Positions 1-64,000 of a stretch of DNA of 64,000 nucleotides are shown piece after piece (position 1 is the stretch's first letter; every line of letters starts with the position of its first letter). The translations under genes were made by a program, and so were the position numbers. The DNA comes from Botryllus schlosseri (lineage: Eukaryota). The stretch spans positions 26,104,001 through 26,168,000 of the forward strand of contig CM119371.1 in assembly GCA_051294905.1 (NCBI GenBank), in the 5' to 3' direction. The notes under the pieces are model-generated. The model did not search any database. It was not told where the DNA came from and worked only from the letters and a program-made list of their open reading frames with translations.

Positions 1-1699
1 TGCGTCCAGGATCCAGATACTTTCATTTCTGGTTTTATATGGCAGTGGTTCCCAACGTGGGTGATATCGCCCCCAGTGGGCGATTTTGAGAAACGAGGGA
101 GCGAAAATACCACAGGGGGCGATGTGTGGCGAAAATGTTAGAACGTCCAGTGAGATATATCTAACTCTCATGACCAATACTGCGCTTTAAGACGGCTTAT
201 TCCGCATATGACGCGACAACAAAGGCCAACTCAACGGCAAGTAGTCGCGGAAACCAATTTTCCGAGCACACTCGGAAAATGATCTGTTTATTAGTCAATT
301 GAGAAGCGATAAGAGTTAGGTGAATAAATTTCCCGTTTATATGCCCTCATCCATAAATAGGGTATGCGAAAATTTGTGTCTAGCTTCATAAGGGGCCGAT
401 GAGTTGAAAAGGGTTGGGAACCTCTGGTGTATACAATATCAGAGGCAAAATCCAGCTTCACTCGATTCAACAATGATGGATCACCATTAATATCATAACT
501 GTAACATCAACAGCAAAATACGAGGAAGGAGGACCATATTTTGACAACAATTGATACCTGGGAATTCTGATATCGTCAACATATTAACATATTTACAGTG
601 ATCCACACAATATTGGCGACAAAAAGATTTCAACTGTATTGGGTGTTTTGGGGCCGGTAAATTAGAATATACCCATTTCGGTATGAATTTTCAATGTTTG
701 ATACTACCGATTTTCTCAAATTTTGGAAGCTACTTAAATAGCTTGCGTTGTCGTTGTTTGTGGCCTTTATGGTGTTTTCGACTTCAATAGTCATTTACAC
801 AAGGTCGATATTCTATGTTATGATTCCATATCTCATCTGCCATCTTGTAGCAGGGCCCACTTCTAGGCTTTTGCAAGACACCGCTTACATGGAACAGATG
901 GCGAGCCTAGATAGCCTCCGTGTAAAGTGGCTAATGTGATAAGAAACAGGTCGCCAACTCAATCAGCTAAACCTTGTAGGTTTTACATATTTTCGAATCC
1001 TAATCTAAGGAAATTTGCATCCTCATTCAAAATCCTGAATATAACCCTAATTTTCCACAGTCAGAATGATGTCATCAACCAAGTTTGATGTTAGTGAGTG
1101 ACATATTCAGTTTTGCTGATACAGTGTCCATTTCAATCTTGTAAAAAGGAGATTGGACGAGCAAAGGACAATAGAGAATATAAAACCGATATTAAGAACT
1201 TAAATAAAACGTTTTTATGCTTTTCGTTTCATCCTTTTCGTTGAGTAATCTGTATATAACTTAATATTTCACCAAAGGAAAAATTTAAATACGTATTGTA
1301 GAATGTATTATTGCAATGACTAAGAAAATGGAATGGAAACGCTCTCGCCAACCCGTTTCTGTTGCTGCTGTTGTTATTCACATATTTTTATATCTTTATC
1401 TGGTACTCTACCTGTGTGTGTGTGTGTTTGTGTTGGAGGGGTGTCACTGCCTCACCAGCCATGAGCCTCACCGCACGTCACTGGTGTGTATTATTAATAG
1501 TCAGAGGTGGAATTGCTCGTGGCCCGTATTTATTTCCTATTTAATAATCTATTTTTCGAGTTAAGTTTAGATTTTCGTTAATTTGTTGATACGCAACAAA
1601 ATCACAGGACGCCTTGTCATCACGCGGAAAGAAAAAGGTTGAAACCACTGCTCTGCAATAATTGCAATACAATGCCAAGCCAGAAAGGACTCGTTACAC

Positions 1700-2206
1700 C
1701 AGGGGCGGGCAACTTCTCTAGTCGGCGGGCCGGATATACGAAACTGAAGTACTTGGCGGGCCGGATTGCTAAATCGATACAGTAATCGTGTATTTATCCT
1801 CATATAAAAGGCATAAATCGTATATAATGTGAATTTTAAGATTAAAGCATAGAGGCCAAAACAGTGTTTAATGAAATTATTGCTTGTAGTATCCCAAATA
1901 CATCTTAACTGCTTGATAGAAGAACTCAGATAGGGGTTTAAAGAGAATTCAAAATGTATCATATTTAGCATTGTCTCTAAATATGACGGCATATAAATAT
2001 TATTTTCTGATAATTAACCGTCACTTTCTCATTTCCTAATATCAACATATACACTGACCAACATATACTAACAGTGCAATTCACTGCTTTCAATTTAGAA
2101 AAATTATTACTAGTTTGTAGAATACAGCTCAAATTTTTGACTCGGCCCGCCAACGTATTTTCTGCTTCTCATTTGGCCAACGGAGAAAAATAACTGCCCA
2201 GCCCTG
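1700..2206. mobile_element. non-autonomous hAT (Buster/Charlie-like) MITE
   Basis: Ends CAGGGGCGGGCAAC / ACTGCCCAGCCCTG; flanks cgttacac / agttacat (6/8 TSD, TA at positions 4-5). Confidence 0.55.
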
Positions 2207-2814
2207 AGTTACATTGTTAAATTTTATGGTAAAGCCGTTCACTCTCGCTGTGTCCACACTCCATACCATATAGGACACTATGGTTACACCATGGCGAAAT
2301 TAATTAATCAAACTGGTCGGAAGGCGGCACTACGCTGAGGGTGACGGTGACGGCCATCTACTCGCATGCAGATATCATATACCGAAGATAGTATTTTGTA
2401 AGGATGGAACATTCGGTTCAAGTTATATTCACGCCAACCAGAACCTTTCAGAGGCTAACACGATTGTCAGTATCATCAGTGGTGGCCTTTGGAGTGGGCG
2501 AGGTGCCAGATGCCCGCCCCCCCTATTCGGATTATGCGCTTTTTTCCAAGGATAATAACGCATAAACATGGAAATCCGTGTACCACGCAAGAATATGAAT
2601 CCGTACAGATGTGTCAATCATCATCAAATCTCTGCATTTGTTTGAAAAATCCCGTATCCCGATAATCATCACGTCTCTACATGTGGTAGAATTACTTAGT
2701 TTTGATGTAGTCTATCCTTGCACACATGCAATAATAGACATGGCCGAATCGTGCACCTGGCCAAACCTTGCCGTGGTGAAAGATAGATAATAATAACAGA
2801 TGCGAAAGGGGGGT

Positions 2815-3200
2815 CCGGCACCCGGAAGTTACGGTTAGATACTTATAGCCCCCCGGTAAGTCTCGCCCAGCCCCCCCCCCGTTCTTAGGGCGACCACTGA
2901 GTATCATATTTCCTTTCTTCACTGTGACATATAGTTATGCGGCAATTCACTTTCGAGCGCTAATAGGCTATTTGCAGGACTTGGATCACGTGACCAGTAG
3001 CCAATTGGTTAGCACGCTACTTTCTCGCTCACCTGCTCAGTGCTGAATATCGCATAGTGTACTGCTGATTTCTGGTTGTAAACGTTTTGGAAATCCGTCG
3101 TCAAAGTGATCAGAGATTTACCTGTGCCAGATGTAACTCCACGAGAGATGATTTATAGAATGATTTCGTCAATATAATGCAGAAATTCGTCGGTAAAGTA
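2815..3200 (+). promoter_or_regulatory. possible promoter and first exon
   Basis: CCGGAAGT (ETS-like, ~2822), a G/C tract, TCACGTGA E-box (~2986) and CCAAT (~3001), then non-repetitive sequence ending in a possible donor TCG|gtaaag (~3192). Motif evidence only. Confidence 0.3.
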
Positions 3201-4744
3201 GCCGTATTTCGGATATGGTATATTATCATTTTCGGGTTGTAACGTTTTATAATAGTGTCATGAAAATGCGCAAGGATTCAAATATGTTGGATGTCTTTGA
3301 TTCAAGAACTATGTAGACTTCTTGCATCAAAATGATAGTTCTTGTAGCCGTTAATTGGAGGTCAACTATGATTTTTTGACACAAAATTCGACATTGCATG
3401 AGATCGACCGCGTGATATTTATTGCAGCATTAAGTTAAGTATGGATAGTGTAGGCCTATATACTATAGTTGTATTGTAGTGGTAGTTGGTAATCATTGCA
3501 GTATTTTGATAATTGATATCGATTGCAATATATCGAGGATACTGCTATCTTTAAGCCTGAGAGACAATGACTGCCAGTACCTGCTACATACAATAAATAT
3601 ATTAAGCATCTTGTGCTATTTCATGGCTTTCCAATTGAACAATTCAATAAATTTAGACCTCTATACATATATTACAAGTTCTTTATCATTCTGTCATGAT
3701 GCCAAGTGCCACTACCCGAGGAATAATGAGCGTCAGCTCCAAGTGATGGTGCAACGAACTGTCTCGAGGCCTGGATTACTCGATTGATTACCTGGATTGG
3801 GTTGGATTACTTTACTGTTTGGCCCATTGCAAATATCATGGGTTTCAAGACATAGCTTCACCACATGTATAGACGACTTGATGATATGATGGAATATCCC
3901 AAGAGAGCAGAACATAGGCAACTAAGAAATTGATGATGCCCTAGTTCAAAAAATTCAGTCTGGAGTCAATTATGATCACCGCATAAAATTTGGTCATGCA
4001 GTGTGGTTTCATACCAACCGAAAATGTCAGCGGATGATCTGAACACTGCCTAGTCCTGAGCTTTTTTCCCGATGCTGATGTCCGTTTTGAAAGTGATATT
4101 TCATTTTGCCTACTGAAAGATAAGCGCACACCCGTAGATGCAATGACTCTGTCTGGGCAAGTGCCTATGGAGGTAGAGAAAATGAGACGGCCATAAAGTG
4201 ACAGCAGGTATTGAACCTGATAAGGTTGACATGTATTTTTCTTCAACTATCTCTTATGATCTTGGTATTAAATGCAAAACAAAAATTATTAAATTCCGCT
4301 TCTTACCATGTTTATTTGTAAAGTCAATGGAGCAAAGAATATAATTATTTCAGAATATTACGACGTCAATGAAAACGAAATAATGCTCGTCGTCTTGGGG
4401 GTATGTTTCTGAGTAGGTTGGACCGATATAAAGAGGGGGTCAGCAATGAATTACTATATTCACCAAAGTACTCGAGTCATTAAGTGTTAGGCAACTCCCA
4501 CTTCTACTTGACCCTTTTAGGCACTACTTTCTTGTCAGACTGGGGATTTTGTAAACTAGAAAGTAGTTTTCGTGCGTGAGGTTGTCATAACAAGTGGGCA
4601 AAATAATAACAGTATCATTAAAATCACAGAATCATTAAACTGTGCCTACCGCACATTTTGATACAATATTTTGATACAATATAATATTTTCACAATTATC
4701 GTCTGAAAATCAAATTCCACATCCGGTTCGGGTAAATGAAGGGA

Positions 4745-5072
4745 AGAAATGGACGTAGTTTATTTTTGTCATCGATGTTTTTGTGGCTGATACACCGACT
4801 CATGATAACATATACACGATCTGTGCTTGTGCATACCATGAGTGCATGATGAGCATGTGCCGCTGGACAAGGAAGGCATAGATATAGCTTTTTACGGCTT
4901 TCTCAGTCTTGCACCACCCCTCCATGCCATTCCAGTAATGCATGAACGCCAAGCAGGGAAGACATGGATACCAGTGTTACTTATCAGGACTTTGGTCTGA
5001 TCCCGGCCCGGGATCGAACCCACGACCGACCGATCCAATAGCCGGACGCTTTACCATTACGCTATCTCGTCG
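4745..5072 (-). mobile_element. tRNA-derived SINE
   Basis: Minus strand has A-box TAGCGTAATGG and B-box GGTTCGATCCC; the body matches the + strand copy at ~32008-32290. Confidence 0.75.
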
Positions 5073-5879
5073 CATACAATTATTTAATTACTAGTATCCA
5101 GATTCAAATGAAAGATTCTATCTCGATGTCATTCCAACCAAGTCAAGATTCAATTACATAACCAGATTCGCAGAAATCGCACATCCGGAGCTGCTTGAAA
5201 TCGAGCTAAAATCGAGTTAAGATTTTAGAACTCAGATCGACAAATCCATACGAGAATCAGGGTGGAAATCCATAAATAATCGCTGCGGAACCAAAGTATA
5301 GCTTATGGTCATTACACATAATTTGAGAAAATTGACTTTATGTAAAGTTTTCATTTTCTTTCGTCCATACTCGCCATCGTTAACTTTAAAAAAATGTTGC
5401 AAACATGAATATCAAATTTCACGAAATCTTGATTTTCTATCAATTTGAATGGATCTGAAAATTGGAAAATATGGATATAGTCTACATTGATTCCAACGCG
5501 ACGACATCCGCGAAGATGAATGATTTGAATGGATTTTACAATCTAAAACTGCACCTGTAAATGCGCGTCCGATAGGTAGACAAAGAAAGAGAATCACCAG
5601 ATAACCATGTTATTCTCTCTCTTCAGACATTATAATCATCCTTTTCCTCATTTTTACTTGAGGCTGTGGAATACTAGGGGGAGGGTAACAATTTGTAATT
5701 TCGTTGCAATGTGTTTCTTCCTTTTGTTTATGTGTTTGTGGTATTCATGGTGTTTGTCGACTGCAATGGTCAATTACACCAGCTCGATATTCCTTCTTTT
5801 TAATTCCGTAGCTGCCAAATTGCAGTCTGGGCTTTTTATAAGACACCGCTTACGCGGATGAGATGGCGAGGAAGAGCCT

Positions 5880-5992
5880 GGATGAGCCTCCAACACTTGA
5901 GTAGGAATTCTGAAGTCAACCTCGGTCGGACTCGAACCCACAATCCATTGGAGATGCAGCTGGGGATCATACCAATACGCTATCTCGCCGAT
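5880..5992 (-). mobile_element. tRNA-like SINE head
   Basis: Minus strand GGCGAGATAGCGTATTGG...GGGTTCGAGTCC (A/B boxes); a related head lies on + at ~6421-6480. Confidence 0.5.
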
Positions 5993-8066
5993 GCTAGAAT
6001 TTGACGTATAGTAAGCAAGTATTGGAAAATTGCGGAAGACTGCGACCGCGGGCGATATCATCATTGAAGACCGTAAACTGTATGTAGGCCGCTTAAAATC
6101 ACGTCACGGCCCGGATACCGCCCGCGGGTCGCTCAAAATCACATCAAGGCCCGGATACGGCCCGCGGGTCGTATGTTGCCCATCCCTGCCCTAACCCAAT
6201 TCTCAATCCAAGCGAATGGTTCCCAACCATTTTCCACTAATCGCCCTTTTACCAATCCCGGCACAACCCCCCCCCCCATATTTACGGATCCGAAAAAGAG
6301 GACCATGCACTCTTGATAAATTGCTGCTAACGCGATAGGGTTTTAATCAGTAGAATGGTCGCTTGAAATGAAATATCCTACCATGCGAGCTCGTTTTAAT
6401 GGCCCGTAGGACATTGGATGACGAGATAACGTAATGGTGAAGCACCCGGCTTACTGATCGCGGGTTCAATCCCCGGTCGCGAAACTCGTAGTCGCTCAGC
6501 ACTCTGGTAAAGGGTGGAAAGGAAAAATGGCGATGTTTACCCGGTAACTTATAAAAGGGTTGCTTCGCGGCTCCATCTTTCAATCCAGGCGTTCTTGAAC
6601 AGAGGTACGCGTACCCCCACACTTTCACATGAAAGTTTTTGGGGCGATGCGAGCAACTCCATTTAGATACATAGATAGTCTTTTAAATGTCACATTAATA
6701 AACAGAGAAAAATACACATAACAAACAGGCTGTTTGGACCTTTAGGAGCCGTGATGCCTTCTTTTGACACTGTGAGAATTCTCAGCAACAATTATGTTAA
6801 TTTTAATGTGACAAGAGAAAAACAAGTTTAGGATAACCAAATGCAGCGTTAACTAATGGCTTAAACCGCAACGATGTCCGCATCATCCACATTTACTGTT
6901 TTTGGATTTCTGTTTGTATACATTACAGCCATAAGCGGGGCACAATGGGCTGGAGTTAAGGGACAATGGGACAGTATTTAAAAAATTAACATCGAATCAG
7001 TTAGCAATACCTGATAACTACTGAAGACAAAAATGGATCAGCAGGTGTCAAAGTCCTGTTTTAGTTTAAATCCCGAAGATTGGAATCGTCATGAAACTTT
7101 CATGAAGATCGCTGCCGGCTCCTCGATACACATGATTTATAAAGGGTGGCAAAATAACCTTATTGTTTTTCATTCATTACGTGACAGTTCAAGGTATGTC
7201 TTTTACTGGTGTATTGTTAACTATCGCTGTTTTGCACACTCTTCTGTGAATGTCTATATATTTTGTGAAATCTTGCTTTGGCAAGCAGCGGACCATTGTG
7301 CCCCAGCCCAATTTTAAGAATGGGTCCCACCAATTTCTGCAGAGCAAAAACACCCAAATAACTCTAGAATCGCAATCTGAAACAGCATATAGAGCGACTG
7401 ATAGCCAGTGGCGTGGCAACCACTTGGCGGTTCTGGCTCTTCGCCAGGCCTGCCAGGGCAGTGATGAGCATCGGACGGACTCGGATAGGGTTCGGACCGG
7501 ATTTTGCAACATTTTGAGACAGTCGGATCGGATTTGGTATCTATTGCAAATTTTGTTTCGGATATTTTCAGACAGTTGTAACTTGACTTTTGATTTCAAG
7601 TCAAAAGAAAAAATCGTCCGTTCGACAGCGAAACACGGACAATATTACAAGTCGTGACAGGACTGGTGGCACTGTAAAGCTGTTCTGTCAGAGGTCCAAG
7701 CACATATAAATCAGTTAACCCTAACGTTAGCATTTGTAAAGACCCTATACTCTGCTCAGATGTACAATTAGGATTCTTCGGAAAAGTTACTCGATTAGGA
7801 TTTTTCAGATTCTGTACGGTAATATTCGGATTCGTGTTGATTTTTGGTTGATATTGTTCGGATTTGGACGGATAATTCGTCAGAGACTCGAGCTGTCGGA
7901 CGGATTCGGATTCTCAAAAATCAATATCCGCAAAATGAGACTTTACAGTTCACACAGCACGGAGAAATGGCTATAATGACGAGCTAATTTGTCAAGATCT
8001 CCATTTGTGCGTAGCAGTGAAATTACGTTTCATCGCAATGCAACAACGCTTGATGTTTGACAGTGG

Positions 8067-8252
8067 TTGGCTAAATCACACCTACTTGATTCGACAGCAT
8101 ATTTATGCTTGTGTCTGAAACTTTATCTTATCATTGGTGTTTCAATTACGAGCTGTGAGAGGAGTTTCTTAAAGCTCAAAATGATAATGTCGTATTTACG
8201 CTCTGTACCACGAATGACGATCGACTATCAGCTCTATCGATTCTTTCTATAG
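8067..8252 (+). pseudogene. hAT transposase C-terminal dimerization-domain fragment
   Basis: LKLYLIIGVSITSCERSFLKLKMIMSYLRS matches the hAT S-C-E-R-S-F-S-x-L motif. Confidence 0.75.
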
Positions 8253-8367
8253 ACCTGAGAGAAATGGTGTGTCTTGAACTCGGAATTAGTTTGACTTGTG
8301 CTGAAACTCCCAAGTTTCAACAATGGCAATAGTCCTGAATATTTTTCTATTTTAAATGTCGTAGTTG

Positions 8368-9272
8368 TGTCGTGCTCTCCACAGTCCACCCATTGATGCT
8401 TTTATAAGTCTGATACCGAACCTTGCACTCATCAGAAGATGTCCATATGAACGAAGTGTAGCTGGTGAATGCGTGTAGCCGTGCCATTGGTTCTAGTTCA
8501 AGTTCTAGATATCGCTGTTTTTTTATTTAGCTTAGGGTCGAGTACGTTAGAGCTATGCTCAAGTGGGGTAATAGAATGAACTATTATTACCCACGAGATA
8601 AGTATTATATGCCCAGCCACACATTACGTGGGACTCAGGTCACAACTCTACAGGGTTGTAACCAAGTCACAAGGCTCCGAGTCACAAGTCAATCTCAGTT
8701 TTATAGTTTTGACTCGAGTCAAGTCGAGTCATTTTCAATTCACCACCAAGTCAAGTCCGAGTCCAAGTCACCGAGCAGAGGTTCGAGTCCGAGTGATGGT
8801 ATTATGACTCGAGTCGAGTCCAAGTCATTATGTTGACTTCCCAGTTTACAGTTAAAGGCTCGTTAAATCCACTTTTTATGACTCTGTTTGGTGATATCGA
8901 ATGGTTCGCATTTATATTATACTAATTTTCGTCATTTTTAGCAGTTTCTGGACGTGTTTTCAAGTACCAGTACCAATAGAAGAAATCCCAATAATGTGTT
9001 TACTTTAATATTCTTTGAAATTACAATGAAACGTCGGTCTTGACCGTCTGAGTCTCGAGTCATATGACTTGGTTCGAGTCATGCTGAATGACTCGAGTCC
9101 AAGTCGAGTCAATACACAAATTGACTCGAGTCGAGTCGAGTCATTTCCGTATTTTGAGAAAATGACTCGATTCAAGTCGAGTCATCTGGAAAACGTGACT
9201 CGAGTCGGACTCGAGTCGAGTCATGACTCGAGTCATTACAACCCTGCAACTCTTGCAGGTTACCAGACGACA
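8368..9272 (+). mobile_element. possible solo-LTR-like repeat, interrupted by a hAT MITE
   Basis: TGTCGT...ACGACA inverted termini; shares CCCAGCCACACATTACGTGGGACTCAGG with a minus-strand copy at 42283-42602. No clear TSD. Confidence 0.35.
8651..9246. mobile_element. hAT MITE with GACTCGAGTC subterminal repeats
   Basis: TIR CAGGGTTGTAA / TTACAACCCTG; TSD caactcta / caactctt; same family as 58386-59018. Confidence 0.85.
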
Positions 9273-10370
9273 CCTTCCCGCAATATCAAGCGTCAATTGT
9301 AAATAGTTATTGGTCCTCTGATTTTGTCCGCAGCTGCGATGATATCCGCCTCTGCACCACAAAAGGGACATATGCCCCACTAATTACTCAATTAAAACGT
9401 GTCGAGGTTGACCAATACACTACAAAACATTTTCAGTTTTGTGAATTCAGATTTCAGAATATATAGGCCTATCATGAACTGTGCATCAAAAGAACGAAAA
9501 CATTATGCTGGTGTGATCAGACTAGATGACCTTCACGGTCTTATCGATCATTCCTATCTAATACCGAATACTGTGCATGCATATTTTCTGTACCACCATC
9601 ATTGCCGTTTGTTATGTATTTTGGTTGGATGAAAATAAAGACTTTCTCTCGACACAAAATATCACAATAAATATTTTCTGCGTTGTAGCCGCCGTACGAG
9701 TGGTACGACCCTAAGGTGTCGCTATGGCTTCATCAAGCATGTTGAACTGCAGGTGATCAGTTCAGTTCAGTTCATTTCTAGTTTTAGTTTGGAAGTATTT
9801 CTAGTTCTAGTTGATGATTTAGAATAGTGAGTAGTTTTAGTTCTAGTTCTGGTTGTGTATGTTGAAAGATAATTAGCTGCCGAACAACTTAAAAGCAGAA
9901 CGAGAAAGGTGTCGTCATTTACGAAAATTGTGATACCAGCGTTCTGTTGCGTGATGTTGTTGCAGCCTTGCAGTTGCAACCATTGCTAATAGCTCAGCAG
10001 AGTTATCACTACTAATAGTTGCGTAGCCATGGGGTGGGTTTATAGCTATATAGCTATGAAAAAGGTTATGATACTTACAGTTTTAGCACTGGTTTGGTAT
10101 ACCTCCCACATTAAGAAGTGTTCCCCATGATAACCACAAATCGGTGCTCCCAAATATACCATGAATCGTGCGCGCACGCGATTGATGTAATCTGAAACTG
10201 TCGAACTTTTGGGTTGGCGATATGAAATGATGCATTGTTTATTATGCAGATTCAAAAGGTGCATTGCATTTCACAAGCCAGTTGCAGCTCAACCTGAGAG
10301 ATATTCGGGTGAAGAGAATATAGAACACTTACCGTATATAGGTATCAATCACGCTACAACCATAAAGTTT

Positions 10371-12000
10371 GGCACTTCTTCGATAGTAGGTAGACATCGA
10401 AAAGTGTTCACCATGATCACCAATGAATGTTTTCCATGAACACGAACAAAAATTTATAAACGTCAAAATATATTGTTTTTGCGTTTGGAGAGGGTTAGGG
10501 TCAAACTTGGGTTTAGGGTATCCCAAGATTAGGGTTGGAGTATTAGGGTGGGAGGGGGATATTAGGGTTGGGGTAAGGGGGATATTAGGGTTGCGGGAGG
10601 GGGATATTAGGGTTGTGGAGGGGGGATATTAGGGTTGTGGGAGGGGGGATATTAGGGTTGGGGTTAGGGGGATATTAGGGTTGGAGGTGGGTTAGGCTCA
10701 ACGTTGGGGTTAGATTACCCCTAACCGGGGTTTGGTTTAACCCACCTTCAATCTCCCTTTCACCCAACCCTAATATACCCTAACCCCAACATCCCCCTCC
10801 CGCAACCCTAATATCCCCCCTCCCGCAACCCTAATATCCCCCCTCCCACAACCCTAATATCCCCCTCCCGCAACCCTAATATCCCCCCTCCCGCAATCCT
10901 AATATCCCCCTAACCCCAACATCCCCCTCCCGCAACCCCAACATCCCCCTCCCGCAACCCTAATATCACCCCTCCCACAACCCTAATATCCCCCTCCCGC
11001 AACCCTAATATCACCCTCCCGCAACCCTAATATCCCCCCTCCCGCAACCCTAATATCCCCCCTCCCACAACCCTAATATCCCCCCTCCCGCAACCCTAAT
11101 CCCCCCTCCCACAACCCTAATATCCCCCTCCCGCAACCCTAATATCCCCCCTCCCGCAACCCTAATATCCCCCTAACCCCAACATCCCCCTCCCGCAACC
11201 CCAACATCCCCCTCCCGCAACCCTAATATCCCCCCTCCCGCAACCCTAATCCCCCCTCCCACAACCCTAATATCCCCCTCCCGCAACCCTAATATCCCCC
11301 CTCCCGCAACCCTAATATCACCCCTCCCACAACCCTAATATCCCCCTCCCGCAACCCTAATATCCCCCTCCCGCAACCCTAATATCCCCCCTCCCGCAAC
11401 CCTAATATCCCCCTAACCCCAACATCCCCCTCCGGCAACCCCAACATCCCCCTCCCGCAACCCTAATATCCCCCCTCCCGCAACCCTAATCCCCCCTCCC
11501 ACAACCCTAATATCCCCCTCCCGCAACCCTAATATCCCCCTCCCGCAACCCTAATATCCCCCTCCCGCAACCCTAATATCCCTCCTCCCGCAACCCTAAT
11601 ATCCCCCTCCCGCAAACCTAATATCCCCCCTCCCGCAACCCTAATATCCCCCTTCCTAATATTGGGATACCTAACCCCAACTTTGACCCTAACCCACCTC
11701 CAATCCCCCTTTCCTCAAACCCTAATATCCCTCTTTCACAAACCCTAATATCCCCCCTCCCATAACCCTAATTTTCCCCACGCCTAACATCTCCTCCAAC
11801 CTCCAAAGCCCTAATATCCCTCTTTCCCCAATCCTAATACCCCCCCCCCCCCAACCCGACCCTAATATCCGTCTCTCCAAAGACACAAAAAACAACAATT
11901 CATTTTGACGATTATAAATTTTTATTCGTGTTCATGGGAAACATTTATTGGTGATCATGGTGAACACTTTTCGATGTCTACCTACTATCGAAGAAGTGCC
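10371..12000. mobile_element. Merlin-like non-autonomous element with internal TTAGGG-containing minisatellite
   Basis: ~100 bp TIRs starting GGCACTTCTTCGATAG; perfect 8 bp TSD TAAAGTTT. GGNRM terminus plus 8 bp TSD fits Merlin/IS1016. Confidence 0.8.
10490..11870. repeat. ~22-23 bp minisatellite (AACCCTAATATCCCCCCTCCCGC) with inverted halves
   Basis: G-rich TTAGGG-containing units on + up to ~10720, C-rich complement afterwards. Confidence 0.95.
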
Positions 12001-12665
12001 TAAAGTTTTGCCATTTTCATGGGGAACACTGATTCTTACTAATCATTGGGAACACACCCTGATGTGTTGGTCTGTGGGGCAGACCAATGCAGGTATTGGA
12101 ATTGCAGCGTCTGCATAAGTAAACTATTCTTGAAATCTTTGAACTATAGGCCTAATTATTGTTGCATGCACATGCAGCTTGCAACCCCGGACCGATGTCA
12201 GGAAGCTCCTCTCATGTTTGTCGGGTAACGTTGCATTGTGACTTGAATTAGAAAGAAACATGGGCCTGCTCGATTTACGGTCTTTTTATATATTATTATT
12301 TATTTATATTGATATTTTTACTGTTGAAAATGTCACTAGTACGACTGGGTACAACGCTGAGTTTTTCAATTACTGTAATACATTCCTCTATCCGCTAAGC
12401 GTTATATTATCACTGCCATACGCCAGTGGTTGTAGCCTATTTGTTAGAAGTAAAGCAAACATCTATTGTGAGGTTATCTTACCTTGTCATGTATCTACCG
12501 TTACCGTATGTAATTATGAGGAAATTAAGTCGGTGTTTTCATGCTGCTGAGATAATGCAAATAAATTCTGTTAAGTTGAAATGCAAATAAGTTCATAGCG
12601 AGTCTTACAAAATACTACTCACGAGATGCTGGGTGACTGCCTGTTTCTTAGCGCGACAGTAGACT

Positions 12666-13017
12666 TGGACAACTGGATAATTCTAGCCTAATTAGAGCCA
12701 AATATCGGTATTCCATAACTTGTTATATCATTTTTGAAATGTTTCTATGCTCTCATTTTAAATCTTAATTCCACTCGTCCTTAAACTGCTACAGGAGAAC
12801 TGTATAGTGCGAAACTAGCCAAGTTTGGTGTACAGACATTTGCCATTATCATGGTTTTGAGAAGGAACTCTGACTCGATATGAACTGAGCATGATTTTTG
12901 TTGTTGTGGAATTTGAATGCGAATTCAGTAATTCTAATTTAGTTTGGAAAAAAAAGTGTAGCTATATTTCTAATTTTGGTCTAATTTGAAAAGGCTGAGA
13001 ATTTTCTAGTTGTCCAT
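12666..13017. mobile_element. small MITE
   Basis: Inverted ends TGGACAACTGGATAATTC / GAATTTTCTAGTTGTCCA; related sequence at ~24650-24833 and ~26801. Confidence 0.5.
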
Positions 13018-13578
13018 CGTTGTGCCACAGAGTGATGTTCGTGCGTTCAAGCAGAGTTGTTCTCAAACTGAGCTTATCACTCCGTTAGGGGTCATGAATG
13101 ATTGTAACGGCACTGCGAAACCGTCTCGCAATGCATTCTCAAGGCAGGATTCATTTTGGTTGACCTTTGCCATCGAAGTGTTAAATACCGGCTATAATGG
13201 CTACGTTAATTACCATAACTACCAATCTACCATATACACCAGGGGTTCATAAACGTGGGTGTGTAAACACCCTGGAAATACCGCCGGTCCGTGGCAACTT
13301 TCCTGCGGGCCTGCCAAATAATCTGTATTAAGATTTTATATCTCACTTTGAAATTGTGTGAATCTTGACTCTTTAATTTAAAGAAATGGAACGACTAATT
13401 TTCTCTTGCTTCTAGGAATTTGGAACGTATCACCACCGTGTTGTAAAATTGATTCCATGGTCTACTTCAGACTTAGCATGGGGACAGCAAACAGCAAAAT
13501 CGAATTTTATTTAAAAATCAGTCATAATATAGTTAGGTTCATTCAACTGGATTTAGCACTTCGCTTTGCAAAAACTTT

Positions 13579-14163
13579 TGCGCTTCTTCGATATACGGCC
13601 CAGATTGAAACAGTGCTCCCCAGCAAATGTTTCCCATGAACATGATAAAATTTATAAATGTCAAAAGAAATTGTGTTTGCCTATGGAGATATATTAGGGT
13701 TGGGGGAGAGGGGAATATTAGGGTTGCGGAGGGGGGTATTAGGGTTGGAGGGGGTTAGGGTCAAAGTCGGAGTTGGGGTATCCAAGCTTAGGGTTGGGGG
13801 ATATTATGGTTGGGAGCTAGGATTGTTAGTGTTTCCCATGACACTAACAAATGTTTTCCATTAACACAATTGAATTTATAAACGTCAAAATAACTTGTTT
13901 TTGCCTTTGGAGAGACGGATGTGAGGGTTGGGGAAGTGGGATACTAGGGTTGGGTATCGTGTCCCTCACCCCAACTTAATCTTGGGATAGCCTAACCCAC
14001 ATCCAAACCTAATATCTATATTTCCCCAACCCTAATATCCGTCTCTCCGGAGGCAAAAAGCAATTTATTTTGACATTTATATATTCTATCGTGTTCATGG
14101 GAAACATTTGTTAGGGTCACGGGGAACATTGTTTCGATCTGGGGCGTATATCGAAGGAGCGCC
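13579..14163. mobile_element. diverged Merlin-like MITE with TTAGGG-containing repeats
   Basis: Ends TGCGCTTCTTCGATATAC / GTATATCGAAGGAGCGCC; TSD aaaacttt / aaaacttc; internal ATATTAGGGTTG repeats. Confidence 0.7.
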
Positions 14164-14431
14164 AAAACTTCAATTGCACCACATATTAACGCAGCTGATA
14201 TCAAGCAGGTAGCATAAAACGAAGTTTCCGGCATTTGCATTTGAGTTGCATGCATTTGTCTTGATGACATTTTGGCCTAATTTGGCTGTTTGAAGGCTCA
14301 CCGGTCTGCAACGTTAGTTTGGAAGTTTTGCTTGCTCGAAGGGTAAAAAAGGGTACAGTGATATTTGATCCCTAATCTCAAATGAATTACCGTACTTCTA
14401 TAATCATTTCAGGTTCCTGCACTCTCTAGCA

Positions 14432-15372
14432 CAGTGGTTCTCAACCGGGGGTCCGCGAAGCATTTTCAGGGGGTCCGCGAGACCTCCAAATTTTAAAAAT
14501 TATTAATAGACTAATTTGTATTTTTTCAATAAGGTAAATCACGAGACAGATTCGCTTCATAACTGGTAAAACTTCACAACTCACATAACAAAAATGGCCA
14601 TCGGAAATGAAACATCATACTATACAAACTCGTTTTTATTGATAGATTGACAGCAGCCTAATGATACAAACATATATTGCTATTTAAAGATGTTTTATCG
14701 GGGTCTGCGCTAAAATATAAAGTCAGACTAGTAAGATCAATCACGGTGACTTCGAGATGTTTGTAAGTTGGCAGTCTCAGTAATATAGTGAGCAGTTGCT
14801 AGAAATGGGAATTTTTGAACCATTTTCTTCTGTATACCTATCCACTATTCAAGTATAATTGCAAGTTGATCTGCTAGATAGGAATGGCTAGGCTGGACTT
14901 TCACTCAAAAAACTGTTTCTAAATTTTGGAGCCTTACGGTGTCGTGGGAAGCGTTACGAGTTAATATTACATTCACCACCACCTGTCTTTGAGGAAGTGG
15001 ATTTGCAGCACTCGTTTCAGCAAATCAGAAGCGCGGGTGTCAAGACATGACCATAAATTTCAATAAATGCACCTGAAATATTCGCTTTGAAATAATAAAA
15101 ATTGATGCAATTTCTACATAATGTATGATATTATTTATAGGATCAGTCAATTTGTTGCTATTTATCACTGCAATTTCTACATAATGTATGATAATATCTA
15201 TAAGATAGGCCATTTTGCTGCTGTTTATCACTATCCCACAGTTAAATTTTGCAGACATCATATCACGGTTGCGCGATAATTGAGCTAAATTTAAACGAAA
15301 ACTTGAGGGGGTCCGCGGCGCTCCCTGACGGCCGAAAGGGGTCCGCGAGGACAAAAAGGTTGAGAACCACTG
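14432..15372 (+). mobile_element. internally deleted hAT/Buster element
   Basis: TIR CAGTGGTTCTCAACC; perfect TSD CTCTAGCA; decayed Buster C-terminus ALRVNITFTTTCL*GSGFAALV at ~14960-15017. Confidence 0.9.
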
Positions 15373-15703
15373 CTCTAGCAATTTCACCGAACAAGCTGGA
15401 AATTGGTAATTTTGCCATATCTTGATAACCGCTTATGCTAGAAAGCTAGTTTTGGGCTTAAAAGCTGCGGATGCAACATGTTCCCCATCCCCTCAACAAC
15501 AAAATCTTCCTTGGCGGACCAGTAGATTTTTATATCAACCGAGAATGATTTTGATTAGTAGAGAGCATTATTGAACTTTCATCACAATACATCATACAAT
15601 AATATCAATAAGCTTTGGTAATGTTGCATCATCACAAATCTTTGTCATGGTGGCGGAAAGGGTGTATTTCTATTCAACTCTACAACAAACGATAGGCCTA
15701 GAC

Positions 15704-16506
15704 CAGGGGTGGGCACACCTGCTGCATGCGCGTGCCCCATACCAAAAATGTCAGTTTAAAAAGAGCCACCACACAAAAATACGAATTTAGTTCGTCACAA
15801 TGAACTGTAGGCTTTCGAATGAGCTTTGTTATTGTGTGGTGATACATTGTGTCTCCATCTTGGCTGCAAGGTGTTTGAAATGAGAGCAATTGCTTTAGGA
15901 GCTGCTGTGTATTTTAGGAAGATTTCAGCTCGGGAAATGTATCCCTCTTAGTTGGGTAACTAGTGGAAAAGTTTTAGTGTATGGTTTTGAAATGACGTTT
16001 CTAGTTAATAGCTTACTAGCAAATCCTAACATATTAGACACAGTGGCTTCTCATAATTATCACCGAATGCCAACTCTTCCTCATGTTCTGTTTGAAAAGT
16101 TATATTTTCCGGCTCATACTCATACTCAGCCATATTCACCAATGTTAGCCCTCAAATAATTGTGACCTGCGCTGCTGTCATTATTTATCAGGTTCATTAT
16201 TGTTGAACACAATGATTTATCATTGATTGAAGACCAATTGACCATGCACCATTGTTGCTGGTGAAACGTTCATATGAACTCAATTCGAGAGTTCTATTGC
16301 AAAGTTCCAACCCTGTGGTGCACAGTGCACTTTCCCCCAAATTTTACAAGTGGTAAGTCAACCATAAGGAAAGGAACAACATGCATATTGTTAATATGTG
16401 ATAGAATGCATCAGTTTATAAATCGGTTTAAACTTCTCTAGCAAAATGGCAAAACACATCTGCAACCGTTAAAGAGCCACAATCAGCCACAACTTACCCA
16501 TCCCTG
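15704..16506. mobile_element. degenerate hAT MITE
   Basis: CAGGGGTGGGCA / TACCCATCCCTG ends; only a partial TSD (gcctagac / gcctccat). Confidence 0.45.
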
Positions 16507-16600
16507 GCCTCCATTGTTTAAAAGTCAATCAGTTGCAGTAAATCAGGTATATATACCTTCATGTTGTGTTGAAAATGATGATTTCCACATTACTTTAGAC

Positions 16601-17491
16601 CAGTGGTTCTCAACCTTTTTGCGTTCACGGACCCCTATTCGATCGCCACGGAACCTCGCGTACCCCCAAAACTTTTTGTTTGAAATTAACTCAATTATCG
16701 TGCAACCGTCATCTGTCTTGTGCAAATATTAACTGCAGTCTTGTGATAAACAGCCACGAAATGACTTTTCTTGAAAATAACACCATACTTTATGTAGAAT
16801 TTTGCAGCTGTATTTACTGTCATGAAAATCCGCGTCTTCGATTTGACATGAGCAAGTGCCGAATATCCATTTCCACAAGGATATATGGCGGTGGATGTAA
16901 CATTAATGCGTAGTGCTTCCAACGACACCGGCGACACAGCATATATGGCACCGAAATCGAGAAACAGAACTTTAAAAGAACAGTCGCCTACTTACACGCC
17001 CAGCGTAGTCATTTCTATCTATCATCTCATGTTGAAGTTATTCTGTGATAGTGGTTACGTATATCAAAGGAGAAAATGAATTTCGTGGCGAGGTTCCAAT
17101 CCTTTCATTGGGACTGATTAAAAAAATCTGCTGAAATTGACTACATCAAACCCAAAAAGTTTGCATTCATTTAGAAGTCACAAGACCTTACTATATTCAT
17201 CTTTTCATTTTTCCACAAACCCCAACATAATGTATCTAAACAGCTATATGTTCGTATCAGTAGGTTATCGGCAATGTGGCAATTAAAATGAGTTTGCCCA
17301 GTAGTATATTTCAACTTAGACGGTCATTATAATGATGTGAGTCATGAAGTATTAGCAATTATGAAGTGACTCTGTCTCGTGCTTTCTCTGATTAAATATA
17401 AATTCAAATTGAGTTATCCATGATTTAACAAATTTAGAGGTTTCACGGACCCCCTGAAAATGCTTTGTTGATCCCCGGTTGAGAACCACTG
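16601..17491 (-). mobile_element. hAT/Buster derivative related to 14432-15372
   Basis: TIR CAGTGGTTCTCAACC; perfect TSD CTTTAGAC. Confidence 0.9.
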
Positions 17492-20400
17492 CTTTAGACA
17501 TTGTTAAACCGTTTTGTATATTATACATGATGCACACGCTGCTGTACTAATATAAATTGAAATATTCTGGAACTTTGTGAGTCTCCCAGTAGGATTGATG
17601 ATGACTCATTTTGAAAGTGTGCCGGTTTCTGGTGTATCTTTGAGTTGATCATGTCATACTCTACTATCCTGGTTTCAAATCTCACTCCTCGCTCTGCAGT
17701 ACCATAGACCGCTGGCTGTATGAACAAGTCCCTGTAATAAATTCTGCTATGTGTGTTAATTGAACTGATATGCAGGTACTGATAGGTACAGTTTCAGAAT
17801 TTCATCATGTTCGACTTATATCAGCAAGTAATTGACATTATGTTAACAAGAAAGAGATGCAAGTCTGTTGTTGCTTGCTTGTAGTTGCTTGCAAGTCTGT
17901 TGTTGTGACATGTCTTGCAAATTGCTACTTCTACTTGTAGAAAGACATTTCAGGCATTTTTGATGACTCGACTCGAGCCATTTTCTTGAATATGGAAATG
18001 TCTCGAATTACCTTTAACAGTCAATTCCTGTATTAACTCGTCTTCTACTCAAGTCATTGTGCATGACTCCACCATTCATATGACTCGAGACATATATCAA
18101 GCCAGAAACTCTCTTTTATTTGTTTGAATAATCCTGTTAAAAGAGTCGAGGTAATCAAAGTAGTCATCGCTGGTACTCAAGTAGAAGTAACAACGGAAAT
18201 TCACTTTCGAGTACAAGTAGGATTAGTGATCTCGAAGTAAGTAATGAAGTATTCTTGACCAATTTTCTTCAACAAACTGAAAACAGTGAAGTAGAAGTAT
18301 TCTGAATTCATAACCGCTTGACGAAGCAGTGCAAGTGGGCAAAACCAGCTTGAGTGCTTCGACAAAGTGGTTTGTTTCGTGTGCAAACATAGTAATGGCT
18401 GTATTAATGTTGATGTTTGTATGGACGGGCGCCTTGAGCTAGATGCCATATATTTTGAATATCGGCTGAATATGTCGGAATTTTCAAACAAGTTATCTGT
18501 TTTGTCGGTATCGGATTTTTGAGCCGGAGAGACTCTAGCTCAGTGGTTCTCAACCTTTTTCACCTCGCGGACCGGTAAAATTTCAAAAAATGTCTGGCGG
18601 ACCGGTGCACTTTTAAAAATTGAAATGAGGCCAAAATGTAAAGTATGCAACCGTTTTTTGCAATTATATGGGGCTAGAGCAGAGGTCTCAAACTCAAATG
18701 TGCTCGCGGGCCAATTTTCCAGTTTTTGACGACGCCGCGGGCCGCCACATCAATAACTGGGTATATTCCATGTCTTTCCAAGTAGGCCTAAGTTGACGGG
18801 ATGAAATTGTCCTATCGTAAGTGAGCTGATACAGCAGACACATTCAACAAACATCATGAGAATGTGATTTACCATGGCCTAGTAGGCCATGGATTTACTC
18901 TGGTATCAATTTGGGCCTGGCATGAAAATAATCATCACATTTATAACTATTTCAATAGAAATGTTGTTGTACTTGATATATATTAATTATAAGATATAGA
19001 CGCCATGTGAGCGGAAAATATATAATGTTATCATAAAAGCTATCATGTTATAATTTTGTGGCTACTATGAATATTGTGAATTTATAACAGATTGATAATA
19101 GAGATTGATCTGATATCACAGCATTTGGGGTTCAGCATAGTGTAGCCCAATTATGCTCCTGATAAGTGGGTTATAAGGTCAATGGTCAATTACCTTCGAA
19201 TATTAGAGCAGAAAAATAACAATATAAATATATTAATGAATGTGTCATAGGTATAGAAATGTCGGAACGCCGAACAACCTATTGTTGTTACATCTTAGAG
19301 CGTACCACTACGGCACTCAGTACCTTTAAGTGGCCTTGGTAACATGATTTAGCAACCCAAGATATAACTAATAGATCGCCTATGGTTGCCATAACTACTT
19401 GCTTAGTAAGCGAAATACCAAGCTGCGACCTTCTGGTCTATTACTATTCCCATGACTCCGTGTCCACTCGGGTCATTTTCCTTTGGCCATCGAGTCAGCC
19501 CGAGTCCGAGTAATTCTTATAAAGGTCGCGTCCAAGTCTAACTCACAAATTTCAGTCACGAATCGTCTAAGCATAGTGCTGTAAATGACTATCGTCTAAG
19601 GGTCAGGGCTTGTCATTATGAATTGGAAATGTGGCGAAATAGTAAATCTTCTACTGCATGGACGCTAGGGTTGTCCAAAATTTGGAAAATCTCAAAAAGT
19701 CTCCGTGATTGTGTCTCATTCTATAGATTATTGATAAAAAAAAAACAATAAGCCTGAAAGAAGCTTACAGGAAAGCCGTTAAGATTTCGGTCAAAGCGTT
19801 TGAAAGTAACTGCTCAAGAATGGGCGTGCCACTGACCATAGAACGGCGAGAAGACTAGTAATCAAATAACCACGGCTCTTGATTGGCTAATCGGCTATGC
19901 TTCAATGACCACGGCAGCAGCAGCTTGCTGATCAGGTGTTCAAGAAGTCTGCTACCGGCGGGAATTCTGAGTGCGCATTGTCAGTAGTTTGGCAGGTGAT
20001 GATTTAAGATTAATTCAGGACATGTTGAGGTACGAAATACATGATGAGCAAACAACACCTGCTTCACAGAAGCTTTTACAGCATGACTGCTTCATTGTGA
20101 AGGAAACGGCTGAAGCCTACATGTCGTGTTTTCATCGAGAGAAAGCAAAGGCGCTTATTCAAATGTTGAGCGAATTCACCGTTTCAGTACGGATCCACCA
20201 TCAGTGAATACAAATATATAAAGCTTAACAATGACACTATACTTTGTGTGATCTTATTGGATCCAAGTTGTAGTATATAGTGAAATATTGAAGGTTCTAG
20301 GGATCGACTGAATCGGCCGGTTATGCTTGGCAGTAACACTTACAGAAAATTGAATTCACTTATAAGAGTTGTCAAAGTCCTTAATGATGCTGCAGAAAAG

Positions 20401-20755
20401 AGGTTTAAGGTAAGCACAGGCTATGCTGGATACTATATGCAGCATAGTCTGTGCTTTTCTTTACATCTCTTTTCTGCGGGATCAATAAGGACTTTGACAT
20501 ACCATATCCAGCACAGCCTGTGCGAGTGTGCGTACATCACCACCTCTTTTCTGCGTTATCATCAAGGACTTTAACAACGCCTACAAGTGCATTCATTTTG
20601 TTGTAAGCATCTGATAAGGGCCAAGCATAACCGGCTGATTCCGCCGATCCCTAGAGCATTCAAAACGTCACCTATATACTACAGCTTCAGCCCAATAAGA
20701 TCACACAACGTATAGTGTCATCGTTAAGCTTTATATATTTGTATTCACTGATGGT

Positions 20756-22338
20756 CAGGCCTGTTTATTTTTGGATTTCTCCAAAAATAACTTAGGTTTG
20801 GATGTTTTCAAATTTTATTTTTGGAGAATCTCCAAAAATAAGAAATGAAGGTGTTTTTAGCCCTAATACTACATAGAAAACTTCACCGAAAGTATGTTAT
20901 TATCATGTATTCATGTTCTTCAACACATCGACATCATCAGTGATTTTGATCTAACTTTCTAATACTTTCGTCACAAAGTCTTTGGCCTGGAGAATGCCCT
21001 CCAAATAAAAATCAGTGGGTGACGCCCGGTAGAGACCTTTCTCCCAGTTGGTTTTCGAGAAATCGGCTTCGACCGTCGCAGTTGTGGGAAACATCGAGCC
21101 ATGTGGGTCCGAAGAACTGACGCTCGTCAATAATGCTCTTGAAAGTGACGTCCATTTGGTATCGGACAGACATGGATTGGAATTGGTCTTCGATATTCTT
21201 TATCTACTCAGGTGTCCACTTGTTCGACAGCCCACCCCGGTGTTTGTCGATCAATTCACTGAGCTGCAAATAAAGTAGCTTACATATATGTATCACTGTT
21301 GTTTATATTATTAGAATCTAAAAGAGCAAGAAGTGTTTGTTCTGTCCTGCCTACGAGGTTGCACCACTTGGTGTGGTAGACAGGGCAGAACCCTTTCATT
21401 GTCGGCAACTTCAATTTTCTTTATGCCGTCGATGAGCCCTGCTATAAGGCTCCTGGCTGCCTCGAACGTGGACTGCTTCTCTTCTTCGTCGATATTCTCG
21501 AGAAGGTCGAGGACTGCACAGTGCACACTCTGATCCTCCACGAAATTGCGTGACTCTGTGAACTTGAGAGCCTAGCACCTTCTGACCAAAGGAACTTCCT
21601 TGCCGCGGGTGTCATTGTCCAAGTCCTCAGCTGGGCACCGAGCTCGAAGGCGTTCGACCAGACGATGGAGCTCATCCTCGATGCTCCACGATCAGATGGC
21701 GAAGTCCCTGAATCTTTGTGACGGTGGTGCTCACCTCTGTGGCCATGCGCTCGAGGACGATTAGTTGGATCCACTACTGCAGCGGAGGGATGCACAGGCC
21801 AGACTTCTATCGTTTATAACCCCGAGGAGTTTGGCACGGTGTCTAGTCAACCAAGTGGTCATCTTCTTAATTGACAACCAACATGTGTCTACAAACTTGG
21901 GGCACATACTTTTCTTTTCCTGGATCAAGTCCTGTTGCCGATGGAGGTAACCATTCAGTCCCACCATAGTGTAGACGAAGTTATTGTTGTAGAGGTGGCG
22001 GTATTTGGCCTGCGTTACAAGGTCCCGCCGGCACCACACTCGCACGATTTCATACCATGCCGCCTCTTCAACCCTTGTCGTGTCGCCTCTGATCCTTCCA
22101 GTGAGTGGAAGTACTTTTAGCGTTTCGGAGACCCCCTCCCGCTCACACATGCTGTTTTCGTGTGTGTTTGTGAGTTTCCTGGTTGTTTCAACAGTATTTA
22201 CACTGCTCTGACTCGTGCATTTCACTAAAAAACTTGAAAAAACATCATCCAAAAAAAGCTTATTTTTGGATGTTTTCAAATCTTATTTTTGGAGAATCTC
22301 CAAAAATAAAACCCAATATCCAAAAATAAACAGGCCTG
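20756..22338 (-). mobile_element. hAT element with transposase remnants, nest level 4
   Basis: TIR CAGGCCTGTTTATTTTTGGAT; perfect TSD CTGATGGT; subterminal TCCAAAAATAA repeats. Confidence 0.9.
20951..22150 (-). pseudogene. fragmented hAT-like transposase
   Basis: Pieces LNGYLHRQQDLIQEKKSMCPKFVDTCWLSIKKMTTWL, RVLPCLPHQVV and terminal GSMFPTTATVEADFSKTNWEKGLYRASPTDFYLEGILQAK* (hATC-like T-x-E-x-x-F-S); frameshifted and deleted. Confidence 0.75.
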
Positions 22339-25300
22339 CTGATGGTGGATCCGTACTGAAACGGTGAATTCGCTCAACACTTGCATAAGCGCCTTTGCTT
22401 TCTCTTGATGAAAACACGACATGTAGGCTTCAGCCGTTTCCTTCACAATGAAGCAGTCATGCTGTAAAAGCTTCTGTGAAGCAGGTGTTGTTTGTTCATC
22501 ATGTATTTCGTACCTCAACATGTCCTGAATTAATCTTAAATCATCACCTGCCAAACTACTGACAATGCGCACTCAGAATCCCCGCCGGTAGCAGACTTCT
22601 TGAACACCTGATCAGCAAGCTGCTGCTGCCGTGGTCATTGAAGCATAGCCGATTAGCCAATCAAGAGCCGTAGTTATTTGATTACTAGTCTTCTCGCCGT
22701 TCTATGGTCAGTGGCACGCCCATTCTTGAGCAGCTACTTTCAAACGCTTTGACCGAAATCTTAACGGCTTTCCTGTAAGCTTCTTTCAGGCTAATTGTTG
22801 TTTTTTATCAATAATCTATAGAATGAGACACCATCACGGAGACTTTATGAGATTTTCCAAATTTTGGACAACCCTAATGGACGCGTATAGTGAAGTTTGA
22901 TGAATAGTTTCAGGCTTTCGGGGCAAATTAAGAGAGAATTTCCACTTTAAAACTTGAAAAGATATATGTGGCACTTACTTATTGTAAAATTAATGAAAAT
23001 CTCAAATGTCGTCGCGGGCCGCACAAAATGATCTGGCGGGCCGCGTGTTTGAGACCTCTCTGGGCTAGAGAGTGACATTTAGATGGTGGGGTTTTTAACG
23101 TGAATAATTATCTTCATGATGGCATCCATGTGATTTTATGGCAGTCAGTCTGCTGAGTCGAGGTAAAATTGCCTTGTCCAGATGAACGTGCTGCCGCCGA
23201 GAATCGTTTACAGTCTTTCGCGCCGAAAGTCGTAGACTTAACCGTCCACACCAACTCGAATAATATTCCTCTCTTTGACAATATCGACAGAAGAAGCGTT
23301 TCGGAGTAGAACCAAGCATCTTGTCGTGCTACCTTGTTGTGCTCATTGCCCACTACCACCAGACGCAGGCTACTCTAGCAACTAAGAATACAATGCGCTG
23401 CACGAAAACACCTTACAGCAGCTATACCGGCCATCCGCAAATCCGGGCCGAAAAAGCACTTCGTCAGCCCACCCCTAAAACGGTGGTCTTGCTCCCCCAC
23501 AGGGCGTTAAGCAAAACTTCCGGGGCATCGCCCACGAACCCCACAGTTGGGTGGTTGTTTTCGTCTGTACTTTTGATCACATTCGTTCTAATCAATGTAA
23601 GCAGAGAGTTTATGTAGCTTAATCGTGCCAATAGCGAAAATTTTCGATCATTGATGACTGAATCAGTTTTCTCACTGCCGAATTTTGGCACACCTTTCCG
23701 AGTCCCATGTTAGCCTTAACTTCATTATGTGTTGGTGTGTTGTGGCGCGGTAATGGCTGACGCCGAGATGCCTATTTCTATAAATCAAGCGTATTTCTTG
23801 GTGAAGAGTGCCTAATAAGCAACACATTTAGTGACACTATATCGCGCAAAGCACGAAACGAAATTAAAATATGTTGGAATATAAAAATACGCTATGACTT
23901 ATGTTTATTCGCAAAATAATTTGGGGGCCCTGTCAAGCTCGGTCCTCTCCAATTGGGCGGTTTGGGGTGCCCCAGTTACGTTCCTGCACAAAATGAATGA
24001 ATCGAAAACGAATGGTCGCGCAAACTGCGCTGTTTAGCGATGAGTCAGCTTGCATATGTTCTGTACTTATCGCTCACATGTCGTCGAATGACACTCCTTG
24101 AACTTCAAGTCAAATCGAACATGTTTCCAGCCGTAATGTTAGGTCACGAAGTTCTGCATCGGTTTAAAATTTGATGTTTCATTCATTTTATCAAGGGACA
24201 AGCCTTCAACATTGCATCTTGAAGTTAAGGTATCAAATCGTAACATACCTGGCAGACCGGCGGTTGAGAACCACTGCTCTAACTACAACCTCGTCTGAAA
24301 TTGAGGATGGTGTGAAAATTTTTAGGAAGCAGCCATTTTCCTCTGGAAGCCATTTTAATCAAAGCTGAGCTTACACTATTCTCCTGTGTTGTGCTTGCCA
24401 TTCTAGCTTATCGCTGCGGTGTCAAAGTCACGCATCATAGCTTCTTAACCCTTTGCGACCGTACGCCAACTTGCAGTAACTTGACCACCGTGCTTTGTTA
24501 GACACCGTTTTTCATAATATCGACTGCCAACAAATCATTAACCTGCAGTTTCAATGCAGTGGCTTTCTGAGGTAAACGGAACACTACAAAAACTTTTCTC
24601 ACACTGTAACTAGTGACCACGTCCACATCATATATAGAGCGCAGTGCCGTTTTAATAGAAGTGAACTCTGATTTGAAATGAACTGAATCTGATTCAATAT
24701 CCAATCTAATTTGAAAAAAAACTGTATAGCTCTAACTAATTTTAATTCTAGTCTAATTTGGATAAAACTGTGTAGGGCTATATAGTTATAATTCTTATTT
24801 AAGTTGGAATTACTGGAAATTTGCTAGTTGTCCGACTCTGGTACTGTGAAACAATGAGGCCTTGGCACTGAGTTTCAGTTACCATTACTTGGTAACAATG
24901 TAACTGCACGAAGTCGACTGTTGTCCTTGAAGACGAATTCAGGATTGCGCAATTTCAAATTGGAAATGCCCATCTCATATCATTTTTAGCACGGTGTAGC
25001 CTAATGACTAATCGCTCAGATATCTTTTAGGAAACGGCTGGAGCCCGGAGTATCTTAAAGGCTTGACCACCGCCGAACCCCAGAAACTGACTTAATCGAA
25101 CCCAGGTCAGGAAGCACTGCTCTAGGTTTCTGATCAAATCCTGTCATTTTGGCGTCATAATCGGACTTGTGCAAACTACTGGAGTTTCAAAACGCGCAAC
25201 TAGAACTGAAACTAGAACTACTCGCTTTCCAAATTCGTCACTGCAACTAGTACTAGAAATACTCACTTTCCAAAACTCGTAACTATAAATAAAACTTGAA

Positions 25301-26169
25301 CGAACGACCATTAAATCCAGAACTTGCTGGATTCAATTCAGAAGCAATTCTTAATTTTTTTACAGTAATTGAAATGGCTTTCAAAATGATGTAGAACTGG
25401 GAGGGATTTCGACCCCCAAGCCCACCCCTGGCTACGCCACTGTTAGCAGTGACTGCAAAAACAGCGATATCACGATTCACGTCAAACGGTAACACGTGTT
25501 TCCCAGTGGTCCAAACGAAATCGTGTTCTTTCTGATTAGCTAGAACTACAACTACTCATGTTTTTAAAATTCGTTACTAGAACTACTAAAATACTAGTAC
25601 GTCGACCGTCAATTTCATCAGACGGTGCCAGTGCACTTATTCAGGTGGGCAACCTTTTTGCTATTCACGGCCGCATTTCGATTACGTTTGTAGCCTACAG
25701 CCGCATTCCAGTGCATAAGCAATAATGAACTAACTTGGCGCCAAATACCCATGTAAAACTGCCATGTCCATTTCCGGTGAACTCCGGACTAATCTACTTT
25801 CTCATACCGGCTTACTACACGCACCGCAATCGCAAGTGGCCCTGTTTTGTATAGTTACTGGTCCAGACGATGGCTGCGCCAAGCGCGAAATTTTTTTCAA
25901 ATTCACGAATGTATTTTGTCATTATTATTAGCAAATTCTCATATTACAATCAAATATTCATCGTTCATCAGCCCATGTGATAAGAGTCACTGGTGGAGTT
26001 AATGAAGGTGTAGTGTCTTCGTAAATTTAGGGCAAGTTATGCATGATGAATGATGATACTTAGCAGCGCCCACAGTCGCACAGACCTCTGACAAAGTACT
26101 TCCACCTTTTCGGATCACTCAATAGGACTTACTCAGCTTCAAAGAAGAAATTACGTCATCTTGTTTCCC

Positions 26170-26375
26170 TGCGAACATGTCACAAATACGTCTACGAATG
26201 GTATCATTTGACACGAGATTCATTTTCAATTTCCGTAGCTTTGGTCACATGAAATATTTTACAATTCTAGTGCAAGCCGGGGAATAATTTTCTCCGCTTC
26301 CGTGTGAGGATTTGGATTTTTAGCGATTACATCTGCCGATGTGCGTAACCAAAATAAACTGATGCTACCTTGGTA
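26170..26375 (-). pseudogene. Buster/Charlie (ZBED5/SCAND3-like) transposase fragment
   Basis: Minus strand IAKNPNPHTEAEKII and SNDTIRRRICDM resemble the Buster motifs IAKxKKPHTIxE and SNDTVxRRI. Confidence 0.65.
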
Positions 26376-27797
26376 AAATTGAAATAAGTTCAATCAGTAC
26401 AGCAGGAGGCCTGCTGGCTACGCGTTTGGTCAATAGTATCGTAATTTTGTCACCATATACACGTGACAGGCGATATTGAACGCTTGCGAGTTGTTTCATT
26501 TGCCAATTCTGATGCACTATGACGTTAACCCTTTATGACGTCATCGATCCCGCATACCTAGGAAAAATTAGAGTTCAGCGCCTATGAATGTGGAAACTAG
26601 GATTCTCAGGCACTGTCCACTCTGTATACAGTGTGTGCTAAAATCTTCAAGTTTAGTCCTGCTGTCGATTGTAGCCAGTGTTGATATCAATTCACCACCT
26701 TTGGCTCCTTTTCTATACACAACAATATGACCATCACCAATAAGTGTTTCTGGCGAACATGTTGAAATTTAATGTGTTCATAATGGGTTTAGGGCGGACA
26801 TGGACAACTAGAAAACATTTCACAAAACAGAGTAGAATCTGTATTTGAGCCAGTGATGGGATCAAGTCTCTGCCTTCGAGTCATCTCGAGTCATTGCAAA
26901 TTTTGACTCGAGTCAAGTCAATCGCTTTTAGAAGGTGACTCGAGTTAAGTCACTCGGTTTTTGGAGGTTACTCGAGTCAAGTCAAGTCACGATTCAAGTC
27001 AAATTGAATTTTCGAAGTATGAGTGATGATGAAAAGTCATTACATTTAGCTGACTGTGTGAAAGGCAGATTAATTGACCAAAAAGACCATTTATCTTGAA
27101 TCAAATAACAAACATAAAGTTAACTATCGCCCATCCACACACAGAACTGCTAAAATACGCGAGTAACTGTATAGCTACATGTTACACAGTCTGTTATTAT
27201 CAGCCAAAATATAGGATCGAATACGAAGCCTCGAGAAGTTGAAACAAATTGATATTGTACAATACACTACTCGGCTACATATCCGTGAGAATTTAAAAGC
27301 ATAAACTATATACATTTGATTTAAATTATACAAGAAAGTTGGTAACGGTGAGCACTGCGTAATGTAAGCACTTGAGCGGTCTAAGAAACAGAGATGCGTT
27401 CCAATTAGATCAGTGGTTCTCAAGCTTTTTGTCTTCGCGGACCCCTTTCAGACTGCCACGGACCCTCGTGGACCCCCTACCCCGATTTTTAGTTCAAATT
27501 TACCTCAAATATCGTGGAACCGTCATCTATCATTTGCAAATATTAACTGTAGGCCAGTAATAAAGATAAAGAAAATGGGTTTTCCATAAATAATATCATA
27601 CTATTGATGTACAAATGAGAGGACTTTCTGTTGCAAATTCTGTAGCTGCATTTCTTGGAATACGCTGTCGTGCTTGAAAATCCACACCGTCGATTTTGAC
27701 ATGAACAAGTGCAGAAAATCCATTTCCACAACGTCAGGTGGTGGCGAATGTAATAATTAACCGTAGCCCTTTAGAAGACAATTTTTGGTATGATATA

Positions 27798-30719
27798 CCG
27801 TAATTTTTCCAAGTATAGCACGCCCCCATGTATATTACGCACCCCTAAAATAGCATGTAAATTCTGGGAAAAAGCCTGTACCCATGTATAGTGCACACCC
27901 TGCATTTCAGTACATGAATAGTTCCGATTTCGTATACGATGTCATTCTGTTTTGCGATGTCACTCTTGTTGAACTACCATTACACAACGATCGCTAATCA
28001 GTATACAATAAGCGGGATTGTCTTTAAACGATAATAGATAGCAGCCAAAGCCTGCGAGGCGGGCGGCGCGATAGTTTAGACTAGCGACACGACATCTTGA
28101 GCACAAGGAGACCTCTCACAGATGCGATTGCTAATCATTATACAATTAACGGTATTGTCTCTAAACCAGTGGTTCCAAACCTTTTTCGGTGGAAGGGCCA
28201 AATTCAGAATTTCCGAGTACGGTCGGGGCCGCACGAATACCATGGCAACGAAATGAACTCAAAATAGTCACCAAAATATGAAAATTGGCATTGTTTCGAT
28301 CATTCGCTTGACGCCATTGGCCATTGTGTTGCCGTGCTCCCGATGTTCAGAACAATCAACCTTTGGTGGCTATTTCGGAGTAGTTTATTGCCCTGGCGAG
28401 ATTTCAATTCGTTTTTTGGAATCAGTGCAACACTTGCTTTCGATAAACACCGGCATATCAAATTATTCGGACGCTTCAGTCGCGAGCTATAGGACTACCA
28501 ATTATGCTGCCTTTTGCCGGTTAAGCAGTACGCATCTCGGCGTATTCAATCGTGAGTCACTTGTTCCACATCTATCCGTAAATTTAGTTATCAATACCCA
28601 GGGCCGTAACAGCACTTCGTCAGGCCCCCCCGAAACGTTGCTCTTGCTCCCCCCACATAGGGTGATAAACCGATTTTCGAAGCCCCCCCAGACCCCCCTC
28701 AGGCTAAACGTCTGTTTACCGCTATTTATCATCTAAATCGGGTGTCCGTTTTAGGCAGCTACTCTCGACTAATCGCGCCAGGCGCGAAAAATTTCTATAA
28801 TTCATGATTGAATCGGTCAATATAATCGGGAATTGCCTATATAATGGTATCAATTTTTATCCTTTCTCTGCTCACGTAATCAGATTGACCGGTTGAGCCG
28901 AGTGAGTTGTGTTTGAAAAGGTAGGACCACTCAATAATAATTAAACATCTTCGGGCGTATACCCGTTGGCAGGAACGAAACAGCACTTTGTTAGGCCCCC
29001 CAAAACACTTAGATCTTGAGCACCCATAGGGTGATAAACCGACTCCCCGCACCGTTGTTCGCTTCTGCCACGAAATCAGGATCACCGTTTAGTGAGCCAG
29101 CGAGCAGCGCGAAAATTTTCAATAATTCAAACTATAATAGGTCGATAAGATCGGGAATTGCATATATCTTGCTATCAATTACCTGTCCTCTGTTCTCACG
29201 TAACCAGACTTACTGGTAGAGCTGAGTGAGGTGTCTTGGAAACTGTAGGATCCGTAAACAATAATTAAACACTTCGTTACATGATGTTATTTCGTGACCT
29301 CCAGTCTGCTATATCAAAAAATATAGAATCCCCCAAATGTACTAAACTAAAAGATGCACACGATTTCAAATAGATAGTTCTTCACTGGGATATAATTTTT
29401 CCCTGCGGAATGGTAGCCTATTTGTCTCGTGAGGTTCAGATTGCCAAGACAGGAATATTCGGCGCCAGTCATTTAGGCGCATATGGTCAATTATACCTAT
29501 ATGTATTTTGTGTATACATAACGAAGTTTTCGGTCAGCGTAAGGGCAGTCCTTTTTAGTGAAGGTTTTCTCGCTGCCGATCGTTCTGGCACACTTCTTGG
29601 AGTCGCATGTTACATGGCCTAAAACTTTATAGGTCTACGTGCGTCGTGGGACGGTAATGGCCAACGCCGATATGCCTACTTCTATAAATCTTGCGTATTT
29701 GATCTTGGTGGAAGAGTACCCAATAATGAAGGTACTCGGAAACTTGAAATCGCGCTTGAATTTTTGAAACAGTTGCATAAAATTTTATAAAATACTCTAT
29801 AATTTATGCTAATTCACTAATTAATTTTAAGCTACCTTCTAGCTTAAAATACGCAAGGGACTTAGGGTACCTATATCTATACCAATATCTATAGGTAGCC
29901 CCTACTGCTCGTTCAACTGGAAAATTAGGACACATTGCATTGAAACAGCAGTGACGTAACGTTAGCAGTCTAGTCACAACTTTCCTGCAATCCTAATTGA
30001 AAACTCCAGACTTCAAGCCAAGCAAGAGTATTTTATAAATATATTTTTTTCATAAATCGATTTCTCAATATTTTTGTGGGGGCAGCATGAAGGCTAGCTG
30101 GGGGCCGCATGCGGCCCTCGGGGCCGCGGTTGTTGGGAATCACTGCTTTAAACGATAGTAGATAGCAGCCAAAGCCTGCGAGGCCGGCGGCGAGTTAGTT
30201 TAGGCCAACGAACCGACATCTTGCGCGCGATGCCTATTACAGATGCGATTGCGCCTAGGCTAACGGTTATGTCCAGCAGATCTGTTGGAGATGCGATTAT
30301 ATCTTGCGCTAATGGCCTCTTGTATATGTATAAATTGCATATGCGATTGTTCGGGCCTGTCGTTAACGCTATGAATTGGTGAGAATCGCCGCGCGCCAGT
30401 GTCTATTAATGACCTAATTTCACTCGTGTACAAACGGCAACCAACTCAGCAGGAGATCGCGTGCTTGTGCACACGACTCTCGTTAATTGGCAACACGCTT
30501 CCCACTAATTGGCAGCGCGTTTACACTCTATAATACAAATTACTACTTGCGATGGCTGAAAGTGGTGCACGATTGGAAACAAACAGGAAGATAGGTGTGA
30601 TTTCAAGTTTTTTATCGGAAGAGATTTTTTTTCAAGGCTTGTACCCATTTATAATACGCACACCCTATTTTAAGCAGAAAATCGTGAAAATTTTGCGCAT
30701 TATACATCGAAAATTACGG
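27798..30719. mobile_element. non-autonomous Tc1/mariner (Tc2/Kanga-like) element
   Basis: TA|CCGTAATTTT ... AAAATTACGG|TA, i.e. TA TSD. Same family directly follows the ZF exons (35399, 40624). Confidence 0.75.
28167..30145. mobile_element. hAT/Buster MITE nested in the Tc2-like element
   Basis: CAGTGGTTCCAAAC / GTTGGGAATCACTG; TSD ctctaaac / ctttaaac. Confidence 0.8.
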
Positions 30720-30908
30720 TATATGGCAAAATTTCATCTAAGGCGGTCATTACGTTTATGTCAGTCCCGAAGTTTGAACAGTTATGAAGCGAAGCGAAAC
30801 TACCTCGTGATCTCTCTAATTAAAAAAATAAAAATTTGGTTTTCAACGATTTTGCAAATTTGGAGGATTCACGGACCCGTGGCTGAGAACCACTGTATTG
30901 GATTAACC

Positions 30909-31777
30909 CAGTGGTTCTCAACCTTTTCTGTCTTCGCGGACCCCTTAAGTTTTCGTTCAAATTTATCTCAATTATCGTGCAACGGTGATATGACTTGCGC
31001 AAAATTTAACTGTACAATAGTGATAAACAGCAACAAAATGGCTTATCTTAAAAACATTATCATACATTATGTAGAAATTGCAGTGTTTACCAGCAACAAA
31101 ATGACTTATAAATAATAACATTCATTATGTAGAAATTGCATTGATTTTGTTATTTCAAACCGAATTTTGCAGGTGCATTCATTGAAATAAGTGGTCGTGT
31201 CTTGAAAACTCGTGCTTTTGATTTGATATGAACGAGTGCTGCAAATCCATTTCCTTGAAGATAGGTGACAGGGAATGTAATATTAACATGTAACGCTTTC
31301 GACGACACCGTAAGGCTTCAAAATTGAGAACCATATTGTTGAATGATCGTGCGGCTTAGCCATTCCTATCTAGCAGTTCATTTTGAAGTGATTCTTGAAT
31401 AGAGGGTTAATCTATGTTTATTACAGAACAAAATGGTTCGAAAATGTCCATTTCTTGCGACTGCTCATGCTCAATAGTTTGCTGAGACTGGCAACTTGTA
31501 AAAATTTCAAAGTAACCGGATTGACCTTAGTACTCTAAGTTTATACTTCATCACAAACCCTGTCTATTTATCAATTAAAATGAATATGTATAGTAGAATA
31601 TTTCATTTCCGACGGCCATTTTTGTAATGCGAGTCGTAAAGTTTTACTAGTTAGGAAGCGATTCTGTCTCGTGATTTACCTTATTAAAAAGATACAAATT
31701 AGTATAACAATCATTTTGCAAATTTGGAGGTCTCGCGGACCCCAAAATGCTTCGTGACCCCCGGTTGAGAACCACTG
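30909..31777 (-). mobile_element. hAT/Buster derivative, inverted relative of 14432-15372
   Basis: CAGTGGTTCTCAACC termini; flanks gattaacc / tatcaacc; internal homology to 14432-15372. Confidence 0.8.
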
Positions 31778-32007
31778 TATCAACCTATACTACTACTGCG
31801 ACCACATAAACTTGATCATTTTGTTTGTGGTCAATTTATTTATGACGTAACAATGGAGGATCGGTGAAACCTACCTTCAGTGACTGACTGGTCGCTCTCA
31901 CAAGTGACATCAGCGTATCGCGAACATTCCGAACTATCCCATGGTACATCGTTTATTTGATGAATCGAAATTGTCTCGTAAATTTTGCTTCGAGTCACGA
32001 GTCAACC

Positions 32008-32292
32008 CGACAAGATAGCGTAATGGTGAACCGTCCGGCTTCTGTATCGGTAGGTCCCGGGTTCGATCGCGGCCGGGTCAGATATAAGAGCTGATTAGGG
32101 ATTAGTAGATTAGATAGCATGGATGGGTGGTGCAAGACTAGGAATGCCGTAAAAGGCTGTATCGTCACCTTCCTTGTCCAGCGGCATACGGTATGTACAT
32201 CGTGTACTCATGCACAGATCGTGAGTGCCTATCATGAGTCAGTGTATATGCCACAAAAACATCAAGGACAAACATGAACTATGTCATTTACT
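32008..32292 (+). mobile_element. tRNA-derived SINE
   Basis: A-box TAGCGTAATGG, B-box GGTTCGATCGC; homologous to 4745-5072; empty site visible in the related element at ~47010-47030. Confidence 0.75.
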
Positions 32293-33394
32293 CTACAATC
32301 CACATTTCTGAAGTGCTGAGTCAAGTCAAGTCATACGAAAAACTTGACTAAAGTCGGACTCGAGTCAAGTCGTTAATCCAGTAATTTTAGAAATTATACT
32401 AAAACTATATTACCGGCATGTTGCTCTAATTAGTGTCATTAAATAACTATAATTATCTAGCTGTACATGTGCGGTTAAGGGATTTGGTATCGTAGGATTG
32501 GGTTTAGTTTAGGAGTTGGGGCCACTGAACCACTCATGAAAGCCATAAATGTTGACACAGTCACGTGGAACCGTGATTAGTGATTGTCATGTTGTTGTGC
32601 ATTTGTTAATCGCGTGTTTCAAGCTGTGTTCAATGAAAAGGGATACATAATCTTAAGAGATGGGATGTCATAGACCTGAATTTATGAATTGGGTCCAATT
32701 CACGTTAATTATTTAGATGTCAATTAATTATGCACTGAGTCAACTTACTTTTATGATTGGTAGTCTTGCAGTAATGTGTATTAAGACAGCTTATGTTGTG
32801 CCATAGCCGTTGTGGTGACGTGGGGCTTCTGACAGGAACGACTAGCTACAAACTAGCAGGAAAATGTTTCTTTTCAACCTACATAAAAAGTAGAAGTAGC
32901 GCCATTAATGTGTATATTATTACTGAGCAAATTACTTCAAGGCATAGGATAGGCTAGTCATTGAATCTGCTCAATGTTCATGGTCACCACAGGTACATCT
33001 TTTGATGGTTTTTGGATAATTTCTGCAATTCATTTGTAAATATGCACTGAAGTGCGCCATTGTGACTCAGTGTTGGTTTTTTCTCGTGTTATGAATGATT
33101 TTTTACTGAAATGATCGAAAATTTATATAACAATAGTTCTCTTGAGGATATAAGACTACATTACAATGTAATATAATGATTTTTACACTCTCATTGATGA
33201 AGTCATCATTTCCATGCTGTTGATAGTATTGTATGTTGTACTCTATCCCATTATGGTTTTTGCCGTGTCTACAATCTTATAATGCTCTTTCTTTAAAATA
33301 TTGCCACACCTTCATGCCTTGCAGATGTGGCGATACTATAAATGAACTAAGTTTATATGCTGAAATGCTGAAATTCTGTGAGCCTTTTCTTTAG

Positions 33395-35395
33395 TGCCAC
33401 GAAGAAAAGCAAGCTGCGGATCTAGTATCAACTATTGATCACGACTTGAAACAACGACGATTCGATATATATTGGAAAGCATTTGCCACGAATAGTAACC
33501 TCGAATGTCATATGGATATGCATAGTGGAATAAAAAATCCTGAATGTGATGTGTGTGGGAAAGCATTCACTAAGAAGCCTTACCTCAATAGTCATATGGA
33601 TATGCATGCTGGCATCAAAAATCATACATGTGCTATATGTGGAAAAGCATTCTCTCAGAAGGGTCACCTCAATCTTCATATGGATATGCATGCTGGAATC
33701 AAACATGTTTGTGATATATGTGGTAAAGCATTCACTCAGAAGCGCACCCTCAATTTGCATATGGATAAGCATGCTGGAATCAAAAATCATGTTTGTGATG
33801 TATGTGGTAAAGCATTCACCCGGAAGGACGCCCTGAAGTTGCATACGGATAAGCATGCTGGAATCAAAAATCATGAATGTGATGTGTGTGGGAAAGCATT
33901 CACTAAGAAGTCTTACCTCAAGAGTCATATGGATATGCATGCTGGCATCAAAAATCATGTTTGTGATATATGTGGTAAAGCATTCACTCAGAAGGGTACC
34001 CTCAATTTACATATGGATAAGCATACTGGGATCAGAAATCATACATGTGCTATATGTGGTAAAGCATTCACTGAGAAGGGTACCCTCAAGCTTCATCTTG
34101 ATAAGCATGCTGGTATCAAAAATCATGTTTGTGATTTATGTGGGAAAGCATTTACCGAGAAGGGTACCCTCAAGCTTCATCTGGATAAGCATGCTGGCAT
34201 CAAGTATCATGTTTGTGATATATGCGGGAAAGCATTTACTGTGAAGGGCAGCCTCAAGGAACATATGGATATGCATGCTGGCATCAAAAATCATGTTTGC
34301 GATATATGTGGTAAAGCATTCACTCAGAAGGGTACCCGCAATTTGCATATGGATAAGCATGCTGGAATCAAAAATCATACTTGTGCTATATGTGATAAAG
34401 CATTTACTGTGAAGGGCCACCTCAAGGAACATATGGACAGGCATGCTGGCATCAAAAATCATGTTTGTGATATATGTGGGAAAGCATTGACCAAGAAGAG
34501 TCAGCTCAAGCTTCATATGGATATGCATACTGGCATCAAAAATCATGTTTGTGATATATGTGGGAAAGCATTTACCAAGAAGAGTCAGCTCAAGCTTCAT
34601 CTGGATAAGCATGCTGGCATCAAAAATCATGTTTGTGATATATGTGGAAAAGCATTTACCGAGAAGGGTACCCTCACGCTTCATCTGGATAAGCATGCTG
34701 GCATCAAGAATCATGTTTGTGATATATGCGGGAAAGCATTTACTGTGAAGGGCCACCTCAAGGAACATATGAATATGCATGCTGGCATCAAAAATCATGT
34801 TTGTGATATATGTGGTAAAGCATTCACTCAGAAAGGTGCCCTCAATTTGCATATGGATAAGCATGCTGGAATCAAAAATCATACTTGTGCTATATGTGAT
34901 AAAGCATTTACTGTGAAGGGCCGCCTCAAGGAACATATGGATATGCATGCTGACATCAAAAATCATGTTTGTGATATATGCGGAAAAGCATTCATTCAAA
35001 AAGGCCACTTCAAGGAACATATGAATATGCATGCTGGCATCAAAAATCATGTTTGTGATATATGTGGTAAAGCATTCACTCAGAAAGGTGCCCTCAATTT
35101 GCATATGGATAAGCACGCTGGAATCAAAAATCATACTTGTGCTATATGTGATAAAGCATTTACTGTGAAGGGCCGCCTCAAGGAACATATGGATATGCAT
35201 GCTGACATCAAAAATCATGTTTGTGATATATGCGGAAAAGCATTCATTCAAAAAGGCCACTTCAAGGAACATATGGATATGCATGCTGGCATCAAAAATC
35301 ATAAATGTGACATATGTCGAAAAGCATTTACTGTGAAGAGCAACCTCAAGCATCATATGGATAATGCATGCTGGCACCGAAATTCACTATTGTGA
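33395..35395 (+). CDS. terminal exon of tandem C2H2 zinc-finger protein (21 intact fingers)
   Basis: Acceptor ttttctttag at 33394, in frame CHEEKQAADLVSTIDHDL; 28-aa C-x2-C-x12-H-x3-H repeats with HAGIKNH linkers; leading degenerate finger; last finger frameshifted. Confidence 0.9.
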   Translation, partial: CHEEKQAADLVSTIDHDLKQRRFDIYWKAFATNSNLECHMDMHSGIKNPECDVCGKAFTKKPYLNSHMDMHAGIKNHTCAICGKAFSQKGHLNLHMDMHAGIKHVCDICGKAFTQKRTLNLHMDKHAGIKNHVCDVCGKAFTRKDALKLHTDKHAGIKNHECDVCGKAFTKKSYLKSHMDMHAGIKNHVCDICGKAFTQKGTLNLHMDKHTGIRNHTCAICGKAFTEKGTLKLHLDKHAGIKNHVCDLCGKAFTEKGTLKLHLDKHAGIKYHVCDICGKAFTVKGSLKEHMDMHAGIKNHVCDICGKAFTQKGTRNLHMDKHAGIKNHTCAICDKAFTVKGHLKEHMDRHAGIKNHVCDICGKALTKKSQLKLHMDMHTGIKNHVCDICGKAFTKKSQLKLHLDKHAGIKNHVCDICGKAFTEKGTLTLHLDKHAGIKNHVCDICGKAFTVKGHLKEHMNMHAGIKNHVCDICGKAFTQKGALNLHMDKHAGIKNHTCAICDKAFTVKGRLKEHMDMHADIKNHVCDICGKAFIQKGHFKEHMNMHAGIKNHVCDICGKAFTQKGALNLHMDKHAGIKNHTCAICDKAFTVKGRLKEHMDMHADIKNHVCDICGKAFIQKGHFKEHMDMHAGIKNHKCDICRKAFTVKSNLKHHMDNACWHRNSLL

Positions 35396-35398
35396 TAT

Positions 35399-36100
35399 AC
35401 CCTAATTTTCCATTTACAGGCTTATACACCCCCTTGTATAATATACACCCTGAAAATGGTATGTAGATTCTGGAAATAAGCTTGTACCCATGTGTAATAT
35501 CCACCCTGCACTCACAGCACATGAATAGTACATGCGTAAATAGCGAATATACAAGTTTCTCGTATTGACGAACTTGCGCGTATGATAAGTTACCAGCGAT
35601 GATTATGTTTTAGTATTACTGGAAATCGATTACGCACCCATTGTAATCTGCTCGCAGCGATTCGATTTCATTCTGTTTTGCGATGTCACTGCTAAGCGAT
35701 CATGAGATAACGATCCCTAATCGTTATACACTTAACGGTATTGTCTCTAAACGATAGCAGCCAAAGCCTGCGAGGCTTGTGACGCAATAATTCAGGCCAG
35801 CGACGATATTTTGCGCAAGATCACTATCACAAATGTGATTGCTCGGGCCAACCATTAGGTCGATATCGTGCGCACCATGCCTGTTGGGGATGCGACTGTT
35901 CAGGCCTGTCGATGACGCGTAATTGTCCAGGTCCAAGCACGCAGCTCGCTAATCGGCAGCGCGTAACACTGATAATACAAATTACTGGGCACGATGGCTG
36001 AATGTGATGCGGGATTGATAACAAGCATGTAGAAAGGTGTGATTTGAAGTTTTATTTCGAGGGATATTTTTTCATGCGTAATGCGCATCCCCCTATTACA
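35399..36100. mobile_element. Tc2-like element remnant just after the ZF1 stop
   Basis: Homologous to 27798-30719 (TACCCTAATTTTCC...GTACCCATG...); right end not found. Confidence 0.65.
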
Positions 36101-37089
36101 ACGGTCAGATAATCTTACTCGTGTTTGTGACTTCAATCACATAAACAAAACTAAATACAGCTGAAAGAGAGACAGCAAGGTATCTTGACCTTAATCACCA
36201 AAGCGAAAGTGCATGCAGATCATATTACAGCACGGGTCAGATCTCTCCATTTTACGCTCGAATACGAACACTCGAATGGTGAGGATACGCAACTGAATTA
36301 TAGTCTGTTGCCATTTGTATCAATTGTTCATCTTGTTTTTGAACACGATCTGGATTAATTTTCTTTAAATCAATATGATATCTACTGTCTGAAAAAGATG
36401 TTGTAGTATTTTTGGTGTTTAGAGATGGTAAAGACCAATCAATGTTCGAGCTTGTGCGATTACATCACGCGAATAACAGTGGCCCGACGCAGGCTTAGGA
36501 TCGCAATCAAAATGCATTCTTGAATGCGTTTGCGGTTTAAAAGTGACAATTGCGAATTGTCCAGATCACGACTATATCTTCTCGTAAGTACATCGAACAG
36601 AGATATAGCACTATCACGCACCACGAGTCATGGAGCGGCCTGATTTTCGTAGCCTCCAATGTTATTACTACTGGCCAAGCGCGTTGAAACAGGTTAATCA
36701 GCAGATGCGTCAGAGGCCTGAGACACGAAAAGAAATTTGATCAATACATGATTGATTCCACATATAACATTTGATTAGTACGATCTGTTTTGGTACCGTA
36801 GAGGGATGTGATATCTCCAACGATACAAGCCTAGGTCACGTGCTTGTTAGAACACGCAATGGTGAGATCTTCGGCGGCAATGTAACATGATCCACTAATT
36901 GCTCCCTCTGTCACAGACGAGAGAGGAATAGGAGGAGAAGGGGTATCACCGTATTGTTCCGTGAAAACGCTCATTGGGCATGTAATCACGAATGAGCATT
37001 GAGTAATTTATACTAAGATAATAACAGCGAGAGTTGAGCTGGGAACGGGGAACATTGGACACCTATTACCCTCCCTCCCCCTGAATACG

Positions 37090-37400
37090 CACCTGGTCGT
37101 ATGGATCTGCATGCTGGTATCAAAAATCATACCATAATTTTGAAACGTTCTGAAATTGCCAACATCAAACATCATGTCCATATGGATTAACATGTTTAGT
37201 TCGAAAGTCATGCATGGTCCTGGTCAGGTGATGAAAGGTCTGAAGATTTCGAAATGACCTCCAGTACCGGTATTAAAACTCATTTGGGCCTAGAACATGT
37301 TGTTATAATCAATCACAAATCTGCTAATGTAGGAAGGCATACTTGGTGACTTATCGAATCTCAAAGAGTTGCAAATTCATAGAGATGCCGGAATACGTTT
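37090..37400 (+). pseudogene. orphan decayed zinc-finger repeats
   Basis: ATGGATCTGCATGCTGGTATCAAAAATCAT (MDLHAGIKNH) plus further eroded finger-like sequence; duplicate at ~42615-42710 and ~43437-43650. Confidence 0.6.
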
Positions 37401-39288
37401 ATTTCAGTCTGGAGCTGGACATGATCGAGTACATGAGTGATTCGAGTCGTGTGTGATGTAGCTACCTCGCTGCTAGCAGTGCCAAGTCATGGCCCTGAAG
37501 AGTGAACGTATTACTACGTTTCTCTGGTTATCATACTGTATTAGCCCACATATTGTTCATGTATATTTTACGATACTCGTGCAACGTATTGCATTAACAC
37601 TGGTCACTATGAAAGAGAAAGCTATTGTTCTACGTTTTTGATTATTGATGTACATTTGTTGACAGTCGTTGTACATTTCATGAATATCGTTGTGATCGGT
37701 TTTCGTTTAGATTTTGGGGGTTCCAGTTCCATGAGCAGAATATAATTTATATATTAATAATCAGTACTGCGGCAGCTTCTCATTGATACCCGTTTTAGCG
37801 CTCGACAAGCCGGCCAAAAATGCTCGTAAAATTGCCTTTGGACAAATAGAAAGTATGACGTAAACCAAATGCAGTCAGCCGTCCAATCTCGCTGTGCCCA
37901 CACCATTTAGGACACCATGCTTTCACCCCTAATGGGGTGGGCTGGATCCAGATTAAGAAACCTGCCTTTCACAAACGCTCTTCTCGCTTGTAACGCGATC
38001 CTGTTAACACAACACCATGAACGAAATACACTATTTGGCAGGCCGTGATATTTTTGGCATATGCCAAAAATTGCTTATTTGTGGCATTTTCAAATTTTTA
38101 TTTTGGGCAGTTTTGGCATGTGGCTCCTGAAATGCCAAAAATAACACGGCCTGACTATGTCCCTTACTCTACAATCCACATTTTTGAAGTGCTGAGTCAA
38201 GTCAAGTAATACGAAAAAGTTGACTAAACTCTGACTTGAGTCAAAACATGAATCGAGTCATCCCAACACTGATTAGAGCGGACAAATATTTCAGAAATTA
38301 GACTAAAATTATATTACCGGCATGTTGCTCTAATTAGTGTCAATAAATAACTATAATTATCTAGCTGTACATGTGCGGTTAAGGGATTTGGTATCGTAGG
38401 ATTGGGTTTAGTTTGGGCCACTGAACCACTCATGAAAGCCATAAATGTTGGCACAGTCACGTGGAACCGTGATTAGTGATGGTCATGTTGTTGTGCATTT
38501 GTTAATCGCGTGTTACAAGCTATGTTCAATGAAAAGGGATACATAATCTTAAGAGATAAATTTTCATAGACCAAAATTTATGAATTGGGTGCAATTCACG
38601 TTAATTATTCAGATGTCAATTAATTATGCACTGAGTCAACTTACTTTTATGATTGTTAATCTTGCAGTAATGTGTATTAAGACAGCTTATGATGTGCCAT
38701 AGCCGTTGTGGTGACGTGGGGCTTCTGACAGGAACGACAAGCTACAAACTAGCAGGAAAATGTTTCTTTTCAACCTACATAAAAAGTAGAAGTAGCGCCG
38801 TTAATGTGTAAATTATTACTAAGCAATTTACTTCAAGGCGTAGGATAGGCTATTCATTGAATCTGCTCAATGTTCATGGTCACCACATGTACATCTTTTA
38901 ATGGTTTTTGGATAATTTCTGCAATTCATTTGTAAATATGCTCCGAAGTGCGCTATTGTCACTTAGTGTTGGGTTTTTTCTCGTGTTATGAATGATTTGT
39001 TTGTAAAATGATCTAAACTTTATGTAAAAATAGTTCTCTTGAGGATGTAAGACTACATTACTATGTAGTATAATGATTTTTACACTCTCATTGATGAAGT
39101 CATTTCCATGCTGTTGATAGTTTTGTATGTTGTACTCTATCCCATTATGGTGATTGCTCTGTCTACAATCTTATAATGCTCTTTCTTTAAGATATTTCCA
39201 CACTTTCATGCATTGCAGATGTGGCGATACTATAAATGAACTAAGTTTATATGCTGAAATGCTGAAATTCTGTGAGCCTTTTCTTTAG

Positions 39289-40620
39289 TGCCATAAAGAA
39301 AAGCATGTTGTGGATCTAGTATCAACTATTGAGCACGACTTGAAAGAACGACGATTCGATATATATTGGAAAGCATTTACGACGAATAGTAACCTCAAGC
39401 GTCATATGGATATGCATATTGGAATAAAACATCCTGAATTTAATGTGTGTGGGAAAGCATTCACTAAGAAGCCTTACCTCAAGAGTGATATGGATATGCA
39501 TGCTGGCATCAAAAATCATACATGTGCTATATGTGGAAAAGCATTCTCTCAGAAGGGTCACCTCAATCTTCATATGGATATGCATGCTGGATTCAAACAT
39601 CATGTTTGTGATATATGTGGTAATGCATTCACTCAGAAGGGCGCCCTGAAGTTGCATATGGATAAGCATGCTGGAATCAAAAATCATACTTGTGCTATAT
39701 GTGGTAAAGCATTCACTGAGAAGGGTACCCTCAACCGTCATATGGATATGCATGCTGGCATCAAAAATCATAGTTGTGCTATATGTGGTAAAGCATTCAC
39801 AGAAAAGGGTACCCTCAACCGTCATATGGATATCCATGCTGGCATCAAAAATCATGTTTGTGATATATGTGGTAAAGCATTCACTCAGAAGGGTACCCTC
39901 AATTTGCATATGGAAAAGCATGCTGGAATCAAAAATCATACTTGTGCGATATGTGGTAAAGCATTCACTGAGAAGGCTACCCTCAAGCTTCATCTGGGTA
40001 GGCATGCTGGCATCAAAAGTCATATTTGTGATATATGTGGGAAAGCATTTACCGAGAAGGGTCACTTCAAGCTTCATATGAATATGCATGCTGGCATTAA
40101 AAATCATGTTTGTGATATATGCGGGAAAGCATTCACTGTGAAGGGCCACCTCAAGAAACATATGGATATGCATACTGGCATCAAAAATCATGTTTGTGAT
40201 ATATGTGGTAAAGCATTCACTCAGAAGGATACCCTCAATTTGCATATGGATAAGCATGCTGGAATCAAAAATCATACTTGTGCTATATGTGATAAAGCAT
40301 TCACTGAGAAATCTACCCTCAAGCTTCATCTGGATAGGCATGCTGGCATCAAAAAGCATGTTTGTGATATATGTGGGAAAGCATTTACCGAGAAGGGTCA
40401 GCTCAAGCTTCATATGGACATGCATACTGGCATCAAAAATCATGTTTGTGATATATGCGGGAAAGCATTCATTCAAAAAGGCCACTTCAAGGAACATATG
40501 GATATGCATGGAGGCATCAAAAATCATGAATGTGACATATGTCAAAAAGTATTTACTGTGAAGAGCAACCTCATGCATCATATGTATAATGCATGCTGGC
40601 ACCAAAATTCACTGTTGTGA
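39289..40620 (+). CDS. terminal exon of C2H2 zinc-finger paralogue (12 intact fingers)
   Basis: Same acceptor (AG at 39288) and in-frame CHKEKHVVDLVSTIEHDL; two leading degenerate fingers; same frameshifted NACWHxNSLL tail. Confidence 0.88.
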   Translation, partial: CHKEKHVVDLVSTIEHDLKERRFDIYWKAFTTNSNLKRHMDMHIGIKHPEFNVCGKAFTKKPYLKSDMDMHAGIKNHTCAICGKAFSQKGHLNLHMDMHAGFKHHVCDICGNAFTQKGALKLHMDKHAGIKNHTCAICGKAFTEKGTLNRHMDMHAGIKNHSCAICGKAFTEKGTLNRHMDIHAGIKNHVCDICGKAFTQKGTLNLHMEKHAGIKNHTCAICGKAFTEKATLKLHLGRHAGIKSHICDICGKAFTEKGHFKLHMNMHAGIKNHVCDICGKAFTVKGHLKKHMDMHTGIKNHVCDICGKAFTQKDTLNLHMDKHAGIKNHTCAICDKAFTEKSTLKLHLDRHAGIKKHVCDICGKAFTEKGQLKLHMDMHTGIKNHVCDICGKAFIQKGHFKEHMDMHGGIKNHECDICQKVFTVKSNLMHHMYNACWHQNSLL

Positions 40621-42282
40621 TATACTGTAATTTTCCATTTGTAGGCTAATAAAACCCCTTGTATAATATGCACCCTGAAAATGGCATGTAGATTCTGGAG
40701 ATAAGCTTGTACCCATGTATAGTATGCACCTCATATTGACAAACTTGCATTGAAGTTGTTGAAGTCTGCTCGCAGCGATTCGATGTCATTCTGTTTTGCG
40801 ATGTCACTGCTAAACAGTCATGACATAACGATCGCTAATCAATATACACTTAACGGTATTGTCTCTAAACGATTGTAGATAGCAGCCAAAGCCTGTGAGG
40901 CTTGTGACGCGATAATTCAGGCCAGCGACGATATTTTGCGCAAGATCCCTATCACAGATGTGATTGCTCTAGCCAACGATTGGGTCTATTCTATATCGTG
41001 CGCTCCATGCCTGTTGTAGATGCGATTGTTCTGGCCTGTCTATGACGCGACAATTGTCCAGGTCCACGCACACAGCACCACGCTCCTCGCTAATTGGCAG
41101 CGCGCAACACTGATAATACGAATAACTGGGCGCGATGGCTGAATGTGATGCGGGATTGTTAACAAACATGTAGAAAGGTGTGATTTCAAGTTTTATTTTG
41201 AGGGAGATTTTTTCATGCGTAATGAGCATCCCCCTATTACAACAGTCAGATAATATTCTCGTGTTTGTGACTTCAATCACATAAACAAAACTAAGTACAA
41301 CTAAATACAACCTGTAAGCTAAGATAACAGCAGAAAGAGAGACAGTGAGGTATCTTGACCTTGATCACCAAAGCGAAAGTGCGAGCAGATCATATTACAG
41401 CTCGGGTCAGATCTCTCCATTTAACGCTCAAGTACGAACACTCGGACAGTGAGGATACGCAACTGAATTATACTCGGTTGCCATTTGTATCAATTGTTCA
41501 GTTTGTTTTCGAACATGATCTGGATTAATTTTCTTTAAATCAATATGATATGGTGATATCTACTGTCTGAAAAAGATGGGGTCGTATTTTTGGTGTTTGG
41601 AACTGGTAAAGACCAATCAACGCTCGAGCTTGTGCGATTACATCACGCGAATAACATTGGTCCGGCGCAGGCTTAGGCTCGCAATCAAAATGCATTTCTG
41701 AATGCGTTTGCGGTTAAAAAGTGACAATAACTTCTCGTAATTACATCGAACGGAGATGTAGCACTATCACGTGCCACGAGTCATGGAGCGGCCTAATTTC
41801 CGTAGCCTCCGATGTTTTTACTACTGGCCAAGCGCCTTGAAACCGGTTAATCAGCAGATGCGTCCGAGGCCTGAGACATGAAAAGAAATTTGATCAATAC
41901 ATGATAGATTCCACATAGAACATTTGATTAGTACAATCTGTTTTGGTACTGTAGAGGGATCTACTATCTCCAATGATACAAGCCTAGGTCACGTGCTTGT
42001 TAGAACACGCGATGGCGAGATCTTCGGCGGTAATGTAACATGATACACTAATTACTCCCTCTGTCACAGACGAGAGAGGAATAGGAGGAAAAGGGGTATC
42101 ACCGTATTGTTCCGTGAAAACGCTCATTGGGCATCTAATCACGAATGAGCATTGAGTAATTTATACTAATATAATAATAACAGCGAGATAGATTTTGGAT
42201 TCAAGAGGAGGGAGAGTTGAGCTGGGAACGGGGAACATTGGACACCAATTACCCCCTCCCCCTGACTACTGCGGACCAGATA

Positions 42283-42602
42283 TGTCGTCTTTTAACCTAC
42301 TTGTTGTAACCTGAGTCCCACGTAATGTGTGGCTGGGTAGATATACTTAGCTCTTTTCGTAGTAGACGCACGTCCCTGCGTTAGTCCTTGATCTGACAAC
42401 TTCAATGTGAATGCAACGACAGTATTGCCCCATATAGATATATTGGTCGAATATGTATGGAATATACAGTAGGATATCGCATATGAGTCTAGTTTGTAGT
42501 TGAAATGCGCGAGGTGATAAATGGTAAGTCACGTGGTAGCGAGAAGAAAGATATAAGTCACGTGATATACAGATATGAGAGAGAAGGGGCCAGAGCACCA
42601 CA
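42283..42602 (-). mobile_element. possible solo-LTR-like insertion specific to duplicate unit 2
   Basis: Absent from unit 1 (~37084); minus strand TGTGGTG...GACGACA; related to 8368-9272. Confidence 0.4.
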
Positions 42603-42710
42603 ATACGCACCTGGTCGTATGGTTCTGCATGCTGGTATCAAAAATCATACCGTAAATTTGAAACGTTATGAAATTGCCAACATCAAGCATCATGTCCATA
42701 TGGATTAACA

Positions 42711-43436
42711 CAGGCCCGGCCAACCCGTGGCCCGCGGGCCACATGTGGCCCGCGAGAAGGATTTGAGTGGCCCGCGAGATAATTTCCAAAATTTCTAATA
42801 TCATCAAAAAATGGAGTGCATAGATTTTGAGCTTGCAAGGCCAACCAAAAATTTGATTAGTCTGGCCGCAATACTTGAGATGTGATGACTAAAATATCAG
42901 TTTTGACGCATTGACAGATCCATCAGCCATTCACATATTGGTACATCTTCGTACACTACAATAAAGCAGAATAATTTGCAATAGATTTATCAGAGGTAAA
43001 AATTTTCTACAGGCTTAGCGCAGTATGTTGTCACTCGATTTCTTGTTTTTAATATTGTTGCCCTTTTGTGAAAATGGAAGAACACCTAATTTATCAGATT
43101 GAGTCTAACCATATTCGCGATTACGAGACAAAAGTGTCGTTCAACATATGCGACCTTGCGTTTGCGCTCGCAGTAAGACCGTCCACCGTGAAACCTAGGC
43201 ACGGAATGATTGACGCATGTTGGTCACAGCTTTCGATATCGATATGTCCATGCGCCGAATAGCCCAGTCCTCTCAAACTTAGCCCAGCGATATACAGCAG
43301 GCCCACAATATAGTAAATTGACAATATTATTGACCTATTACCTTTAAGAAATTTTCGCGCTTCGCGCGGATAGTGGCCCGCGCAAAATTTCGTCAATCGA
43401 ATGTGGCCCTTTATCCGAAAAGGTTGGCCAGCCCTG
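42711..43436. mobile_element. hAT/Buster MITE
   Basis: CAGGCCCGGCCAACC / GGTTGGCCAGCCCTG; perfect TSD GATTAACA; empty site GGATTAACATGTTTAG in unit 1 (~37184). Confidence 0.92.
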
Positions 43437-44093
43437 GATTAACATGTTTAGTTCGAAAGTCATGCAAGGTCCTGATCAAGTGATGAAAGGTCGGAAGATT
43501 TCGAAATTACCTCCAGTACCGGTATTAAAACTCGTTTGGGCCTAGAACATGTTTTTATAATCAATCACAAATCTGCTAATGTAGGAAGGCATACTTGGTC
43601 ACTTATCGAATCACAATGAGTTGCAAATTCATAGAGACGCCGGAATACGTATATTTCACGTCTGGAGCTGGACATGATCGAGTACCTTAGTGATTCGAGT
43701 CGTGGCCCTGGAGAGTAAACGTATTACTACGTTTCTCATGTATGTTTTATGATACTCGTGCAACCTATTGCATTAACACTGGTTACTATGAAAGAGACAG
43801 CTATTGTTCTACGTTTTTGAATATGGATGTACATTTGTTGACAGTCGTTGTACATTTCATAATATCGTTGTGATCGGTTTTCGTTTGTGTGGTGATCTTG
43901 CAGCCATTGCTAGCTAGTAATTGCTTAGTTCATGGGTGGGCATTGGGCAAACTACGGCCCACAACACAGTTTTGTGCGGCACCCGAAACAACTAAGAAAA
44001 ATATTGATAAAATGTGTGCAAAAAATCAAATTATCGCGACGACTTGACTGGCGACCTTTTCTTAATACATTTTCCCTTGACAATGATAATAAG

Positions 44094-44492
44094 TAGAGCA
44101 GGTTTTTGCAACTTTTGTTTACAGCTTCCCGCAGCTTCCTAAATACTCGTAAGATATGTAGAATGCTGTTTTAACCTGTTCAAAGGAATCTTATAGTGCA
44201 ACTTTTTGCAACTTTTGTCCATATTTTTCATGCTGCTTTTTGCAACTTTTTCGATTTTTCATGTAATTATTTTCGATTTTGGTGAAATAAACGGCGAAAT
44301 TCGAATGAAACACCGTAAATCAGCACCAAAGTAACGCTTTTACGGGTATTTCAGGAGCTGAGCCGGAAAATTGACCTTTTTTTTAGTCAACCGAGCAAAA
44401 TGTGGTCAAAATGCAACTTCTGCAACTTTTTTCGAAATTAAATTAATAAATGCAACTTTCCACGGATTTAACTGCAACAAAAACTTGCCCTA
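44094..44492. mobile_element. hAT MITE with GCAACTTT repeats
   Basis: TAGAGCAGGTTTTTG / CAAAAACTTGCCCTA; perfect TSD ATAATAAG. Confidence 0.8.
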
Positions 44493-44665
44493 ATAATAAG
44501 TTATAGTCTTACTCAATGATGTTTACTTCTTATTTTTGTTGCTACCGCAGTAGCCTGACCTCGAGGCCCACGCGTTTTTAAAGGTTTCACTTCATCTGCG
44601 CCCACATAACTAGCCTGTTGTGATCTCGTCGAAACTTTGGTCTGCGCATCTATACCGTATTTCAT

Positions 44666-45713
44666 ATGATTTCTTCGATAATAAACTCTGCCCACTACCG
44701 CATTGTCGATGTAATTAACCATCGCATCGAACAGGTCAATCACAATCGCCACAAACGAATGCGGATGCTTAGAGGAGTATACAAGGATGTATGTACTATA
44801 TACAATAGTATATGTGGACGAGCATTCGCCTGTAAGTCAGCCGTCACCCTTCATTTGGATACACATGTTGGCATGAAGAATTATGAATGTGATATATGTG
44901 GAAGAGCATTTTCTCGGATGAGACACCTCAAGCAACATTTGGATATGCATGCTGGTGTTAAAAATTATAAATGTGATATATGTGGAAAAGCATGTACCCA
45001 GAAGGGGCATCTGAAGCGTCATATGGAAGTGCATGCTCGCATTAAAAATCATAAATGTGATGTCTGTGGGAGAGCATTCGCTTGGAAGATTGACCTCAAG
45101 CGTCATTTTGATGTGCATGCTGGCATCAAACGTCATGAATGTTTTATATGTGGGAAAGCATTCACTAAGAAGGGTCACCTCAAGCATCATGTGGATATTC
45201 ATGCTGGCATCAAAAGTCTTGAATGTTATATATGTGGGAAAGCATTCACTCAGAAGGGTCACCTCAAGCGTCATGTGGATATGCATGCTGGCATCAAAAG
45301 ATTTGAATGTGATATATGTGGAAAAGCATTCAATCAAAAGCAAAAACTCAAGTATCATGTGGATGTACATGCTGGCATCAAAAGATTTGAATGTGATATA
45401 TGTGGAAAAGCATTTATTCGAAAGGATACACTCAAGTATCATAAGGATCGGCATGCTGGCATCAAAAATCATGAATGTGATATATGTGGAAAAGCATTCG
45501 CTGAGAAGGGTCACCTCAAGTATCATTTGCATGTGCATGCTGGCATCAAAGGTCTTCAATGTGATACATGTGGAAAAACATTTAATCAGAAGGATAAACT
45601 CAAGTATCATAAGGATCTACATGCTGACATCAAAAAATCACATATGTGATGTATGTGGGAAAACATGTGACCAGAAATGGGATCTCAAGCTTCATATGGA
45701 TGTGGTTGTGTAA
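44666..45713 (+). CDS. third, more diverged C2H2 zinc-finger array (9 intact fingers); start uncertain, 3' frameshift
   Basis: ORF 44666-45649; an extra A in CATCAAAAAATCAC shifts the next finger ([17 protein letters not shown]) into another frame; eroded fingers on both sides. Confidence 0.8.
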
Positions 45714-48019
45714 TGGTCATGGAGGTATCAAGAGTCCTAATTGAGATTACTGTGGGAACTCATTTGTTTATAAAGCTACCCTCAAGCGTCGTATTGATAT
45801 GCAGCCAGGCCTCGTATCTTCGTAAGAAATAGTCGGTATCGTGTCTGTGAAAATTGGATTCAAGTGTCATTTGTGGTGTCCGGAAATGCATTTTCTCGAA
45901 TTAATTTGATATGCTCATTTTGGTTAAATAATAATATCAGAAAACCGGAAGGTTTTTTATTAATGTGTCGTATTCTTTCAAGGAAGCTACAAATGCAATG
46001 TTCTTTGAGGTTATAACAAGCACTGTTCAACTCCGCCGAGATGCATTCGTACAATCGTAGGCGCAGCCACCTCGTACAAAATGCTCAAACGCCCAAGGGA
46101 TTTGTGACCAGTAGTTAGTAATCAGGCGAATCGATGCGACCTCGTCAGAGACGTCTTCGATTTCGATATGCGCTTGTACCAGCCGCGTAGCCACGGTAAT
46201 TTCGGGGGTCAAACTTACCTATTTGAAACGCTAAACCCTGTCGTTTTGAAATGATCATTCTAACTCTAATATTCAATTGCAATTCAATAATTGTGTTATC
46301 AGTGTTCCGCGTGGCTGATTTGCGATAACCGTGTTGTCAATTAGAGAGAAGAGATGATCTCCCTCTGAGATGGTCGCAAAATTAGGTCATTCATTCATGT
46401 GCGCGTGGCAATCGTCGCTAATCTGCTTTATCGTGTCTCGAACAAGCCTGGTACCGCAGGCTTGAACATTAATGAGCAATTGCATCTGCAATAGGCTCAG
46501 TTCACATTATATCATCGCTTGCCTGCGCAATCGCATCTGCATTGGCTTCGGCCTGGTGTGATATCATCGCTGGCCTACACGATGGTGTAGCGGCACATAA
46601 TACACCTACAAACTATATCCAAGCGATCGCGACTTGCAAATGTATTACGCTTATTCCTGACGCGTTACCGTTCGAATATTAACATTCTGATACATTCATA
46701 CCGTTCTGACTCGCACGCTCAAAATGTGCCAGTCAGAGATCATGTTCATATATTGTTGATTAGATAATCTGATCTTCTCTCGGTTCAACGGTGAAGATGT
46801 GTAAAACTTTCTACGCGATACTTCAGACTTCAAGTGATTTTGAGCGTGAGGTCGTACAGTAGGGAGTGTGAATCAATGTGTACTTGTTAAGTGAGTTTGT
46901 ACCAGTGTTGGGATGACTCGAGTCATGACTTGACTCGAGTCACCTTTTTCGTATGACTTGACTTGACTCGAGTCACTTTGCTAAAATGACTTGACTAGGC
47001 CTATCAGAAATGTGGATTGACTCGTGACTCGGAGCAAAATTCACGAGTCAATTTCAAGTCATCAACTAGTCGAGGTCGAGCAAAATCACTGTATATGGCA
47101 TATGTTCGAACTGATCGCAAAACGCTGGTGTAACCGTTGAGAGCGACCAATCATTCAATGATCGTGCGTTTTACTGAGCCTCCCTTGTTCTCTCACAAAT
47201 AAATTGACCGCAAACGAAGTGATCGAAGCTTACAGCTTACGTTGTCGTAAACTAGTCCAATGTCCATGCTCTGTTTGTACCTTACCAAACCAAACCTAAC
47301 TGAATTCGAATACAGTTTATATAGTCCTCAATCATTGGCCCAGGCTCGAATTGTATCATATCGATTTATAAATGCGTAATGTATTACATCTTATCCATTC
47401 GTATCTATTCTCTATCTGGGCTGGTAACTATAAACAGAGGTTTAGCAGTCCTACTTATATGTGAGCGATACAGAAACCTTCTTGCTTTACTTGATTTGAT
47501 GGCATTTTCCATCGAAGGATACATCGTATATTTCGCTTATGTAAAATTAATTGTAAACAACGATAAGGGGTTCCAATGGTTTGTGGACGCGAAGGAAACA
47601 AATTTTGGTCGCTACCCCGCCCGACCTATCGCAGTACTACATGATTTATTTTCAGTCGCGCAATAATTGATTGATCTGCTGTTTCCAGGTCCAGTGTGTT
47701 CTGTACCATATCCAGTAAGTGACAGGCCAATCAGTGTTGTTGCGATGATATGGTTAGACTCAACTGAACCGAACCTCTAAATCCGTGGTCGGTTGGAAGT
47801 GACTCCCTCCCATGTATTGTATTAATTATTGTATTAATAAATTCTAGGGCTTCTTTTTCACACACACTCTCTCTCTCTCTCGCAGTCATCTTCATTGTCT
47901 CTCGCACCCATGCGTCCCCATCGTGGTCTCCGCTGCTGACTAGCACGGCTCACTTTCAGTCTGGGCTTTTCAATGCACTACCGTAGTAGTGAGGTCGGGG
48001 ATGAGGAGCCTTCGACACG

Positions 48020-48105
48020 TAGACACTTGGTCAGAACCGGGATTCGAACCAGCGACCACTAGTGTCGTGACTACAGTGCTTAACCAACTGCGCCACTCGC
48101 CTCCC
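48020..48105 (-). mobile_element. tRNA-like SINE head
   Basis: Minus strand GTGGCGCAGTTGGTTAAGC...GGTTCGAATCCCGG; no convincing acceptor stem. Confidence 0.5.
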
Positions 48106-48294
48106 CTCCCTCCCATGTATTTGGATATGAAACTGTTCCGTATTGGCTGTGTCGTAATAAATCACGATCAGTATTCTCTTCTAATGTCTTCAAATCTAGG
48201 AATCTGGTTAGAGTCGGTATAGTTGCGTGTGTCGCGCGAAATTGTCTTGACTCACAGCCCGTATTGCTGTGGAGAATCAGATTATATTATATAC

Positions 48295-48691
48295 TAGGCT
48301 TACCATATTTTGGAAATCAAAAAAGAGAACACTTTTTCAGAAATTTGCAACTTGCAAAATCGGAGTAAAATTCTCAAAAACCGGTTAATTTTTCCCACTT
48401 TGTGATCGGTTGACTAAAAAAAAAAAAGGTCATCACTTCTGCTCAGAGCTCAAAATAACGTTTTTTCTCCACATTGCCAGGTGGATGACTAAAAAAAAAA
48501 AAAAAGGTCATCTTTTCGCTCAGACCTAAAATCACCGTTTTTCACTCCGAAATACCCGCCGGTGCTTCACTTCTGTTCTAATATACGGCATATCACTCGC
48601 AATTTGCTCTAAATCTGCCTAAATTTTCAAAAAAGAGGACAAAAGGGCGTCCTCCGAGGACACTTTCAAAAAAGTCAATTATATAAGCCTA
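48295..48691. mobile_element. hAT MITE
   Basis: TAGGCTTA / TAAGCCTA ends; perfect TSD TTATATAC. Confidence 0.7.
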
Positions 48692-49877
48692 TTATATACA
48701 TATGTGATCAAAGTAGTCGCAGATACTACTCATGTATAAGTAGGGGTGAAGCAGTAATAACTTACTGAATTACAAGTAAAAGTAGCGATTCTCAAGTCCG
48801 ATCAAGGCTACTTCATTGGCAGTGGAAACAAGGTCTTCACGGTACAGGCCTACCGCATTACAAATCTATTTTGTACCTCCTAAAATCCACAATAGGAAAA
48901 GTTTTGTCTGAAAATCTGCTCCATTAGAAGGGGAAGTAGCCTAGAGCAGAACCATCCGAGTAAGTAATGCAGGTACCCGAAACGCAGTGAGTATTTCTAA
49001 GAAGTAGGAGTATTTTGTTACCTACAACATTGGTTATATAATAATTTAATGAAGCTCATATACTTGTAACAGGTTATTTGCTGAGATATCGGACGACGCT
49101 TCAAAGTATTCTACAAAAAAGAAAATAGCCGTGCATCCAAAAGTTCTGAAGCTTGTTATGCTCATGAGGAAAACTGAAGTCTGAGGATATTCAAGTAACG
49201 TCCGTGAAGACGACAATAAATGCCTTGACGCTGCATCATTGAACTGTGATTACAAATGGAGTCGCCTAAAGGCAGAGGTGGTCAAAGTCAAATCTGGTAC
49301 ACAAGCAGCAGTAGAAGTAACGCTTTTACCCTATGACAAGAAGGAGTAAGATTTCCAAGAGCTGTCAAAATTACCTCCGGTAGAAGTAGGAAATTGGTAT
49401 TGGTAAGTACTCAAGGGAGTTGTTTCCAAAGTACATTTGGTTGACGGGTCACATAATCAAGCAGTTGACCCGAGGTTCACGCCTAAAATTGCACAGTGCA
49501 TCTTGGTGACTCGATAGTCGACCTAATAGTGACCACTAACTCAACAGATAGTTGCAATTTCGGTAATTGCGTTCAGTTACGGTGATGCAGGGGCTCTTTC
49601 CAGCAGTTGTCATGACAATTTCGCTCATAAGAATATTGTGAGCAATTCCCCAAACTACCCTCTCTAAGGCCCTTTTCATACCGGATTTACGAAACTCTTT
49701 CGGAAACAAGTTCCGAAACAGGCGACGTTCACATAGAGAAAAAATTACCGAAACAGTTCCGGGAAAAGGCCGCGTTCATACCTATTTAGAGTTACCGCGA
49801 ACTTATGTTCATACTGGTCGTTTTTTCGGTAAATTCGCGGGAAATTATGGCCAGTATGAACATGCTTTCTCGTAAAC

Positions 49878-51673
49878 ATGGATAGTTACGAAACCATGTC
49901 AGTGGGGTGTTCCACTTGTTATTTGCTCATCGACTCTGCGAGAACCTTGGTGTAATCTGTAATGGATGTATGGAAAGCGATGAGACAGAAGCGTCTTCGT
50001 CAACAGCGGAGACGTTGGCTGCAGTTCGAAGCTACAGAATACTGCGGGGATGCGTTCTTGATGTGTATGGGAATCTATACCAGTACCAGTATTGGTGCAC
50101 GCTCGTCTTCCCGGCTTGTTTATTGTCATCCAAAAGCTAACCAAGGCTATTGGGATAGAGTTCTAGAGTTCTGGAATGAAAAAAACTACACATCCCATCT
50201 GCGTATGAAAAAGTCAGTTTTCCTACCGTACCGTATATGTATACTGGTGTGTGTAAATGCAATCTTATCTACAGAGAAACTTTCAACATACTTTGTGACG
50301 AGATTCGACCTGAAATCGAAAAGCAGTCGACAAATTATAAAAAACCAATTTCCCCCGATTGCCGGGCAGCTATCGCTCTGTGGCGGCTAGCCAATGGAGC
50401 AACATATCGAGAGATTGGGGAGCATTTTGGACTGGGTCTATCAAGTGTTTATATGGTAAGCATCCAGACTAGTAACGTTGACCGCATGGAAAATCTCCTT
50501 AGTATGCCACCCTGTAGATTTGTATATTACCAGCAGCCAGGCAAAATTTTGAATGTCCTGATAATATGACACTTGTTTTTTCTTATTTTTGAGCGTGAGG
50601 CCAAATTTCCATGAACAATTGATTGTCATTTTCGCTACTTTTTATACAGATTACATTGGACGTATGCTTGGTCATCTCCAATGAGCTGTTAACAAAATAC
50701 GTTCAGCTGCCTGGGAATTTTCAAGCTGCTGCCAATGCCTTCTGCATGCAACACGGCTTACCCAACTGTGTCGGGGCTATAGATGGTTGTCACATCGCAA
50801 TTCCCAAGCCATCCGTAAATGGTGATGACTACTGGAACCGCAAAGGATATTATTCGATCAACATGCAAGCCGTTGTTAACCACAAAGGAAGGTGAAATCC
50901 AAAACTCAAACTATCTAAAGTTTGAAACCACACCAGAAACATTTTTTAACGAGTGTCATTGAAAATTACAGGTTCATTGATGTCTTGATCGGCTTTCCAG
51001 GAAAGGCTCACGATTCCAGAGTTCTACACAATTCGCAAATTTGGGAACGGGCACAACATGGAACTCTTTTCCCCCCAGTAAGCGCAGTTGCCCCTCATAT
51101 AGTTCTGCGGAACATTTATTATATTTTCTGAAGTTGTGATAACGGAATGTCAATATGGCACTCATTTTTACTTATCAAAAATATGTACCAAAGTCATGCT
51201 TTCAGAGCGACTTCATGATCGGGAGCCAACGAGTCCCTTTCTACATCATTGGTGATGCAGCCTACCCCCTTCTGCCATAGCTCATGAAGCCCTTTCTCGG
51301 AGAGACGGACAGAGCAGAGGCTAACTTCAACTATGTAATATCAATTGATATTCCCCCTCCCCTACCTTCAAATTCACTATAGATTATTTTTCAGAAACTA
51401 AGCAAAGCTCGCATGACTGTTGAAAGAGCTTTCGGGCGACTAAAATCGAGATGGCGGGCGCTGCTTCGAAATTGTAACGCAAGTCCCGCAAAGGCCAGGA
51501 CGATAATCGCGTCCTGCATCGTGCTGCACAATTTTTGTGAGCTCCACGGTGATTTCATGGAGGACACAGACGATGATGACTGCAATGATGACAACGAAGC
51601 GTTATTGGATGATTCAAGCACCGCAGGCACAGACGTCAGAAATGCTCTACGTGATTTTTTGAATGAAGAATGA
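49878..51673 (+). pseudogene. Harbinger (HARBI1-like) DDE transposase, 6 exons, with nonsense codons
   Basis: GT-AG exons 49878/49962-50212, 50275-50455, 50650-50891, 50972-51077, 51206-51334, 51395-51673 join in frame; motifs GAIDGCH, NRKG, HDSRV, GDAAYP, VERAFGRLKSRW; TAG replaces the usual Trp at 51278; TAA at 49953 if the upstream ATG is used. Confidence 0.92.
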
Positions 51674-52186
51674 TCATTCATGTTAATCGAAGGACTCTGC
51701 GATTAACATGATTTGCTTCATTTTATTAAAGAAACGAATAAGAACTTATTGCACGGTTCCATCCTCTTTTATCAGCATTCTCCATCAGTCTGCAAAAAGA
51801 TGAGTTGGGGCAGTTTTGGTTATAAGACGGAAACTTTGCGACAGCAATAAATTTAGTAGAAGTACCTTGAAACAAATTGACAATTCCTTTCAATCTTGAA
51901 ATTAGGAGGAATGTTGGGGGAGGTGAAAGCGAAATTAACGAAATAACAACTTGACTGATGAGTAATTGCACATTTTCATCAGGGTCGGCCTGCAAAAGTA
52001 TCAGTTACTGTTATGAATGATTTAGTAGTGTAAATGTATGAGTGACGTACAATAAATATGTAGGGTGTCGTGTCACTTTAGACTAGATTACCTTGAAATA
52101 ACTGAACGATTCCTTTCATTCGTAAGAATGTAGGAAGAGGCAGCGGCGAAAACGAAACGAACGAAAGGTTCAATATCGGACATGGT

Positions 52187-55100
52187 TCAATTTCGATCAA
52201 TTTCAACTGTGGTAGGCGAGTCATAGTGAGGGTCGTCCATCTCTGATGTGTCGTTGCTATCGAAGTATTAGGTGTTAAAAAATCCCATATTCAGTGTAAT
52301 ATATGATGTGTGACTAACCTCCGCACAACAACATATCCCTGATCACTGGCTGGCCTTTGTCTGTAATAAAATTGACCATTTAAGATCATCTGTTGGCATA
52401 ACATTTTTGCCAAATTCGGAGTAAAGTCAGTAAACTTTCAAGTGACTCACCCCATCAGTATCTGCATGATTTTGAGATCATGTTCTCTGTCTTTTTCGCT
52501 CTGCTCTCTCTACAAAACCGCACAAAGATGGTCAATAAATGTGATCATATCCAGATAAGTAGGAAGCTAGTAGCCATCATATGTAATTAATATTGTGTAG
52601 ATAAACATCTGATTGCAACACGGTATTCTTAGTTTCATATTTGATGATTCTTGCCTACCTGAAACTCAATCATGCGCTCCATTCTCTGGTCTGCTCTCTC
52701 ATTCAAATCTTCCATCACATCACCTAAAACCAATGTACAAACAGGTTCAACGTACACATTTGGCTAGTCAACATCTATCAACGATTCTTTTCAGTTGTGA
52801 CATACAGCAAACCCAGTGATGTCAATCATCCAGCATGCGAAGCTATTCAGCACATTTCTATCAAAAGCTGATAAGGAATATCTTTACGATAAACCCACGA
52901 GACGACAAATGCCGAACATGCCACATTATAATCATTAGGACTAAAACAAGGTATCATGAAAGTATGCCAACTTACATTGTGGTAACCTGCAAGTTAGAGC
53001 CACTGTGTTCAATCGGTTTGTCATCGAATTTTGCCAATATCATTGCTTACGAATAAACCTTCACATTCTGTATAGGCTTGATAATGAAGCATTCCAGTGA
53101 TCAATTAAGGTATGGACTTGAATCTAACACTTCGGCATCATTTGATTGGTTCAGGCCGCGAGTGATCAATAAGTTAGAATCCGGCCCACAACCCGTATTC
53201 AGTTTGACAACCCGTGTAACCCATCAAAAACCCTTACGTAGTTGTGCACCATGACGCCCTCTTCCAATCGATCCTGAAAAATTGAACAATCATTTAGTGA
53301 TGATATAAATTTAAAAAAATCAATGTCCAGTTGAAAGAAGCAGTCAATAAATAGTGGTCAGGAACGCAACAACGAAGATAGAAATATCATAAACAGCTCA
53401 CATATGCAATTCGATCATAAATGGGATCTACAACTACGTACGACTTTATGTTATTAATAACCACAACGAATATTGAACAAGCATCCCTCACCACTGTCCG
53501 AAGTTCGCCTCCTTTTCGACTGGGACTGAACTCGGCATCACTGCTGCTAGCCGTGGACGGTCTGCAAGCGCCGCCTAGCAAAACAAATTGAGCAAAACTA
53601 GTTCCATGATTATGAACCTAAACCCAGACTTTGCAACTTTGCTACATTTCTAACAGGGATGGTGTGAACCTCTGAAAGGTTCAGGTTCGTGAGAACGCGA
53701 ACCTTTTTGAAAGGTTCTGTGTGAACGCGAACGTGAACCTCATGACGTCACGTGACATCATATTGCTAATTCCAACCCTACATTTCAATGAAGTGATATC
53801 CTATAACAATGTACGTACACGAAACACGATACCTAACGACGACTCGGGCCGCAATGCTGTAGTACATATTGCCGTTTTAAATGTCACCAAATGAATCAAG
53901 TAAAGCAGTGGTTCCCAACCTTTTTCCATCCACGTACCACTTCGAGGTTTTATGCAGTGCTCGCGTACCACCTACATAAGTTACGCGTGCCGTAAGCGGT
54001 CAAAAATGTTTTCACTACTTATGACGTCATAATCACGTAATTGGCCTATGAGAGGTGTAAGAACTAGAGCGAATTGTTACCTAAAAACGGAGGATTTTGA
54101 CCTAAAAAAACTTAATTTTGACCAAATGTTGACCTCACGTATGCAAATTAGGTGTTTTCGCTCATAATGGTAAAACTGTACTACTTATATTCATTTTTGG
54201 TTGGGACTGTCTGTCCTTACGAAGTAGTTTGGCCTGAAAAAGCGTTTTTGACTTAAAAACAGACAAATTTTTACATGAAAAAAACTTTATTTCAACGATA
54301 TCTAGCCCTATGAGGAATTCCAGTAGTTACACCACGTATTATGGTAGAGTTGATTAAAATGTGTTGTAGTACAACGAAAGATTCTTTCCTACATTCTCGG
54401 ATAGAAAGTGTCTTTCCTTACTAAGTAGCTTGTCAAGAATGGAGAAAGAGCGTTCAACAGCAGCATTTGTTGGCTGACAACACTGAAGTTGTGTGTAGGC
54501 CTGCACTGCTGGTGACACACCATGTTGCTTTGTTATGACCATGTTGTCAGCATCACAATTTCTCATCATGCGCTTCTTGATATAAGAACCATGCAATGCG
54601 CAAACAGTCTTGCTCCCGTTGGGATAATGTGGGACGTTGACCATAACACCATGTCAATTGTCAACCTTTTTGTTTCGATTGACCGCTTATGATTCACCAT
54701 GAGCAGACAATGGGCCGTCTACAACGGTAGGCCTATAAAGTAGGCTATGAGCTGTAAAATATCAAATGATAAGTTCACCGACAGTGCAAACTCTACAAAC
54801 GAAATGGAGGGGTCGAAAAAATTTTGATTTTGTAAGCAATTTTGACAATTTTTTTACCTAACGCTTCAATTTCGACAAAATTTTGACTCATTTCGACATG
54901 TCAAAAAATATCGCCCTAGTAATAACAAATTCCATTGAACTAGGCATTATCAGCCACGGCCGATGGGATGCAAGGGATCGTTTATTCCCCACTAGTCAAT
55001 AAACTTAAAAAAATTCAAAATCAACCCCACCTGAACTAATGACTCCCTTCGGCAGAAAAAAAAAGAATCTACTCGCGTACCACCTGGAAGACCTTCGCGT

Positions 55101-56230
55101 ACCACTAGTGGTACGCGTACCACAGGTTGGGAACCACTGAAGTAAAGCAATCAAATGATATATTAATCCCATAAAATCAATATCTACCGTTGCTTTGCCG
55201 ACAATTTCGACGAGGACATGCAAGGGAATATAAGGTTACGCCTTAACGGTCCAGGCCAGACCGGACAATGTATTCGGCGTCTGAGTATTGCTGCGTTGAT
55301 ATTGAGCAGAGTGTAAAACGGGTTTCTATACTTGCTACCGATACCGATATAAACATATGAAATCAAGATTGATCCCATACGCCAACTAGAATTTATTACA
55401 CCAGGGAACGATATCAATTTCATTGATTGGTTGAATAAGCCTCATTCGCTGACTACCTACATACACGTATTGTATTTCGCTCTTGATATTGTGTGATTGC
55501 GGGTCAAGCTCACAGCAGAGAGTCACTAAATATTCACAAACGGAATGCTGCATATTTCGAGCCAAGCAAGCAAGTAAGTAAGCAAGTAAAATAAGTAAGA
55601 TTGTCAAGGTGTATGCTCGTTTAGTGTTCATTTTTTTATGCTGCCAGCGCCATGCATAGAGTGGCCCGCAATTGAAATGCAATAAATTTCAACCAAAGAT
55701 GTTATAATGAAGTGGAAATTGTAATATATGAAAAAGGTTCACAGTGCAGAACCTACCAAGGTTCGTTTGTGAACGTGAACCTCTAAATTTCTGAGGTTCA
55801 CACACAGAACGCGAACGTGAACCTCGCGTTCACACCATCCCTAATTTCTACCCATAAACATAAACAAAATGCAGTACTCACCTTCCATTGAACTTAAGAC
55901 ATCTGGACGTGTAAGGTCCTTGTCATGTAGAATTGGATCCATGATATCATAAGCGTCAACGATGGACGATGGCATAACTGCCTCTCCCCCACCGGTCTTT
56001 CTTGTGGAATCCTTATATTTGCGATACTCGCGAATTAGTCTTTGCATCCGCTTGTAACATTGGTCATGATCCCGCCCCGGTAGAGATTTGGATATGGTCG
56101 TAAATATCTCCCTATTTGTTCCACTTCGATTTCTAATCTTTTGCTGGATGGTATCATCTGCCCAGTTGGTTACTAGGGTTATTGTCTCTTCTTTACTCCA
56201 AGTCACTCCTCTATATTTTTCCGAATTCAT
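52187..56230 (-). CDS. Harbinger Myb/SANT (trihelix-like) DNA-binding protein, multi-exon; middle exons uncertain
   Basis: Exon 56230-55882 WSKEETITLVTNW...IFTTISKSL...RDHDQCYKRMQRLIREYRK; later exons 53574-53492, ~52722-52658 (DVMEDLNERADQRMERMIEFQ), ~52510-52452 (REQSEKDREHDLKIMQILM), ~52361-52320 and 52256-52187. Confidence 0.75.
53654..55843. mobile_element. hAT element in intron 1 of the Myb/SANT gene
   Basis: CAGGGATGGTGTGAAC / GTTCACACCATCCCTA; TSD atttctaa / atttctac; subterminal GAACGCGAAC repeats. Confidence 0.85.
53906..55139 (-). mobile_element. hAT element with dimerization-domain remnant
   Basis: CAGTGGTTCCCAACC termini; perfect TSD AAGTAAAG; LQCCQPTNAAVERSFSILDKLL on minus at ~54420-54490. 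Confidence 0.9.
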
Positions 56231-57264
56231 GATATATTTACGCCAATAGTTTCTGCAAATTATCATAAATTATCCTTCTCCTTCTTCAGTCATGGCATCA
56301 CAGAATTACAATACACCAATATTATATACAAAATAGGGTTAAGTTTGCGACTACGACGTCAACGATGTACTGCAGCTATCGAAAATACTACCCTACTCAA
56401 TATATTGGATTCCTATCAACGAACTATAGGTTCTCGCGTATACACTATACAGCTGACTTCGAAACAAACACACCATCCAGAATGCAACAGGGGTTAAACC
56501 CGCTCAGACGCCAAACGCCAGACGCCAAACGCCGCGCGGCGGCCGAATGTCTATACGGCGTTTGGCGTCTGTTATGTTCAGACGCCGAGTAGCTATACGG
56601 CGTTCGGTGTCTGTTCAGACGCCGAGTAGCTATACGGCGTTTGGTGTCTGTTCAGACGCCGAGTAGCTATACGGCGTTTGGTGTCTGGTATGTTGAGAAT
56701 AGGGTTTGATTTGAAGGTTGAGGCTTGAACAGGAGTTTTATGCAGCTAAATCTAAGCAAAGCATGTCATATCATTGGCCAGTGGGCAAGTGGTTTGATGG
56801 TTGTTTCGTGTGTACCTGTACAGTGTACAGTCCTGTACACTGACTGTACCGTACACGCTACTAAGTGACGACATCGCGTGTGCTTCGGTGCTGGGTCGAC
56901 ACTGAAGATCTGGCTGCTTGAGAACATACACGTTTCGTATTAGACAGATCGTCAGTCACGTTACTACAGATACTGCATGATTTGTTGCTGGAAACTTAAC
57001 CACCGCAAGAAGATTACAGTATGTGACGTGTAGTAACAAGATATTTTATTGTTTTCTAGTAGGCCTATAGTTAGTTAGTGATTCTAGACTAGACTGAAAC
57101 AGCTGCAAAATCCTTTGTATCTCCACTTCTGTATCTCACTTTGTATCTCCACTGCTGTGGTAAATCAACAGTTCGCGTCACTGAGATCGTATTCAAGACA
57201 CACCTAAAATTTCGTTTCCATATTACTCCGCAAAATTCTACACAACACAAGTATACTCCAACAG

Positions 57265-59197
57265 ATCTTCGGTTGTGAGAAGTTCAAGGTTAAAGACCAG
57301 GATTGATGTTCAAAAAGATGGATGAAATTGTGGAGTACTTGCTTTGAAGGTTTGTGATGCGTTCACTTATTGAGATTTGAGAAAATTGATTTGTAATCTA
57401 CTTTCACGTAATAGGCCGCCGAACTCTACCCGATGCAAACCTGGATTTTGATCATTCTCGACGAGCTTGCGAAAGCTACCGCCAGCAGTTTGGTCAAATC
57501 TTGCTTGATGCGACGGGTATGTTAGTCAATGTTGGATTAAAACCATTTTAAATACGTAGTATGTTTTGCATGCAGATGAATAAGAATTGGGAGATTATTG
57601 CGCTGAATGCAGTGGTCCAAACCCAATAAAAAAACATGAAATGGGTAGGGGAAATGTGGCACCGATGAGACAGTGGGACCGAAAATACTTGAAAAATTAT
57701 CTGAGATAATCCTATGATTACAGTACGTGAATTTGTCTATAAATGCATGCTGGCAAAATCTTTCACACTAACAAACCAGCCATTATTTTTAATGTGAAGT
57801 GTAGGGCTTGTATCAGGGTATATAATGCCACATCTTTTTTAATTCAATACCATCCTCAAGTTGACTATTTTCAATTCAATTACAATATTTATAGGGTTGG
57901 GGGCCTATGGTACCATAACCAAATCAAGCAAAATGTTTGAATCAACTAATCACTTAACAACAGAAACACGCCTACACATATAGAGGCTGCAAATCATAGT
58001 TTCCTGTGGTGCTTTATCACTATAACGAGGTAATTGAAAGTCAAAATGTCGATTTACGGGTAACATGTATGTGCCAGGGCGTAAATCGAAACGCGATTTT
58101 ATTCCAACATTTGAGTTGATATAGTCAAATAATCTATTTTATTCTTGAAGGTGGTCCCAGGTCCCATGATTGTGTCACTCGTGTGCCTTTGGACCTGCCG
58201 AGTGGGGACCAACGATGCGTTCGAGCAACAAATTTTGAACGTTCATGAATATTTATGAAAAAGCGGATATTCATGTAAATGTCCAAGATACGTAGAGCTT
58301 GGATCAAAGTGTTGAGCCAGCAAAAGATATATTCTCGGCTGAAGATTTGAGGACCAGAGAACATTTTGCAATTTTTGATCCATCGCAGGGTTGTAACCAA
58401 GTCACAAGGCTGCGAGTCACAAGTCAATCTCACTTTTACAGTTTTGACTCGAGTCAAGTCGAGTCATTTTCAATTTACCATCGAGTCAAGTCCGAGTCCA
58501 AGTCATCGAGCAGCGGTTCGAGTCCGAGTCATGGTGTTATGACTCGAGTCCGAGTCCAAGTCATCGAGCAGCGGTTCGAGTCCGAGTCATGGTGTTATGA
58601 CTCGAGTCCGAGTCCAAGTCATTGTGTTGACTGCTCAGTGCTCACTTTCCAGTTAAGGTCATGTTAAACCCACTTTTATAACTCTATTTGGTGATATCGA
58701 ATGGTTCGCATTTATATTATACTAATTTTCCTCACATTTTGCCGTTTCTGGTCGCATTTTCAAGTACCAGTAGCCTACTAATAGACAAAATCCCAATAAG
58801 GTGGTTACTATACTATTTTTCGAAATTACAATGAAATGTCGGTCTTTGCCGTCTGAGTCTCGAGTCATATGACTTGGTTCGAGTCATGAGCAATGACTCG
58901 AGTCCAAGTCGAGTCAATACACAGATTGACTCGAGTCGAGTCATTTCCGTATTTTGAGAAAATGACTCGAGTCAAGTCGAGTCATCAAAAAATCGTGACT
59001 CGAGTCATTACAACCCTGATCCATCGGTACCGCATCTTTCCTATGCAATTACGAGATTACATTTGTCAGGTATATTGATCCTAACTTGTTTCCAGGATGC
59101 GTGTGACGGCTGTGGTCGATGGACGCACGAGCACTGTTGCTCGGGACAGCAGATACCTGATCCTGATTTTTATTGCATGCTATGTACCCAGATGTAA
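57265..59197 (+). pseudogene. decayed spliced Ulp1/SENP-like protease C-terminus plus PHD finger
   Basis: Exons 57265-57349 (QKDG*NCGVLALK), 57415-57516 (NLDFDHSRRACESYRQQFGQILL), 57576-57644 (YCAEC...KW) and 59096-59197 (CDGCGRWTHEHC...FYCMLC*), each bounded by AG/GT. Confidence 0.7.
58386..59018. mobile_element. hAT MITE with GACTCGAGTC repeats
   Basis: CAGGGTTGTAA termini; perfect TSD ATCCATCG. Confidence 0.92.
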
Positions 59198-59224
59198 ATT
59201 CTAATGTTTATATTTTATTTAGGA

Positions 59225-59510
59225 AATTTTACTGTGGTTTCGTTGCTTGTTTCATAATGATTTTTACTGTGGTTTCATTGCTTATATCTCGGTCACTTTT
59301 ACTGTGGTTCCACTGCTGGCTTCTCAATGATGTTTGCTGTGGTTCCATTGCTTATTTCTCTGTGACTTCTACTGTGGTTCCACTGCTTATTTCTTTGTGA
59401 CTTTTTCTGTGGTTTCGTTGCTTGTTTCTAAATGACTTTTACTGTGGTTTTGTTGCTTGGTAATTTTTAATGTGGTATTCGTTGCATATTTCTTATTGTG
59501 GTTTCATTAC
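59225..59510 (+). repeat. degenerate ~32-34 bp tandem repeat
   Basis: Repeated TTTTACTGTGGTTTCGTTGCTT units. Confidence 0.75.
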
Positions 59511-61142
59511 ATACTGTATCTACAGACTTGGGTCTGAAATTCATTGCGAGTGTACAAATAAAGGGTTGGGTTCAAGTCACTACCTTCGAATCACGAGTCA
59601 TTGCACATTTTGACTCACTCGAGTCAAGTCAAGTCATTTTAGCAAAGTGACTTGGGTCGAGTCAAGTCATGACTCGAGTCATCCCAACACTGATATGGGG
59701 TGGTGACAGGGTTGTAACCAACTCAATTTGACTCGAGTCATTTTCAATTCACCACCGAGTCAATTCCAAGAGCACTGGGTTGAGTCCAAGTCATGGTGTT
59801 TAATGTTCCCCCATCCAGTTCAGCTTTAGGTCACTTCTGTGGAACTGTCGGGGGGTGATATCGAAGGCCTCAGATAATTCATATCTTCATTTTTCCCACT
59901 CTGAACATGTTTATTGTAACAGATAAAAGGCAGGTTTAGGGCCTATTTTTCATTTATCAGTCCTGATATACTATTCTTGAATAAGCCATAGAATGAGTAA
60001 ATCCATTTTTAAGTCGAGTTAGTAGCATAACGACAGGAGGTGATCAAGTAGGTCTTTTTAGAATCTGAACATACAATCATTTGGGATTCTGCCAACGCTT
60101 ATTATGAAAAAATGTAACAATATGCAATTTTCGGTATCATATAGTTGCGAGAACTCAATAGTCGCGCCATGAAAGGATTTAGCCTCTGCTCAGTTTACCG
60201 AGACACCAAACGCCGTATAGCTACTCGGCGTCTCAACATACCAGACGCCGAACGCCGTATAGCTACTCGGTGTCTGAACATAGCAGACGCCAAACGCCGT
60301 ATAGCTACTCGGCGTCTGAACATAACAGACGCCAAACGCCGTATAGCTACTCGGCGTCTCAGAAAACCAGACGCCAAACGCCGTATAGACATTCGGCCGC
60401 CGCGCGGCGTTTGGCGTCTGGCGTTTGGCCTCTGAGCGGGTTTAACCCCTACTCCCAGAATGAACATAGCGTTACCGTAACAAAAAGTATGATTGACAGC
60501 ATTCCGGGAACACAGCAGCGCCATTGGTGTTCATACCGGGTATGCCCCGTAAAAATCTCCGAAAATAAGCACGTTCATACCGCCTCGAAAGACCAGTGTT
60601 ATGTTCACATAGACGGGTTCCGGTAAATATTTTCGGGAAATGTTATTCCCGAAACTCCGGTATGAAAAGGGCCTAAAGCGTCAAATGTAAACAGTTTTGC
60701 CTACAGTCAATTTAGTAGAAGTGGACACAGTTTAAAACCATAAACACTCGATAAAGTATTACAAGTATCCAAAACCTCCTTGAGTATACTCTGAGTCGAA
60801 GTACTTCGTTACTGGCTACCTCTGTGGTCAGATATATGAAGGTGTGGACAGTGCTGGGGTGAAAGATTATTTAAATCATCAGCAGAAATGGGATATCTGA
60901 TATCAGAGTAGTGCAACGAAAGCAGTGGCGACAAATAGCGATATCGGCAGAATTCGTCATTAAGCGTTGATCTAGCCAGTACGATTCACAAATTTCTTCC
61001 TCTTCAAGTCATATAAAATATGCCAGTCAATGACTTGGGTCGAGTCATGCGTAATGACTCGAGTACAAGTCGAGTCAATCCAAATATTGACTCGAGTCGA
61101 GTCGAGTCACCAAAAATTCGTGACTCGAGTCATTACAACCCT

Positions 61143-61430
61143 GATAAAGACTGAATAATAGGGGTCCTGAACCTAAAACGGAGCCCTGTTGTACACCACA
61201 CAATATGTCACCCTTTTCAGAAGGTAGGTGATCCTTACTGTAAACATATTGACATCGATTGGTAAGATAGCTTGTAATCAAATCCAAGGCTACACCTCTG
61301 ATACCATAACACGAGAGTTTACTTGTAAGTATTGTCGACAGTGTCGAAAGCTTTTTTTTTATATCAAGAAAAACAACACATGAAATCATACCAGAGTTGT
61401 GTCAACAGAGTATAAGCTTCAACAAAGTCC
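61143..61430 (-). pseudogene. non-LTR retrotransposon (CR1/L2-like) reverse-transcriptase fragment
   Basis: VFLDIKK(AFDTVD)...KLSCYGIRGVALDLITSYLTNRCQYV...GVQQGSVLG..PLLF. Confidence 0.85.
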
Positions 61431-62282
61431 AGGAGAAGGTTACTTGAGAAGATTGTGAGATGCGCCTGATCCGCGGTCGGCCATTTACATTGGAATTTTT
61501 TTTGATAGTCCGCAGGACGGCAGGTGCCCTCCGTCCGCCGTTTAGTATTGCAAGTTCCACCTGTTTCGCGGTCCGCTCGGTCCGCCGTTTAGTATTACAA
61601 GTTCCGAAGTTCCGCCGTTTAGTTTTAAACAATTTTGTTATTGTCCGCTCGGTACACAGTTCCGCTGAGTCCGTGGATTAGTACCAAAAGTTCCGCGGTC
61701 CGCACGTTCCGTCGTTCAAAGTTGCCCTTGTAGCGGTTGTGTATGTAAAAGAAAATAGCTGCCGAATAACTTAAACCTGAATCAGAATGAGAAACGTGTC
61801 GTGTCGTCATTGTGATACCAGTTCTGTTGCGTGATGTTGTTGCAGATGCAGCCAGTGCTATAGCTCAGCGGAGTTAACACTACCGTACTAATAGTTGCGT
61901 AGCCATGGGGTGGATTTATAACTATGAAAAAGGTAATGATACTTACAGTTTTTATAGCACTGGTTCAGTATACCTCCCACATTGAAAAGTGTTCCCCATG
62001 GTCATCACAAATCGGTGTTCCCAAACATACCATGCATCGTGCGCGGAGGCGATTGAAATATCTGATGCTGTAGAATTTTTGGGTCAACTATTTGAAATGA
62101 TGTATTGGTAATGCATATTTGAAACGTGCATTGCATTTCACAAGCCAAATGTAACTCAATCTGAGAGATTTACGATACAGATTGTCGTATCAATTAAAAG
62201 AGATATCCGGTTGAAAACACTTGAATGTCATGCTCATACCATAAATGTTGTCGTATTCATGGGAAACACTGCTGTGTTGCTC

Positions 62283-63464
62283 GACATATGAGCATGCGAC
62301 ACAATGGAAAACGACAGTTCAGCATGGAACACATCAGCATGCGTCACTTAAGCATGTGACTTCATAACCCAAAAAACTTGGCACTTCTTCGATAGTAGGT
62401 AGACATCGAAAAGTGTTCACCATGATCACCAATGAATGTTTCTCATGAATACGAATAAAAATTTATAAACGTCAAAATATATTGTTTTTGCGTTTGGGGA
62501 GGGTTAGGGTCAAAGTTGGGTTTAGGGTATCCCAAGATTAGGGTTGGAGTATTAGGGTGGGAGGGGGATATTAGGGTTTGGGGAGGGGGGATATTAGGGT
62601 TGTGGGAGGGGGGATATTATGGGTTGGGGTTAGGGGGATATTAGGGTTGCGGGAGGGAGATATTAGGGTTGTGGGAGGGGATATTAGGGTTGCGGGAGGG
62701 GGATATTAGGGTTGCGGGAGGGGGGATATTAGGGTTGGGGTTAGGGGATATTAGGGTTGCGGGAGGGGGATATTAGGGTTGGAGTTAGGTGGATATTAGG
62801 GTTGGAGGTGGGTTAGGTTCAACGTTGGGATTAGATTACCCCTACCCGGGGTTTAACCCACCTCCAATCTCCCTTTCACCCAACCCTAATATCCCCTCTC
62901 CCACAGCCCTAATATAGCCTAACCCCAACATCCCCCTCCCACAACCCTAATATCCCCCTCCCGCAACCCTAATATCCCCCCTCCCGCAACCCTAATATCC
63001 CCCCTCCTGCAACCCTAATATCCCCTCTCCCGCAACCCTAATATCCCCCTTCCTAATCTCGGGATACCTAACCTCAACTTTGACCCTAACCCACCTCCAA
63101 TCCCCCTTTCCTCAAACCTTAATATCCCTCTTTCCCCAATCCTAATACCCCCCGACCCGACCCTAATATCCGTCTCTCCAAAGACACAAAAAACAACAAT
63201 TCAATTTGACGTTTATAAATTTTTATTCGTGTTCATGAGAAACATTCATTGGTGATCATGGTGAACACTTTTCGATGTCTACCTACTATCGAAGAAGTGC
63301 CAAAAACTTACCCTAACCCGAAGCATAGCCTAACCTAACCTAACCTAAAGCCTAACCCAACCATAAATCCAACCCTAACCTACCCCTAACCCATAATTTA
63401 ACCCACATGCTCATGTGTCGCATGCCAAAGTCTCGCATGCTGCAATGTCGCATGCTCATATGTC
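62283..63464. mobile_element. small inverted-repeat element with CCTAAC repeats, hosting a Merlin-like MITE
   Basis: GACATATGAGCATGCGACA / TGTCGCATGCTCATATGTC inverted repeat; absent from the paralogous segment near 12030. Confidence 0.6.
62380..63301. mobile_element. Merlin-like MITE with TTAGGG-containing minisatellite
   Basis: Near-identical TIRs to 10371-12000; perfect TSD AAAAACTT. Confidence 0.85.
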
Positions 63465-64000
63465 CACGGACCATCCATTCGCAACTGCAGCGCCTGCATA
63501 AGTCGGCTATTTTTGAAATCTTTCAACTGTAATTATTGTCGCATCAAGCTTGCAGCCTCAGACCGGTGTCAGGAAGTTCATCTCATGTTAGTTGGGTAAC
63601 GTCGCATTGTGACTTGAATTAGAAAGAAACATTGAGCTGCTTCATTTATGGTCTTTTCATATAATAATATTTTCACTGTTAAAAATTTCAGTAGTCAGGC
63701 TGGGTAGAATGCTGAGTTTTTCAAGTACTGTAATCACATTCCTCTCTCCGCTAATCGCCATATTACCGTACCACTGCCATACACCAGTGTTGGAAGTGAA
63801 GCAAATATCTATTGTAAGCCTAATTTCTCTTCTTAAAATGGAAAAACTTCCTTATCATTTATCTATGTTATTATGCGGCTATTACCATTTGGAAATTAGG
63901 TTGGTGTTTTCATGCTGCCAAGATAATGCAAATAAATTCAGTGAGTCATACAAATTACTCGCGTGATGCTGCGTGACTGCCTGTTTCTTAGCGCGACAGC

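Follow-up and report, generated by a model that had tools for sequence, protein, structure and literature searches.

Zisupton transposons (Bohne et al. 2012) reportedly have a C-terminal SUMO protease. Their target duplications are 8 bp long according to the accessible text of PMC12730594, and an 8-bp duplication is likewise given, together with inverted repeats of 236 bp, for the fungal element KDZ1 (PMC12730594 and PMC11343200, parts available). A transposase with a C-terminal Ulp1 domain and PHD finger was published in 2010 for Ginger1-9_HM, and the available part of that paper only speculates about DNA-repair roles of Ulp1 and PHD in transposases (PMC2836005). CACTA/CMC and ISL2EU elements have duplications of 2 to 5 bp, and CMCT ends read CA..TG (PMC12730594, accessible text).

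The element described here was found in a 64,000-nt stretch of Botryllus schlosseri contig CM119371.1, referred to below as the window. With modest confidence, we read it as a degenerate member of a repeated cut-and-paste transposon family that has undergone an internal deletion; its most likely type is Zisupton/KDZ. It keeps inverted ends, an 8-bp duplication, and the last four exons of a likely transposase gene (an Ulp1/C48 tail followed by a C4HC3 PHD finger).

Boundaries and genomic setting

The element, its flanks, and its nested inserts are arranged as follows.

49668..60673, no strand assigned: host Harbinger element with TAA duplication; DDE_Tnp_4-like transposase on +, Myb/SANT gene on −
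56477..56484, no strand assigned: left copy of the 8-bp target-site duplication CCAGAATG, perfect match to the right copy
56485..60454, +: non-autonomous DNA transposon, 3,970 bp including nested inserts; multi-copy read depth
56489..56698, +: left terminal inverted repeat; its tandem subrepeats have units of 14 and 37 bp
57657..59029 (ends approximate), no strand assigned: high-copy repeat in intron 3
58386..59018, no strand assigned: hAT-like miniature element inside the intron-3 repeat, a label based on CAG ends plus a duplicated 8-bp ATCCATCG
60196..60450, −: right terminal inverted repeat; its subrepeats have units of 42 and 14 bp
60455..60462, no strand assigned: right copy of CCAGAATG, perfect match to the left copy

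The nesting inside a Harbinger, proposed earlier from the letters of the window, is borne out by the host bounds and their TAA duplication. The host transposase (+) has a TAG at 51278, and the Myb/SANT gene (−) has its ATG at 56230, with the inner element about 250 bp upstream of it.

The inverted arms of the inner element (56489-56615 and 60324-60450) match over 127 nt with 94% identity, and tandem subrepeats, with 3.1 units of 37 bp on the left and 4.6 units of 42 bp on the right, extend the inverted repeats to about 210 nt. They start 4 nt inside the element ends, the outermost 4 nt being mismatched (CAAC on the left, GAGT on the right, reverse strand). The two CCAGAATG copies are placed symmetrically, each 4 nt beyond the matched inverted repeat. 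Among just under 20,000 random position pairs, an 8-mer was shared by chance at any offset from 0 to 10 in 52 and at symmetric offsets in 17. In the one insertion examined, a 9-bp duplication also fits with one mismatch, and the match is perfect only at 8 bp.

The sequence-only reading had found no clean 8-bp duplication, perhaps a 2-bp AC, and had held that the termini do not let a superfamily be assigned. Both statements have to be revised: the perfect 8-mer is the better account of the flanks, so the 2-bp AC was rejected, and the termini do narrow the superfamily because of this overlooked duplication. A TTAA duplication of the piggyBac or Kolobok type was also discarded, since it would leave the inverted AGGGG/CCCCT beyond the element bounds and take no account of the 8-mer. 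An assignment to CACTA/CMC or ISL2EU was dropped because the 8-bp duplication explains the flanks better and the right end is not TG. No metagenome contig matched a 19-nt terminal pattern.

In DNA run X1, the depth of interior bins outside the nested inserts was 1,144 to 6,501 versus 40 to 65 in the left flank, contig depth not being equal to copy number, and shared differences at 57262, 57602, and 59080 occurred on 16 to 33 distinct contigs. By these depths and contig counts, which give no exact copy number, the element belongs to a multi-copy mobile family.

Exons, domain remnants, and transcripts

The coding remnant and the adjoining stretches, all on the + strand, comprise the following features.

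56907..57264, +: stretch unmatched by C48 that runs on into exon 1 in sister-copy RNA
57265..57349, +: exon 1; C48 oxyanion Gln at 57311, catalytic Cys at 57329, TGA at 57323
57415..57516, +: exon 2; final C48-domain helices, frameshift near 57430
57576..57644, +: exon 3; first PHD Cys pair, TAA at 57581, frameshift in an A-run, RNA reads sparse
59096..59197, +: exon 4; covers positions 15-47 of the Pfam PHD model (47 positions), stop TAA 59195-59197
59198..59562, +: likely 3' untranslated region, with repeats of 35 bp (59227-59459), AATAAA at 59557, and high RNA depth

Four AG/GT-bounded exons had been proposed. All three introns are indeed GT-AG (65, 59, and 1451 nt; about 78 nt for intron 3 when the high-copy repeat is subtracted), but the 5' boundary of exon 1 has no general acceptor. 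Most sister copies have AAG in place of the CAG upstream of exon 1 (57262 C>A, at a depth of 2606 of 2665 in DNA run X1), and RNA reads run through the boundary, as all 137 that cover 57262 carry the A. An exon 1 with its own acceptor was therefore rejected, the CAG being peculiar to this copy. Loss of the transposase would go back to a deletion whose junction is probably located upstream of the C48 motif; its exact place was not found.

The lesions described earlier, two stops (TGA 57323 and TAA 57581) and one frameshift each in exons 2 and 3, are all present, and the motif of exon 1 reads as stated, Q-K-D-G-stop-N-C-G-V with the stop two codons ahead of the catalytic Cys codon at 57329. The C48-type motif (Q-x-D/N-x-x-x-C-G), which is followed here by terminal helices, occurs once in the six frames of the window. 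C48 similarity had been set as a test of the exons, and it was found with a profile built from 20 bacterial and endosymbiont sequences. Joined exons 1 and 2 scored 15.0 bits (with an E-value of 1.1e-6 for a single comparison, and with some circularity as regards the motif, because 16 of the 20 profile sequences had been picked by their catalytic motif), and none of 1000 full shuffles scored as high. The tile of exon 1 ranked first of 6384, with the same partial circularity. Exon 2 alone scored −1.5 bits, and its contribution to the joined score was equaled by 13 of 1000 exon-2 shuffles and 9 of 2000 random replacements (p about 0.005 to 0.013).

The description of this copy as SUMO-protease cargo does not hold. 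The remnant comprises about 60 C48 residues, no upstream His/Asp segment from the element was among the 12 best C48-profile tiles, and a full His-Asp-Cys triad in one reading frame is absent, with TGA 57323 standing ahead of the Cys. Lacking the His/Asp segment and every transposase exon, this copy makes no protease. No transposase sequence was recognized inside the element, including a KDZ or MULE core.

The ligand spacing of a PHD finger was confirmed. When exons 3 and 4 are joined (X at one stop, one frameshift), they read C-x2-C-x14-C-x2-C-x4-H-x2-C-x12-C-x2-C, a complete C4HC3 pattern, the second half of which occurs once in the six frames of the window. Exon 4 alone gave 18.4 bits (E 0.0022) against Pfam PHD PF00628, below the curated cutoff of 24 bits. 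The aromatic residues of the finger presumably resemble an H3K4me3 cage.

Several searches used an exon-4 query that ended at 59176 and so lacked the last six codons, among them the final Cys, and their negative outcomes carry correspondingly less weight. With it, the protein search returned one candidate and 0 scoring matches, the Atlas gave a best score of 0.89 that is a lead only, the PDB gave nothing significant (best E 0.08; by name, four of the five hits were PHD-type, and one is a demethylase), and the lone hit of the representatives search, a bacterial Ig-repeat protein, was set aside as a repeat artifact. A Pfam scan of single exons (28 to 45 aa, exon 4 again to 59176) gave no C48 hit. 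Exon 2 yielded seven candidates and 0 scoring matches in the protein search and an uninformative best Atlas score of 0.78, and exon 1 had nothing significant in the PDB (best E 0.65). A mixed C48 alignment search produced seven hits among 951 candidates, all C48-only and none with a PHD finger. The metagenome protein search pointed to one locus among 373 candidates (42% over residues 6-41, the first 18 residues of the query being intron). Thirteen viral motif hits were all judged to be chance frames.

The element family appears to be transcribed, with RNA on exons 1, 2, and 4. The observed RNA depths were 70.7 and 49.9, with 77.7 and 47.0 expected for exons 1 and 2 and 140 for unspliced RNA; this pattern fits transcripts from sister copies with introns 1 and 2 spliced out. 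Spliced transcripts of the shortened family might themselves be functional, e.g., by encoding a short PHD peptide or by acting as RNA regulators that adjust how strongly the family is silenced, which we regard as highly improbable. In its favor, RNA depth in X24 was 50 to 240 over the exon-containing bins and the 3' region versus 0 to 2 over the left flank and left repeat, and a 430-nt contig of X16, only guessed to be RNA, covers 56907-57350, from which it differs by 4 letters and 22 gaps. However, exon 3, which encodes the first two PHD cysteines, is nearly bare (6 reads at 57602 versus about 140 on neighboring exons), the longest ATG-started frame in spliced models of this copy, located in the 3' region, has only 72 codons, and the library carries no strand information.

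Parentage of the element

Like Zisupton and KDZ elements, the element has an 8-bp duplication, terminal inverted repeats, a SUMO-type protease near the C-terminus (here its tail), and an intron-rich gene, a likeness judged from one insertion and from domain remnants that preserve neither a KDZ core nor a CxC or SWIM domain. It differs in the outermost 4 nt of its two ends, which are unmatched, and in the PHD finger after the protease, none being mentioned for Zisupton in the accessible parts of PMC12730594 and PMC11343200; a literature search found no paper joining Zisupton with Ulp1 or SUMO. Only the duplication length and the domain order bear on the superfamily, because neither a parent copy nor a transposase core turned up. 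Ginger1 elements share a transposase ending in Ulp1 and PHD, introns, and inverted repeats of 40 to 270 bp (PMC2836005, available part), but they have TGT ends and 4-bp CCGG/CCGT duplications; the element has neither TGT..ACA ends nor such a duplication, and identity with Ginger1 was rejected.

A Mutator-type parent (MULE, foldback, or Rehavkus-like) with the same anatomy and history ranks second as superfamily and seems possible, if clearly less probable. The long inverted repeats contain tandem subrepeats, the right end reads GAG, and, in the text available, MULE duplications measure 8 to 11 bp and Rehavkus combines a 9-bp duplication, a PHD finger, and a minisatellite before the 3' repeat (PMC6446971), to which the 35-bp repeats near the 3' end of the element may be compared; Ulp1 is also recorded in hydra and lancelet Mutator elements (PMC2836005, available part). 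Against this stands the duplication, perfect at 8 bp only, whereas Rehavkus is listed with 9 bp. No MULE core is present in this copy. We think it unlikely that the element is a non-autonomous member of another superfamily (hAT, P, or Merlin) that took up 3' exons from some other gene or transposon in the manner of Pack-MULEs, so that the exons were never its own transposase tail. Several superfamilies generate 8-bp duplications, the element readily accepts nested inserts, and it contains no transposase sequence, all of which would suit a capture. Yet the exons are common to many copies, and we know of no host SENP in which Ulp1 is directly followed by a terminal PHD finger, an order that is a known transposase tail (PMC2836005, accessible part).

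Under the favored Zisupton/KDZ-type reading, the parent gene would have encoded one long transposase-Ulp1-PHD protein, from which a deletion would have taken the transposase core through to mid-protease. The shortened element probably kept moving in trans, since its end repeats are likely, by prediction, to be transposase-binding sites. This copy would then have inserted upstream of the Harbinger Myb gene and later gained point mutations and nested miniature elements. The earlier proposal of a 3' end of a transposon protein coupling C48 to PHD stands insofar as a C48 tail precedes a PHD finger in a multi-copy element, but this copy encodes no working protease or reader. As found, the element matters little: it is mobile-element debris and ordinary in its layout, because the protease-PHD tail has already been published for other transposons.

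In the intact parent, the PHD finger would bind chromatin and the protease would deSUMOylate proteins located at the element or at its target site. An anti-silencing role is a hypothesis for that parent. A more elaborate version, which we consider rather doubtful, has the PHD finger at the end of a Zisupton-type transposase bring the SUMO protease to methylated chromatin, where silencing complexes on the parent's own copies would be relieved of SUMO. In this version the ends are cut 4 nt beyond the matched inverted repeat, and transcription and splicing of shortened copies that keep only the protease-PHD exons yield a regulatory by-product. If true, a DNA transposon of an animal would encode its own reader-eraser module against silencing. 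The corrected ends, with their 8-bp duplication and 4-nt unmatched tips, provide a probe for the parent family.

Ends and setting of the inner element

The feature described here, located in a eukaryotic window of approximately 40% GC with many repeats and C2H2 zinc-finger arrays, is real, and with its ends corrected it proves to be a dead remnant of a transposase layout already known. Its parts are as follows:

49668-60673, Harbinger (outer element), whose ends match and which is flanked by a TAA duplication
56485-60454, inner element, a 3,970-bp inverted-repeat DNA element
57265-57349 (+), exon 1, candidate C48 (Ulp1/SENP SUMO-type protease) tail
57415-57516 (+), exon 2, candidate continuation of the C48 tail
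57576-57644 (+), exon 3, start of the PHD finger
59096-59197 (+), exon 4, remainder of the PHD finger

The nesting inside the Harbinger claimed by the sequence-only reading is borne out by these coordinates. The plus strand of the Harbinger carries a DDE_Tnp_4-like transposase (weak Pfam match, E = 0.0018) and the minus strand a Myb/SANT gene (E = 2.9e-8), whose start codon has the inner element approximately 250 bp upstream. The Harbinger also shows damage of its own: the transposase frame is interrupted by a TAG at 51278, and an insert with inverted ends at ~53656-55843, containing a further nested repeat, lies inside the Myb gene region or spans it.

The inverted arms of the inner element comprise 127 nt (94% identity), and their alignment reaches ~210 nt via 37- and 42-bp subrepeats. 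A clean 8-bp target duplication had been reported as absent, but CCAGAATG flanks both ends (56477-56484 and 60455-60462), each time 4 nt outside the inverted repeat, and was missed because the search had been made immediately beside the matched repeat. The element is therefore delimited at 56485-60454, with unmatched 4-nt tips. The duplication was the single best answer of a search across offsets; among random pairs, such an 8-mer turned up in 52 of just under 20,000 draws when any offset was allowed and in 17 when the offsets had to be symmetric (20,000 minus a few skipped pairs less than 200 nt apart). For the single insertion examined, a 9-bp duplication with one mismatch may also be compatible.

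A probable C48 tail and a PHD finger

The proposed Gln/Cys motif, the Cys codon at 57329, and the stops at 57323 and 57581 are all present as first given. The three introns are GT-AG (65, 59, and 1,451 nt), and the third falls to ~78 nt when a high-copy repeat is taken out together with the hAT-like miniature element nested in it, the ends of the outer repeat being approximate. That repeat (57657-59029) has very high read depth and short inverted ends (GG-C/T-ACCGATG); the miniature element (58386-59018) belongs to a very abundant family marked by CAGGG ends, an 8-bp duplication, and GACTCGAGTC repeats, with relatives at 8651-9246, 59560-59770, and 61025-61145.

For the claimed PHD finger, exons 3 and 4 together supply the complete C4HC3 ligand set; taken by itself, exon 4 matches positions 15-47 of the PHD model below the cut-off (E = 0.0022), and Atlas and PDB comparisons gave PHD matches that serve as leads only. 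The Ulp1/C48 identity held in part. Single exons gave no C48 match in the Pfam scan. The joined peptide of exons 1 and 2 (X at the breaks) scored 15.0 bits against a C48 profile of 20 sequences (16 of 123 motif frames plus four proteins), in register through the splice junction. The underlying proteases were collected by motif, and all 11 domains scanned from those loci matched PF02902, one of them at the cut-off. None of 1,000 shuffles of the joined exons reached this score; with exon 1 fixed, shuffled exon 2 scored as high in 13 of 1,000 cases and random window pieces in 9 of 2,000. The exon-1 tile ranked first among 6,384 six-frame tiles. Because exon 2, taken singly, gives no positive score (-1.5 bits) and the seeds had been selected by motif, we assign exons 1 and 2 to the tail of a C48 domain with moderate confidence. 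No match to the His/Asp part was found upstream within the inner element by profile and six-frame tiles, and therefore only ~60 C-terminal C48 residues would be left.

Copies and RNA

Read data were taken from four of the 24 listed runs. In DNA run X1, depth was 40-65 in the left flank and 1,144-6,501 in interior bins outside the nested inserts, and 16-33 distinct contigs shared differences from the window copy at 57262, 57602, and 59080; contig depth is not equivalent to copy number, and the family likely comprises tens of copies. The objection that the exons might represent a single-copy host gene is thereby answered.

In X24, a bulk RNA run of which ~6% was read and which carries no strand information, depth was ~140 on exon 1 and beyond the beginning of exon 4, compared with 2-14 across the first half of intron 3. 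Two mixed bins showed 70.7 and 49.9, compared with 77.7 and 47.0 expected with only exons 1 and 2 covered, 83.4 in the second bin with exon 3 included, and 140 without splicing. These depths suggest that the introns are spliced out, no joint being found among the rows listed. Exons 1, 2, and 4 were covered; exon 3 was almost without RNA (6 X24 reads at 57602), its depth in X16, a further run presumed to be RNA, was lower than in adjacent bins, and the opening bases of exon 4 had 8 reads versus 179 at 59141. It follows that exon 3 is either omitted from the abundant RNA or altered in it. At 57262, each of the 137 RNA reads had A in place of C, and one X16 contig extends without a break through 56907-57350; the splice acceptor proposed before exon 1 is thus unused, and the RNA stems from sister copies sharing the shortened layout rather than from a gene for an intact transposase.

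Origin of the remnant and neighboring elements

The inner element is very probably a non-autonomous derivative that retained the tail of its own transposase. The parent gene would have encoded a transposase-Ulp1-PHD protein, an internal deletion may have taken away its front part, and the remnant would have spread in trans and later decayed. Fish Zisupton carries a SUMO protease; searches of the accessible literature found no paper joining Zisupton with Ulp1 or SUMO. We lean toward a Zisupton/KDZ parent, whose 8-bp duplication, as given in PMC12730594 and PMC11343200, is common to the inner element. A Mutator-type parent is less likely; for MULEs, PMC6446971 gives duplications of 8-11 bp, and for Rehavkus a 9-bp duplication together with a PHD finger. 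In PMC2836005, Ulp1 is reported for hydra, lancelet, and plant Mutators, Ulp1 and PHD domains are aligned between Ginger1 and Mutator transposases, and Ginger1-9_HM is listed with both domains.

Protein and metagenome searches, some with exon-4 queries lacking the last six codons, did not recover the parent. Capture of the exons by an unrelated element is improbable. That the short transcript is functional is highly improbable; the spliced models of the window copy contain no ATG-started frame of more than 72 codons. For the retained transposase tail, the related families predict chromatin binding and SUMO removal in the parent; an anti-silencing role is a guess.

Further elements were observed in the window:

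10361-12010 and 62283-63464, a pair of related foldback-like elements, G-rich tandem repeats filling the inverted arms
14470-31743, inverted arms (82-86%) set far apart, possibly enclosing a nest of elements of 17 kb
19737-22806, element whose inverted arms measure 468 nt (98%), apparently recent; weak, unrelated Pfam matches in its short open frames
33395-35392, 39289-40617, and 44624-45649, tandem C2H2 zinc-finger genes with 84-bp repeats, an unusual H-A-G-I-K linker replacing the usual one
61075-61401 (-), short frame that by eye looks like part of a LINE reverse transcriptase, with no Pfam match
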